64,000 nt of DNA, taken from Rhina ancylostomus (lineage: Eukaryota). Below the pieces are notes generated by a model. That model was not told the origin of the DNA, made no database searches, and saw only the letters and a list, made by a program, of their open reading frames with translations. A program made the position numbers and the translations under genes. Numbering within the stretch: the first letter of the stretch is position 1; every line of letters begins with the position of its first letter. The stretch is from NCBI GenBank assembly GCA_030265395.1, contig JARFYF010000051.1:32993434-33057433 (forward strand). The letters are read 5' to 3'. Positions 1-64,000 of the stretch are shown one piece after another.

Positions 1-70
1 CAGGAAGGTACGAGAAGAGGAAGAGCAGAAGCGGCAACAGTACGAGGCTGAGAGGAAGGCGAGGGAAGAG
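1..70 (+). CDS. CALD1: Caldesmon coding exon, 5'-truncated by the window edge (RKVREEEEQKRQQYEAERKAREE)
   Basis: The frame starting at base 2 matches caldesmon RKVLEEEEQRRKQEEADRKLREE. Phase-0 donor GAG|gtaagg at 71. Confidence 0.9.
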
Positions 71-951
71 GTAAGGATCAAATAGAAGGAAGGGCTGAGG
101 TGGAGGGTGGGAGGAGGCTCCTGTGGATATCCCGGCTGCAATTCGCCACTGGACTCCATGTAACCCACTGGAAACTTGCTCTTGGATCCTGCTGTAGCTC
201 AGACCTGGCACAGATTCTGTGGGGCCATTTACTTCACTGGTGACGCTATAGATGTGAGAGTGAAATGTTAGAATCAAAGAATCGAACAGCACAGAGAAAG
301 GCCCTTCAGCCCACCACATCTATGCCAGCCATCAAGTATCCATCTACACTAATCCCATTTACCAGCACTTAGCCCATAATTGTTAAATTATTTGCTTGTT
401 TTGACTTCTTTTTGTTTAAAGATGCCTTTATGTGTTATGGGTGATTTCATATTTTTACCACACTTTTCAAAAAAATGTGTTTATTTCATTTTTTAAAGTC
501 TTAAATGTTTTTGCATGACATGGANNNNNNNNNNCAGGGTACAAGGGGGGAGCATAGTGGGGGAAGATCTATGGAGGGGATGAGCAGTGCTCTGGGGGAG
601 ATTCAGAGCTATGGGTGGGACGGGCCACTGCCTTTTACCAATAGTTTCCAGAGGGATTCATAGGTAGAGCTCGTTTCAGTCCATTGCATTTTCTACCCAT
701 CACGTGGGGCCTAATCGCTGGACTTTAGGACAGCATTGTCAACAAGATCAGGCAAAAGGATCCAGACAGGAAAGCTTGGGCCAAAGAGGAATGTAAGTGA
801 TCAAAAATCTAGACCCTAATTAGTTTAATCTTCCAAGTGGGGATTGAACGGATAACTCTTCAGCTCTGACATGAGAGTGCTAACACCTGATGGCAGTTTA
901 AGTGCGTGAAATGCCCAAGAAGGTAATTTTAACATCTGGTCTTGCTTTAAG

Positions 952-1092
952 GAGGAGAAGAGAAAGCTGAAGGAAGAGATTGAGAGACGAAGGGCTGAGG
1001 CAGCAGAGAAACGCCAGAAGCCAGAAGATGCCGAGACAGCTAATGATAATGAGCCCTTCAAATGTGTGAACCCTCGTGGTTCTTCCCTAAAA
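952..1092 (+). CDS. CALD1: Caldesmon exon (EEKRKLKEEIERRRAEAAEKRQKPEDAETANDNEPFKCVNPRGSSLK)
   Basis: Acceptor tttaag|, donor |gtatgt, 141 nt, phase 0-0. Close match to human EEKRRLKEEIERRRAEAAEKRQK...PFKCFTPKGSSLK. Confidence 0.96.
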
Positions 1093-2789
1093 GTATGTAC
1101 TCAGCGAGCTGTATGATTCCTACCCTGCGAACTGAAATGTGCAACTAAAAGACATTTGACTTTCATTTAAAAACATTAATTGTATTTCACAAATAATATC
1201 TTGGAGGTTGTTTGGAAACCACACAGTGAGGTATTTTTGTGGGTGGTCTGAAATACCTCACTAGCGGGGAAGGAAACCAAATAATATCTCTGATCTATCA
1301 TCCTATTGAGATTAGAAGCCCTTAACACCTCTTATATGTTTGTCCCTCCTTCATTGAACAAGGGCAGTATCTGATCAATGAACCTAGCATCTTCCAAGAT
1401 GAGGGCTCCAAACAGATGAACATTTACTCATGATGCTGGGTGTATACCAGAGGCTCTGGAATGGGGATGGACAATTGGGTTTACTCCAAAGTCCCTGGAA
1501 ACTTGATAATGTTTGTACATTACCAGGGTTGAATGCAGGAAGTTCTTAGGTATGTTCATGCTACTATTTTGCCAAATATGAAGTGTGTTCAGGTGCAAAA
1601 AGGTCTTGTTGGTAATTCTTTGACTATTTTGTCCCTTCACCTCTTTCACTGGAAGTTTGATGTCTTTGTGCTCTCCATTTCCAAAGACATTCACCCCTGT
1701 TGCCTCAGCTTGGTGATGTGAGGCTTGCAGGCACATACACAGGCCATATGAGGGCACAGGCTGGGACTGTCCTCTCCTAAGATGTCCATACTTGCATCCA
1801 GTTCCAACAAGGCTCATTCATTATCCATTGGGAGCTTGGGTTAAGGATGATTATCCCTTCCCCAATCCAATGGCGTGAGACAAATTGCAGCAGGCCATTA
1901 CAATGGCATTTCATTGACTGTGAAATATTTTGAAATGTCATAAGCTTATGAAGGGCATTATACCAATGCAAGTCTTTCTTTTTGACTGTAATTCCCTTGT
2001 GCCAGCTACCTTGTCTAATCAAGGTTTAAACTAGTCATTGGTGGAAAAGTTTCTTTGTCATCAAGAGAGTCAGATCTACTTTTGAATTTATGGCAATCTG
2101 AGATTCCCTTTCTTAAAGACACAGAAGTTTGNNNNNNNNNNNNNNNNNNNNNNNNNNNNNNNNNNNNNNNNNNNNNNNNNNNNNNNNNNNNTAAGACATA
2201 GTAAATTGAATGATTTTGCCTCAAAAGATATGCACCTGTCACAATCTCAGGACATTATACCCAATAAACCATTTTCTGATACATGGTTATGATGTACTAC
2301 AGAGAAAAGAAGCTGTCAGTTTGTGCAGAACTACCTTCCACAAACAGCGATGCATTCATGACCAAGTACCAGGCTGGAAATTCTTGTGCACTTGCAAACA
2401 CATGCTAAAGTAGTACCATGTAGTGAGCCCTTTCCATTTTTGTGAAGGGCTGGAGGGGACTGATGTCCCCATGCATACAGCATGCAATATTTTGTGCTCG
2501 TGGGTGTTTTGTGAATCTGCACAATGGCACAGAACCTGGGCAGTATAACCTGTCTAAGTTTGTTGCAATTTCACACTCGGGTGGCAAGGTGAGCCGTGAG
2601 AGGGACATAGAGACTGCAGAAGAATACGGACAGATTAGGTGAGTGGGAGGATGACAGATAGTGGGGGAACACATGAAGTGATGGGAAGAACGGAAAAACA
2701 GGATACTTTAAACGGTGCAAAATTTGTTGCTGCTTTGGTGGATCTTGATATGCTAGTTTGTGAAATGCAGCATGTCAACATTCAGGCAC

Positions 2790-3530
2790 ATCAAACAATT
2801 AAGGAGACACTGGTACACTGGCTTGCATTGCAAGGGAGTGGACTACAAAATTATTAGCAGTAATTGGGCAAGACTTTGCTGAGGTTTCTTTTGAAATATT
2901 GCATGTAGGTTCCATCTCTACACCTCATGAAGGATAAACCTGCCTTGGATCAGTCCATTGCAGATTCATTAGATTGATTCCTGGGATGTGGTGTTTGTCC
3001 TACAAGTGATCCAACAATTGAGGTCTGTTGTCTCAGGAGTTTCAAAGACTTGAGAGCTGATCTCATTGAAATCATTTTCTGATGTTCCTTAGATTCGGGG
3101 TCAGTTCCTGAGGATTGGAGAATGGCTAATGTTATCCCACTTTTTAANNNNNNNNNNNNNNNNNNNNNNNNNNNNNNNNNNNNNNNNNNNNNNNNNNNNN
3201 NNNNNNNNNNNNNNNNNNNNNNNNNNNNNNNNNNNNNNNNNNNNNNNAATGGTCTACTTCTGCTTCTATTGTCTATAAAAACCCAGGATTCTTAGACGGA
3301 TTGACAGGGAAGATACTGAGAGGATGTTTCCTCAGACTGGGGAGCCCAGAACCATGGGATAATCTTAGAGTAAGAGACTGAGCTGAGGAAGAATTTCTTT
3401 ATGTAGATGGTTTATACCTTAAGGATTTTCTATCTCAGTTGATTGTGGCTGCTCAGTAGTTAGTATATTGAAGGTTGGGATCAAAAGATTTTTGACACCA
3501 AAAGAATCAGAGGATTTGGGGATTGGGTCA
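2790..3530 (+). mobile_element. Degenerate CR1 LINE fragments spanning a gap
   Basis: CR1 ORF2-like pieces such as gaggattggagaatggctaatgttatcccact (EDWRMANVIP) and gagaggatgtttcc. Confidence 0.6.
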
Positions 3531-4973
3531 GAATTCCGATGAGATGCGAGATCTGGGGGCAATTCACTCTGAGAAGACAAAGATAAGTTTAAGTCTAAAT
3601 TCTTATTTCCATTTGTAGGTGATCTTTTATTAAAACTGGGCATTTTTACCAGAAAAAAGAAAAGATGTTAAAGGATGTGACATTTTTCACACCGAGCATG
3701 ATTAGAGTATGGAATATTTTACTGTTAATTTTTTACCAAGGCAGGGGTTAGGGAGCTGATTCCCGAAGTGTATTATGTGGCCTTTATAACATGCTTTATG
3801 AGAAGTGAAAAAAGAAGGTAAGTGGATATAGAAAAGATGTACTGAACTGTAAATATTGTGAGTAGCTCCAATAATATTTCCAAGATCCTGAAAGTTAAAC
3901 ATCAATTGTTTACATGCCTGTACCTTTCTGCAATCTGTTTCAGATCTGCCAGTATATGTGCATCCTGTTTACCGTATGTGTCTGCCTATATGACGTGCAA
4001 TAACTCTTTTGCTGAGATGCTGTGTGCTTCTTTACTTGGTTAATACTGTTCACCACTGATAGATGTAAACACTCCAAAAGAAAGATTGTTTCATGAATTC
4101 AACGATCTACTGAACTAGTTCTTTGCATTGAATGCATGCTGGGAATTGTATCCCAATTAACCCTTTTATAATGACATCAGAATTTATACCCAGTGGAAAA
4201 CTTATTCCTTCATCCAGTTGATCAGGGAACTTCAGATTTTTTTCTGACATTTTATGAAAACAATTAAGATTCAATAATGTTCTAAATATGTCACAACCAT
4301 TCCACCTCATAATTGCTCAGAATATGACAGACTATTTGAAAGTGACTGTAAGATAAACATTCTTTCTCTCTCTCTTTCTCCCTCCCTCTTTCACACTTAC
4401 ATACACATGAACAAAAAAACACACACAGTAAAAGAATCAGTCTATGTCAGTAGACTGCTTTCATCTACACTGTCACTATGTTGTGTAACTTATATACACC
4501 ATTCTATACACCCAAATGTTAAACAAACCCCCATTATGTCTGTCACGTAAGATAACAGACTTAAGACAAAGAAAGGCACACAAAAGGATTGAAACTTTTA
4601 TCTGTCTAGTTTGTTATAACTTAACTAGAAAAAGGAGAACTCTAAATGCAGCTTCTAATTGAAGATTATGTCAGTGGCATATTGTGTAGTAATTCAGCTA
4701 TTTGTATTCCCAATTACTTTGAATAATTAGATTTTCAATACATTTTGAATGGATGAATCAAATGTAGAGGGAAGATGATGAACAAATAGACATTGTTGTG
4801 CTAATGCAGCATCTTGGTCCAGTCCCATTTTGAGTTCTGATTTATGGCCTTGCCTTAAATTTAGAAAACGTGTGGCAAACCTTAAGATGTCCATAAGGCA
4901 AACCTGGTGTATCTTCAGTCACATTCAGTGCCTCTTGAGGCACTGTTCAGAGCTGAGCTGATTTCCACCGCGG

Positions 4974-4992
4974 TGGCGCCATCTGCAGGCCT
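4974..4992 (-). promoter_or_regulatory. CTCF-like binding motif
   Basis: The minus strand reads AGG-CCTGCAGATGGCGC-CA, close to the CCASYAGRKGGCRS consensus. CpGs are retained locally. Confidence 0.55.
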
Positions 4993-5134
4993 CCAGCAGA
5001 GTAACACCTTCTTGTAAAATGCATCTGAGCCTGATGTGCACCTTATAATTTAGGAAGTACATTCACTAACCCTGAACCCCCAGCAGAGATATACATTTGA
5101 AAGGACTATGCATTAAGATGTGTATTGATGCCCC

Positions 5135-5430
5135 ACTGCTCCAGCAAACTGGGTTCAATCCTGACCTTAGCTGCTGTCTGTATGGAGTTTGCATGTTCTC
5201 CCTGTAACTGCGTGCGTTTCCTCTGGGTGCTCTGGTTTCCTCCTCATCCCAGAAAGATGCTGTTAGGTTAATTGCCCCTAACAGGGGTGGATAGCAGAAG
5301 AATCAGGGGGTGTTGATGGACACAGAGAGAGAACAAGTTACAGAGAAATGGTGGGGCAGAGGGACTGAAGGGAATGCTCTGAGAGCAGGCATAGACCTGA
5401 TGGGCCAAATAGCCCCCTTCTGTTCTGTAA
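5135..5430 (+). mobile_element. V-domain (HE1-like) tRNA-derived SINE
   Basis: B-box gggttcaatcc and the V-domain ggagtttgcatgttctccctg...gtttcctctgggtgctctggtttcctcc. Confidence 0.8.
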
Positions 5431-5532
5431 GAACAAGTATAAAAGCACCATAGCAGATATTCACTGATCTCCCCTAATAGTTCTTTGAACTTAACATTGA
5501 GAACCATTGGATTAGTTAAGAGAACATGACAA

Positions 5533-6915
5533 AAGAACATAGGAAATAGGAGCAGGAACAGTCAGCCACTCGAGCCTGCTCTGACTTTCAAAATGAAGAT
5601 AGCTGATATAATCTTGGCCTCAACCCCACTTTCTTGCTCTCTCCCCAATGTCCCTTAACTCTCTAGTAATTTGAATGTCTGTCAATTTCATATATTCAGC
5701 TCAGCCGTCTAGGATAGAGACCCCCAAAGAGTTATAACCCTCTGAGAGAAGAAATTTCTTCTCAACTCCACCTGAAATGGGTGACTCTGCCTTCAGTGCT
5801 AGAAACCTCCTCTCAACATCAACCCTGTCAATCTCCCTCAGAATCCTGTTTCAATGAGATCACCTCTAGATCCAGTGAGTATAGGCGCAATATTTCTTCA
5901 TACATCAAACCCTGATTCCCAGGAATCAGCCAAGTGAACTTTCTCTGTGCAGTCTCTGTGCAAGCACATCCTTCCTGAAATATGGAAACCAAAACTGTGC
6001 ACAGTACTCCAGGTGCATCTCCCCAGTGCCCGGTAAGGTTGCACCAAAATGTCTCTACTTCATACCCATTGTAATGAAGTCCAATGTTCCTGCTTGCACT
6101 ACCTGCTGGCTAACCTTTTGTGATTCATGTACTAGGAGCCCCAGATCCCTTTGTTTCACAACATATTGAAGATTCAATCCATTTAAGGAATAATTCACCT
6201 ATTCATTCGTGCTTCCAAAGTGAATAACCTTACATTTTCCCACATTATACCCCATCGGTCAATTTCTTGTCCAATCATTTAACCTATCCTAAACCCCTTT
6301 GCAGGTTCTTTGTGTATGCCTCACAACTCGATAACCCACCTATTTTTCACCAGCAAATCGCCAGTACCCTCAGACCCTTCATCCAAGTCTTCATTATACA
6401 TTGCAAATCGCTGACTTGCCACTGAGTGTCAATTCAAAGATGACCCATTTATCCTGACTCTGTATTCTGACAGTTAGCCACTTCTCCATTGATGCAACTT
6501 ATAATCCCCAAATGTGCGCTGTCTTGTGCAGTTAGCTTTTATGTTGTACCTTTCTGAAGGTCCAAATTCACTCCTCTTATTGGTTCCCCTTTATCCACAC
6601 TGTATGTCACAGCCTCAAAGAATTCCAGTAAATTTGTCAATTGTAATCTCCCTCCCATAAAACCATGTTGACTTTGCTTGATTGTCTTATGATTTTCTAT
6701 ACATACTGCTTTTACCTCCCTAGTAGTGGATTCCAGCAATTCTCAATGATAAATGTCAGGCTAATTGATCTATAGTTTCCTGCTTTCTGTCTCTTTCCTT
6801 TCTTGAATGGTGTTACAATGTGGTTTTCCAGTCCTCTGGAACCTCTCCAGAATCGAGGGAATTTTGGTATGTTACATACGATGCATCCACTATCTCTGCA
6901 GCCAGTTCCTAAGAT
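5533..6915 (-). mobile_element. 5'-truncated CR1 LINE (decayed reverse transcriptase and 3' end)
   Basis: Minus-strand ORFs QSQHGFMGGRLQLTNLLEFFEAVTYSVDKGEP and KAGNYRSISLT are typical CR1 RT. The 3' tail is at about 5535. Confidence 0.9.
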
Positions 6916-8103
6916 GTAAGATATTGAAACACAATAAGCAAGTGAATCCAAGATCATTAGATATTCTGTCCTTTTCTCTCTGGGGTGCGAGTAACCTCAG
7001 AGATAACAACTGTATGATAATTGTGGTGTTCTAGCACTGTAAGCTGCAGTGACAAACAAGCAAGGCCATAATGGAATTCATGAAAAAATCTTTTGTTTAA
7101 ATGACCTCTCTAAAACAAAACATTCCTCTAAACCATCACACGAATTCATGTAATATAGAGAAAATCCAATTTCCTAGTGGACACATTTCTGCAAAGACAT
7201 GGGCATCGCTCTGACTTTGAGTTGTAATCTGAAGTTGTGTTTGGTGAGATGCTGAAAAACAGAGATTCCTTTATTGGGGTAAGTTTGTTCATTTGGTTCT
7301 GGTGGGGCAGAATTTCCCCTAACATCAGTGGAAAAAAATCATTGAAGGTGGGCTGATTAACAGTGGAGAGTTATACTTGATCCCAGCATGAGACAAGTAC
7401 AGAATGACAGTACCATAATGGCCTTCCCCGTATCCCCTTCCAGTTTAGCTCTTTTATGGGAATCTGTGAACAGTGAAGTTATTCCATTGGGATTGAGGAG
7501 TCAGAGTGTAATTCAAGATCCTTGTGATTTCATGGGTATTGGAATTAATAGAAAAACATTCCATCAGAGAAATACCACACCAGGTACACTAAGCTGTGAA
7601 ACTTTGCTCAGTCTGCATTTTTGCCTTTTCAGTGTGGCAACAGCAGATAGCTATTTCATTCCTTTACGATGTATTTTAGTTTGTGACCTCGAAAGTGAAA
7701 GCTAGTTAAATTATATATTATGGAAATTGGCAAAAGTACTTTATTACTCTAAAAATATTTTAATGCTGAGGAAACTGTTTATTAATTGTGCTCCTAGTTA
7801 TCCCAGGGTCAATCACAGTGCTGAAGTTTTCTATTTTTGGTGATTTGAGGGAGGTACATTGTACACCCTGTGCACTGCCTTACTGGAAAGATTCCCCAAG
7901 CACCTTGACACAATGTGGATATGGAAATTTTAGGCACACGATTACTCCATATGTTTTTGATTTGACTTCTTGCTGAATCTGATCAGGTGTGAGTTTGTTA
8001 TGGTTTATGCAGTGCCTTTTGTCTGTGAATTATTTCCCAGTTCTTCTGTTTAACAATTCATTTGGTGACTATATTAAACTATTTTTCTTTATTTTAATTT
8101 CAG

Positions 8104-8147
8104 ATTGGTGAAAGGGCAGACTTTTTGAATAAATCAGCGAAAAAGAG
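8104..8147 (+). CDS. CALD1: Caldesmon exon (IGERADFLNKSAKK-S)
   Basis: Acceptor tttcag|, donor AG|gtaaaa, 44 nt, phase 0-2. Matches IEERAEFLNKSVQKS. Confidence 0.95.
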
Positions 8148-8248
8148 GTAAAACCTTTATCAACTCCCTTATAACAGTGTATGTATTTTTCAATGGACTT
8201 GCTTGTTAATTGGGACGAATATCATGAGCAACCAAATTGTATTTGCAG

Positions 8249-8330
8249 CACAACCACCAAGGTTACACGCCCCCTACTGGGTGTCTCCAAGATTGACAGT
8301 AAATTGGAGCAGTACACCAGTGCAATTGAG
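8249..8330 (+). CDS. CALD1: Caldesmon exon (TTTKVTRPLLGVSKIDSKLEQYTSAIE)
   Basis: Acceptor ttgcag|, donor |gtgagt, 82 nt, phase 2-0. Matches VSKIDSRLEQYTSAIE. Confidence 0.96.
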
Positions 8331-9187
8331 GTGAGTGTTCAGCACAGTTATCTGATATTATTACCAATTTTCCTTTACCAGAAATTTTGGGATTTGAATA
8401 AAAATGTAAACATTCAGGAGAATTTCTCAAGACAGCATCAAAATTTAAACTCTTCAATTCTTGAAATATTGGTAGATAATTAAATAAAGCAAATGCATTA
8501 TTATTATATCAATAAATAAGACAATAAATATCTTTGCTTTTACAATTGTATATGCTGAGATAATTTTACTCCACTGGGGGAGCCCTTTGACAAGAATATT
8601 AATAAGGTTTATGCACCCTTAATAAATTGCCTTTCAATGTATTATAAGATCAAGTAAAATAAAGTCATGTTTTTCTTGTCATAAATGAGAACAATACAAA
8701 AACACGGGCAATTCCTAAGGATTCTTATAATGTCCGAGTCCAACTTAAAGGTTGAAAAGCAAAAATTATTCAATCTTTAAAACTAAATTACTTAAAACTT
8801 TAAAAATATTCCAAAACAATTAAAGTAAGCTACATTAATACAAAAAAATAAGTTATTTTTAAGCAAAGTTGGTACTTCAAAGCCACTATTCTCATTCAAA
8901 AAGGTGGCCTGACTATTCCTGCATCTGTTCAAATCTGGTGCACTTTCAGTCATTCGTTTCTCTCTAGTAATTGCTGGGGAATGCAGTCAGTTAGTACTTT
9001 ATTCACATGTCGGGGTCTAGTTATCCCTGGCAAGGTCAGTGCTTATTGCCTATCACTAAATGCCTTGAGCTACCTTGAAGCACAATGTTCCTTGTGGTGA
9101 AGGGAAGGGTTACACAGTGTTGGGTTGGGCGTTCCAGGACATAAGCCCCAGTGATAATAAAAGAACAGTCATATATTTCCAAGTCGG

Positions 9188-9510
9188 TAGGCATGGTGGT
9201 GCAGCAGGTATTATTGCTTCCTCACAGCTCCACAACCTGGGTTGAATCCTGACCCTCAGTGCTGTCTGGAGTTTGTGCATCCTCCCTGTGACCATGTGGG
9301 TTTCCCCTGAGTGTTCCAGTTTCCTTCCAGGTCTCAAAGACCCGCTGAAGAGTGGACCAGTTGGTTACTGTATTGCCCCTAGTGTAGCTGGGTGACAGAG
9401 GATCAGGGGAAGTTGATCGGGTACAGGAAAATACGTGGGGGAATGGGATTGCGCTGAAGAGTCAGCATAGACTCCAAGGCTGAATGGCCATCTTCTATGT
9501 TGTAAGAAAA
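9188..9510 (+). mobile_element. V-SINE inserted into an older minus-strand CR1-like 3' fragment (about 9000-9185 and 9515-9620)
   Basis: tRNA-like head with gggttgaatcc plus the V-domain. The two flanks read as halves of the LINE tail also seen at 62560-62990. Confidence 0.7.
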
Positions 9511-10334
9511 TACGACTGGGAGTGTGACTTGGAGAGGACTCTGCACCTAGTGGTGTTCCCACTCCCGTTGCTCTTTGACCACCTTAGTGGTAGAAGGCAC
9601 AAAATGGAAGTGCAATGGCAGAGCACAGTTGGGGAATCACCAGTAAAGCTGAACTGGAATCATCATGAACCACTGTAACTTGCCAACATGCAGTGCATAA
9701 TCTCTTTCACTGCAGAGTATCAAGAAAACATTCCCAGAATTGTTAAATCAAAAGCTCAAGCTCCTATCTTCCTGAATATATCAGTTAAGAGGAAATTGAT
9801 ACAAAATATCACTCCATTGTTTTCATTAAATAATTATAGGAACAGTATTATCTTGGATAATGACTTTCAGAATGATTTTACTGTCAGCACTTCTGGCAAC
9901 ACGGAAAGGAATGTTGTAAAATCATATATTGGCAGTGAATATCACAAGCAAGGTTGGGAAGCTGTTATTGCAATAAAATCCGTAATATAAATCAGCTTAG
10001 CTGATGAAAAGCACAGCTTTAGCAGTTTGTCCACATTACCCAAACCCTGAGACTAGGCTATGGTCCACAGTTTAATCTTTGGCATTAAAATCTGTAGCTT
10101 TGGAGCATTGTGCCCAAGAGTATATTAACCTCACTTGCACTAAGTGCTCAGTCATTACCAGGATTTGTTTTTGAATTGATTGCAAATAAATCCCTCGCGA
10201 ATTCATGAGTGTTTTATCAGTTCTGAAGTTGACAATGTTCTGCCCATTAAAATTGTGTTTTGATGCTGCTACTCTGTACGTTTGCATAGTCATTCTGCTT
10301 TGAGGGGATTCTGACTACTTTTGTCTCCTTGTAG

Positions 10335-10478
10335 GTTGCCAAAACAACTAAAGGAGGCAAGTCTACAGCTTCAGATCTCCCACTGACAGTGGAAGGGGTC
10401 CGGAACATAAAGAGCATGTGGGAAACTGGTGATGTGTATAGTTCTACTTCCCCATCTAATAAGGGTACACCCAACAAG
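10335..10478 (+). CDS. CALD1: Caldesmon exon (VAKTTKGGKSTASDLPLTVEGVRNIKSMWETGDVYSSTSPSNKGTPNK), first calmodulin-binding Trp motif
   Basis: Acceptor ttgtag|, donor AAG|gtaagg, 144 nt, phase 0-0. Contains the EGVRNIKSMWE and GTPNK signatures. Confidence 0.97.
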
Positions 10479-12517
10479 GTAAGGTATTTCCTGCAGGTCT
10501 TCCTGCCTACATAAGATCACACTGAAATAGAATATAGGTAGGTCAACAGCATGACACTAAATCAAGTCAGTGTGCTGACACTAGCATAAAACTGCTCACA
10601 GGTTTACTGCACTGCTATTTTTGTTCTTAATATGATCTTTGTCCTTTGTTTTTTAACTCTTTATCCCATGGATATGTTTTGACATTCAGTTTTCTACATG
10701 AGGAGAGCAGACTTGTATTTCAAGATACAAGTTCTTCTTTACGAAAGGTAAAGAAAGTGACAAAGTCAATTTAATTAAAATTTCCTTTGGGTTGAATAAA
10801 ATTTCCACTGCTTTACAATTGGTAATAGTCAAAAATTAGATATAATTCTACCTGTTTTCATTATTAATTATGATGATAAATTNNNNNNNNNNNNNNNNNN
10901 NNNNNNNNNNNNNNNNNNNNNNNNNNNNNNNNNNNNNNNNNNNNNNNNNNNNNNNNNNNNNNNNNNNNNNNNNNNNNNNNNNTGATGATAAATTGGTCCC
11001 AAACACAGGTGTAATAAGGAATCAAAAGATGGCAAAGCTGTTTTGTGTTGTAAACACCTCTGGGTTAAAGAGTTAAACATTCAAAATATGCTTGATGTCA
11101 CAGCATCATTCTTCATAAAAAGTCTTTTCATTGTATTGGGCATAATAGATGTTTATTCTAATTGAACCAAAAAGATTTGCCCACTGCTGTGAAATAGAGA
11201 AAATCCAAAAATGCCTCCACCACAACTAAAAAAGAATTATCTTGGTTTGACGTTGCTTGAAATACCCAGGAGTTAACCCTGAATTGTTGCCCACAATTTA
11301 TAACCTCCTCATGGTGTCGGAGATAGTAAGCACACATAAGAAGCACTTTAAATACCTGTGAAATTTCTTAACAGGAGCCTTTGATATGCAAGATATATTA
11401 ACAGAAGCCATGAAATCTTTCACCACAGGAACTTTATCCCAGCAGGCTAAGTAAGAGTACATACATTTAGGATGGAAAGGTAAATTGTTTACAGCTATCA
11501 AATCTGATCTATAGATGAAACTTTTTTTTGAAGGTTCACTCTTGATTTTTAACAGAGAGCAAGAAAAGTTTATTCTTGCTAAAAAATATTTAACAAGAGT
11601 AAATAAAGTGCAACAGTATGGATCACAGAATAATGACTCATAGAGGAAAGTGATAAAATAATCCCACTCCCTGTTTTTTTTCTCTGTGCCTTCCCACATT
11701 CTCCCTACCTTTTCAAATATTTATCTAGTTCCATTTTGAAAATGACTATAGAATCTGCTTCCCATCAAGCAGCACACTTGAGATGATATGCACACATTAA
11801 ATTTGAGATTGGAACAAGCAAGTACTCTACTTCAAAGAATTAAAGTGAAATTGTTTCAGGGTGTTTCCTAAAATGTTATACTCCATGCCTTTGATGACAG
11901 AAATTCGATGCATAAGAAATTGTTTTTGCATTTTATCTCTGATTCTTTTGCAAATTACCTTAAGCAGATTACAGTGCTGCTGCAACTCTATTTAAAAACT
12001 GGGGAATATCTGCTGAGGTGGTTTTCCATTCTCAATGGCCACAGTTGTGTGTAATATGTTCAGGTACTTTCAAGATGCTTTGGCAGGCTTCTCTCAGACT
12101 TATTTTGGCCTAACCAACAGATGGTTCAGACTAGGTAACAGTGTTAGGAGTTGAGATCCTACATCGATTATACTTTGAATTGTTTCAAAGGAACAGACAT
12201 ATAATGTTCTGGAACCACCCCAAGACAATTTCACATTAATAATTTAAATAATCTCAAATCTTTTTTATTATTAAATACTTAACACTCCTTAGGTGATGTA
12301 AGATGATTTTTTTTGTTTGAAAAAGAAATTCATCATGTTCACATTTCAACCCTTAATGTGTTCGGAATCTTAATTACAGAGAACATTTCAGGAAAATCGC
12401 TTTGGTTTAAATTATTTTTTTGACTGTATGTTGTGGTGGCAAGCTTTCAAATCTGACTCGAACTTGCATGCAATCACAAAGAGCTTCACAGGATTCTGTT
12501 TGTGGCTGTCCTTGTAG

Positions 12518-12613
12518 GAAGTAGCAGGCCTGAAAGTTGGCGTTGCCGGTCGCATCAACCAGTGGCTCACCAAAACTCCTGAAACAAACAAATCACCTAC
12601 ATCTAAACCCTCA
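12518..12613 (+). CDS. CALD1: Caldesmon exon (EVAGLKVGVAGRINQWLTKTPETNKSPTSKPS), second calmodulin-binding Trp motif
   Basis: Acceptor ttgtag|, donor |gtaagt, 96 nt, phase 0-0. Matches ETAGLKVGVSSRINEWLTKTPDGNKSPAPKPS. Confidence 0.97.
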
Positions 12614-13863
12614 GTAAGTTGCCTGCCTCTTCCATGCCTTTCTATTATCTCAGGGCAACCCTGCTAGAGATGATCTGGAGCATTAATGTTGAACTAGGCA
12701 GCTCAACTTGCAGAAGTGGTTTATGCTCAACTTCACACCCAGGTTTCTCCCAGAAGCTTAATAATTCTAAGCTCTGAGCCAAATTGTGTGGTCAGAGATA
12801 ACTGCCTAGATCAGAGGTGCATGATGTAATTAGAGGTTCTGGTAAGTCTGTCTGCCAGGAGTGAACATTGACAACATGTTTGCAAATGTGCATGGGTGCA
12901 CATTTCCACCCTAATTCAATGAAACTGCAAAATAATCAAAGTTTGCATTAGGCGAAGAAATTTTAAAAAAGGTGAATGTCTACAGCATGGAATGCCAGTT
13001 ACTAAGAGACACTACAGCACTATATGTTTTTCCAAAATGCTCAACTAGATGTGAAACAGAAATTTATATTGAAGGATGCAATTTATAATAACATCCATGT
13101 TGCCTTTGCTACATTGGAAGTTAGATGCGTTTTGCTGCCCTTTTCTCCATAACTGAGGCCACGCTTCGGGAATAAAATGTAGTTTGTTCTTAGCTGAATG
13201 TTTCATTTGCACTTTACCAGTACTGCTTTCATTGGAGTATTAAAGGATGGTATCAACTGTGCCTGACAGTCAGGAGATTGTGGGTTTGTTCTACTTTTGA
13301 AGTTTGACGGGAAAGATATAGGCTGACATTTCATTGCAGTATTGAGAGAATTCTGCATAGCTTGCCCAGAAATCAGATTGTATTGTTCTGATTTTACTTT
13401 CAATGCTATGCTTTTGAAAATGGATATTCTCACAGACAAAAGTAACAGCTTTCATTGCAGATCATGTTGCTCTGAAAATTTGACTGGCATGATGTCTGCT
13501 TTATTTTGTAATGTGATTTGGTTCCTTTCCATGATGTCATTCCCTATGCAACACACCCTAGGAAACAGTACTGAGGTTGGGAGGGGTTTGAGAGCCATGA
13601 CCTGAAGGAAACGAAGATTGGTTTTGCTCAGTACCATGATACCCTAACCCAAACCCTAACCTAGAGACAGAGGGTCCAGGAACCATGTGGATTAAATTTT
13701 CCTGGTACTGCACCAGGAAATTCTTAGCAGGTCAGGTGGAATCTGTGGGGAGAGAATCAGTTGGCATTTCAGGTCCGTGACTTTTCAGTAGAACTGTAAA
13801 ATGTTAAGAAATAAATGAGATGTAAGAAAGAGTGGACGAGAGGAAAGATAAAAGGAAAGGCCT

Positions 13864-14228
13864 GTGATGTGGTGTTTAACGTGCAGCGTTGTGAGAGAGC
13901 ATCTGAAGTAGCAATGCAATTATTAGTGTTGGAAAAGATTTTTATTCAGTATTTTCAAAATATCAGCATGTGAAAATGACACGCATGGTTACTATTAAAA
14001 AAATCATAGATTGGTTTCATAAAAAATTATCTGATCTAAAATCAACACCAGGATCAAACCAAAAATAACAAAAATGCATTTCTGACCTCTTTTTCTTCCC
14101 TATGATTGCACTATTTCACAAGGTGTCTTCTGTATTAGCTAAACCCATTGGTCAATGGCACAGAATTTTCGAGACGGACCAAATCCTAGCTCCAAAGCTG
14201 AAGTACAACAGCAAAATCCTTTTTGCCA
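13864..14228 (+). repeat. About 360-bp inverted copy of the left arm of the element at 16075-17000
   Basis: Colinear reverse-complement similarity to 16108-16570, e.g. gcatctgaagtagcaat, atttcacaaggtgt, acggaccaaatcctagc, ctgaagtacaacagcaaa. Confidence 0.8.
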
Positions 14229-14234
14229 CATAAA

Positions 14235-14960
14235 ACAGATGTAAGATGCAAGGAGATGGAAGAGGAGAGGAAAGAACAAAAGGGAAGGTGTGTAATGGGT
14301 GGGAGGTGGGAAGCAGGAAGATGGAGCAAGGCAAGATGAATGGAGGTGGTAAGAGAATAATAATGGAAATAAAAGATAGGTCTGGAGGAGATGTAAATGG
14401 GAGAAGCAGAATCATTATCTGAAGATTCTTGGACCAGACATTGTGACCACAATATCTTCATGTGCCAGTTCAAAAATGAGCTGCTGTTCCTCAAACTTAC
14501 AATGAACTTCATTGGACTGATATAGGAGGCCAAGGACAGAGAGGTCAAAAGTGAGTTGGATGGAGAATCAAAGTGAAAGAGACACATGGACCAGAGGTAT
14601 CTTACATGGAGGCTGAGCAATCTACATGTGATCTCCCCAGTGCAGACGAGACAACATGAACAGCAAACACAATATAATGAGTTGGAAGTGGAAACACTAA
14701 TGATTGTTTCCATGCAACACAAGCCTGAGACCCTGCTCAGCAGGAAGTGAGGAGGTAAAAGAGCAGGATTTTCCAAGGGAAAGGGAGGGAATGTTGCTTG
14801 TGAATAAAACATGAACCAAAAGTTGGGAATGCTGAAATAGGTGGGGAGGAGAAGGTATGTTTGGGGATGGCATTGCATTGGAGGTTCATGAAATGAGGAA
14901 GAAGATCCTGAGAGGTGTGAGGTCAGGGCAAGAGGAACCACATCATAGGATTGCGGTTGG
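14235..14960 (-). mobile_element. Decayed Penelope-like retroelement (GIY-YIG endonuclease region)
   Basis: Minus-strand TSNSLYCVCCSCCLVCTGEIT resembles the Penelope motif SSNVIYCIxCxxCxxxYIGET. It is flanked by the typical purine/pyrimidine-skewed sequence. Confidence 0.65.
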
Positions 14961-15264
14961 TTGGAGCTGCTGAGGCTAGGGGTCAGTTGAAAATTTCAAA
15001 ATTAAGATTGATAGATTTTTTTATAGCCAAGGGTATTAAGCATTATGGGACTAAGGCAAATAGATGGAATTAAGATACAATGCAGCCATGATCTAATGGA
15101 ATGGCTGAACAGTATAAAGAGCCTGAACTGCTTAAATGTGTTCATTTGTACAGTTAAATTGGAGACACTAAAGAAATTGACTTTAATGTGCACTAAAATT
15201 CATGGGGTCCTGATCTCAAATATTGACAGTTAGAATGAGAGGAACTATCTTGTGTAAGTTTCAG

Positions 15265-15700
15265 AAGTTTCAAAGTCGAGTTTATTGTCAGATGCGCAAG
15301 TACATGTATGCACAGGTGTGGTAAAAAACTTGCAGCAGCATCACAGGCACATAACATCAGATACATAACATTCACAAGAAAAACATAAATTAGACATAAA
15401 TTTTGCACAATTATACAAGAGAGAACACAATTAGAACAAAAAAAACAAAGTCCATTGCAGTGTAAAAAGGTCAAACTGGTCATAGTGTTGACATAGGGAT
15501 TAGGGTTGTGCCAGTTGGCTCAAGAACTGATTGGTTGAAGGGAAGTACCTATTCTTGAACCTGGTGGTGTGGGACTTAAGATTTCTGTACCTCCTGCCCG
15601 ATAGTACCTGCGGGAAGATGGCATAGCCCAGATGGTGGGGATCTTTGATGATGGATGTTGCCTTCTTGAGGCAGCACCTCATGTAGCTTCTAGTGATGAT
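15265..15700 (-). mobile_element. Rex1/Babar LINE 3' fragment
   Basis: Minus-strand RCCLKKATSIIKDPHHLG...SGRRYRNLKSHTTRFKNRYFP is the Rex1 ORF C-terminus. Confidence 0.85.
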
Positions 15701-16074
15701 GGATCTGGACTCACGGATTAATGTTGATAAGGCTTGACCGTATATTACTGAAAGGCTCCAAGTGCAAATACTAAGACACTGGTTTATAATCTTTCAAGGG
15801 CAAGTAGGCATATCAAAGCAGATGGTTCTTTCAATGCTCAGCTGAAGGGGTTGCAAAGCAAAATATTTGATTCTCTTACATATTCACCACAAGAATTGTT
15901 CTCCATATTTCTTATTCATATTCAGTAATATTTTTCAAAAGACAGACTGCACATTGACCAATTAACTAGCAACTTCTAAAAAGTAAGGCTACTCTATAGC
16001 ATTCATATGGTATTTGCTTGCCTTTGATCTCGGCCTCAAGTCATTATCTGTGCTTGGGACAGTAACAAGAATAA

Positions 16075-17000
16075 TATGTAGAGAACAGATGCAGCAAAGC
16101 TACAATGCAAAGGAGTTTGCTGTTGTACTTCAGTTTTGAAGCTAAGATTTGGTCCGTGTCAAAAATTCAATATACAATGGAATATACTGAAGAAGCAACA
16201 CCTTGTGAAATTATGCAATTGTAAGTAGGTAAAAGAGGTCAGAAGTGCTTTATTGTTATTTTTGGTTTGACCACTGTGCTGATTTTAGGACAGACCAAAT
16301 GTTATGAATCTAATGAACTATTTTTTTATTGTAACCATGGGTTTCATTTTCACAACACACACACAAAGTGCTGGAGGAACTCAGCAGGTCAGGCAGCATC
16401 TATCGAGGGAAATAAACAGTCTATGCTTTGGGTCAAGACCCTGCTTCCCCACTGTTTCACGTTCACATTCTGGTATTTTGAAGACGCTGAATAAAAAACA
16501 TATCCAGCACTAATACTGGGATTGCTACTTCAGATGCCCTCTCATAACCTGCACATTAAGCACTACATCATTGAAATAATAATTGTTTGCCTATGTACAA
16601 TATTACATAGTCTTTACTGCATTGAAACTAGCCCCATATTTGTACTCCATTCTAATTAACTCATGCCACTCTGTCCCATCAGCTTGTGTTTCTTTGTCCC
16701 TTAGGGCAGCATCGTGCTCCCTCCACAGAAGTGCCAGCAATATCTGCTTCAACCCCTCACTATTCAGTCTGAGAAGAAATTCCTCCAAGATCTTTATTTG
16801 ACCTTTTAGTTGCTGGTCCAGTCGTCATACCGTACATTGACTGTAGCACCAACTAACTTCTCATAGAAATAACAGTAGGCCAGCCAGCCCCTCAAGCATG
16901 ATCAATGGCACTGAGTTTTTGACACGGACCAAATCCTAGCTCTAAAACTGAAGTACAACAGCAAATTCCTTTGTTTTGCCAGATCCATTCTCCACACATG
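16075..17000. mobile_element. Putative non-autonomous DNA transposon with imperfect terminal inverted repeats of about 90 bp; carries a Penelope-end insertion at about 16355-16455
   Basis: 16108-16170 (tttgctgttgtacttcagttttgaagctaagatttggtccgtgtcaaaaa) is the reverse complement of 16912-16973. Confidence 0.55.
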
Positions 17001-17859
17001 TTCTCCTGTATGCAGAGAACACACTGAATTGTTACCCAAACATCATTAACTTTGTGCTTCTAGCTCACAGGCTATCAGTTTTGCCTTCCATTTAAGACAT
17101 ACTTTGTGTATTCCATCTTACTAACCTTGGCAACTGTTTCCAAGGCATATGCACTGTGCAAATCTCTGTGGCAGCACTCCCAGCTCATGAGATTTGTCCC
17201 ACACTGTGCGGGACTTAGAAACTTATTAAGATTGCTTCTGTGTACTAGCAAGCATTTAGGACAATGACAAGTTATGGTGTAAATGGTCCATGAGAGAGTT
17301 AAATCATTGTGGTAAGATTATGGTTACCAGCAAATAATTCTGGAATAAGGTTACAATCCCATTCGTGTCAAGGGTTGTTGAAAATACAAAGTCTAAAAGA
17401 GTGCAAAACGAAATGATTTTGATTTATTTTTCTATGGATTCAACAATGATCATTACATTCTATGTGCTCATTAGATATTAATCTTTGCAATATTTTCCTT
17501 CTTTCATTTGGAGAATTCTTAGTTTTATAAGAGCCAGGGGAGCTATAGTTTTAGTCAAAATTGATAGGTTGAGCTTGAAAAATCTTCATTTGAAAACGCA
17601 GCACAACACAGTTGTGATGTCTTCATCAGATCAGGGCATAGCATCGGTGAAGGATGTTAGAAATGAATGATAGCTTAGAGTTGGAGGAACCATTTTCAGA
17701 CATTTTATAGGACTCTAAGGAATAGGGAACCTAGAAATTCATCTCCAATCAGTAGCTCTAGATGTGCTATATTGGTGCATTTGCACATACTCTGTCCTAA
17801 AATTCAGTACATTTAATGGAATGGATTTCAGAGACAGAGTACAATGCATTGATGCAACT

Positions 17860-18260
17860 ATATAGTACATTTAATGCTATTGAACAGGGATAATTTGTTA
17901 GGTAAGTGAAGGGTTAGGCCAGGGACAAATCTGAACATGATGAGAATTGAGGTCAATGAGATCCAAGAGTCNNNNNNNNNNNNNNNNNNNNNNNNNTGGA
18001 CAGGACTTGGATGAGTTAATGGAGAATGGAAGATCCACAAAGAGAGAATTGGAATGATCGAGTCTAACAGTAACATGGAAAAGGATTTCAGCAGCAGTTG
18101 TGCTGAGGCAAAGGTGGAGCAGCGTGCTGTGGTGGAATTGGAGGTAGGCCATTAAAGAGACAAAGTGGACTGGTTCTTCTTGGTATCAGATACGACACCA
18201 AGGCTGCAAAGTACTTGCTTCAACCCTGCTGAGAATAGAGTCTGAGGTTGGACAATGTGA
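17860..18260 (-). mobile_element. L2-clade LINE ORF2 C-terminal fragment
   Basis: Minus-strand LCLSTTAAEILFHVTVRLDHSNSLFVDLP resembles the L2 motif LSxxAAETLIHAFVTSRLDYSNxLLAGLP. Confidence 0.7.
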
Positions 18261-18683
18261 CTTTGGCAAGGAGTGAATATGACTTCCAATATTTTGTTAG
18301 ATGAACCTGCTGCTTATCTTGCCAAGGAATGAGACAAATCAGAGATAGTAACATGGTTGAAAGAGGTGATGGTAACATAGCACTGAGTTTACTCAGCATA
18401 TATATTGAATCTAATGTGTGTTTAGCTGCTGCTAGCATGGGGTGGGATATGTAATGAAAGTATATGGGGCACCAGAACCAGGTGAATGATAGTGGAGAGG
18501 TACAGAACACAAATGTGGTGAACAACAACATCAAACAAAGCAGATAGGTTGAGAAGCATAAGGAGGCAAGATTTGTCCCAATATCAGTAACACGGGTCAT
18601 TTTACCAAATGTACTACAGGTAGAGAGAAAGGCCAGAGAGATATCAGCCAGCCAAACAATTTCATAATAATAGATCTACTGAT

Positions 18684-18840
18684 TTCCATAAGACCATAAG
18701 AAATAGGAGCAGAATTAGGCCATTCAGCCCATCGAGTCTGCTCCACCATTTGTTCATGGCTGATTTATTTTTCCCTCTCAACCCCATTCTCCTGCCTTTT
18801 CTCCCCATAACCTTTGACACCCTTACTAATTAAGAACATT
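18684..18840 (-). mobile_element. CR1 LINE 3' terminus
   Basis: ccataagaccataagaaataggagcagaattaggccattcagccc is the same type of tail as at about 5535. Confidence 0.75.
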
Positions 18841-20435
18841 CCTTCCTGTCCCTATGTTACAGAACTGCCTGACATTCCTCCTTAATACCTGATATAAACT
18901 GGAGACCTAATTGCTCTCCCCAGTTTATCTACCTTAACATTACATCCTTAAAGATTACATGAAAACCAGCCTACCCTCCATGGACTCCTTTATACATTTC
19001 TCACTGCCTCAGTAAAGCAGCCAACATAATCAAATCATAATGAAATGATCTGTATGGACGGCATACAAAACAAGTTTTTCACTGTACCTCGGTACATGTG
19101 ACATTATTAAACCAATTTACAATTTTTGTCATGATGAAGAGAGCAACTATTTCATTCCTTTCTACAGTCAATACATTGTGTTCTGTGACATCTGTTGGTT
19201 CTATACTGCCTGGTTTCATCCATTAGAAATTGCAGCTTTTTGATACAAATTAGCACTGAAGCCCATTAAACACCAGTTAGTAAAGAGTTGTGGTTCAATG
19301 TAATATTGTAGTAGTGGGCTGAGCCATTTGGGTGATTCAGACTGAAGTATGTGAAGTATATGAAGACTGAAGTATGAAGTATGTTCTGGACTTGTGTGCT
19401 TGCATTGTGAGTCAGATTCGGGGCCAAAGCTATCAAACCTACCAGGTTCGACACACTATAGGGTCAATGGGGTATCTCAAACACAGATCTTGGAGACAGA
19501 GGGGAAGATAAGTTAGTTTTTGAAATTATTTTACTTTGGTTTAATATTTTTCATTGTTTCAATTTTTGTGTTTTTAATTAACTTTCTATTTGTCTAATTG
19601 TTTACCTGAATTGTAAGGGCCTTAACTGTCTCTGGATATCAGAGATGTTTAAAGACTGCTTAAATTACTGGCAGTCATGACAGAAGCTTTGCTTGCTGCC
19701 CAGGGCTTCCAAGAGTACTGTTTCCAGACTTCACCATCTACAGCCTAGTTACCCAGACCTCGGCCACTGGACTTGATGGTGGAAAGTGCCAGTGCAAACA
19801 GTCATTGTACGTGGCCAAGTAATCGCTGTTACTTGCAGACTGGCTGGCAATTTTGGGCAGCAAGTGTTATCCACTGTCATCCAACCAAATAAATTTTTGT
19901 TACACGGGAAGAAACCAAAGTCCAAAACAATTAAACATGACAGGGATTAGATAGATTGCTGTTGAGTGAGTAAAGGGCTAGATTGAAGTTTGCCTACGCT
20001 CTTATGTAACATTATGTTACAGCAGGTGGAGGTGATTAACGGATGTGAGAAACAGTTTTTCAGAGTAAGACCAGAGGACCTGAAGTTTCATTCACAGCAT
20101 CAACTGAGACTCTAACCTTCACTGGTTCAGATCACTGTTTTTTAATTGGTGGAAGCAAAGCTCCACTTGAAGGGGAAAATGGGTATTATTTCTGCCCTGC
20201 AGACATGCATCATTATTAGACAGATAAAAGGCACCCGTCATTAGTCACAAGCTCATCTGAACTTGCCTTTGTATTTGGAGGGGGAGGTGTGATGGTAACA
20301 TAGAACTGTTTACATTTAATAAAAAGAACCATGTACTGTATATTTCATGGTTTGCATATTTTTGAACAATAAGGCATAAAATACTAAATAAAACAATTGG
20401 CATAATGTGTGCTCCGTAGTTAGTTATTGCATTCT

Positions 20436-20449
20436 CCACAAGAGGGAGA
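20436..20449 (+). promoter_or_regulatory. CTCF-like binding motif
   Basis: CCACAAGAGGGAGA in non-repetitive intronic sequence; motif match only. Confidence 0.35.
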
Positions 20450-22039
20450 TGTTATACACCTTAAGATTTTGAACTGAAAGCTGCAAGGAGTTTAGAAGTT
20501 TAAATTACCACTGACCAGTTTTGCAACTTGAAACATGTTTCCATAATTCATTTACATCAACCTTATGTGACTCTGCCCGTAACTCAAAATACGTTGCACT
20601 TGTTTAAAGCATAAGAACTTTGTGTAAAGTTTATTAACCACTCGCCTTTCCTGTTTTCTTGCCCAGTTGATTCCTCCACTTCCTTTCTTTATACCTTCGT
20701 TCATTTCTTTCCGGTTTGGCATATCTTCTCCTTCTTTCTTTCTTCTACTTCCTGGTGGTCAGAGATTCTTGTCAATAATCAGGTAAATCTACATTTTTTA
20801 AAATTGTTTATCCAGGACTATGCTTATATTGTGCAGCACAGAGTGTAATATTATTTTTGACAAGCTTGTTCAAATCAATGTAAACACAAAGCATTGATTT
20901 TAAAATAACTAGATGAGATATTGATAATGCTGGCTCTTCCCTCACCTCTTGCTGTCACATTATTTCCCAACTGTGATATCAGAATAAAAGTTAAAAGTCC
21001 TCTGCATCAGTTATATAAATAGTATTGATACAAGACGTACTCGTGGCACCCTTGACTATCGTTCTATCTGCCCTCAGATCTTTTATTTGAGGCTGGAACT
21101 TATATCTTCTGAAAATCTTTGCAATAATAGATGAGATAAAATTCATTACTTCCAGTTAAGGTGCAGTGTTAAATAGAATGCAAAGGTAATTTTGTTTTTA
21201 TGTCAAAAGAAAAATAAGCACATTTGGAATTCAGTGCTTTTTCCCACCTCTCTTGCTGAAGAACACAAACTGGTAAGTGCTGCCTTGTTTTTCTGGTCAC
21301 TTTCACATAGAACGAGAATGCCTCCACATAAAACATTTATGTCAGTCCTCCCATGTCACGAAGATTCGGCAATCATTTAAAAAAACAAGGATTGTGAATC
21401 ACCAAAAAGTAGGCAGAAAACTTGACACCTACTGCTGAGTCCAGAGAACACGCTGTACTGAGAGAGAATTATCAAGGGTGAAGAAAAGCAGAACTAAATC
21501 ATTCTTTATTGATTGCTCATATTATCTCACTCAGCACTAAATCTAAACCCAGATGCCACAGGTGAAAGAACAGTGCTGATAATCTGTTATCCCTGCCAAT
21601 TGTCAGATTTCTTTCAAAAGGAACTTCTTTTTAAGAATTGCTGAAAGACTCCCAGATATAAAGATCTACTATTCGTTTTACAGGTTTGGGAGTATGTGCT
21701 TGTGTTTTATTGGGCTGTAAGTCATATTGTGCATTCATTTCAATGTTAGACTGAAAGACTGTTGGGGTAAGAGGAAGCATTACAATTGTAGTATTGTACA
21801 TTTAATAAACTGAGGGAAATATGTCCAATAAGCATTGATTTCCCTTGTGTGCTGTGTAAGGGAATAGAGAAAAGATCCAGCAAGATGTGAAATAACAATA
21901 TATGTAATCCCTTTCATTCATACAAATTGTATCGGATGGTGATTAAGTTAAGTGTATTCAGAGAGAATTCTGCCATGGCAGCTAAATAATTCAAATTCAA
22001 GAGAGTAATTAAGTCCAGAATTATGGGGAAAAGTGTGCC

Positions 22040-22260
22040 ATCAATGTTGGCCATCAAGGGAGCAGATTGTTATTAAAAACCCACGTGTTTAATTAATGTC
22101 CTTTAGTAATGGAAATTTCCTAGCCTTACCTGGTCTGGCCAGTGTGAATCTTGATCAAACAAAATAATTGACTCTTAACTACCCTCTGAACTGGCCCAGC
22201 AAGTCATTCAGTTCAAGAAGCAATTTAGGGATGGACGATAAATGCTGTCCACATCCTGTA
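22040..22260 (+). mobile_element. Old SINE sharing its 3' tail with a CR1-like LINE
   Basis: gccttacctggtctggcc...gactcttaactaccctctgaa...agggatggacgataaatgctg; the tail matches 62937-62960. Confidence 0.55.
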
Positions 22261-22985
22261 AGTAAATCCAAAAACTATATATGTCTTTCCTGAAATTCTA
22301 TTCTTGTGATTTCCATTTCTCATAACTATATGGGTTCTCCAAAGCATTCTCTCTGCAACAAAACCTAAATACTGAGTGCCCTTTGTCCATTATTAAACTG
22401 TTGCCTGGGTGTAAAAATTCCACCTTGGGTCAGTTGCCAATTACAACAATTGGCTGATTTTAATTTCTACTGCATTACATGTAATGGCACCTGGGTTGCA
22501 ATGCTAACTTTGAAGTTCTTTGAAATGAGCTCAGACCTGTTGGAATGATACTCGTTGAACCACATTGTGTAAATAAACTATCTCAATACAACAACAGAGT
22601 TTATTTGATCTCACATTTGTACTAAATTCACAAAAGATAGCAAAATATGAATTCTGAAAGTATAAGCAGCATTGTGCATGTGTGTGATTAGATACCATTG
22701 TTACCACAATATGTTGATGGATGTTAATATCAACACAATTTGCAAATCTTCAGATTATGATAAGAAACGCTTGCTCTCAAACTCATACACGTGGATGATG
22801 CCCAGTTAGCAGAACTGCACTGTGCTTTGTTTCTCCTACTGCACGTGAAAGCTAAATGATAAGTGTGTTGAACACATCACAAAGTCGTGAAAAGGTGCAC
22901 AATGTCCCATTTCCTGTGTTTGTGTTATAGATCTGCAACTTCCCTTTGCTTTGAGATCTTACAACTTTTGTATTTCTAATTCCAG

Positions 22986-23075
22986 GATGTGAAGCCAGGA
23001 GATGTATCAAGCAAGCGCAACCTATGGGAGAATAAAACTGATTCTTCCAATGGAAAATCAGCCACCCCTTCTAAG
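22986..23075 (+). CDS. CALD1: Caldesmon exon (DVKPGDVSSKRNLWENKTDSSNGKSATPSK)
   Basis: Acceptor ttccag|, 90 nt. Matches DLRPGDVSSKRNLWEK. The donor AAG|gtcatc is weak; read-through gives VIIG* with the stop at 23088-23090. Confidence 0.93.
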
Positions 23076-26000
23076 GTCATCATTGGATAGAAGATATATC
23101 TATATTCATGCCCATTCCAACTTTATCAAAGATGTAAACTGTTACATCCCTGGAATGGCTGTACAAAACAAAGATGTCCACCAGGGAACTATTTAAATAT
23201 TATTAGTGATAATCCAAATATTATACTGAAATTTTTGATCCTAAACCTGTAACTTATCAAAATGAAGAAAAGTTTTGATTGGTATTTTGTGCTAAGATTA
23301 ATAAGGAAAAAACAGTATTAGAAAGTTTAGAGCAAATTGATATCAGAATGGGTCTTCAAAAGTTAAAAATTCCATTCACCAGCAGACAGTCAAAATCAGA
23401 TCTTGACCCCCAGGTGTGAGTCAGACAAGCTAGATTGAAATGTCAGTTTTCACTGTCACTTGAACGTGACTGCTTTTTTTTGGTTACTGTTGTCATTTTA
23501 CAACCAGCCCAATCTTTCAAGTACATTCACACACCTGCTGAACCACCAGTGTACCATGGAACAAAGTGTACATTTCAAGGCAGTCATATAACTTTATTCC
23601 TGTCCATTTATCATCAACTTTTCAAAGATCAACATCCCTGCTCCAGCCAGGATCACTTGGCCCGAAATTTGTTTACGCAGCTCCAAAACCAAAACAGTGC
23701 CCTGCTGTTGAAAATGACATTAACCCAGAGTGGATCAATGTTGGGTGCTTTAGCATCCATTGGGAAGTTTGCCTCCTCATTTTTTGGTGGGTCTTTCATC
23801 CTCTCTAGCACTTCCTTTCAGGGTAAAGCCCTCCCAAGTGATGCCAACAGTCGTGCAACATAAAATAAATTTGCCTGAAATGAGTTTTCCAACATTGCTG
23901 GTCTGGAAAACATTCCAATTTAGTCACAAAACAACTGGGTTTTGCTAATACTGCACCCACTGAACCTCTGCTGTCTAAAGGGCGAACACTCAATCTGCAC
24001 TTTTTGCTCTCACTTCCTATGACCTCAAATGTAGTCACAATCAGTCACTCTCAGCTTCCCAACTTCAGGATTATTCCAGGCTGCTAGTCACCCAAACTCG
24101 ACACTCAAAGACAGGAGACTTCATCTATTTTTCCATCCAGCCCACAGGACCTGGTCATTTACCTGCACCGCAGGTTTTCCCAAAGTGCAGGCTTGCAATC
24201 ATGTCCTCACAGAGGATCTCTCACCAGTAGCGCTTGGTTGTGTCTGGAGAAAACAGAGAACGTGCCACCAACATGGTCAAGTCAATCTGAGCCCTTGGGA
24301 ACAACATCCTAACCTGCCCTCCCTTCATTACAACAACCATTCATTGAGTAGCATCCCTCTCCTGTAGCTGGAAGAGTGCTGATTATATTATAGTTATGTC
24401 CCTTTTTAGCTACATGCTGACTAATGCAAGAACTTGCAGCACATCAGTACAGATTGCCATACAGACTGGCTAAAACCAGCACGCTGTTCTTTTAAAGCTT
24501 GCCATAGAAGTTCTAAATCTTATAGGACATTCACAAACAGCTTTTCAGTGATGCACACTGTCATTAAAAAAAAATTGGTATGGAGCAATTTCTAGACTGG
24601 TGTTCAAATTGCCATCTGTACTCAGGACAACTGTGTCTAGGCTCCACCCAGGGTTTTGCAAAGTCAGGGAGCAAGCATAATTTGGTTAACTGGCCTCTGT
24701 AAATTACTCCTCATGTGTAGGTAAGTGGTAGAATCTAGAAGGAGTGGATGGGAATGTGAGGAGAATTTTTTAAAAATGGCATCATTGCAAATCAGTGCTT
24801 GATGGTCAGTGCAGACCTGGTGTTGTGATTCTATGACAATCATTGTGAATGTGTATGTGTATCCACCACTACATATTATGTATTGGTACATGCCACATGA
24901 CCAGTCCGCCAACCATACATGTCTTTTGGTTATTTAGGCACAGTCAGGTTGTTGTATTTGGTGAAACAATCTAGGCAGGTAGGTCTCCAGCTGGCACTTG
25001 GTTNNNNNNNNNNNNNNNNNNNNNNNNNNNNNNNNNNNNNNNNNNNNNNNNNNNNNNNNNNNNNNNNNNNNNNNNNNNNNNNNNNNNNNNNNNNNNNNNN
25101 NNNNNNNNNNNNNNNNNNNNNNNNNNNNNNNNNNNNNNNNNNNNNNNNNNNNNNNNNNNNNNNNNNNNNNNNNNNNNNNNNNNNNNNNNNNNNNNNNNNN
25201 NNNNNNNNNNNNNNNNNNNNNNNNNNNNNNNNNNNNNNNNNNNNNNNNNNNNNNNNNNNNNNNNNNNNNNNNNNNNNNNNNNNNNNNNNNNNNNNNNNNN
25301 NNNNNNNNNNNNNNNNNNNNNNNNNNNNNNNNNNNNNNNNNNNNNNNNNNNNNNNNNNNNNNNNNNNNNNNNNNNNNNNNNNNNNNNNNNNNNNNNNNNN
25401 NNNNNNNNNNNNNNNNNNNNNNNNNNNNNNNNNNNNNNNNNNNNNNNNNNNNNNNNNNNNNNNNNNNNNNNNNNNNNNTGGGGGGTGCAGATGAGAGAAA
25501 ATGATTTGCAAAGGGAAAGGAGAAAGTAAGTAAGAGAAACTACATTACCAGGGGAGAAGAGGGGGAAATGATTGGCATGGGGGGGGGGGCACCGGCATGT
25601 ACCAGAAAGAAGGAATTAGAAGGAACTAGGGTTCATTGAAGTAGTTGGCAGTGAAGGGGAAAAAAATTCAAAATTAAGTAAAGGAAGAATAAGGAAAATG
25701 AACCAAAGAGGGGTGGAAAATGAAATGAATGCACAGCGCAACAGGAAGGAGAAAACTAAGGCAAAGGTATTGTTGGGTAAAGACTAAAGGGGAAAATAGG
25801 GGGTAATGAAGGGCAAAAGGAAGAGGAAGAAGCTGGAGAGAACCTTAGAGTCAGCAGATAGCTGAGGAGATGCTTTATTGTGGAGAAGGCCTTTGGGAGT
25901 AACTCCTTTCTGAACTAGCAAGTCATATGTTTGAGAATTTAAATCCCATCATGATAATTTGCTGATAACATAAAAAATACCATTAAGGCAGCCAGATTCT

Positions 26001-27904
26001 ACTTAAAATCCCAATGGATTCCTGAAAGATTGATTTGGAAGAATTTCCAGTGACCCCTCTAATATTCCATTAAGGAATTCAGGCAAGTTACAAAGCAATA
26101 ACAAGAAAATATATTATAAATAGTAGTCATGGCTAGGTAATGGGTAACAAATTTAGCTGCATTAATTCTGTGAAGGATTAATCCCTATTTTCAGTGCAAG
26201 GCTCAGGGATCAAGTGTAGACAGATACCTTCAACAGAAGATGCCATGTGAACAGCTCTACCCAGCATCACCTTGAGGACCTTGCCAAGTTATTTGTTTCC
26301 CTCTATATGACATTACAAAGGTACTGAGTGTTTTGGGCACAGGAAAGGTCATGAGAGTGTTGCTGAAAATATGACATTAATACTGTCCACACCACCCTCC
26401 AGTTCTTTCACCTGACAATGTGAAAATTGCTTAGGCATGTCCTGTCCACCAGCCAATTACTGCTCTGTCAGTCATCAGCAAAGCAATGGGAGGATTAATC
26501 AATAGTTACCTTAGGTGACATCTATTCAATGTTAACATTCACTGGTGCTAAATGCTGGAGGAAAAATTAGAGTTATTGGTCCTGACATTAAGACAGCATT
26601 CAATCAATATCACACCAAGAAGCTGCAGCAAACCACCCANNNNNNNNNNNNNNNNNNNNNNNNNNNNNNNNNNNNNNNNAGGCCAATTAATACAATGCCA
26701 CAATACCTTTGTGAAGAAAATCCCCAGCACCATGTCCCTGATCCAGCACTATGTCCCTGATCCAATAATGTTCAGCTGGTTTTTAATCGTTGGTCTTCTA
26801 TTTGTCATTTTTGGGCACAGTTAGTTTGAGCTTAATTCCTAAAATCATAAAGCACCCCATGTGATCCTACAGTATGGTTAAGGCCAATGTGAGTACAAAA
26901 TGTTAGCCACTACTGAAGTACAGACCATCTCAAGGAAAAAAATGCAGGGGCATCTCCCCCGAAGTTTAACACCACTGGCAGCATATTTAAGACTATCAAT
27001 ATTTTGGGAATCATCATTGCCCAAAGATTTTAATTCGATCAGCCAAGTCCATATTGTAACTACGAAGATAAGGCACAAGCAAGTTACTCTGCAATGAATG
27101 CCTCACATCCTAATCCCCTCAAAATTTTGCAAAATTAAGCTCAAGCTACTCATAATCTATTGAATATGAGATGAAAATCTGTAAACAATTTATTGCAGTC
27201 GTGAAAGATGGGCTTTAAGCTTCTGTGCCCCAAGCTGATAAAATTAATGTGACTCAATATCTCTCTGAAAGAATTAAAAAAAAGCTAATTCTGTGAACTA
27301 GGTAGAAAACCAGTCAGGGTGCCATAATGAACAAAGCAATGATTTGTTGTAATAAGAGTGATAATGAGAGTAATATTTGGGTAAGTGATGCTTTCTAGAG
27401 ATTGCAAACAACAATCTCTTCCATCTTTTCTTTTAAAAGAGGGATTAAACACGTATTCAGTGCTATGTAGAAAAGTGCTTATAAAACAATTAGAATGGAC
27501 TTTTAATGTACAAGTTCAATAATTCCCAATAGAACATATTACCAGACTACAATTTTGTATCTTAAGGCCTGGATTCCCTTTGCAAGCTCTTAAGTGCTTA
27601 GGTCTTTCTCTCCCTTCCAAACAAGCAGAGGAACCTTGTACACAAGTTCTGATTGGAATAACATCAGGATATTTATTGAGTCGGCAACCCTTTTGGGATT
27701 GCATCTATATTTTTTAAACTATATATTTTTAAATGAACCTAGCTTAAAACTGTACTTGGTCATGCTTCATCTGCAGATGTGGCACAGTAGATAGATAATC
27801 TGAGAACTGATTGGAGGGAGTACTGCTGGAGTGGAGGAGTTGGGCACAAAATGGTATAATTTAACACTAGAAAAATGATGACTATTGTCCTTTGTTATAC
27901 CTAG

Positions 27905-27965
27905 ATTACAGCTGGAAGTAAGTTCAAGTCAGGTTCAGCAGGGGATCACCATAGTTACACTAATG
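27905..27965 (+). CDS. CALD1: Caldesmon penultimate exon (ITAGSKFKSGSAGDHHSYTN-G)
   Basis: Acceptor acctag|, strong donor G|gtaagt, 61 nt, phase 0-1. Resembles the chicken caldesmon tail VTATGKKSETNG. Confidence 0.8.
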
Positions 27966-28974
27966 GTAAGTGACTTTCATAAACCCTTCAATTGTAAATT
28001 TGACGTTATGGCCAGGTACTTGTAATGTGTTCACAGCACTATTTCAGTCTATGCTGACAGTTATTATTAATGAATGCTAGCAGCTGAACATTAGATTTTA
28101 TGGTGTTTTCAATAATGTTTAACATGCGTCATCAGAAAGGCTGCAAAATCATAAAACTGAGTAAGTGACAGCATTAAGAACAATCTGTACACTCACCCTT
28201 CAAAGGGCAACTAAAAAAAAGCCACTGTGATAAATGGCTGGCCATGTGTCAGTACATCTTTTGTTTCTCTGCTCAAATATAAATTACTATATTTACCAAA
28301 AAGGTGATAAATCAAGTATTTATTTCTCATTGGGAATATTTTAAAATGTTAAAATGTCAGCTTTGCATTGTATTGTCTAAATTTAAATAGACACAGGAAT
28401 CTGAACCATGCTTGCTGAATCACATGTGGGACCACGTGTTGTTAAAATGAAGAGCATGTCAAAATTGACTGTTAATCACCCTTAGCCGCAGTGGGATTTA
28501 AAAGTGCCTTATGCAGGATACCAAGAAGAAAACAAGAGTCAGATCAGTGTACCTTACGGCAGCTGGGTATTGTTCTTGACAATTGAACAAAATGAGTGAG
28601 GTTAACAATTTGCCAGGCATCAATAATTGCACAGGGTTGATTAGAGTTTCAAAAGCAAGGACTGAAGACACATTGCAAAATTAGTTCAGAAGATATTAGT
28701 GAGAGTGGTTATTTAGATATAGATTTCAGTTTCATTCTACATACTAAGCTATTGCAAAGCTGTGGGCAAAACATATTTATAGTAAGAACAGATAATGCTG
28801 GGGATACTAAACAGAAGCAGTCAATACAGAGAATAAAACAGTTAACATTCTAACATTGATGGCCATTCATTAGAACTGGATTAACAGTTAAGTAAGGGCA
28901 AAATTTAAGACTTCTCACATTGATATGTGCTTAGCATTTGACTTTTAATCAATTTACAGCCACAGTATTCAAGA

Positions 28975-29290
28975 TTGATTAGGCAGCATCTGTGGAAAGA
29001 GAGAGAGAGTCAACATTTCAGGTGGAAGATCCTTCATCAGACCTGGAAAAGAGCGACCTTGTTTTTCTCTCTCCACAGATCCTGCCTGACCTGCAAAGTA
29101 TTTCTAGCATTTTCTGTCTTTAATTGCCAGCATCAGCATTTTAGTGATTTTCGCTCAAAATGTATTGTCTGTCACATTTCAACCTAAAATGCTGGAAATA
29201 TTCAGAGGGCAGGCAGCATCCATTGGGAGAGAACCATCTTAGATAATGTTAACTCTTCCTCTCTATTGGATGTTGCCTGACTTCATGAAT
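28975..29290 (-). mobile_element. Penelope terminal-repeat fragments containing a minimal hammerhead ribozyme motif (29007-29044)
   Basis: Palindromic aggcagcatctgtgg...ccacagatcctgcct unit. The minus strand has CTGATGA-agg...cct-GAAA-tgtt. Confidence 0.65.
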
Positions 29291-31109
29291 ATTTAATATT
29301 TTAACTTTCCAACACAATACACCCCATAAATTGCCTTTTGATTATCACATGCACCCATCTCATTCAGGTTTATTTCTCGGCTCGATTCCTGAAAAAGTTG
29401 TTTTTTTTATCTAGCTGGTGAATTTTCCAAAGCCAAGATATATTTCCTGTGATGTAATACCCAAAAATTAATGCAGTCCTCCAGGTGGGGTCTGATCAAG
29501 CTCTGTACAAATGAAGCATTACGTCCCCATGCTTGTATTCAACCCTTCTATTGTTCTATTAGCTTCTCTGGTTAACTCTTATATCTACATGGTAGGATTT
29601 AGTGATTTGTTTTCAATGCCATTAAGATCCCTTGGCTTTTCCACAGCTTCCTAGACCCTCAACATTAAGGAAATACCTGATTTGTCAGTGGATGACCTGA
29701 CACTTCTTAACTTTGAAATGTATCTGCCATGTTCTGCTGTACCTTATCGCCCTCCAGCTTTCCATCCACATTACTGTGACCCAAAACAAATCCCTGCAGA
29801 ACCTCACTTGACACTTCCCGGCAACTAGGAATAGTCCCTCTTCTCTGCTCTTTTTCGCCTACCCTAAAAACTAATGATCAATGCTGCCACATTTACCTCC
29901 AATTCCAGTTTCTTCTATCAGTTTTAGAGAACTGGAAAATTAAAACTAATGCATCTGCAATTTCCTCTACTATTTGCTTGAATACATGGTGTTGAAGTCA
30001 TTTGGTCCTACAGATTTATCTACCTTGAGTCCCAAAACAGTTTTCATTTACTGTTTGCATGAATGCTATCTGTCAAGTTCAGCTTATTTCAGGTTACCTT
30101 GCACCACAGGTAGCTTGTCTTCTTAAATACAGTGAAAACATATATGCCCAGAAAGCAAATCCATTTGCACCTGTTTTCCATGTGCATATCACCTCCAAAA
30201 CACTGCATTTTATTCCTGTTTTGAAGCATTTGTTCCCATTTTTATTGAAGTCTGCCTGTTGAGAAATTCGACCAGATACTTCAAGCTGTGACTCATCCTA
30301 ACAAGGGTACCATTTCTCCACTGATTTTCATGCTCATGGTGACCTCACCAACATTTACAATACCCATTAACTTCTTAGTAGCAGAAATTGATTCAAAAGG
30401 TCAAGAACTCCCACTGTTATTAACTCTCAATAAAATAAGGTCTACATCATACTGAAAGTAGTGAATAATGAGTTATTTAAAGCATCCCTACTGGAACATT
30501 ATTTTCAATTTATATTAATACTCCTGAGTCACTTTAATATTTTAAAGGTCTCATTGCTGGCAGCCCAGTGTACAGATTGAAGCATGCTTTCAGGTCTCAG
30601 AAGCCTACATCTGTGGCCCTTTCACTGTTGGTGATGTGGGGGCACCCATAGCAAGGAACAGGATTGTCGCACTCCCTGTGTTGGGTGACCACCATCTGTA
30701 GACACATATGCTGCTACAATCCCAACACACCCCTTCCATTTTCCACCACCTCTGTGCAATTGTCTAGTAAATCATGCAACACTTTTTAATGATAATGAAT
30801 TTTCTTTGAAAGGAATTTAATTTTCATCCAATTTTTCACAATTTTTTTTGTTGACACCCAATTTAGCCAAATTTGGCACTGATCTAGAGCAACAAAATTG
30901 GGTGGTCTAATTCCTAGGCAATACATGTTTGCCATCCCCTTCCCCTCCATTAAGATTGCACCAGCATTTTCCTTTACAGGGACATGCATTCCACTACAAA
31001 AACCTTTGCAATTAGCCTCGATTTCTTTGACAATTTCTCATATTCCTTTTTTACACCTCAGTACCTTTTTTTATATATATCCATTTTTGCCTATAATAGC
31101 TTAGGCAAT

Positions 31110-32501
31110 TTAGAACATGGAACAGTACAGCACAGGAACAGGCCCTTCAGCCCACAATGTTGTGCCAAACCAATTACATTAGTAATAAAATGCCCAACTA
31201 AACTAATCCCTTCTGCCTACACAATGCCCATATCCTACCATTTCCCTCACATTCATGTTCCTATCTAAGAGCTTCTTGAATGCCCCATCATATTTGCCTC
31301 CGCCTCCACCACCACCCCAGGCAGTGCATCCCAGGTACCCACCACTCTCCGTGTAAAAAAAAAACTTGCCTCACACATCTCCTTTGAACTTACCCCCTAT
31401 CACCTTAAGTGCATGCCCTCTGGTATTAGACATTTCAATCCTGGGGAAAAGATAACGGCTGTCTACTCTAACTGTGCCTCTCATAATCTTATAAACCTCT
31501 ATCACATCTCCCCTCAGCCTCTACCGCTCCAGAGAGAACAAATCAAGTTTGTCCAACCTATCCTCATAGCACATGCCCTCTAATCCAGGCAGCATCTTGG
31601 TAAACCTCTTCTGCACACTCTCCAATGCCTCAATATCCTTACAATAATGGGGCGACCAGAACTGAAGGCAACACTCCAGATGCAGCCTAACTAAAGTTTT
31701 ATAAAGCTGCAGCACAACTTCCTTGAACTCAGTGCCTCAACTAATGAAGGCAAGAATGCCAATATGCCTCCACCCTATCAACCTGTGGAGCCATTTTCGG
31801 GGAGGTAGGAACTCATACCCCAAGATCCCCCTGCTCATCAACACTGTAAGTGTCTTGTCATTAACAGTGTACTGTCTCTTTACATTTGATCTCCCAAGGT
31901 GCAACACTTCACATTTGGTCAGGTTGAACTCTATCTGCCATTTCTCTGCCCATATCTGGAACTGATCTGTATCCTTTGCCAGTCTTCTACACTATCCATA
32001 ACACCACGAATCTTCATATCATCTGCAAACTTACTAACCACCCATGTACATTTTCATCCAGGTCATTTATATACAACACAAACAGCAGAGGTCCTAGTAC
32101 AGATCCCTGAGGAACACCACTAGTCACAGACCTCCAGCTAGAATAAGTCCCATCAACCACTACCCTCTGCCTTCTACGGGCAAGTCAGTTCTGAATCCAA
32201 ATGATCAATTCACTGTTGATCCCATGCTTCTTAATCTTCTGGATGAGCCTCCCATGAGGGACATTGTCAAAGGCCTTACTAAAATCCATGTAGACAACAT
32301 CCACAGCTCTACCTTCATGAATTGCCCTCATCACCTCGTCAAAAACTCAATCAAGTTAGTAAGGCATGACTTGCCCTACACAAAGCCATGTTGACTGTAC
32401 CTAATTAGGCTGTGGTTTTCCAAATGCTCAGAAATCCTTTCCCTAAGAATCCTCTCCAGTAACTTCCCTACCACTGATGTGAGACTCACCAGTCTATAGT
32501 T
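31110..32501 (-). mobile_element. 5'-truncated CR1 LINE
   Basis: Minus-strand MLQLYKTLVRLHLECCLQFWSPHYCKDIEALESVQKRFTKMLPGL plus further RT motifs. The 3' tail is at about 31112. Confidence 0.92.
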
Positions 32502-32600
32502 NNNNNNNNNNNNNNNNNNNNNNNNNNNNNNNNNNNNNNNNNNNNNNNNNNNNNNNNNNNNNNNNNNNNNNNNNNNNNNNNNNNNNNNNNNNNNNNNNNN

Positions 32601-33035
32601 NATCCTACCACTTCCCTCACATACACGTGCCTATCTAAGAGCTTATTGAATTCCCCTATTGTACTTGCCTCCACCATCATCCCAGGTGGTGCATTCCAGA
32701 CACCCACCACTCTCTGTGTAAAAAAAAAACTTGCCCCACACATCTCCTTGGAACTCCTCCCTGCCACCTTAAATGCAAAGGTCCCAGTACGGATTCCTGT
32801 GGAATGCCACTAGTCACTGACTTCCAGTTAGAATAAGTCCCGTGGACCACTATCCTCTGTCTTCTACGGGCAAGCCAGTTCTGAATCCAAACAGCAAATT
32901 CACCTTGAATCCCATAAATCTTAATCTTCTGGATGAGTCTCCCATGAGGGACCTTGTCAAACACCTTACTAAAATCCATGTAGACAACATCCACAGCTCT
33001 ACCTGCATTAATCAACCTTGTCACCTCATCAAAAA
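32601..33035 (-). mobile_element. Second, internally deleted CR1 fragment
   Basis: FFDEVTRLINAGRAVDVVYMDFSKVFDKVPHGRLIQK...SGIPQESVLGP joined directly to 3'-terminal CR1 sequence. Confidence 0.88.
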
Positions 33036-33364
33036 ACTCTTTCAAGTGAATTTCTACTATTCTTTGTACTTGTGGAAGTCTTTTAGCTTGATATCTTCTC
33101 TTTCTAAGTTTGTTAGTAAACAAGTTGCTGATCTATCCAACTGGAATCTCTTTTATGAGTATATAACTTTTCTTACCAGATCAAATACTTCGGCATCTCC
33201 TATTTATGCATTTACCCATTGATGGCACTGTAGTGTTAGTTTATTGTTTTTTTAAGAAATTATATTGACTCAAATATGAAACCTGGACTGTGTCTATCCC
33301 TCTTCCTTTTAAATCAAATATAAAGTTATGATTAATATCTTCAGAATGTTCTCACACTGATGAA

Positions 33365-34534
33365 ATTGGAATTGATTCATTATTGTCACATGTACTGAGG
33401 TACAGTGAAAAACTTGTCTTGCATACCATTCATACAGATCAATTCATTACGCAGTGCATTATACCATGCAAAATAAAGTTTAGCAGCTGCAGAGAAAGTT
33501 CAATGCAGGTAAACAATAAGGTGCAAGGTCATAACGAGGTAGATTGTGAGGTCAAGACTCCACCTTATCACACTAGGGAACCATTTAATAGTGTTATAAC
33601 AGCAGGGTAGAAGCTGTCCTTGAGCCTGGTGGTACGCGCTTTCAGGCTTTTGTATCTTCTGCCCAATGGGAGAAGGGAAAAGAGAGAAATTCCCAGGTGG
33701 GTGGGGTCTTTGATTATGTTGGCTGCTTTACTGAGGAAGCAAGAAGTATAGACAGAGTCCTTGGAGGGGAGGCTGGTTTCTGTGATGTGCTGAGCTGTGT
33801 CCACAACTCTCTGCAGTTTCTTGCTGTCCTGGGCAGAACAGTTGCCGTACCTAGCTGTGTTCTGTCCAAATAAGATGCTTTCTATGGTGCATCAATAAAA
33901 ATTGTTAAGGGTCAACGGAGACATGTCAAATTTCTTTAGCCTTCTGAGGAAGTGGAGGTGCTGGCGTCCATGTGGTTGGCCCAGGACACGAACTTGAAGC
34001 TAGGAACTTGATGTTCTCAACTGTCTTGACCTCAGCACCATTGATGTAGACAGGAAAATGTGCACCCACACCCCTTCCTGAAGTCAATGACAAGCTGTTT
34101 TATTTTGCTGACATTGAGGAAGAAGTTGTTGTCATGACACCATGTCACGAAGCTCTTTATCTCCTTCCGGTACTCCAACTCAACATTATTTGAGTTATGG
34201 CCCACTACGGTGGTACTATCTGCAAACTCGTAGATGGAGTTAGAGCAGAATCTGGCCATGCATTCATGAGTGTATAGGGAGTAGAGTAGGGGGCTGAGGA
34301 TGCAGCCTTGTGGGTCACCAGCGTTGAGGATAATCATGGTGGAGGTATTGCTGCCCATCCTCACTGATTGCGGTCTGTTGGTCAGGAAATCAAGGATCCA
34401 GTTGCAGAGGGAGGTTTTGACTCTCAGGTCTTGAAATTTGATGATGAGTTTGCTTTCAATTATAGGACTGAAGGTGGAGCTGTAATCAATAGACGATAGT
34501 ATAATGTAGGTGCCTTACTGCTCAGATGCTCCAG
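33365..34534 (-). mobile_element. Rex1/Babar LINE reverse-transcriptase fragment
   Basis: GDPQGCILSPLLYSLYTHEC...FADSTTVVG...LNVSKIKQLVIDFRK and IIKDPTHLG...GRRYKSLKARTTRLKDSFYP. Confidence 0.9.
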
Positions 34535-35261
34535 NNNNNNNNNNNNNNNNNNNNNNNNNNNNNNNNNNNNNNNNNNNNNNNNNNNNNNNNNNNNNNNNNN
34601 NNNNNNNNNNNNNNNNNNNNNNNNNNNNNNNNNNNNNNNNNNNNNNNNNNNNNNNNNNNNNNNNNNNNNNNNNNNNNNNNNNNNNNNNNNNNNNNNNNNN
34701 NNNNNNNNNNNNNNNNNNNNNNNNNNNNNNNNNNNNNNNNNNNNNNNNNNNNNNNNNNNNNNNNNNNNNNNNNNNNNNNNNNNNNNNNNNNNNNNNNNNN
34801 NNNNNNNNNNNNNNNNNNNNNNNNNNNNNNNNNNNNNNNNNNNNNNNNNNNNNNNNNNNNNNNNNNNNNNNNNNNNNNNNNNNNNNNNNNNNNNNNNNNN
34901 NNNNNNNNNNNNNNNNNNNNNNNNNNNNNNNNNNNNNNNNNNNNNNNNNNNNNNNNNNNNNNNNNNNNNNNNNNNNNNNNNNNNNNNNNNNNNNNNNNNN
35001 NNNNNNNNNNNNNNNNNNNNNNNNNNNNNNNNNNNNNNNNNNNNNNNNNNNNNNNNNNNNNNNNNNNNNNNNNNNNNNNNNNNNNNNNNNNNNNNNNNNN
35101 NNNNNNNNNNNNNNNNNNNNNNNNNNNNNNNNNNNNNNNNNNNNNNNNNNNNNNNNNNNNNNNNNNNNNNNNNNNNNNNNNNNNNNNNNNNNNNNNNNNN
35201 NNNNNNNNNNNNNNNNNNNNNNNNNNNNNNNNNNNNNNNNNNNNNNNNNNNNNNNNNNNNN

Positions 35262-35445
35262 ATTCCCGTCACTGTCTGTAAGGAGTTTGTATGTTCTCTC
35301 GCATCTGTGTGGGTTTCCTCCGGGTGCTCCGGTTTCCTCCCACATTCTAAAGACGTATGGGTAGGTTAATACGGGGTTTCAAATGGGCGGTGCGGTCTCG
35401 TTCAGCCCAAAGGGCCTGTTACCACACTGTACATAAAATTTTAAA
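35262..35445 (+). mobile_element. V-SINE with its 5' part lost in a gap
   Basis: V-domain ggagtttgtatgttctc...gggtttcctccgggtgctccggtttcctcccaca. Confidence 0.8.
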
Positions 35446-35494
35446 AATTATTTCAAATTTGTAACAATTTGTCAGAACTACTTTCCAGGAATGC

Positions 35495-35632
35495 TGTTCT
35501 GACAAAAGGGTTGCAAACCTGAAATGTTGACTGTTTCCCTCTCCACAGATGCTGCCTGACCTGTTAAGTGTTTCTAGCATTTTCTGTTTTCCTTTCAGAT
35601 TTCCAGCATCTGCATTTTTTTCTGATTTTTAT
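35495..35632 (+). mobile_element. Penelope terminal-repeat fragment
   Basis: ctccacagatgctgcctgacctg...tttcagatttccagcatctgca, preceded by a degenerate hammerhead core. Confidence 0.6.
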
Positions 35633-36429
35633 TTGCCTTGTGTTCAAATGCTGATAATATCTTGATTTGGATTAGTTCTGATAGACTTAGTTCATCACCT
35701 TAGATTCAGATGTCCATTTGTTCCTTTGTATTTGGCTCTCTGTGCCATTCCTATCACCACATGAGAGTTGTTTGTCAGGGAATTATTTTTCTGTCAAGTC
35801 TCTGAGAGAGGAGCAATAAGACTTTTTTGCACTTAATGTGTGTTTTCTTGGTTTAGAGTTATAAGTTGATTTGTTTTTCATTGGAGAGAAAAAGATTAAA
35901 ATGAGATATGAACCAGACCTTCAAAATGCTAAGATCCAGATGATATATAACAGGCAGACTTTTTATCCTAGCCAATGATTACTAATTAAAGCACACAACT
36001 GGATATTAATAGGTATTGAGAGCCTAGAGACTGAAACAAAAGTTTCCTCGATAATAGTGGCAGTGTAACAGAACCTCCTATGGAAAATGGCATTTGTTTT
36101 CTTTAATTCCTTTGATGATGCTAGAATTAGATGGGAATATAAACTATGAAGTTAGCCAAAAACCTTGTATTATGTAATGAACCATCGGCCCTATGGAGAT
36201 ATCATCTACAAAAGGCATCTAGCTAGGGTTTAGGCATCGAGATGCTATTGCAGACAGGCAGTTTGGTTTTACCCAGTCTTCACTTTGGAGATTAAGCTGC
36301 AAATCACAGCATTGTCAGTAGGTTTTACATTCATATGCACCATACATTGCAAGTAACCAAATAACATGTTCTCATCCATTGATTTGCTTTGCTTTGCTTT
36401 CTTCTCTTTGCACTTATATACTGTATACT

Positions 36430-36442
36430 TACACACACACAG

Positions 36443-36497
<55 letters not shown>

Positions 36498-36502
36498 TAT
36501 AT
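36430..36502. repeat. Compound (CA)n(TA)n microsatellite
   Basis: Read directly from the sequence. Confidence 0.95.
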
Positions 36503-37596
36503 CTTGTGCATCTGTGTGTGTATACTGTGTATAAATAAATAAATGGATGAATATGTATGTATATATATAAATATATCAATGCAGATTATAAGGGTAAATA
36601 TAAGATAGAATTATACAGCTTGGAAGCAGGCCCTTCGGCCCAACTGGTCCATGCTGACCAAATAATTTCGTGTTGGTATGTTTCCAGTCCAAATTCCTTT
36701 GGGGGGCCAGGAGCAAATGTTGCTGGAATTCATGCTTGTTTAGTTAGAAGAATAGAAATATTTTGGATTCATGATGGTCCTGGCGAGGTTGGTTGAAAAG
36801 GCTGAGTCATTTGGCAACCAGGCAATATTGTCTCTCCTTTACGTTATCTCCATATTGTGTAATGATCAAGTACCCTGGAACATTTAGCTCCTAATCTCTC
36901 CATCTTGCAGTTAGTTTTCCATAATCATAATAACTTATAAGTTAAACTTATGTTTCTTCTTTTTTTTTGAGCTGTATTAAGAACTCAGCAACTGAGCTGG
37001 TGGTCTTGTGTGACAGCAAGTTGTTAAACCTACCACTTTCTAATTAGGAAAATAAGAGTCCTGTTGCTTATTTAACCAATCCATATAGAGAATTACATGC
37101 TACATCAGGGATATTACATCAGAGCCACATGCATGTGTTTTAAAAAGTCAGTATTTTTAATAAATTCACATTGCTGTGGAAGGATTGATTGGAACTACAG
37201 AACAGGAGTTTTGTGTTACTGTGGTCTTCTGCTCACTTGCACGTGGTAAGCCAAAAAGGAACTTCCAGGTATTCCTGAATCAGCTCATTTTTTTCTGCTC
37301 CCCATGGAAGCTGAGTGACTAGAACAGGAGTTCTTTGATGTTCCATTTTTAGATAGGTTGGATTTGCTTGGCAAGTATTGATGGACAAGTATTGTTGGAT
37401 TTTCAGGCCCTGTTAATTGTGATTCATGCTTGATACCAATAGTATATAAACCCATGTTTTCAATGTTTTATATCCATTGGTCGTATGACATCTTAANNNN
37501 NNNNNNNTCTAAACTGCAGATCATGTTTGGTTTTTAACTATTTATACTTTATCTCTGGCACAGAACACATTCGATTTCTCTTTTTTTCTTCAGCAG

Positions 37597-37625
37597 GGAT
37601 GGCACATTATGAAAATGAACCTTAA
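37597..37625 (+). CDS. CALD1: Caldesmon terminal coding exon (G-MAHYENEP*); an alternative acceptor at 37594 adds one Ala
   Basis: Long pyrimidine tract followed by cagcag. Phase 1 gives GMAHYENEP*, comparable to chicken GLRQFEKEP*. TAA at 37623-37625. Confidence 0.8.
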
Positions 37626-39010
37626 AGAAATCTTCACAGAATACTGACCCACATGGTTCCAAGACACCTGGCTGAGCTTTTTATATTTATGTAGTATTTT
37701 ATTAACAAATGGTTTCACATTGTCCCAGCCAAAGCCAGGTGTATTATCACCACATTACAAATTTGTATCTGCAATTGATGTTCATAGGTATATTGCCTTT
37801 GTACAGATCAAAGTTACCATTATTGCAAAAAAGAAATGTGCTGTGAAATTTGAACATTTAGAAAATTAATTATATATACTTTAAAACAAAATTAGTTATA
37901 GCAAAAAGAACATTTTGATCATGAATTCATCGATGAGCTAAATGTTAAAAGCAATACGATTTATTATCGGACTTTCTCCTCTGCCTCTAGAGTGCTCTGC
38001 CTAATATGTCATAATTTTTGCATTTTTGTTAAATATATTTTAATAGGTTTAAAATTGATTTGTAATAGTGGTACTGATTATGGATTGGTTCATTTTGCTC
38101 TGAATGGAGCAACATAGANNNNNNNNNNNTCATTACAGATAACAATCACAACTTCTAGCTTTGTAGTGTAACAAAAATAGAATGCTTTTAACTAGCTTAA
38201 AATGCTAGATCATGTATTCAGCAATAAACCAAATAGCAGCCTACATCACAGTGTATTTGAAATGTTCACATTTTCTGCTGAAATTTAGTTCCATCATCAG
38301 GCCTTAGATGTTCTAAGTGAATTCTGAAACAAACAGAAGATATAGAATCTGCCTCAAAACTATAAAAAAAAGTATCATTATATTTTAAGGTATGAGTGTG
38401 TGTGCATGTGTGAGTGTTTGTTTGCATTGATGTGTGTGTCTGCAAGGAAATAGGACAATAGACCTGGTATTAAGAGATAAAGAAGGGGTTATGAGTTCTC
38501 GAAACACTGAACTTCCACTATGCATGTCACAGGAGTTGTACCACATACATTTTGATACATTACACTTTTATTTATATCTTAATCTGCATATGTGACAAAT
38601 ACAGAAGAGTGTAAACGTCTTGGTTTGGAAATAGGTTGGAATTTTTAATATGTTAAACTGGAACAGTTTAATGTTGAGACTGAATGAGAAAAGAGACTTA
38701 TATCACTCCTGTATTTAGTCATCTCTGCATAAAGTCAAGTAAAGGTGAAAAGTCAAACCAAAGATGTGCTACAACTGCTACGCTATGAACCATTTTGTAT
38801 TTTTTTTGGTTTACATATAACATGAAATGCAAATGCACTCAATTATTGTATAGGTCTGAAAATAAAACTATGCAACTTTTATCTTAAATCATCCGCTTTT
38901 TGCCATTTTGTGAACACCACAACTAGTTACGGCGTATTAGGCAACTGCATTTTTCATTAAAAATGTTTAAAAACAATGTATTATGAAAATGGCAATTCAC
39001 AATAAATAGA
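37626..39010 (+). other. CALD1: Probable CALD1 3' UTR with several AATAAA poly(A) signals (38223, 38861, 39001)
   Basis: Repeat-poor, AU-rich sequence directly after the stop codon, containing AATAAA hexamers. The true 3' end cannot be fixed from sequence alone. Confidence 0.6.
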
Positions 39011-41590
39011 TTATTTCTAGAAGCTGACTCCGAATGTTTATTAGCTAGAGAACTAATCTAAATTTACTCTAACATGTATTGTGCTTTACCGGATTCAATG
39101 TTGTTAAGGATTTGACCATCATACAAGAATAGATGGAAAAAACAAATGTTTTTCCACAGTTGTATCTTGAAGCAGAGGGTTGCTTTTTTTTTAAATGGTC
39201 TGAAAGTATTGCCCAGCTTTGCTTTTATACAGACATTAAGACAACATTAGAGTTAATTACACCAACTAGAAAGGGTACCAAACAGTACCTGTTTGCCAGT
39301 TACTACCCAAGTTCCAATTAGTGTGCTCAGATTAGGATATCTTTTGCATAACATATTGGTATCCGATGGATGCAATGCATGTGAGGCTTCACTTAAAGGC
39401 AACTAGCCTGAGCGAGTCCAGGTTCTGTGAATCTGGCATAACGTCCTGGTCATGAATCCCTCCACCATCCCCCATCATTAATCTCTTGTATGACCATTGC
39501 CACTGATCTCTGGCGTGATCTTCCCATATGCCCACCTCAACCCTGACACCTACCATCAATCTGCAGATGCTGGAAATCTGAAATAAAAATACAAAAACCG
39601 CTGAAAACATTCAGCAGGTCAGGCAGCGCCATCAGCTGGATGACCTATAATTGGAATCTGATTAATATTCCCAATCACAAACTTTCCAGGAATAGCAAGG
39701 GGAAAATAAAGAGGAATTGTGGGAGTATTCATAAAAGATGTTGGGCCAGATCTTGCATTGAGAATAACAGTGAGCACTTTTATTATGAGGTAAATCAGAA
39801 AAGAACATATGGAGTCTGTAGCTGTCCAACTAAATGCAGATTCCAGCAATGATGTCCTTTCTTTCAACGTTTCTAGCCTTGAAAAGTTAATTCTAAAAGT
39901 ATAGACCAAATCCTAATTTTAATTAGTCTAGGAGTTTTAAAAATAAATATATAGTTATTAACTTGTATGCTTCCTTTATTACTTTCTCCAATCCCATCTT
40001 TCTTTCCTAATCTTTGTTTTATTTCCCTGTACAATTTAAATCCAATTTATACTTCCTAGCACTTCAGTGAATTTTTTTTGTTCTAATTATTTGAAGGGAT
40101 TTGCTTCTGTATGTCCTTCTATCATGCAAGTCACAGGTACTCTGCAGAGGCAATCCACCCAAGGGCTCTTGTTTAAAAGCCTGTGTATGCTATGTGAGGA
40201 ATTGTCAGTGTAGTGGATGGTGAGCATCCTTCACAAGCTGCTGACAGCCACATCTGGGCCAGTGATACAGCTCCTGGTCATTGTGAGTACAAAGTAAAAA
40301 CCTATTTGGTTGAAATTCAGGGAAAATAGAGGAATTATTATCCTCCTGGGGACATCCTTTAGACCATAAAACAGGGAAAATGAAATGGAAGGCCTATTTT
40401 GTGGGTAAATTTCAGAAAGCAGCAATATTTATAGAACAGTTATTACAGGCGACTTCAATTATTTAAAATAAACAAGAGTAGTAATGTAAAGAGGGGGAAG
40501 CATTAATGAAATATGTATAAGCAATTCTTTTGATGTCACTATATTTTCACAAGAGATAATAGGCAAATAGAGTATATTTGTTGGGGGTACAAATGGTGAA
40601 AAATAATCACAATATCACAAGAAATAGATTAGGATAAGCAACACTATAAAATATGAAACAGAGAAATGGGCCTAATTCAGAGACTTGGAAGAGAATCTGA
40701 CCCTGATGGATTGACATTAAAAAAGGGCAGGTAAGCAAATAAACAAGGTGGAACCTTCGGAGAGTTTACACTTCAAGTACAGACAAAACATGTTCCTACG
40801 ATAGCAAAAGGAGCAACCAAGACCACAGCAGCAACTTTAGTTCGTTATGTTTTTAACTGCTGATTTCTGATATGTAGTTTGAAATGTTAGGTCCCAACAG
40901 AGAACAGTTGGAAATGGTCTCATCTATCTGATCCCAATGTTCCAAGGGTCAGATCTCCCAAAGGCTGTGTGTCCCAGATCAGCAAACACATTGAATTTTA
41001 AGGTGTCAGTTAAAGAACATATCTGGTCAACCAATGCCCTCTAATAGCTGATTATTCCACATTTAAACATACATTCCTAGCCTTAGCCATGATTGATAAA
41101 TGGTTACATCAGATAACAAGGTGAACAACCTTAATGTCCTATACAGAGACCATGGGCTGAATTGTTGCTTTTAGTGCTGTATGATTCAATCCAGTGAAGG
41201 ACTGACCGAACATTTAAAGAACTGAGTGAACATGAAATGCTCTGTTAAGCTTACATAAAGTTAAAAAAAGCATAAGAAGTCAAGAACATCAAGAAAATCA
41301 CTGAATTCTGAAACAAGACATCTAAATCCTTAAAAGGGTTTTCAAAGGACACGGTGTTTCTTGTCCTGTGGAATCAAGAGCAAGGGTGTAGTGCTGGAAA
41401 CACACAGCAGCATCTACGCAAAGATATTCGTCATCAGAACTGGGAATTAACCTACCAACCTGTATCTTTGTGACATAGGAGGAAAATTGAGTTCCCAGAG
41501 GAAACCCTCACAAGTCACAGGTTATTTCTTATTTTTTATTTTTCTTTATTTTATTATTTTTTATTTTAAGTTATTTCTTACTTTTGTAAC

Positions 41591-41985
41591 GGGCAGCACG
41601 GTAGCGTAGTGGCTAGCACGACACTATTACTGCACCAGTGACCCGGGTTCAATTCCCACTGCTGCCTGTAAGGAGTTTGTACATTCTCCCGTGTATGCGT
41701 GGGTTTCCTCTGGGTNNNNNNNNNNNNNNNNNNNNNNNNNNNNNNNNNNNNNNNNNNNNNNNNNNNNNNNNNNNNNNNNNNNNNNNNNNNNNNNNNNNNN
41801 NNNNNNNNNNNNNNNATTCCCGTCGCTGTCTATAAGGAGTTTGTACATTCTCCCGTGTATGCGTGGGTTTCCTCTGGGTGCTCCAGTTTCCTAAGACGTA
41901 CGGGTAGGTTAATTTGGGGTTTAAAAATAGACAGCGCAGACTTGTTGGGTGAGAAGGGCCTGTTACCGCACTGTAAATAAAATTT
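41591..41985 (+). mobile_element. Young V-SINE nested in an older opposite-strand V-SINE (41445-41522 and 41986-42082)
   Basis: Intact tRNA head gggcagcacggtagcgtagtgg...gggttcaattccc with CpGs retained. The flanks join to form a minus-strand V-SINE. Confidence 0.8.
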
Positions 41986-44900
41986 AGAATGTGCAAACTC
42001 CACGTGTATGCCACATGTGGTCAGGGTCAAACCTGGGTTGCTAGAGCCATGAGGCAGCTACTCTACTCGCTGCATCACTGTGTTGTATTTAATGAGTGGC
42101 ATTATGAGTGAGAGGGAGAATTTGACTACTCTCATCTTTCTCTCCTATTATTCTGACCAGCTGAGCAAAGGATGTGGAGAATGGAGTGGTGGCTTTGAAG
42201 TTCAAGTGCACCCAGATGAATGTGTTGGTTTGACAATGCCATGGGACATCCACTGTTGGTTGGCGATTTAAAATGTCTCACCAAGGAGTTGAGCCTTAGG
42301 CAGGATTTTGACAGGATGGGAGGGGGGCTGGTGGTCAGGATAGATGTAGGCTCAATCAGGGCTTGTGCTATGGTCAGGGTGAATGTGGGGTGGTGCAGTG
42401 GAAAAATAATCAAACCAGGAAAGGAACTGGGGATTGAGCCAATGATTGGCCAAGGAGGAGGCACTAGGAAAAAGGGAGAGGATGAAATTTTCTGGAGGTA
42501 GGGTTGAAGGTCTCCATTGCTGGGCTTGGCAGATTGTGGGGCTAAACATTCAGGAGATCAGATCAGGGGAACAGAACCTGGACTTCAGATGGTTGACAGT
42601 GACATTAGGGGTGATGAGGCCCGTGGCAATGCAGGGAGTGTGTGGAACAGGTAAAAGCAGTGTAAAGATAAAGAATCCCCTGATGGGGATCCCAATCCAG
42701 CATTGCGAAGACCTAGCTGTCCCAAGAGTTGCTCCAGAGCCAATATGGTCCCTATTCCACTACAATGATTCCAACGGAGAATTGCTTGGCAATTGACATC
42801 ATTTTGTGTACCTTCAATGCAGAAATTACATCAGGGTGCAGGTAAATCAAGCCTGGAAGTGCCCAGCTAAATTTGCAGAGTGACACAAAATGATCTGGAA
42901 ATGGTCATTATTGTGGCTCACTCTGAAAAGTAAATAAATTTTCAGTCACAAAATGCTGAAGGAAACAGAGTAATGTGATTGAATTTCTAGGCATGTCTTT
43001 TATAAAAATATGAGATGTGAAATTACCCTTGGCATTTCCAACAAGATCAATTTTTAAAGTAATTTTATAAGCAGTGCATTATTGTATTGATTCTTCTTCT
43101 GTAGAAATGCATAAATCTCTAATTCTTCTAAATCGGACTGCCAGTCACTTACCAAGTCCTACTGGACACTGTTCTTTGGCTTCTGTTCCAAATCCAAGCT
43201 CCAGTCCCCCAGGTGTTTGGAATAAACAGTTAACAAAAAGATCAACAACAGCTGTGACCTTCATAAATGGAGCTGAGCCAGTCACGCTAAACATCCGTAT
43301 ACATTTGTCACACTTCATTAATAGGCTCCCTGAAAAATCTCAGTGATTTTGCATGCCGCTCTTTTATTGTTCACAGGATGTCATAGAACTATCTTCTTCC
43401 TAGGTTGGCAAACTTTTCAGTCCACTGCCATCAGTGCTAAGCTTAGTTTATTGTCGATATGTGTGCAACCCTATTAAGTAATCAGCAAAAGAAACCATGC
43501 TCCATTAATATGAACTTACCCACCAATCAACAGTCTTTATTATTATTTCCCCTACAGATTCGATAACATATTTCCAACATTGTAAATGAAACGCTGAAGG
43601 TTGTTAACAAATGTTTATCAGCAAATTGTACAGCTTTTTCTGGGATGAACCTATTAAGAAAATGATTCACTTTTGAAAGATCATTCTTATAGTCTTGGTG
43701 AGGATAATCTGGAGATGGATCTTGGAAGGATTCTGCAAAAGTTGTTCTTCAGTCAGTTGACAGTATTGTCAGTACTTTGAGGTCCAACTGACACTCAGCC
43801 AGCTCCAATGGATAGGTCACATTGTTCACATACCCAACTCCAGAGTCCAGAAACAGACACTCTATTCTTAGCTCTGTCATGGTAAAATATCACCAGGTGG
43901 ACAGAGGAAAAGATTATAGATGGTCTCAAAGGATCCTACAAAAATTGTAACAAGCCCACTAACTCCCCAACCCATGACCATTCAAAGAGAGGAAGGAGCG
44001 TTTGGGATGACATTGAAAAACTCAAGTCCATTCATCTGGAGTCAGAGTGAGCAGCGAGGGGTATGCACCACTACCAAGTTAGTCACCCCATCAAGCATCT
44101 CCTGCCCCTGTGCCAGAGTCCATGATCCTGCACTGGCCTCACCGGTTGCATCAGGACCCACAGAGCTAGCATACAGGTCATCCTTCATCCTGAGGGACTC
44201 CCTGAGAAGAAGCACTCATTAAATAATTTATTGACTTACATTTATATAGTCACACTAATGCCACAGCCTCTTCAGTAACATTTTAAACCCAATTAATTAA
44301 ACCCTGAAAATGTTGCTTCCGGTGCATATGTTCTGGTGATTATGGGTTTACTACAAAGAAAGCAACAGCACCTGTAGCTGTGATATAGGATATCTACTGA
44401 AGCAACAACATTACAGCGAAGCCTCACTGATAATGGAACATTCAAGCCTTCAAGTTATTGTATTTGCAGCACTATTTACCAATCAAGTGATAAAACACTG
44501 TTAACTTGACCCTTTCTCTTCCAAGAACTGTTTTTAGCATCTTTTTATACAATAAAAATTTACTCTTTCTACTTTATCTCCCACAGTGAATATGTTGGAT
44601 ATATAATACTGTATATACATATTTCTCTTTTTTCAATGGAGAGTTTTTAATGATTTGCGTTGTTTAATTAGTTACTCCATGCTTACTTTTGTAGGTTTGT
44701 AAATGCTCAGAAATTCAACCCAATCAGTAACAGTTAATACAATAGATTGTGGCATAAGTGGCTTATATTCTGAATCTAAAACTCCGTTCTTCTGAATTCA
44801 CAGGAAAGAATTTCAGAGACATGGTAAAATGTCATGCTACCATAAGCCATGATTAGTGCTACAAGCCAGGAATGAATTTCTGAGTAGTAGATCTTGGTGT

Positions 44901-46129
44901 TATTGATGAATTGCTGAGAGACCAGGAGCTGAATCGCTGTTCATTGCCTGAGGTCTGTTCTAACTAATGGAGCTCCATTGTCTGAGGGCAGCACCAAAGC
45001 GGCTCCATGAACATGTCACTTTGGCCCCATCACCAAAACCATTCTCCCTCAGTGGCACAGAACTCCCCATTTGTTACGAACCAGCAACAACAGAAACACA
45101 CCGAGACATGTAGAAGTGTTAAAATCTACTTTATTAATAACTACTTATGATAATAAGTAAAATAAAAGNNNNNNNNNNNNNNNNNNNNNNNNNNNNNNNN
45201 NNCCTGACTCCAGTCTTGTATCAGTGTGCTGCATTTGGGTTCTCTGTGAGTTTGCTCTGGATCAACATTGTGACAATTGCATCTTTTGGTTGTTATTATT
45301 AACAGAGTGGGTTATGAATATACACTGACTACTGTTTTACAGGAGCATGCAAATCTTGAAACCTTGAAAAACAGCATTAAGAAATTAGTTGACTAAAGAG
45401 ATTGACTGCATTTGAGGAACCTTATGAATTACTGTTCACCATTTAAATGTTCTTTTGCACCAGGTCTCAATCATGTTCAGACAAAAGTTTCTCTCAAATG
45501 TTTCAGCCAGATAAGGGCACAAAAATAAGTTCAAGAGACAAAAGCTTAGAATACATTGCTAGATATGGGACTTCCTGGAAAACATCCTTGTGCAGAAATT
45601 CAATAGCATAGCACTATTTGTGAACAAAAATAAATTGAAGATGTCCTTATAACATCTACTGAAGCATTTAAGACTAAAATGAGGTTCAATTTGGTCCTTT
45701 AACATAAAGGAATTACCTAAGGAAAAATATTTAGTTCCATCAGGAATCAGTGACCTTCAGCTCAAATTGTATGAGGAGGAAGAAGAACTGCATTACACTT
45801 TGGGGGAAAATGACTTTCCAATGACATTGTTACTGTAAAAAAAAATAACTCTATGCTACTAAATTTCTGCTCAAGGATGTTTACATGAGGTTTGGTTGTT
45901 CTGGGGACCAGTGAAACTATTTGAAGGTGAGGACACCACAAGGTTTTGGTGTACCTCAATCTTTTTGATTTCTGACACCAAGAATCTTGAAAAATTAAAA
46001 CAAGACTTTCCCAACATTATTCTTGGCAAACATGGACAATTACATCACCAGCACCTCAGCCAGTTTGAGGGCAGCATGTGGTGGGATCAAGGCTGCAGTG
46101 TGTGATTTCTCTGATGCAATTCACATTGG

Positions 46130-47820
46130 CAGAACTGCCCATACTACTGAGGGTTTGCCATTAAATGGAGGTGCAAGGAGAAGATTGAGGAGGACAATGG
46201 CTTTTTCAGCATTCATGGAAAGACGATGCCACAGTAACATCTCTCATGGGGCAACCCGAAAAGGATGGAGGAGACTACCAAAATCATCTGGCAGAATGCC
46301 TCTCCACTGGTGGTGAGAAGAACTCTGCCACATGCACAGTCAGAGTCTGTGACACTGCCAGTTTGCCTGGGGGTGGCGGGTGAGATAGCCACCTACTCCT
46401 TGTAGACTGTGTTTGCCAGGGTGGTCCAGAGAGCGAAGCAGTGGTCTTTGTTGTAGTTCACCTCAAGCAATTTGTTAACACAGGACTCTTCTCCACAGAC
46501 TGCTCCCAGGGATGCATTCTGACAAACATCAGCTGCTCTCCTCTAATGGTTCCCATTATCACCCTCGTTACTTATCAGATTCCAGCGCTTGGTAGCGTTT
46601 GTGTCCCTGCTTATCACTCTTAGCTGTCACCACCTTCAGTCTCCCCTCCTCCTAGCTGGTTCCATCTGCCATTTTTTTTTTATTTGCCCCCATCTATCCC
46701 AGCACATCATGGACAGCAGCCTCCCCTCTTTGGACTCTATATTTACCTACTGTGCCTTGGTGAAGCAGCTGACATAATCAAAGACTCCACCCACCCTGGT
46801 CATTCTCTCTTCCTTCAGGTGGAAGATATAGGAGCCTGAGGGCAGGTACCACCAGACTTTAGGACAGCTTCTGTCCCACTGTGATAAGACTATTGAATGG
46901 TTCCCTTATATGATGAGATGGACTATGACCTCATGATCTACCTTGTTGTGACCTTGCACCTTATTGCACTGCACTTNNNNNNNNNNNNNNNNNNNNNNNN
47001 NNNNNNNNNNNNNNNNNNNNNNNNNNNNNNNNNNNNNNNNNNNNNNNNNNNNNNNNNNNNNNNNNNNNNNNNNNNNNNNNNNNNNNNNNNNNNNNNNNNN
47101 NNNNNNNNNNNNNNNNNNNNNNNNNNNNNNNNNNNNNNNNNNNNNNNNNNNNNNNNNNNNNNNNNNNNNNNNNNNNNNNNNNNNNNNNNNNNNNNNNNNN
47201 NNNNNNNNNNNNNNNNNNNNNNNNNNNNNNNNNNNNNNNNNNNNNNNNNNNNNNNNNNNNNNNGTCCAGTAAATCACCTACCAGCCCCTGTTGCACCACT
47301 TCCCTTCTCCTCGTCATACCAGCTAGCTCCTATCTCTCCACTCTCAGTCCTGATGTAGGGTTTTGACCCAAACTGTCAACAATTCCTTTCCCCCCCCCAC
47401 AGATGCCGCTTGACCTGCTGAGTTCTTCCAGCGAATTGTTTGTTGCTCCAGATTTCAACATCAACTGCTGCTGAAGATCATCCATCAACTCAGTGAAAGA
47501 GACACTTTCGTCGGCCTGAAACGTTGTTCTCCCGGTGTAAGGAGATGCCCACAAGTGAATACTGTCAACTGGCACATTGCAAGGTGGGGGAATACATGCT
47601 AAGGAACACACTGAAGCTTAGTGCAGCTGCCCCTAGGTTCCTGTGGGGAAAGGCCACTCAAGGGTTCTGCCACCACTGGGCTTTGAGGGGGTGAGCCCTC
47701 TCAAATATCTCATTGCTGCAATGTTTGGGGACGAAACGTTAGTGACGTTGACACTTTGTAAGTGAATATATTGCATTGCTTGGTATGATAGTTTATGAAT
47801 AGATTTATGGAAAAAAAATT
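46130..47820 (+). mobile_element. Tx1/L1-like 3' fragment interrupted by Penelope (about 46500-46695 and 47264-47470) and Rex1 (about 46700-46976) pieces
   Basis: atctggcagaatgcctc...tggtggtgagaaga and ctgaagcttagtgcagctgcc...gtggggaaagg resemble the end of Tx1 ORF2. The Rex1 tail mirrors 33520-33800. Confidence 0.55.
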
Positions 47821-48369
47821 CTGGAATGAAGTACTGCACTTCTCACAACGCACAGACCCAAGGGATCGCCACAGGTGCAGACTTCACAAGGGGAATACTG
47901 AGCAATAAGGTGACGTGTGATGGGAGCCTGGTTTTGACCATGTTTGTAGCCAAAGCAATGGGGGTGTTAGTTGCTGTGGAGCCAGGGGATAGTGACTGAA
48001 ACAAAATGTGGGCTGTTCATCAGCAGTGACCCTGAGATCATGCCCAAGTCACATGCGTCCTGGATTTGTTCCCAAATGAACTGAAGATTCCGAGGCAGAT
48101 ATGGAGAGTTCCTGGGTTTGGCAGGCCAGAGGGATTAATTTTAGATTGCTTCAGCAAAGAGCAGTACAGTGACAGCGAGATGCATGCTCCATCATCTATA
48201 TTAAATAAAGAAAAAAATCCCCTGCACAATTGGTGCTAACAGCCAGTGGAATCTNNNNNNNNNNNNNNNNNNNNNNATCAAGTGCTAGTTGTCGGTACCC
48301 TTGACAGGCACCCATGCCCTGCCTCAACGAAACAAAGCAGCTGCTCAGCCTTGCAAAGGACATAATTAA

Positions 48370-48670
48370 TAAAGCCAATGCAAGGATCCGAGTCAGTCCC
48401 CAAACCTCCAACACCCACACCTCCCTTCCGCACCAATCCACACACATCCGCAGCCTCTGCCCTCCCTCCCTGCCTTTGCACTAGGCCGCCCCTTGGCCAA
48501 TGGGAAGGCGCGGCGCGGTCACGAGCCGCCCGGGAGGCGCGCGCGCTAAATGCGGCCGCGCGCCGGGGTGCGCGCACTGCTCCAGGCAGGGGCGTAGGTG
48601 CGAGCGGCGCTGCTTGCTCCTGGGCTCAGGTAAGAGAAGGTGAGCGGCGGCGGCGGCTATTTGCTGCATT
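48370..48670 (+). promoter_or_regulatory. CpG-island promoter with three CCAAT boxes (48375, 48433, 48497), a GC box (48484-48492) and a GC-rich first-exon region
   Basis: The only dense CpG cluster in the window (about 48485-48660), followed by the consensus donor CAG|gtaaga at 48630. Confidence 0.8.
48560..48629 (+). other. Non-coding first exon of the troponin T-like gene (start approximate)
   Basis: Ends at CAG|gtaaga, lies in the CpG island and has no ATG. Vertebrate TNNT genes have a non-coding exon 1. Confidence 0.6.
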
Positions 48671-51589
48671 GGGCTGGATCTTTATACATTTGATCTTCGC
48701 AAACGTGCGGAGATAAAGTATTAATGCAAAGGGGGCCATTCCATAGTGACGTTTATATTTATTGCAGAAAAAGTCTTATTAGTACGAGTGCATAATTAGT
48801 AGTTAGCACCTTTTAATTTCACTCATTCTTATAGTTTGGTTGCTAGGGGTGGGCAGTCGGGTCACTATAGTCATTTTGAAGTTAAGACCAAACTGTAGAC
48901 TCATAACTATAGGCAAAGAATTAATGAGTGGTTTGTTTTTTAGAGTTCCATCACTTTTTTTTTGGTGTAGTTCTTTGGATCCGAATTATTGTTACAATTT
49001 TCTCTCAAGGAGAACTGGTTGCACAGGTAAATGTTAGTGTGAGATCATTTGGGGAACATTTTTACCTTTTTTTTGTAAACAGCACCAAGTACCAACTGGC
49101 ACTATTAATGGAATATTTAAATCCTTTGATGGGATGAAAGTTCTGAAATAGCTTAAAAGGTTCAAAGTCAATAACTTTCCTAGAGCATAGGTATTATTTA
49201 TCTCAACAAGGTATGAAGGAATGTCTCTTGGGACAGATGACGCAGCTGATCCAAATCCACTGGGGTCTCTTTCCATTCTTCTCCAAAGAAGGAAAACCCA
49301 GCAGTGTGAAGGCTTGGAATTGTGATCCTCACCACCAGATGTTCCTTTCTGTTGTTCTCACCTCCCGCCCGNNNNNNNNNNNNNNNNNNNNNNNNNNNNN
49401 NNNNNNNNNNNNNNNNNNNNNNNNNNNNNNNNNNNNTCTCACCTCCCCCCCCCCCAGTCCCCTGCACCAGCAGCCTAGCTGGCCCTCGTACCCCCGCACC
49501 AGCAACGCAACTGGCCCTCCCCCCCCCCCACCAATTCCCCAACAGGTGAAGTGTAACACACAATTCCAACTCATGATATGTGCAGTTAACTCTCCTAGTA
49601 GTGCTCTAGTTTTTTTCAATGCAAGTATAGCTATATAGAGGTGATAATCCATGTACAAAATTATATGAAGTTTGATTCATGAACTTTATTTTTAAATCAA
49701 TAAGGAATGAATGGTAAATGTTGGCCTTGCTGGCAAGGATGAAATCCAATGGATGGATTTAAAAAAAGAAAATTTTTTCCTTCAGTTTTGAAAAGTTGCA
49801 AGCTATTGAACTTTAAATAATATGCATTCTTCAAAGGAACTTTCTATTTTTGGTGTGTATTGTAAGATTTTTTCATGCCAAAGATTACACATTACTCATT
49901 CCCAGAATGTGTGTTTGTTGACTGAATGTCTGGAAACAAGTTACTAGGCTGGAGGGCAGTTAAAAATCCTTGTCACCACATTTGGCTTTTGAGATCTACT
50001 GCATGCTTTCATGTGACCTCTGACTTCAGAAGATAGTCAAATAAACACTGTAAGACTCTGGCTTGGACTGATTTATTAGTGAAGAAAAATCACCAAGGAT
50101 TGTGAATAATGAGTGTAGGGATCATGTTATATTTGCAAACTGAAATGCCAAAACAGACATATAAAAACTGAAGAAATGTATATGAAAAGATAATCACCTG
50201 TACCCCACTTAATGTTCTGCCACATTGCACAGATACATCATAGTGCTGTAGGGCCTGGAGTCAAAATGCCCACAGTATGTGCCCTTATGTAATTTTAAAA
50301 AGGCACGCCTGAGGCTGCAGGCTCCTGAGTGGGAACCTGGCATGAGCTCCTGGCCTCTACCAACAATACCACAAAGGAAAAATGGTGATGTTATTATTGC
50401 TTGGCTTGGTGTAGAGTGAACCACTGAGGTAATGTGCAGGGCTGTTGGTGTTGGGCAGGCTGGGGTGAGCTGTGCAGTTGCTCAGTGCTCGGGTGTGCCC
50501 AAGATGCACTATGAGTGTGGCCCATTGCTCCACAGCCCAGGGATTTCTCAGTGGTGACCACTAACAGCCAGGGAGAAAACCTCCAGCTCTAGAGAGCTGT
50601 GCAGACAGACAGAGATAGGGGCAGACTCCTGCTTCTATCACACCTCACAGGAGGTGGCGAGAAGCTGTGGGATCCAGGCAGACTGTCAACACATGGAGCA
50701 GGTGCTGCTGATCCTCAGCGTTGGGCCACACACAACGTAAACCCCTGAGCCATTCAGCCTCAGTGTCTTCCTCCACACTGAGCCATACAGTGATGGGGTC
50801 ACTTTAAGCACTTCATTGCTGCAAGAAAGCCAGTGGAGGGCTAAGTCCCTGAGCAGATTCCCGGCATAGCAGTGTGCAACGTCAGACAGGGGAAACCATG
50901 GTTTGCACCTGGTTCTTTGTACAGCAGTGCTGTCAGTAATGCACTTCTATATGTACATGACTCCTTTTGGTGCTGATTCCACAAGCATTCTCATTCCTCG
51001 GGTGGAGCGCTAAGTGAGGCACAGTGTATGGATTATTTCCTTATTTGATATGAAGGATTGATGTCCAGTTTAGAGACATGTAAATGTTAGGTTAGCAACA
51101 GATTCATAACAGTTCAAATAGTCTCAACAGAGTACCTGCTGACTCCCGTTAAGTAGTTCTGGGACTCTGTTTATTAACAAGTTGGAATTCTTGTGATGTG
51201 GCCCTTGATACCTACTGACCTAACATAACTTATAGAGGTACAGCAATAGAAATTAGTTCCAGTTCTTTTGCTTTATGGGTGGGAATATTAGCAGCATTTC
51301 AGGGTTCATTCTTGATGTCTAGAAAGCCTCCTGTATTTGCCAGATGTCAAGCATATCTGCCTAAAGCAGGCATTGCCTAAATAACAAAGAGACTAAGATC
51401 TGTTTTGGGACACCTTGAGGAACTCGGCTGTCCTGAATATGCTTGGAATTAAGGGAGGTGCAGCCTAGCACATGGGACTTGTCCAAGGTGGCTTGGTGGT
51501 TCAGCTCAGCACTTTCATCAAGCTGCTGCCGTTCTGGTTCTCATCAGACTTCATCCAGCAGGGCTCCATGTGACAATCATGGGGTGACT

Positions 51590-52050
51590 GGAGGTGTACA
51601 TTCGTATGGTGCAGAACAGGCTCTTCAGTCCATCATGCCCATGATAACCATCAAGTAACTATCTCTGCTAATCCCATTTACCAGCACTTGGCCAGCAGCT
51701 TTCCATCCCTTGGTGATACTTCAGTGTTGTGAGATTACCTGCCTCCATCACGCCTTCAGGCAATGTGCTCCAAATTCCAACCATCCCTCAGATGGGAAGA
51801 AAATTCCCTCTTCTGATCCACTCTAAATTTCTTGCCCTTTACCCTAAGCTTGTACCCTCTAGTTTTAGATACCTCTGCCATAGGACAGATAGCAGCAAAA
51901 TTTCCCTATCTATGCCCCTCATAATTTTGTATCTGTCTATCAGGTCTCTCCTCGGATTCTTCCACTTCATGGAAAACTAATGCCAGCCTATCTAGACACT
52001 TCCCTCACAACTGAAAAGCTCCATCCCAGACAACATGCCGGTGTATCTTC
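51590..52050 (-). mobile_element. CR1 LINE 3' fragment
   Basis: Similar to 31110-31600 (tctatgcccctcataattttgta, ctaatcccatttaccagcacttgg). Confidence 0.7.
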
Positions 52051-53621
52051 ATTTAGGAGCATTTTTCAAAAAGATCATTGTGCACAAAGATAATAAGATC
52101 TGTGGTTGCTAGCAGCTCAAAGCTAATTTTACAAACTGTCTGACTTGATCTCCATTCCAACTCAATGCAAGTAGGAATTCTGTAGTAAACGCTAGCAAGT
52201 ATGCACTTGGCAGGATAAAATGAACAGTATAATTTTGCACTGGGAGCAGAGACCTGGGAATATAATTGACAAAATTACATTGAGGAAGTCATTAAAAAGG
52301 CAGAAGGGCCTCTGTGCCATAAGTTCTTTATAAAACAGCTCCATCCAGAGGCTCTGTCAGATTCAACTCACCACTCGTCATCAAGGATGTTAAAGCCTTT
52401 GAAAGGATGCAGAAAGGAATCATGGCAATGATCTCGGGGACTTCAGCTATGACTTGGAGAAGCTTGGTTTGGAGCAAAAGGTTATTTGTTGCTAGAGCAA
52501 TGCTGGTTGAAACCTGCCTTGTTGCACTGGGGAAGGCAGTGGGGCAGGTGTCAGCCACGAGCAGCTCTGGCTGTAGATGGTCTGGCTGTGAGCAGCAACA
52601 GTCTGAGCTCACTGCCTGCAGAGCAAATGTGAGGCACTGCCAGTGGTGAGATCACAAGTACTGACATTCTGAAGGAAGACCCCAGATTCTTGCTCACCAG
52701 AGGTACTGGCACTTTCCCATGCCAGGTTGTCAGGGGTCCCAAGATTTGGATGAAACTAAATTGCACATGTCCCTCTTTGCCCATGACAGGGTCAAGTTGG
52801 GTGACATCAGTGTGATGATGACATGCACTGATTTAATTTTTATCAGCATTAGCCTGCGCTGTAGATTTTGGTTGATCTTTGCGTGTGCTACTAAACTAGC
52901 TAAAAACCCCTGCCAATTGCATCTATATCACTGGTATTCCTGCATCTGTTGGCATGGAGGTGCCCCCACATCCTGACTGGTGAGCATAGACTCCATTTCA
53001 AAGACCAGGTGTAGGTGGGAGAAAGGTGCTCTGAGACTTCTTGATATCTCCCACAGATTTTTTAGCAAGGTGAACAGAGCAACAAATGTCCACGGTTTCT
53101 GCAGTAGCCTTTTCAGTCAGACTACCTTATCAGAGTCCTCGCCTGAGTCACTGGAAAAGAACTAATGCCAACCCTGTCCAACTGGGAGTTGGCATATTTC
53201 CTTAGTAATTGGCCTGGCTGCAGTCTACTGGTACCATGTCTCGCTGTATAAAAACCAGGTATGCAGGTGAGTTGTGGAATCTGGGATAGTTGAGGGGAAT
53301 GTGAACAGAATAAAATGGGATTAGTGTAGGCTCAGTGTGAATGGGTGCTTGATGTCTGCCACAGACTCTGGGTGAAATGGTCTGTTTCTGCACTGCATGA
53401 CTCTGACTCCAAGGTACCATGATTTGAGATGGTGCTTAGGTGGTGTCTAGCGCAATGATGCAATGTACTCCTCCTGGCAACGTCTCCTCATTGGTTGGAG
53501 TGGGATTTGGGTTTCGCTGGGGTCTAGTCAAGTGGAATCTCCTGCAAATCTGCAATGATAAAGGCAAAAGGATATGGTCACGGTGAGGGGAATGCTTAAA
53601 TAAGGGGAGCAAAATGAAACA

Positions 53622-53915
53622 GTCAGTGGTGCACCTAGTAAAGGTGCTACCTCACAGCACCAGTGACCAGAGTTCGATCCTGACCACGTGAATTTCTCCC
53701 AGGTACTCCAGTTTCTTCCCACATCCAAAAGATGCGCAAGTTGGTTGGTTAATTGGCCACTATAAATTTCTCCTAATATGAAGGTGAGTGGTAGAATCTG
53801 GGTGGAGTTTGGAATGTGGGGAGAATTTCTTAATAGAAAAACAAAAGTGGGATTATTGTTGATGGATGTTTGATGGAGCAAAGAGGCTGAAGACAGGCCA
53901 TATGACTCTGACTGT
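53622..53915 (+). mobile_element. Degenerate V-SINE
   Basis: gagttcgatcc B-box and actccagtttcttcccacatccaaaaga...ggttaattggccac. Confidence 0.65.
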
Positions 53916-54413
53916 ATGACATACACTGGTAGAGCATCGATGACAGGAGAAGGGACTTGAAAGGGCAGGTTAGTTAAGTGCATACTGTTGCTTGCTGTTA
54001 ATTCAGATGCTGCACATGTTACATGCTTGGTGGTAGTGTGAACTGCATCAATTGGAACCCTGATGTTATTTAGCATGGGATTAGTTTGATATGAGGGTAT
54101 TGATTCAATGACATTGCTGAAGACAAGGTTATAGGGTAACAAAGGTGGGCACTTTTTCACAAAGAGTATGGTAGATAAATTGCACACTTGCAGGGATTAA
54201 GCAAAACCAATGCAGATTTCCTGGGCTGCAATATCTTGGAGTATTTATTTATCTGACTTGTACACATTGCACAGAAGAAGCTGCTTCCATATGCCAGTAA
54301 ATGTATTGAGCCATTACAGAAGCCAACTTTAAAAAGAATATAGTCTTATTCTTGCAGATAAATTTAATCTGGTCACATTTTATTTTTGTTAGATACATAT
54401 CAATTGTGCAAAT

Positions 54414-54448
54414 ATGGCGGACATTGAGGATACCTTGGAAGAGTTGCA
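54414..54448 (+). CDS. Troponin T-like gene (probable TNNT4), first coding exon MADIEDTLEEL-Q; the exon begins at 54393
   Basis: Acceptor tttgttag| at 54392, good Kozak context AATATGG, donor CA|gtaagt in phase 2. Resembles TNNT2 MSDIEEVVEEY, whose first coding exon also ends in phase 2. Confidence 0.78.
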
Positions 54449-54549
54449 GTAAGTGTTATGAAATATATTTTGCTATATTGCAATCTCAAATGGAAAAGAC
54501 ATTTGTTTTATTTTATTGTTTTGATTAAATTTTTTTCTTTCCCTAACAG

Positions 54550-54563
54550 GGAAAAGGAGGAAG
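54550..54563 (+). CDS. Troponin T-like gene, 14-nt microexon (EKEE)
   Basis: Acceptor ttttctttccctaacag|, donor AAG|gtaaga, phase 2-1. The same pattern as the tiny G-GAG-CAG-GAA-G exon 3 of TNNT2. Confidence 0.75.
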
Positions 54564-54899
54564 GTAAGACACTAACAATATTTTTGATGCTTCACAAATT
54601 TTATTTCCTTCACATTACTTTTTTCAGAAGAAATGTCTGCCAAAGAAGGCAAAATATATATTTTCCAATGCAGCTTGTTTTATTTAATTTCCAGTACATT
54701 TTTGATTTCTATTACATTTTTAATGAAGTAATAAAATGGATGCTGGGAGTAAAAAAAAGTTTTTCCAAAAATTGACCCAGAAATTCTGCAGCATGTTATC
54801 AGTGTAAATACTTGGATTGGTGAATTGGTATAGCCAGTAAATCTTCTTGGATTTAGGCTGTTGTAGAACTAACTGGAGTGTTTCAAATATTTACAATAG

Positions 54900-54956
54900 T
54901 AGTAGAAGAAGAAGAAGAAGAAGAAGATCTAAAGGAAGAGACCAAGTTGGAAGAAG
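54900..54956 (+). CDS. Troponin T-like gene, 57-nt acidic exon (V-VEEEEEEEDLKEETKLEE); tandem acceptors could start it at 54903 or 54906
   Basis: Branch-like ACTAAC at 54868, TAGTAGTAG acceptors, donor GAAG|gtagaa, phase 1-1, Glu-rich. Confidence 0.72.
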
Positions 54957-56751
54957 GTAGAATTCTTGTCTGCATTCTTAAAGTCACTTTATTTGTATGT
55001 TTTGTATTGCTCTGTTATGAGTTAATTTCATTCCATCAACCATGAAATTTACAACGTCAATTTTCCAGAAGGTTGTCTCATGCTGTCCATATACAAACCA
55101 TTGCCACTAAGAAATTGTAGATGTGCTTGAACTATTTTCTGATGCATATTCCCAATGGGCCCATGTTGATAATTGGCACTTATCAATAACATTGATGATA
55201 ATCGGTTAATTCTATGCATAGTGATCTAAGATTGGAAGAGATATTGTATCTAAGAGATAACCTCTTGCTGTATATAAGATGTCCATGTGACAGGACATTG
55301 CATTGTCACATATGCTGTCCATTGAATTCTACATTAAACTGAATTCCCATCTATCTGTACTTGGGTTCAACTTTATGTTCAAGATTGCATGATAATGTCT
55401 CATGGAAGACAAGCAGTTCTCCTAATTTAGTGGGTGTCAAAGAGGTGGAGCAGTTAATGCTGCCACTTCATGACTCTGGTGACTTGTATTCAGTCCTGAC
55501 CTCCCTAAAAAAATTGCTGGTAGATTAGTAGGCTACTGCAAATAACCCCTTAGTGGAGGTAAATGCAAAGAATCAAAAGCAAAGTGATGGATATGAAGGA
55601 CAATGAATTGCAGGGCTGTAGGGAATTAGCAGAGGGAGAATGGGAATGATGGGATTGTTTTCCTGGGACCTGGTATAGAGCTGAGCGGCCTCCTGTATTG
55701 AAGTAATAACATCTTGGCCAACATTCCTAACCTCAGCCATTACGAGTAAAACTAAATCAGCCAGTTGTGCCTCCTATATTGTGGGATCTCATGAAACACA
55801 AAATGGTTGCCTACATAATTGTAATTACAGTAAAGGGGAATAATAACACCTTTATGCTTCAGAAATGTGTGTTGCTAATTTGTACATTAATATATCCTCA
55901 TTTTTGTTTCTATCTATCCGCAAAGCAAAATTGTTGTCCCTTTTACTCCAACCATTAATTTTATTAAATTACTTTTTTTGTGCTGTGATAAATCCATTTA
56001 TGGGTTATCTATTAAGTCCCTCTCTTTTTGAACATTGGCTAAATAATCCATAACGAAAACTGGTACCTTAGGAAGGACTATAACCTGAGTGATGAGCAGT
56101 TTCGATTTAAGGCTTTTCTGGTGTTATATGTTTCATGAGGATGCACTAACAAAGTTTCCACAAGTTCCCATCTTAACAAAAAGAATTATTAGGAAAGGAG
56201 CCTTGTTTAGGCTGTAATCATTTATGCTTTGTTAGGGCTTTTGTTTTTGGAATTCAAAATGGTCATTCCAAGATTATTGAGACACCTGGTCTTTGTGTTC
56301 CTTTTGCTCCCTGTACAGATAATACTTACTTTTCAACCTTCTGAGATTGCCTTAATATATCCAAACCTCAGTGGCAAATGAGCATATTCTTTCTTGAGTA
56401 TTTGCAGAATTTCAATCATTTTTTTAAAGTGTCCAATATTTGCTGGAAATGGATAGAAATTAAATGTTTAAAGAAAACTCTAAAACATTTAATGTATTGC
56501 TGTGCAAATTGATCAGAACATCTTTGAAATTGTCAAAAATCAACCACCACGAGGCAGCATTAAGAAATAGAAGTGTCAGCTTATTCATTTTAGATTTATT
56601 TTTGGTTGTTTAATTCATTGATTTATTACAGCCTGCGTAATACTCATGACCAGGGTTAACTCAATAAGTGTATTGGTATGATGAATTATGGCCATCATAC
56701 ATGACACCAAGTTGTCCTTACTTGTATTTTTTTTCTTTATCCAATTGACAG

Positions 56752-56793
56752 AAGACTCCTCTCTGCTTCAGACTCAACAACCAACTGATGAAG
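56752..56793 (+). CDS. Troponin T-like gene, candidate 42-nt exon (E-DSSLLQTQQPTDE)
   Basis: T-rich tract then gacag|, donor GAAG|gtacaa. Symmetric phase 1-1 and open in frame. Confidence 0.6.
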
Positions 56794-59039
56794 GTACAAG
56801 CTATTATCCATGTGTTGGTAATTCCTTTTGCTAAGATGGTGTAGTCTGTGAATTTCTGTATGTTCCTGAAAGCAGGCACTACATAAGAGGTAGCGCTACA
56901 TACAGAACATCTGTTATCAAACGCAATAGCTCTCAATTAAACAGCAGCACCCAGTACAATAAATATTAAAGTCATGGCATATTTCTTAAAGGCACAATTG
57001 TAATTATGTTTACTATGCTGCTTCTCCCATTTTTTTTAAAAAAAGGAAACTAATGCATACAAATCATCGACTATTTGCATATATGAAATTATGTAATCAA
57101 TATAGTCACAAGTTCAAGAAGTTACAAATTAATTTGATCTCTTGATCTCCTTATTCATTGAACTTTCTGGCAAGCTTCACTTGACAATGCTGAAGTGTCT
57201 ATTGAAGACAGTAGAAATTCCAGTGGATAATATCCTCTTGTATGCTCTTGCATCCTGTTCTGCACTTGACTTCATGGCAATGAATACATTGTATTATGTA
57301 TTGTGGAGCAACACCTTGTGTCACTTGTATGAAACTGTCTACAGAAGTTTAACACAGAGTCTAATAAGAGTTCACATTAACCAGTGGTTAGAATTGCACC
57401 ATGTATTTGGTACATTACTGGCTAGCATGAACTGTTGCAACATTGCCTACTTCAGTTACGACTTAACGTTCTCCAGTTTTAACATAGCCTTGCATCCTGC
57501 AGATTCACTGAAGACATGCAACACTTCCTCTTTGCTGCTGTCACTTTTGAAGCAATAAAGTCATCTTCTCTGACCTTCCCTTTCTGAATGGTCTTCAAAA
57601 CTTTCACATTTGCCTTATCGCAATCCAGCTATGCTGTATCAGGTGGACATTAGTGAGTCCATGTCCTCTGTAATATTTCTCGTAGAATCTTCAGAGCCTC
57701 AGCACTGCCTCCAGTTTGCAAGGCAGTCCTCTCTTAAAACATCCAATTCAACCTGTCATCTATTCAGTCATTCTGTTGGTCACAAGAATCTTGTTGACAC
57801 TGAGCCCTTCCCCAGAACTTGTGCAGTTTCAACATCTCTATCTGTGCGAACTTTGCCAGGACCTATCAAAACCATCTTGCACTCAGCCTTTTCCTTCTCG
57901 CCTCATTTGGGATCTCTGGTCGTGATGCAGCTGTTGCCGTTAAAACCTCTGATTTGGCTCTCTATTGTTCAACTGATTACAGATTCCTCCTATACACTGT
58001 CTGTCAGAGGTTTGTAAAAAGTCCCGGTGAAACTGCATGGTCCCTGTTAATAGCGGCCTTTAACATGGGCTGCTCAATGGTCTGTCTTTAGAAAAAACCA
58101 AGCCCTGGATGGACTCTTCCCCACGAGTATCACCCCACAGTCTAATTCTGGGACTAACTTGTANNNNNNNNNNNNNNNNNNNNNNNNNNNNNNNNNNNNN
58201 NNNNNNNNNNNNNNNNNNNNNNNNNNNNNNNNNNNNNNNNNNNNNNNNNNNNNNNNNNNNNNNTGCTAGAGTTTTGCTGCCATCACTTGTTGTCTCTGAC
58301 TAAACCTGTATAACTTACTGTCTGACACTCGAATCCATGACTCTCAAAGAATGTCTTCAGTATGTTCATTGTATCTCTGATGTTGTGTCTTTTGTTACTA
58401 TTTCCCATTCTCATTGCAAACCCACTTCTGGAGATATGTAAAGCTCAGATAATCGGATATCCAGTTGTTCAAAAACCCTGATGGTTTGGTAGCTGGCTCA
58501 CCAGGTGATGCTTCCAATGCTCCTTTTAAACTCACTGGGGGCCCTGTTCCCACACTCCCTTAAAATTCACCAGGAGCCACCTTTTGTACTCCCTTAACTC
58601 ACCAGGGTTTGTTTCCCACATTCCCTTTCAACTCACCCTGTTCAATGAAACATTATTATATTACTGTGTTATACATCTTAAAACAAAGTGAATTAAGTGT
58701 GTTGGGGTATCAATGGGAGAAACACCCAGTAGTCTGGAAAATCAGCTGCCTGGATTTGCTGCAGCTTCCTCTCAGGTTGTACTTTTTCTTGCTCTTCCTG
58801 ATAGTTGCATGGCAGCCATTGAACTATCGCTCGAGCCACAATCTGTAACCCTGGTCAGGCAATCTCTTGTATTCTCATCCAACGTAGAAGGATGCCATTC
58901 AGCCCATCAAGTCAATGCTAGCTCTTGGTGCATTTCCATCAGTCACATTGCCTCATTTATTTCCCTGTAACCTATTCTTTACCTGGAGATGCCTTTGCAC
59001 ATGTCAAATCCACCAGACCAATGGTTTGCTCGCTTTGAC

Positions 59040-59530
59040 TGTGAGTGGGAGAAGAACAGTGGGGGTGTGGGTTACCTGAAGTTGGAAAATTCAACGTTCA
59101 TACCATTGTGTTGTAAACCACCTAAGTGGAATAAGAGATGTTGTTCTTCCAATGTATGTATAGCCTCACCGTACCACATAGCAGTGGAGAAGACCATATC
59201 GCTGGTGGTGTTCTCCCACATACATTCACCTGTCCACTTAGGTTTCCTCTACCCTTTATTCACTTTTGTCATCCCCTTCTCCTTCCCCTCCCTGCCTGGT
59301 TACATCTGCCTATCATCCTTTATCTTCAAACCCTCTTTCCCCCCAGTAACTATCAATTATCCAACTATCAGTTATTGGCCTTTTACCCACCCTGCTTCAT
59401 ATTTCTGTATAATGGCAATCCTTCCTCTCCCCTCTCGGTCCTGATGCAGTGTCAACCCAAAAGCTCGATTTTTGCCTCCATAAATGTTGTTTGACCTGCT
59501 GAGTTCTTCCAGTGTTTTTTTTCTGCATCT
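59040..59530. mobile_element. Penelope-like fragments in inverted arrangement
   Basis: A minus-strand endonuclease-end piece, then a pyrimidine-rich tract and the gacctgctgagttcttccag terminal unit. Confidence 0.5.
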
Positions 59531-59919
59531 ACGGTGTATTTTGTCTTGTAAAATTGACAAACCTATCACACAAAGTAAAAGCACCATGTGTGGGTGTAGT
59601 GGATGGCCAACAGGTGCTGTTGCACCTGATGTGGTGCCTGCACTGTGAACCCAGCTCTTGCCATGTGCTTGCGCAGCAGGGAGGTGAGCGTATCTGCTTG
59701 CTCACCTGATCCATCTCGCAGGTGGAGCCAGATGTAGCAGTCTAACTGCTCCGCAATCAACAGCCAGCAGTAGAGAGTCTAGCCTGACTTCATGTCTCCA
59801 GACGCAGATGCCCCAGCTCATTAGTAATCTTGTTTGTCCTTTGACAGGTCTTGCTTGCCGTCCACATCCCCCTCCCCTTCACCCAAATCACCACAACTTA
59901 AAACATTAAACATTACATT

Positions 59920-60139
59920 ATTTATACAGCATGGTAACAGGCCCTTCTGGCCCAATGAGCCTGCACCGCCGAATTACGCCCATGTTAACCTACTAACCGG
60001 TACGTCTTTTGGAATGTAGGAGGAAACCAGAGTACCCAGAGGAAACCCATGACGACACGGGGAGAACATACAAAATCCTTACAGACAGCAGTGGGAATTG
60101 AACCCTGATGGCTGGTGCTGTAACAGTGTTACGCTAACT
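59920..60139 (-). mobile_element. V-SINE
   Basis: ggaggaaaccagagtacccagaggaaaccca...gggaattgaaccc is the reverse complement of the V-domain and B-box. Confidence 0.8.
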
Positions 60140-62539
60140 NNNNNNNNNNNNNNNNNNNNNNNNNNNNNNNNNNNNNNNNNNNATAGTTAAGTTGCTGATA
60201 ACTAGTCTATGAAGCTGCTACTATAGGTGTACATAGCACTTAGGAGCAGATCAACAAAGGCCTGACATTTATTGTAAACAAGGACTTAAAAATAATTTAT
60301 ATTTTTAACAATTAATAATATACTATACATTTGAAAGTGAAGACTAGACAAGTCCTGACTGATGAAGATTTACATGCTGTTCAAGCTACATCCTTGGTGT
60401 AGATCTCACAAATGGATAGAGTCATACAAATATGACAAATAAACAAATCTGAGGAATGCTAAATGTTTATAATACTGTTCATCACTTGATTTACTCATCT
60501 GCTTTATAATCTTGCAATTCAGAATCATATTGGAAATAATATTTTTTAATTTGTTTTTCCCCAACTGCATTTAGTTTACAAGATCATGAACCAACTTTCA
60601 GATGTACTGTGGATGCTGAAAATTTAAAATAAAGATTAGCACTCAGCATGTCAAAGGAAAAACACTGACCTTTCACCAGTTCTGAGATGTTAACATTAAC
60701 CTACTTCTTGTAGGTTTCTCCACAGAGAGCCCTCTAATGAACATTTACTGAATGCTTCTTGCAACACATCCAGAGCTACAATATATCACTATATTCATTG
60801 AGGGAGAACTGAACCATGTAATTACAACAAAAATTGCCATACTTTATTGCTCCTGCACTGCTAACCTTTGAGTAAGATAATGTGTCACCAATTAAAGAGG
60901 AAAAACAGTGTTAAGATGCCCGGCAGATTCAGTGATAATAGAAAATACATTAGCAATATTTTCCATGATCCAGGAATACAATACCAGACTAGAAATATGT
61001 TGGGTTCTTCCCATCTAATGCTTTGTTGGCAAGGAACTTCAGGGGGGTAAGAAAATCCCTGTTGAATTTCAGCACCCTCATGTTCAACATAAGCTAGAGA
61101 CTATTGCACAGTGAAGTATACATCTATGCTAACTACTGATCACAGTACACAATCAGGAACTTGCTATGTCAATCTAGAAGTTTGCAAATTTGCTTCTGGT
61201 TCCTGCAAGGGGGCAGCTCAATGCATGGTATCTAACACAGCACAATATGTCTATATGCTACTTCCACATTTGCACATGGATGCAACTGCTGCAGAAGAAG
61301 ACCCTCACAATGAAGGGGAGATCCACTTCAACAACACTCCAAGGAGACTTGCCTGCTCATCCAAGCTCATGAAGTTCAGTGTGGGGAATTAGTTGCATGG
61401 CATTAAAAAGTTCTCTCACTGCAACTCTTCCTCAGGGCTCCCATATACCACCCCTACAGACACACCCCATCACCACGTCTCAACACCTGCCCTCCCATCC
61501 AGCAGATGACTGCATCCCCTGCTTGGTTTCTCCTGACTTTCTCCAGGTCCCAATTTGCCTGACATTCTGGTCTTCCACCAGCACCCCTCCCCCATTGCAA
61601 CATGTGACACTTCCCATCAGTCTGCCTATGTTCCTCTGTTCGTTCCACCATTCCTTTTATTCACAATAAGCATACGAGGCCTGTTCTATTGAGCATAATG
61701 TCTCTGGTTTTAAGTGCAATAGAAGTTTGCAGCAGTGGGCCCCCTCACTGAATATGCAGTGGTGTGACACTCACCACGCATTTAATGTACCTTTTTGAGC
61801 AGGGAAGGATCTCTGGGATTATATCTCACAATATTGTAGAAACAAATGAGTTTCTTGAAAATGAATAGCTACCTTTATTAAAAGTAAGCCAGATGGCAGA
61901 AAGACCCTTGCATAACACCTGGCTGCTTAATTGGTCAGACAAATGAGAGACTGTTTCTGACCAGCCAGTAAAACGCTCTGATTAATTACACAGTTTTGGG
62001 TCAGATAAGGGTAACTGTGTAAGGCTGACTTTCAAATTGTCTCTTTTTGGCTTGGAGCCTTGTTTGCCATTCTTGTATGCTGGAAACTCTCAACATTTGA
62101 CTTAGTATTTTCCCTCTCTTCAATTTCAAGCGAAGAATAATTGAGGTCAGTAACCTCTGATTCCCCAACTGGCAGACTTGGCAAGATGGCTCTTCACTAA
62201 CTGCATCTTGAAACTGTCATCTCTTAAATCTGGAAATAAATATTCATTTAAAATAAATAGAAACTTGGATGGATGACAGTAACAAAAATATAACAAGAGA
62301 CACTGAGCATTCTGAAGGCATTCTTTAAACTCCTGGGTTATTTAATTATGTTTAGCCAATTTTTATATCACAAGAAACCAATTGTGGATTAGATGTGAAA
62401 ATAGTAAGCACAACTGCATTCAGTTCGCCTTATAGTTTCATATGTTGCTTTCTGACAGTGTAGAAAATTGCCTGGATATGTCCTGTTGTGAACTGGACAA
62501 ATCCATCCCAATTTACTTTCAATCATCAGCAAAGTGATG

Positions 62540-62990
62540 AAGAGAGTAGCTGCCTACTTACTTGAGTGGTTCCCAATCTACTGAAGCATCCAGTCCCTCA
62601 GAACTGGCGCATGGTGGCTGCTGTGTGTACCAGTTACAAAATGCACTACAACTATTTTCCTAGACTTCTCCAATAGTATCTCCCAAATGCTCCATCCCTA
62701 CCACCAAGAAGGATAAGAGCTTCAGACACATGGATGCACCATAACTTGCAGTTTCTCCTTCAAGTCAGCAACCATCCTTCTATCTCACACACTTCATCAC
62801 ATGGAGGTATATTGCTGCCCCTTCGATACCATGGGGAGCAAATCCAAGACCTCCCTCCCCAACAGTAGGACGATCTTCACCTGGGCAACTACAGCAGTTC
62901 AAGAGGGCAGGTCACCACCACCTTTTCAAGCACAGTAAGGGATGGGCAATAAATGCTGGCCTTGACACTGATGCTCCCATCCTAAAAAAT
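62540..62990 (+). mobile_element. CR1-like LINE 3' fragment
   Basis: gcagttcaagagggcaggtcaccaccaccttttcaag...agggatgggcaataaatgctggcc, followed by an A-rich end. Confidence 0.6.
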
Positions 62991-63073
62991 ATAACGAGAA
63001 ACTGTAATTAGTGTTCAATTTACTTCATGTTTAACTCAACTCTTTTTATCTTCAATCTTCATCCAACCTGCAG

Positions 63074-63085
63074 ATCCTCCCCAAG
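63074..63085 (+). CDS. Possible 12-nt troponin T microexon (D-PPQ)
   Basis: Long pyrimidine tract then ctgcag|, phase 1-1 and open, but the donor AAG|gttttg is weak. Confidence 0.25.
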
Positions 63086-63237
63086 GTTTTGTTTTATATT
63101 TGTTTTAATTTTCTGAAATGGTGTCTACTAACATTTACCTTTGATCCACATAAGGAACCAAAATGATTTATTGCTTTAGTGTGTCAGGTAAACCATAACT
63201 GCCACCCTGCCCTTTAGCTTCAAGCAGAAGTATGGAT

Positions 63238-63372
63238 AACATACTGCAGATGCTGGAATCTGGAGCAACTAACAATCTACTAGAGGAGCTCAGTGGATCA
63301 AGCAAGTTGACTATGTCCTGATGCAGGGTCTCAACAGGAAACATCAACAATTCCTTTCCTCCCACAGATGTA
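63238..63372. mobile_element. Penelope terminal-repeat fragment with a degenerate hammerhead (ctgatgc...gaaa)
   Basis: ctgcagatgctggaatctggagcaac...gtcctgatgcagggtctcaacaggaaacatc. Confidence 0.55.
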
Positions 63373-63673
63373 AATATTGGATTCCCTGAGAAATTATGAT
63401 TAAGGAAGTGTAACCTGGGGGATCAGGGCTACAGTGTTGGAGTGCTGACACTACACCATTCTCTTTTCAGACTAAGATTGGAGGAGTATTGCCAATTTAA
63501 GTTACTTATCTGAATCACCCATGGTACAAATTGGTTAATTTGGATCTTTTAACTGTTGTGCCTAATTTAAATAACATTCACATTCATGCTTTTCAGAATT
63601 AAATTTACTTTTAAAAAAAAATTCTAAGCTTGGATATTCCGTGATGGAAATTTTAACTCGTTAGATGAGAAGC

Positions 63674-63675
<2 letters not shown>

Positions 63676-63724
<49 letters not shown>

Positions 63725-63846
63725 TGATATATATTTGTTCTTNNNNNNNNNNNNNNNNNNNNNNNNNNNNNNNNNNNNNNNNNNNNNNNNNNNNNNNNNN
63801 NNNNNNNNNNNNNNNNNNNNNNNNNNNNNNNNNNNNNNNNNNAAGC

Positions 63847-63886
<40 letters not shown>
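63676..63886. repeat. (TG)n microsatellite, present twice around an assembly gap
   Basis: Read directly. The flanks aagcagg and tttgatatatattt recur on both sides of the gap. Confidence 0.9.
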
Positions 63887-63888
<2 letters not shown>

Positions 63889-64000
63889 TTGATATATATT
63901 TCTTCTTTGCTGGCAAGACCAGTGTTTATTGGCTGAGCATTGTCCCCTTAATTGAAAGGGTTTCTAATGAGTGTTAATTGGATGGAAGATTCAAACGTAT

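What the first reader, a model, noticed from the sequence alone, without database searches (positions are those of the whole stretch)
48560..63085. Hidden microexon gene after caldesmon: probable fourth troponin T paralogue (TNNT4)
Seen: a non-coding exon 1, an ATG exon ending in phase 2, a 14-nt phase 2-1 microexon, then symmetric phase 1-1 exons ending in GAAG. Spliced, they give MADIEDTLEELQEKEEVVEEEEEEEDLKEETKLEEEDSSLLQTQQPTDE..., which the ORF track does not show. Established: this is the architecture of the TnT hypervariable N-terminus. The paralogous blocks are TNNI2-LSP1-TNNT3 and TNNI1-LAD1-TNNT2, with LSP1 related to caldesmon, whereas human CALD1 is followed by AGBL3 and no TNNT. 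From memory, a TNNT4 class retained in cartilaginous fishes was reported by Joyce et al. (Genome Biol Evol 2023), so the gene class is probably described but functionally little characterised. Inference: this is the TnT ohnologue lost in mammals.
Basis: partly seen in the sequence, partly recalled or inferred. Interest (0 to 1): 0.85.

Follow-up and report, generated by a model that had tools for sequence, protein, structure and literature searches.

The report
Fourth troponin T gene, 5' end
This is the start of a muscle-regulating troponin T gene (TNNT4) that sharks, rays and other fishes kept and land vertebrates lost; the gene class is already published, but data behind that paper suggest it works in shark body muscle more than was reported.

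Summary
Observation confirmed, interpretation supported. Six small + strand exons (about 48.5-63.1 kb) follow a CpG island 11 kb after the caldesmon stop codon. Read by eye against the Joyce et al. supplement (PMC9825255), they match yellow stingray heart TNNT4: 14 of 16 N-terminal residues, 4 of 4 for the 12-nt exon, and 18 of 30 translated 5' UTR positions running ungapped across the exon 1-2 junction. The CALD1-TNNT4 neighbourhood is in print, so this is an orthologue of a known class. The conserved TnT core lies beyond the window and was not tested.

Corrections: TNNT4 is also in ray-finned fishes and lungfish and was not found in any tetrapod surveyed; exon 1 probably starts earlier; the last exon ends CAAG.

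Side result: two smooth-hound skeletal-muscle contigs labelled TNNT3 in that supplement look like TNNT4, 8.5% of TNNT, where the paper counts 0%. Best guess: a slow/red-muscle troponin T whose acidic N-terminus is tuned by cassette exons.

The parts
1..37625 (+). 3' part of caldesmon (CALD1), synteny marker: coding exons 1-70, 952-1092, 8104-8147, 8249-8330, 10335-10478, 12518-12613, 22986-23075, 27905-27965, 37597-37625 (stop 37623-37625)
   Evidence: Nine collinear tblastn hits to Callorhinchus milii caldesmon P0001 residues 310-558 at 71-93% identity; Pfam PF02029 hit on 4 of 4 exons tested, 2 of them above the curated cut-off; best homologue named caldesmon
48351..48800 (.). CpG island over promoter and exon 1; CCAAT at 48497, GC boxes at 48486 and 48526
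   Evidence: Six top CpG windows of the 64 kb; the motif matches have no chance control
48516..48629 (+). TNNT4 exon 1, non-coding; 5' end approximate, donor GTAAGA after 48629
   Evidence: Donor 6 of 7 consensus positions; translated in frame, 12 of 23 positions match the stingray TNNT4 contig; 6- and 7-residue runs at about 48516-48561 match the 5' end of a smooth-hound contig
48550..48597 (+). Upstream ATG opening a 15-codon uORF, out of frame with troponin T
   Evidence: the stingray contig has a Met at the equivalent place but in frame
54393..54448 (+). Exon 2: 21 nt 5' UTR, ATG at 54414, 35 coding nt, ends in phase 2
   Evidence: the first five residues MADIE occur 11 times in the supplement, 9 in rows labelled TNNT4 and 2 in the smooth-hound rows reassigned here
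54550..54563 (+). Exon 3: 14-nt phase 2-1 microexon
   Evidence: 15 of 20 pyrimidines, donor 6 of 7; e2+e3 give 14 of 16 residues identical to stingray and 12 of 16 to skate TNNT4
54900..54956 (+). Exon 4: 57 nt, phase 1-1, Glu-rich, ends KLEE; weak tandem acceptor
   Evidence: Branch-point-like CTAAC at 54869; last 9 residues 8 of 9 identical to stingray TNNT4
56752..56793 (+). Exon 5: 42 nt (39 nt from the second AG), phase 1-1 cassette
   Evidence: 9 of 13 residues identical to Greenland shark and 8 of 14 to mako TNNT4; QPT occurs 2 times in the supplement, both in TNNT4 rows; absent from the stingray heart contig
63074..63085 (+). Exon 6: 12-nt phase 1-1 microexon (D-P-P-Q), last recognisable exon in the window
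   Evidence: 4 of 4 to stingray, 3 of 4 to skate, 2 of 4 to catshark TNNT4; shuffle tests

Best explanation
The region is the promoter and first six exons of TNNT4, the fourth troponin T ohnologue (TNNI/T locus IV), in a cartilaginous fish, probably a ray. Shown here: exon anatomy, open frame, CALD1 neighbour and match to TNNT4 transcripts of relatives. From established knowledge: the downstream core binds tropomyosin, TnI and TnC and passes the Ca2+ signal to the thin filament; the acidic N-terminus binds no myofilament partner but alters the conformation and tropomyosin affinity of the core. Inferred: e4-e6 are frame-neutral cassettes whose inclusion shifts N-terminal net charge between -7 and -22 and so tunes Ca2+ regulation. 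Inferred, about 0.55: the main tissue is slow/red skeletal muscle alongside TNNI5/TNNI4, with a minor share in heart. The confidence given is for gene identity plus a working TnT role, not for the tissue.
For: Exons and frame. CALD1. Published synteny and class. Match to stingray TNNT4 across the exon 1-2 junction (18 of 30 UTR positions; 14 of 16, 8 of 9 and 4 of 4 coding; by eye), against 8 of 16 for stingray TNNT2 and 6 of 16 for TNNT1. Cassette behaviour: of 7 chondrichthyan species with a TNNT4 sequence, 3 carry only an e5-like segment, 3 only an e6-like one and 1 both; eel has two TNNT4 isoforms differing by 8 N-terminal residues. Role of the variable region. Tissue: smooth-hound muscle 8.5% TNNT4 with 25% TNNI4+5; shark TNNI5 richer in red muscle; zebrafish tnnt2d used as a slow-muscle marker; tnnt2e splicing changes with cold in skeletal muscle of 3 fishes.
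Against: The conserved core is not in the window: none of 8 acceptor candidates after e6 reads like the next TNNT4 segment. Exon 4 alone has no Pfam match. No tree was built and identity counts are by eye on acidic, low-complexity sequence. The first 16 residues alone do not separate paralogues: hammerhead TNNT2 scores 10 of 16, equal to Greenland shark TNNT4 and above elephant shark TNNT4 (8 of 16). No RNA from this species was seen, and cassette use is inferred across species. Tissue: TNNT4 is listed as not found in the other 3 of 4 chondrichthyan muscle samples, including bull shark with 8% TNNI5 (shallow), and a zebrafish study ties tnnt2d to heart function.
Confidence: 0.92

Rival explanations
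1. Same gene, different role: TNNT4 is a minor cardiac or developmental isoform, not the slow/red-muscle TnT. This rival concerns tissue only.
For: TNNT4 contigs in 4 of 7 chondrichthyan hearts at 0.03-1.0% of TNNT; sister to cardiac TNNT2; zebrafish tnnt2d overexpression rescued cardiac defects; CpG-island promoter.
Against: The highest share seen anywhere is in skeletal muscle (8.5%, or 7.0% from the full-length contig alone); tnnt2d falls when hedgehog signalling is blocked and is listed as a slow-muscle marker.
Confidence: 0.35
2. TNNT4-derived but truncated or pseudogenised in this species.
For: The core is unseen; e4 has a weak acceptor and e6 a weak donor.
Against: Intact ATG, borders and frame in 8 of 8 combinations; intact CpG island; UTR conserved with a transcribed stingray orthologue.
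Confidence: 0.04
3. Another TnT paralogue: TNNT3 beside LSP1 (also a caldesmon-family gene), or TNNT2 or TNNT1.
For: All TnT N-termini are acidic; LSP1 is a CALD1 paralogue next to TNNT3; eel TNNT3 contigs also start MAD.
Against: The upstream gene matches caldesmon exon by exon to its last residues; full-length chondrichthyan TNNT1-3 rows read start MSD and lack e5- and e6-like segments; the UTR match is to TNNT4.
Confidence: 0.02
4. The acidic N-terminal extension of TNNI5, which lies in the same locus.
For: TNNI5 has a Glu-rich extension and belongs to locus IV.
Against: TNNI5 sequences seen start MSD or MSE and continue into a Pro-rich tract; the paper puts CALD1 and BPGM between TNNI4/5 and TNNT4; five coding exons and the UTR match TNNT4.
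Confidence: 0.01
5. Chance AG...GT segments strung together by the reader.
For: 635 + strand and 490 - strand generic candidates exist in the window.
Against: Collinear match of all six exons to TNNT4 sequences of other species; e6 pattern in 0 of 100 shuffles.
Confidence: 0.01

Closest known systems
TNNT4 of cartilaginous fishes (Joyce et al., PMC9825255); nearest: yellow stingray heart contig TRINITY_DN46373_c0_g1_i1
   Same: Position next to CALD1, Ala at residue 2, exon 1-2 UTR, N-terminus, KLEE and D-P-P-Q segments.
   Different: The window also holds e5, which the stingray contig skips; e4 is 19 codons against 16; the upstream ATG is out of frame here and in frame there.
Zebrafish tnnt2d and tnnt2e (classed TNNT4 in the supplement)
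   Same: Orthology class; tnnt2e starts MAD.
   Different: Teleost duplicates with unrelated cassette sequences; tnnt2d starts MSD.
Mammalian TNNT2 (sister ohnologue) and TNNT3
   Same: Acidic hypervariable N-terminus built from short alternatively spliced exons.
   Different: Neighbours are LAD1 and LSP1; cardiac TnT has a constitutively phosphorylated Ser2, where this gene has Ala.

Membership tests
Troponin T | Conserved middle and C-terminal core binding tropomyosin, TnI and TnC | not testable with these tools
   Lies beyond the window end; no candidate exon in the 915 nt after e6, 100 of them N.
Troponin T | Acidic hypervariable N-terminus encoded by short exons | tested here: met
   53 residues, net charge -22, five coding exons of 12-57 nt; family description.
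Troponin T | Alternative splicing of the N-terminal exons | tested here: inconclusive
   Frame-neutral in 8 of 8 combinations; variable use across 7 species and within eel; no reads from this species.
TNNT4 class | Locus IV synteny: CALD1 beside TNNT4 | tested here: met
   CALD1 stop at 37625, same strand, about 11 kb upstream; published order.
TNNT4 class | BPGM and TNNI4/5 beyond CALD1; PTPRO and RERG nearby | not testable with these tools
   Outside the window.
TNNT4 class | Sequence closest to TNNT4 rather than TNNT1-3 | tested here: met
   By-eye counts on supplement rows and motif counts for MADIE and QPT.
TNNT4 class | Falls in the TNNT4 clade of a full-length tree | not testable with these tools
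   Only the hypervariable region is in the window and no TnT protein was held as a stored sequence.
TNNT3 locus II | LSP1 as upstream neighbour | tested here: not met
   Neighbour is caldesmon, 71-93% identical over nine exons; no LSP1 sequence was compared directly.
TNNI5 | Acidic then Pro-rich N-terminal extension | tested here: not met
   No Pro-rich tract in the five coding exons.

The most novel reading that the evidence does not exclude
TNNT4 is the red/slow-muscle troponin T of sharks and rays. With TNNI5/TNNI4 from the same locus it forms a fourth, locus IV troponin that tetrapods lost, and its cassette exons e4-e6 are spliced by tissue or temperature. The published 'seldom detected' would then partly come from TNNT4 contigs labelled TNNT3 and from sampling white muscle.
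Probability: 0.5. Interest if true: 0.5.

Novelty: new member of a known kind. Interest (0 to 1): 0.3.

Why it matters
The gene itself is an expected orthologue: class and neighbourhood were published in 2022. What it adds is modest. It gives the exon map of the TNNT4 variable region in a probable ray, with two cassettes (e5, e6) and a conserved upstream element. It also bears on the question Joyce et al. left open, where TNNT4 is expressed. If the smooth-hound contigs are TNNT4, shark slow muscle may use a troponin built from genes that tetrapods lost, which can be tested with existing muscle RNA-seq.

Tried and rejected
Mutually exclusive e5/e6: suggested by six species carrying one or the other, rejected when smooth-hound contigs showed both; both exons are multiples of three and 6.3 kb apart.

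Generic microexon scan: did not discriminate. The ranking puts e4-e6 in the top five of 49 candidates, but its residue set was chosen after seeing the exons, so it is not counted as evidence.

Pfam on exon 4: no match. No database homologue of the TnT exons was obtained, so no tool alignment or tree with TnT proteins exists; those comparisons are by eye.

MAD versus MSD as a class marker: holds among the chondrichthyan rows read but fails for eel TNNT3, zebrafish tnnt2d and reedfish TNNT4.

Muscle promoter motifs and splicing-factor motifs: counted without controls, not used. Rfam: 0 matches. Tandem repeats: 11 rows, none on the exons. The 37.6-48.3 kb gap was judged gene-free only from the ORF list and sequence, not by homology search.

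The elephant shark RefSeq TNNT4 row was set aside for N-terminal counts in favour of its transcript row.

Literature: 'tnnt4' gave 6 papers, 2 of them the Joyce paper and its preprint; 'troponin T + red muscle + shark + isoform' gave only those 2; 'troponin T4' had 0 occurrences in the 10 papers listed. No later study of TNNT4 was found in these searches of an open-access library. Viral and metagenome contig collections were not searched and do not bear on a vertebrate gene. Supplements of the bioRxiv preprints and Table 2 of 10.1101/429704 (an image) were not seen; they may show which tnnt2e exon changes with cold.
Full report
Observation. The exons are real. On the + strand there is a non-coding exon ending at 48629, then exons at 54393-54448 (ATG 54414, phase 0-2), 54550-54563 (14 nt, 2-1), 54900-54956 (57 nt), 56752-56793 (42 nt) and 63074-63085 (12 nt), the last three phase 1-1. 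All five introns are GT-AG, 101 to 6280 nt long. Exon 1 sits in the only CpG island of the window. Splice signals alone are not enough: a generic filter gave 635 + strand candidates, 59 of them open phase 1-1, and passed only e5 among e4-e6.

Upstream gene. Four exons tested hit Pfam Caldesmon, two above the curated cut-off. One exon used as query found 3 proteins among 21 candidates, all Callorhinchus milii at 83%, the best named caldesmon. tblastn of that protein gave nine collinear exons at 71-93% identity, ending at the stop at 37625. So the gene is CALD1, the organism is a cartilaginous fish (inference), and the new gene starts about 11 kb later on the same strand. The gap was not searched by homology.

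Identity. Joyce et al. [quoted passage not shown] I compared the window with their listed proteins by eye. The yellow stingray heart TNNT4 contig matches 14 of the first 16 residues, 8 of the last 9 of e4 and 4 of 4 of e6. Its translated 5' UTR matches the window's at 18 of 30 positions without a gap: 12 of 23 in e1 and 6 of 7 in e2. That is cross-species RNA support for the 5.8-kb e1-e2 junction. The same species' TNNT2 and TNNT1 score 8 and 6 of 16. Skate scores 12 of 16 for TNNT4 against 8, 8 and 5 for TNNT2, 3 and 1. Against this, hammerhead TNNT2 reaches 10 of 16, equal to Greenland shark TNNT4 and above elephant shark TNNT4 (8), so the first residues alone are not decisive. e5 matches Greenland shark (9 of 13) and mako (8 of 14) TNNT4. 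MADIE occurs 11 times in the supplement, 9 in TNNT4-labelled rows and 2 in smooth-hound rows discussed below; QPT occurs twice, both in TNNT4. The e6 pattern occurs once in 64 kb and in 0 of 100 shuffles, or 3 of 100 for a looser form. The closest match being a stingray suggests a ray (inference from 7 species).

What is not shown. The conserved TnT core is outside the window; none of 8 acceptor candidates after e6 fits the next segment. No tree was built and no RNA from this species was seen.

Splicing. Among 7 chondrichthyan species with a TNNT4 sequence, 3 carry only an e5-like segment (elephant shark, Greenland shark, mako), 3 only an e6-like one (stingray, skate, catshark) and 1 both (smooth-hound). 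I first read this as mutual exclusion and dropped it on the smooth-hound rows. Independent cassettes fit best, though these are different species. Eel has two TNNT4 isoforms differing by 8 N-terminal residues.

Mechanism. From reviews (PMC4012202, passages and section 12; PMC5062619, passages): the TnT core anchors troponin to tropomyosin and relays the Ca2+ signal, while the N-terminal variable region binds no myofilament protein but modulates core conformation and tropomyosin affinity, and its exons are alternatively spliced. By inference e4-e6 do the same here. The gene has Ala at residue 2, where cardiac TnT has a constitutively phosphorylated Ser.

Tissue. The paper calls TNNT4 seldom detected. 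In its supplement, 4 of 7 chondrichthyan hearts have TNNT4 at 0.03-1.0% of TNNT. In the dusky smooth-hound skeletal muscle block (tissue), two contigs labelled TNNT3 start like catshark TNNT4. The full-length one carries LLQIRV, whose other 6 of 7 occurrences are in TNNT4 rows, and a separate true TNNT3 contig is present. Their 991.6 and 215.8 TPM are included in the paper's TNNT3 sum; reassigned, they make 8.5% of TNNT, 3.6 times TNNT1. The same sample has 21.4% TNNI5 and 4.0% TNNI4, and shark TNNI5 is reported richer in red muscle. Zebrafish tnnt2d and tnnt2e are TNNT4. tnnt2d is used as a slow-muscle marker (PMC12458187, passages), and tnnt2e is among 29 genes whose splicing changes with cold in skeletal muscle of three fishes (10.1101/429704, abstract and one passage). 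Against: TNNT4 is listed as not found in the other 3 of 4 chondrichthyan muscle samples, including bull shark with 8.3% TNNI5 at low depth; eel muscle has 0.25%; one zebrafish study links tnnt2d to heart defects (PMC11447910, passages). PMC8015194, PMC12994987 and 10.64898/2026.09.24.749599 (passages) list tnnt2e or tnnt2d as muscle genes without fibre type. I put slow/red muscle at about 0.55.

Exon 1. An ATG at 48550 opens a 15-codon uORF out of frame with TnT. The stingray contig has an in-frame Met at that place, and a smooth-hound contig begins with runs matching window translations at about 48516-48561 in two frames. The nucleotide element is conserved and the frame is not, so exon 1 probably starts at or before 48516 and the element is more likely regulatory than coding (inference).

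Verdict. Class and synteny are published, so it is a new member of a known kind; interest 0.3, most of it from the expression lead. No later TNNT4 study turned up.

Noticed in passing
PMC9825255 supplement, sheet 5 rows 135 and 137 (dusky smooth-hound skeletal muscle): Two contigs labelled TNNT3 look like TNNT4 by sequence; together 8.5% of TNNT against the reported 0%.
   Followed up: partly
PMC9825255 supplement, sheet 5 row 168 (bowfin skeletal muscle): A contig labelled TNNT2 starts MADTE and resembles gar TNNT4; possibly also mislabelled, 0.08% of TNNT.
   Followed up: no
PMC9825255 supplement, sheet 2 row 19: The elephant shark TNNT4 entry begins with about 56 residues identical to gar TNNT2 contigs, ahead of the true TNNT4 start; probably a database or annotation artefact.
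   Followed up: no
window 48516-48597: Element around the upstream ATG is conserved between this species, stingray and smooth-hound, but in different frames relative to the TnT start; a 15-codon uORF here.
   Followed up: partly
window 54897-54909 and 56749-56754: Tandem NAGNAG acceptors at e4 and e5; relatives show both 13- and 14-residue e5 segments.
   Followed up: partly
window 27905-27965 and 37597-37625: Caldesmon has two short C-terminal coding exons behind introns of 4.8 and 9.6 kb, matching the elephant shark protein to its last residue; AATAAA at 38223, 38861 and 39001 are candidate ends.
   Followed up: yes
P0001 and supplement accessions: Elephant shark accessions run TNNT4 XP_007902337, caldesmon XP_007902341, TNNI5 XP_007902346, with both troponin genes on one scaffold; suggestive of the same gene order.
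   Followed up: no
window about 31300-34500, - strand: ORF fragments that look like LINE reverse-transcriptase remnants in the last caldesmon intron; judged by eye from recalled motifs, not searched.
   Followed up: no
window, 19 N runs (e.g. 25004-25478, 34535-35261, 58164-58263, 60140-60182): 143 N bases lie in the e5-e6 intron and 100 after e6, so a further microexon there cannot be excluded.
   Followed up: no
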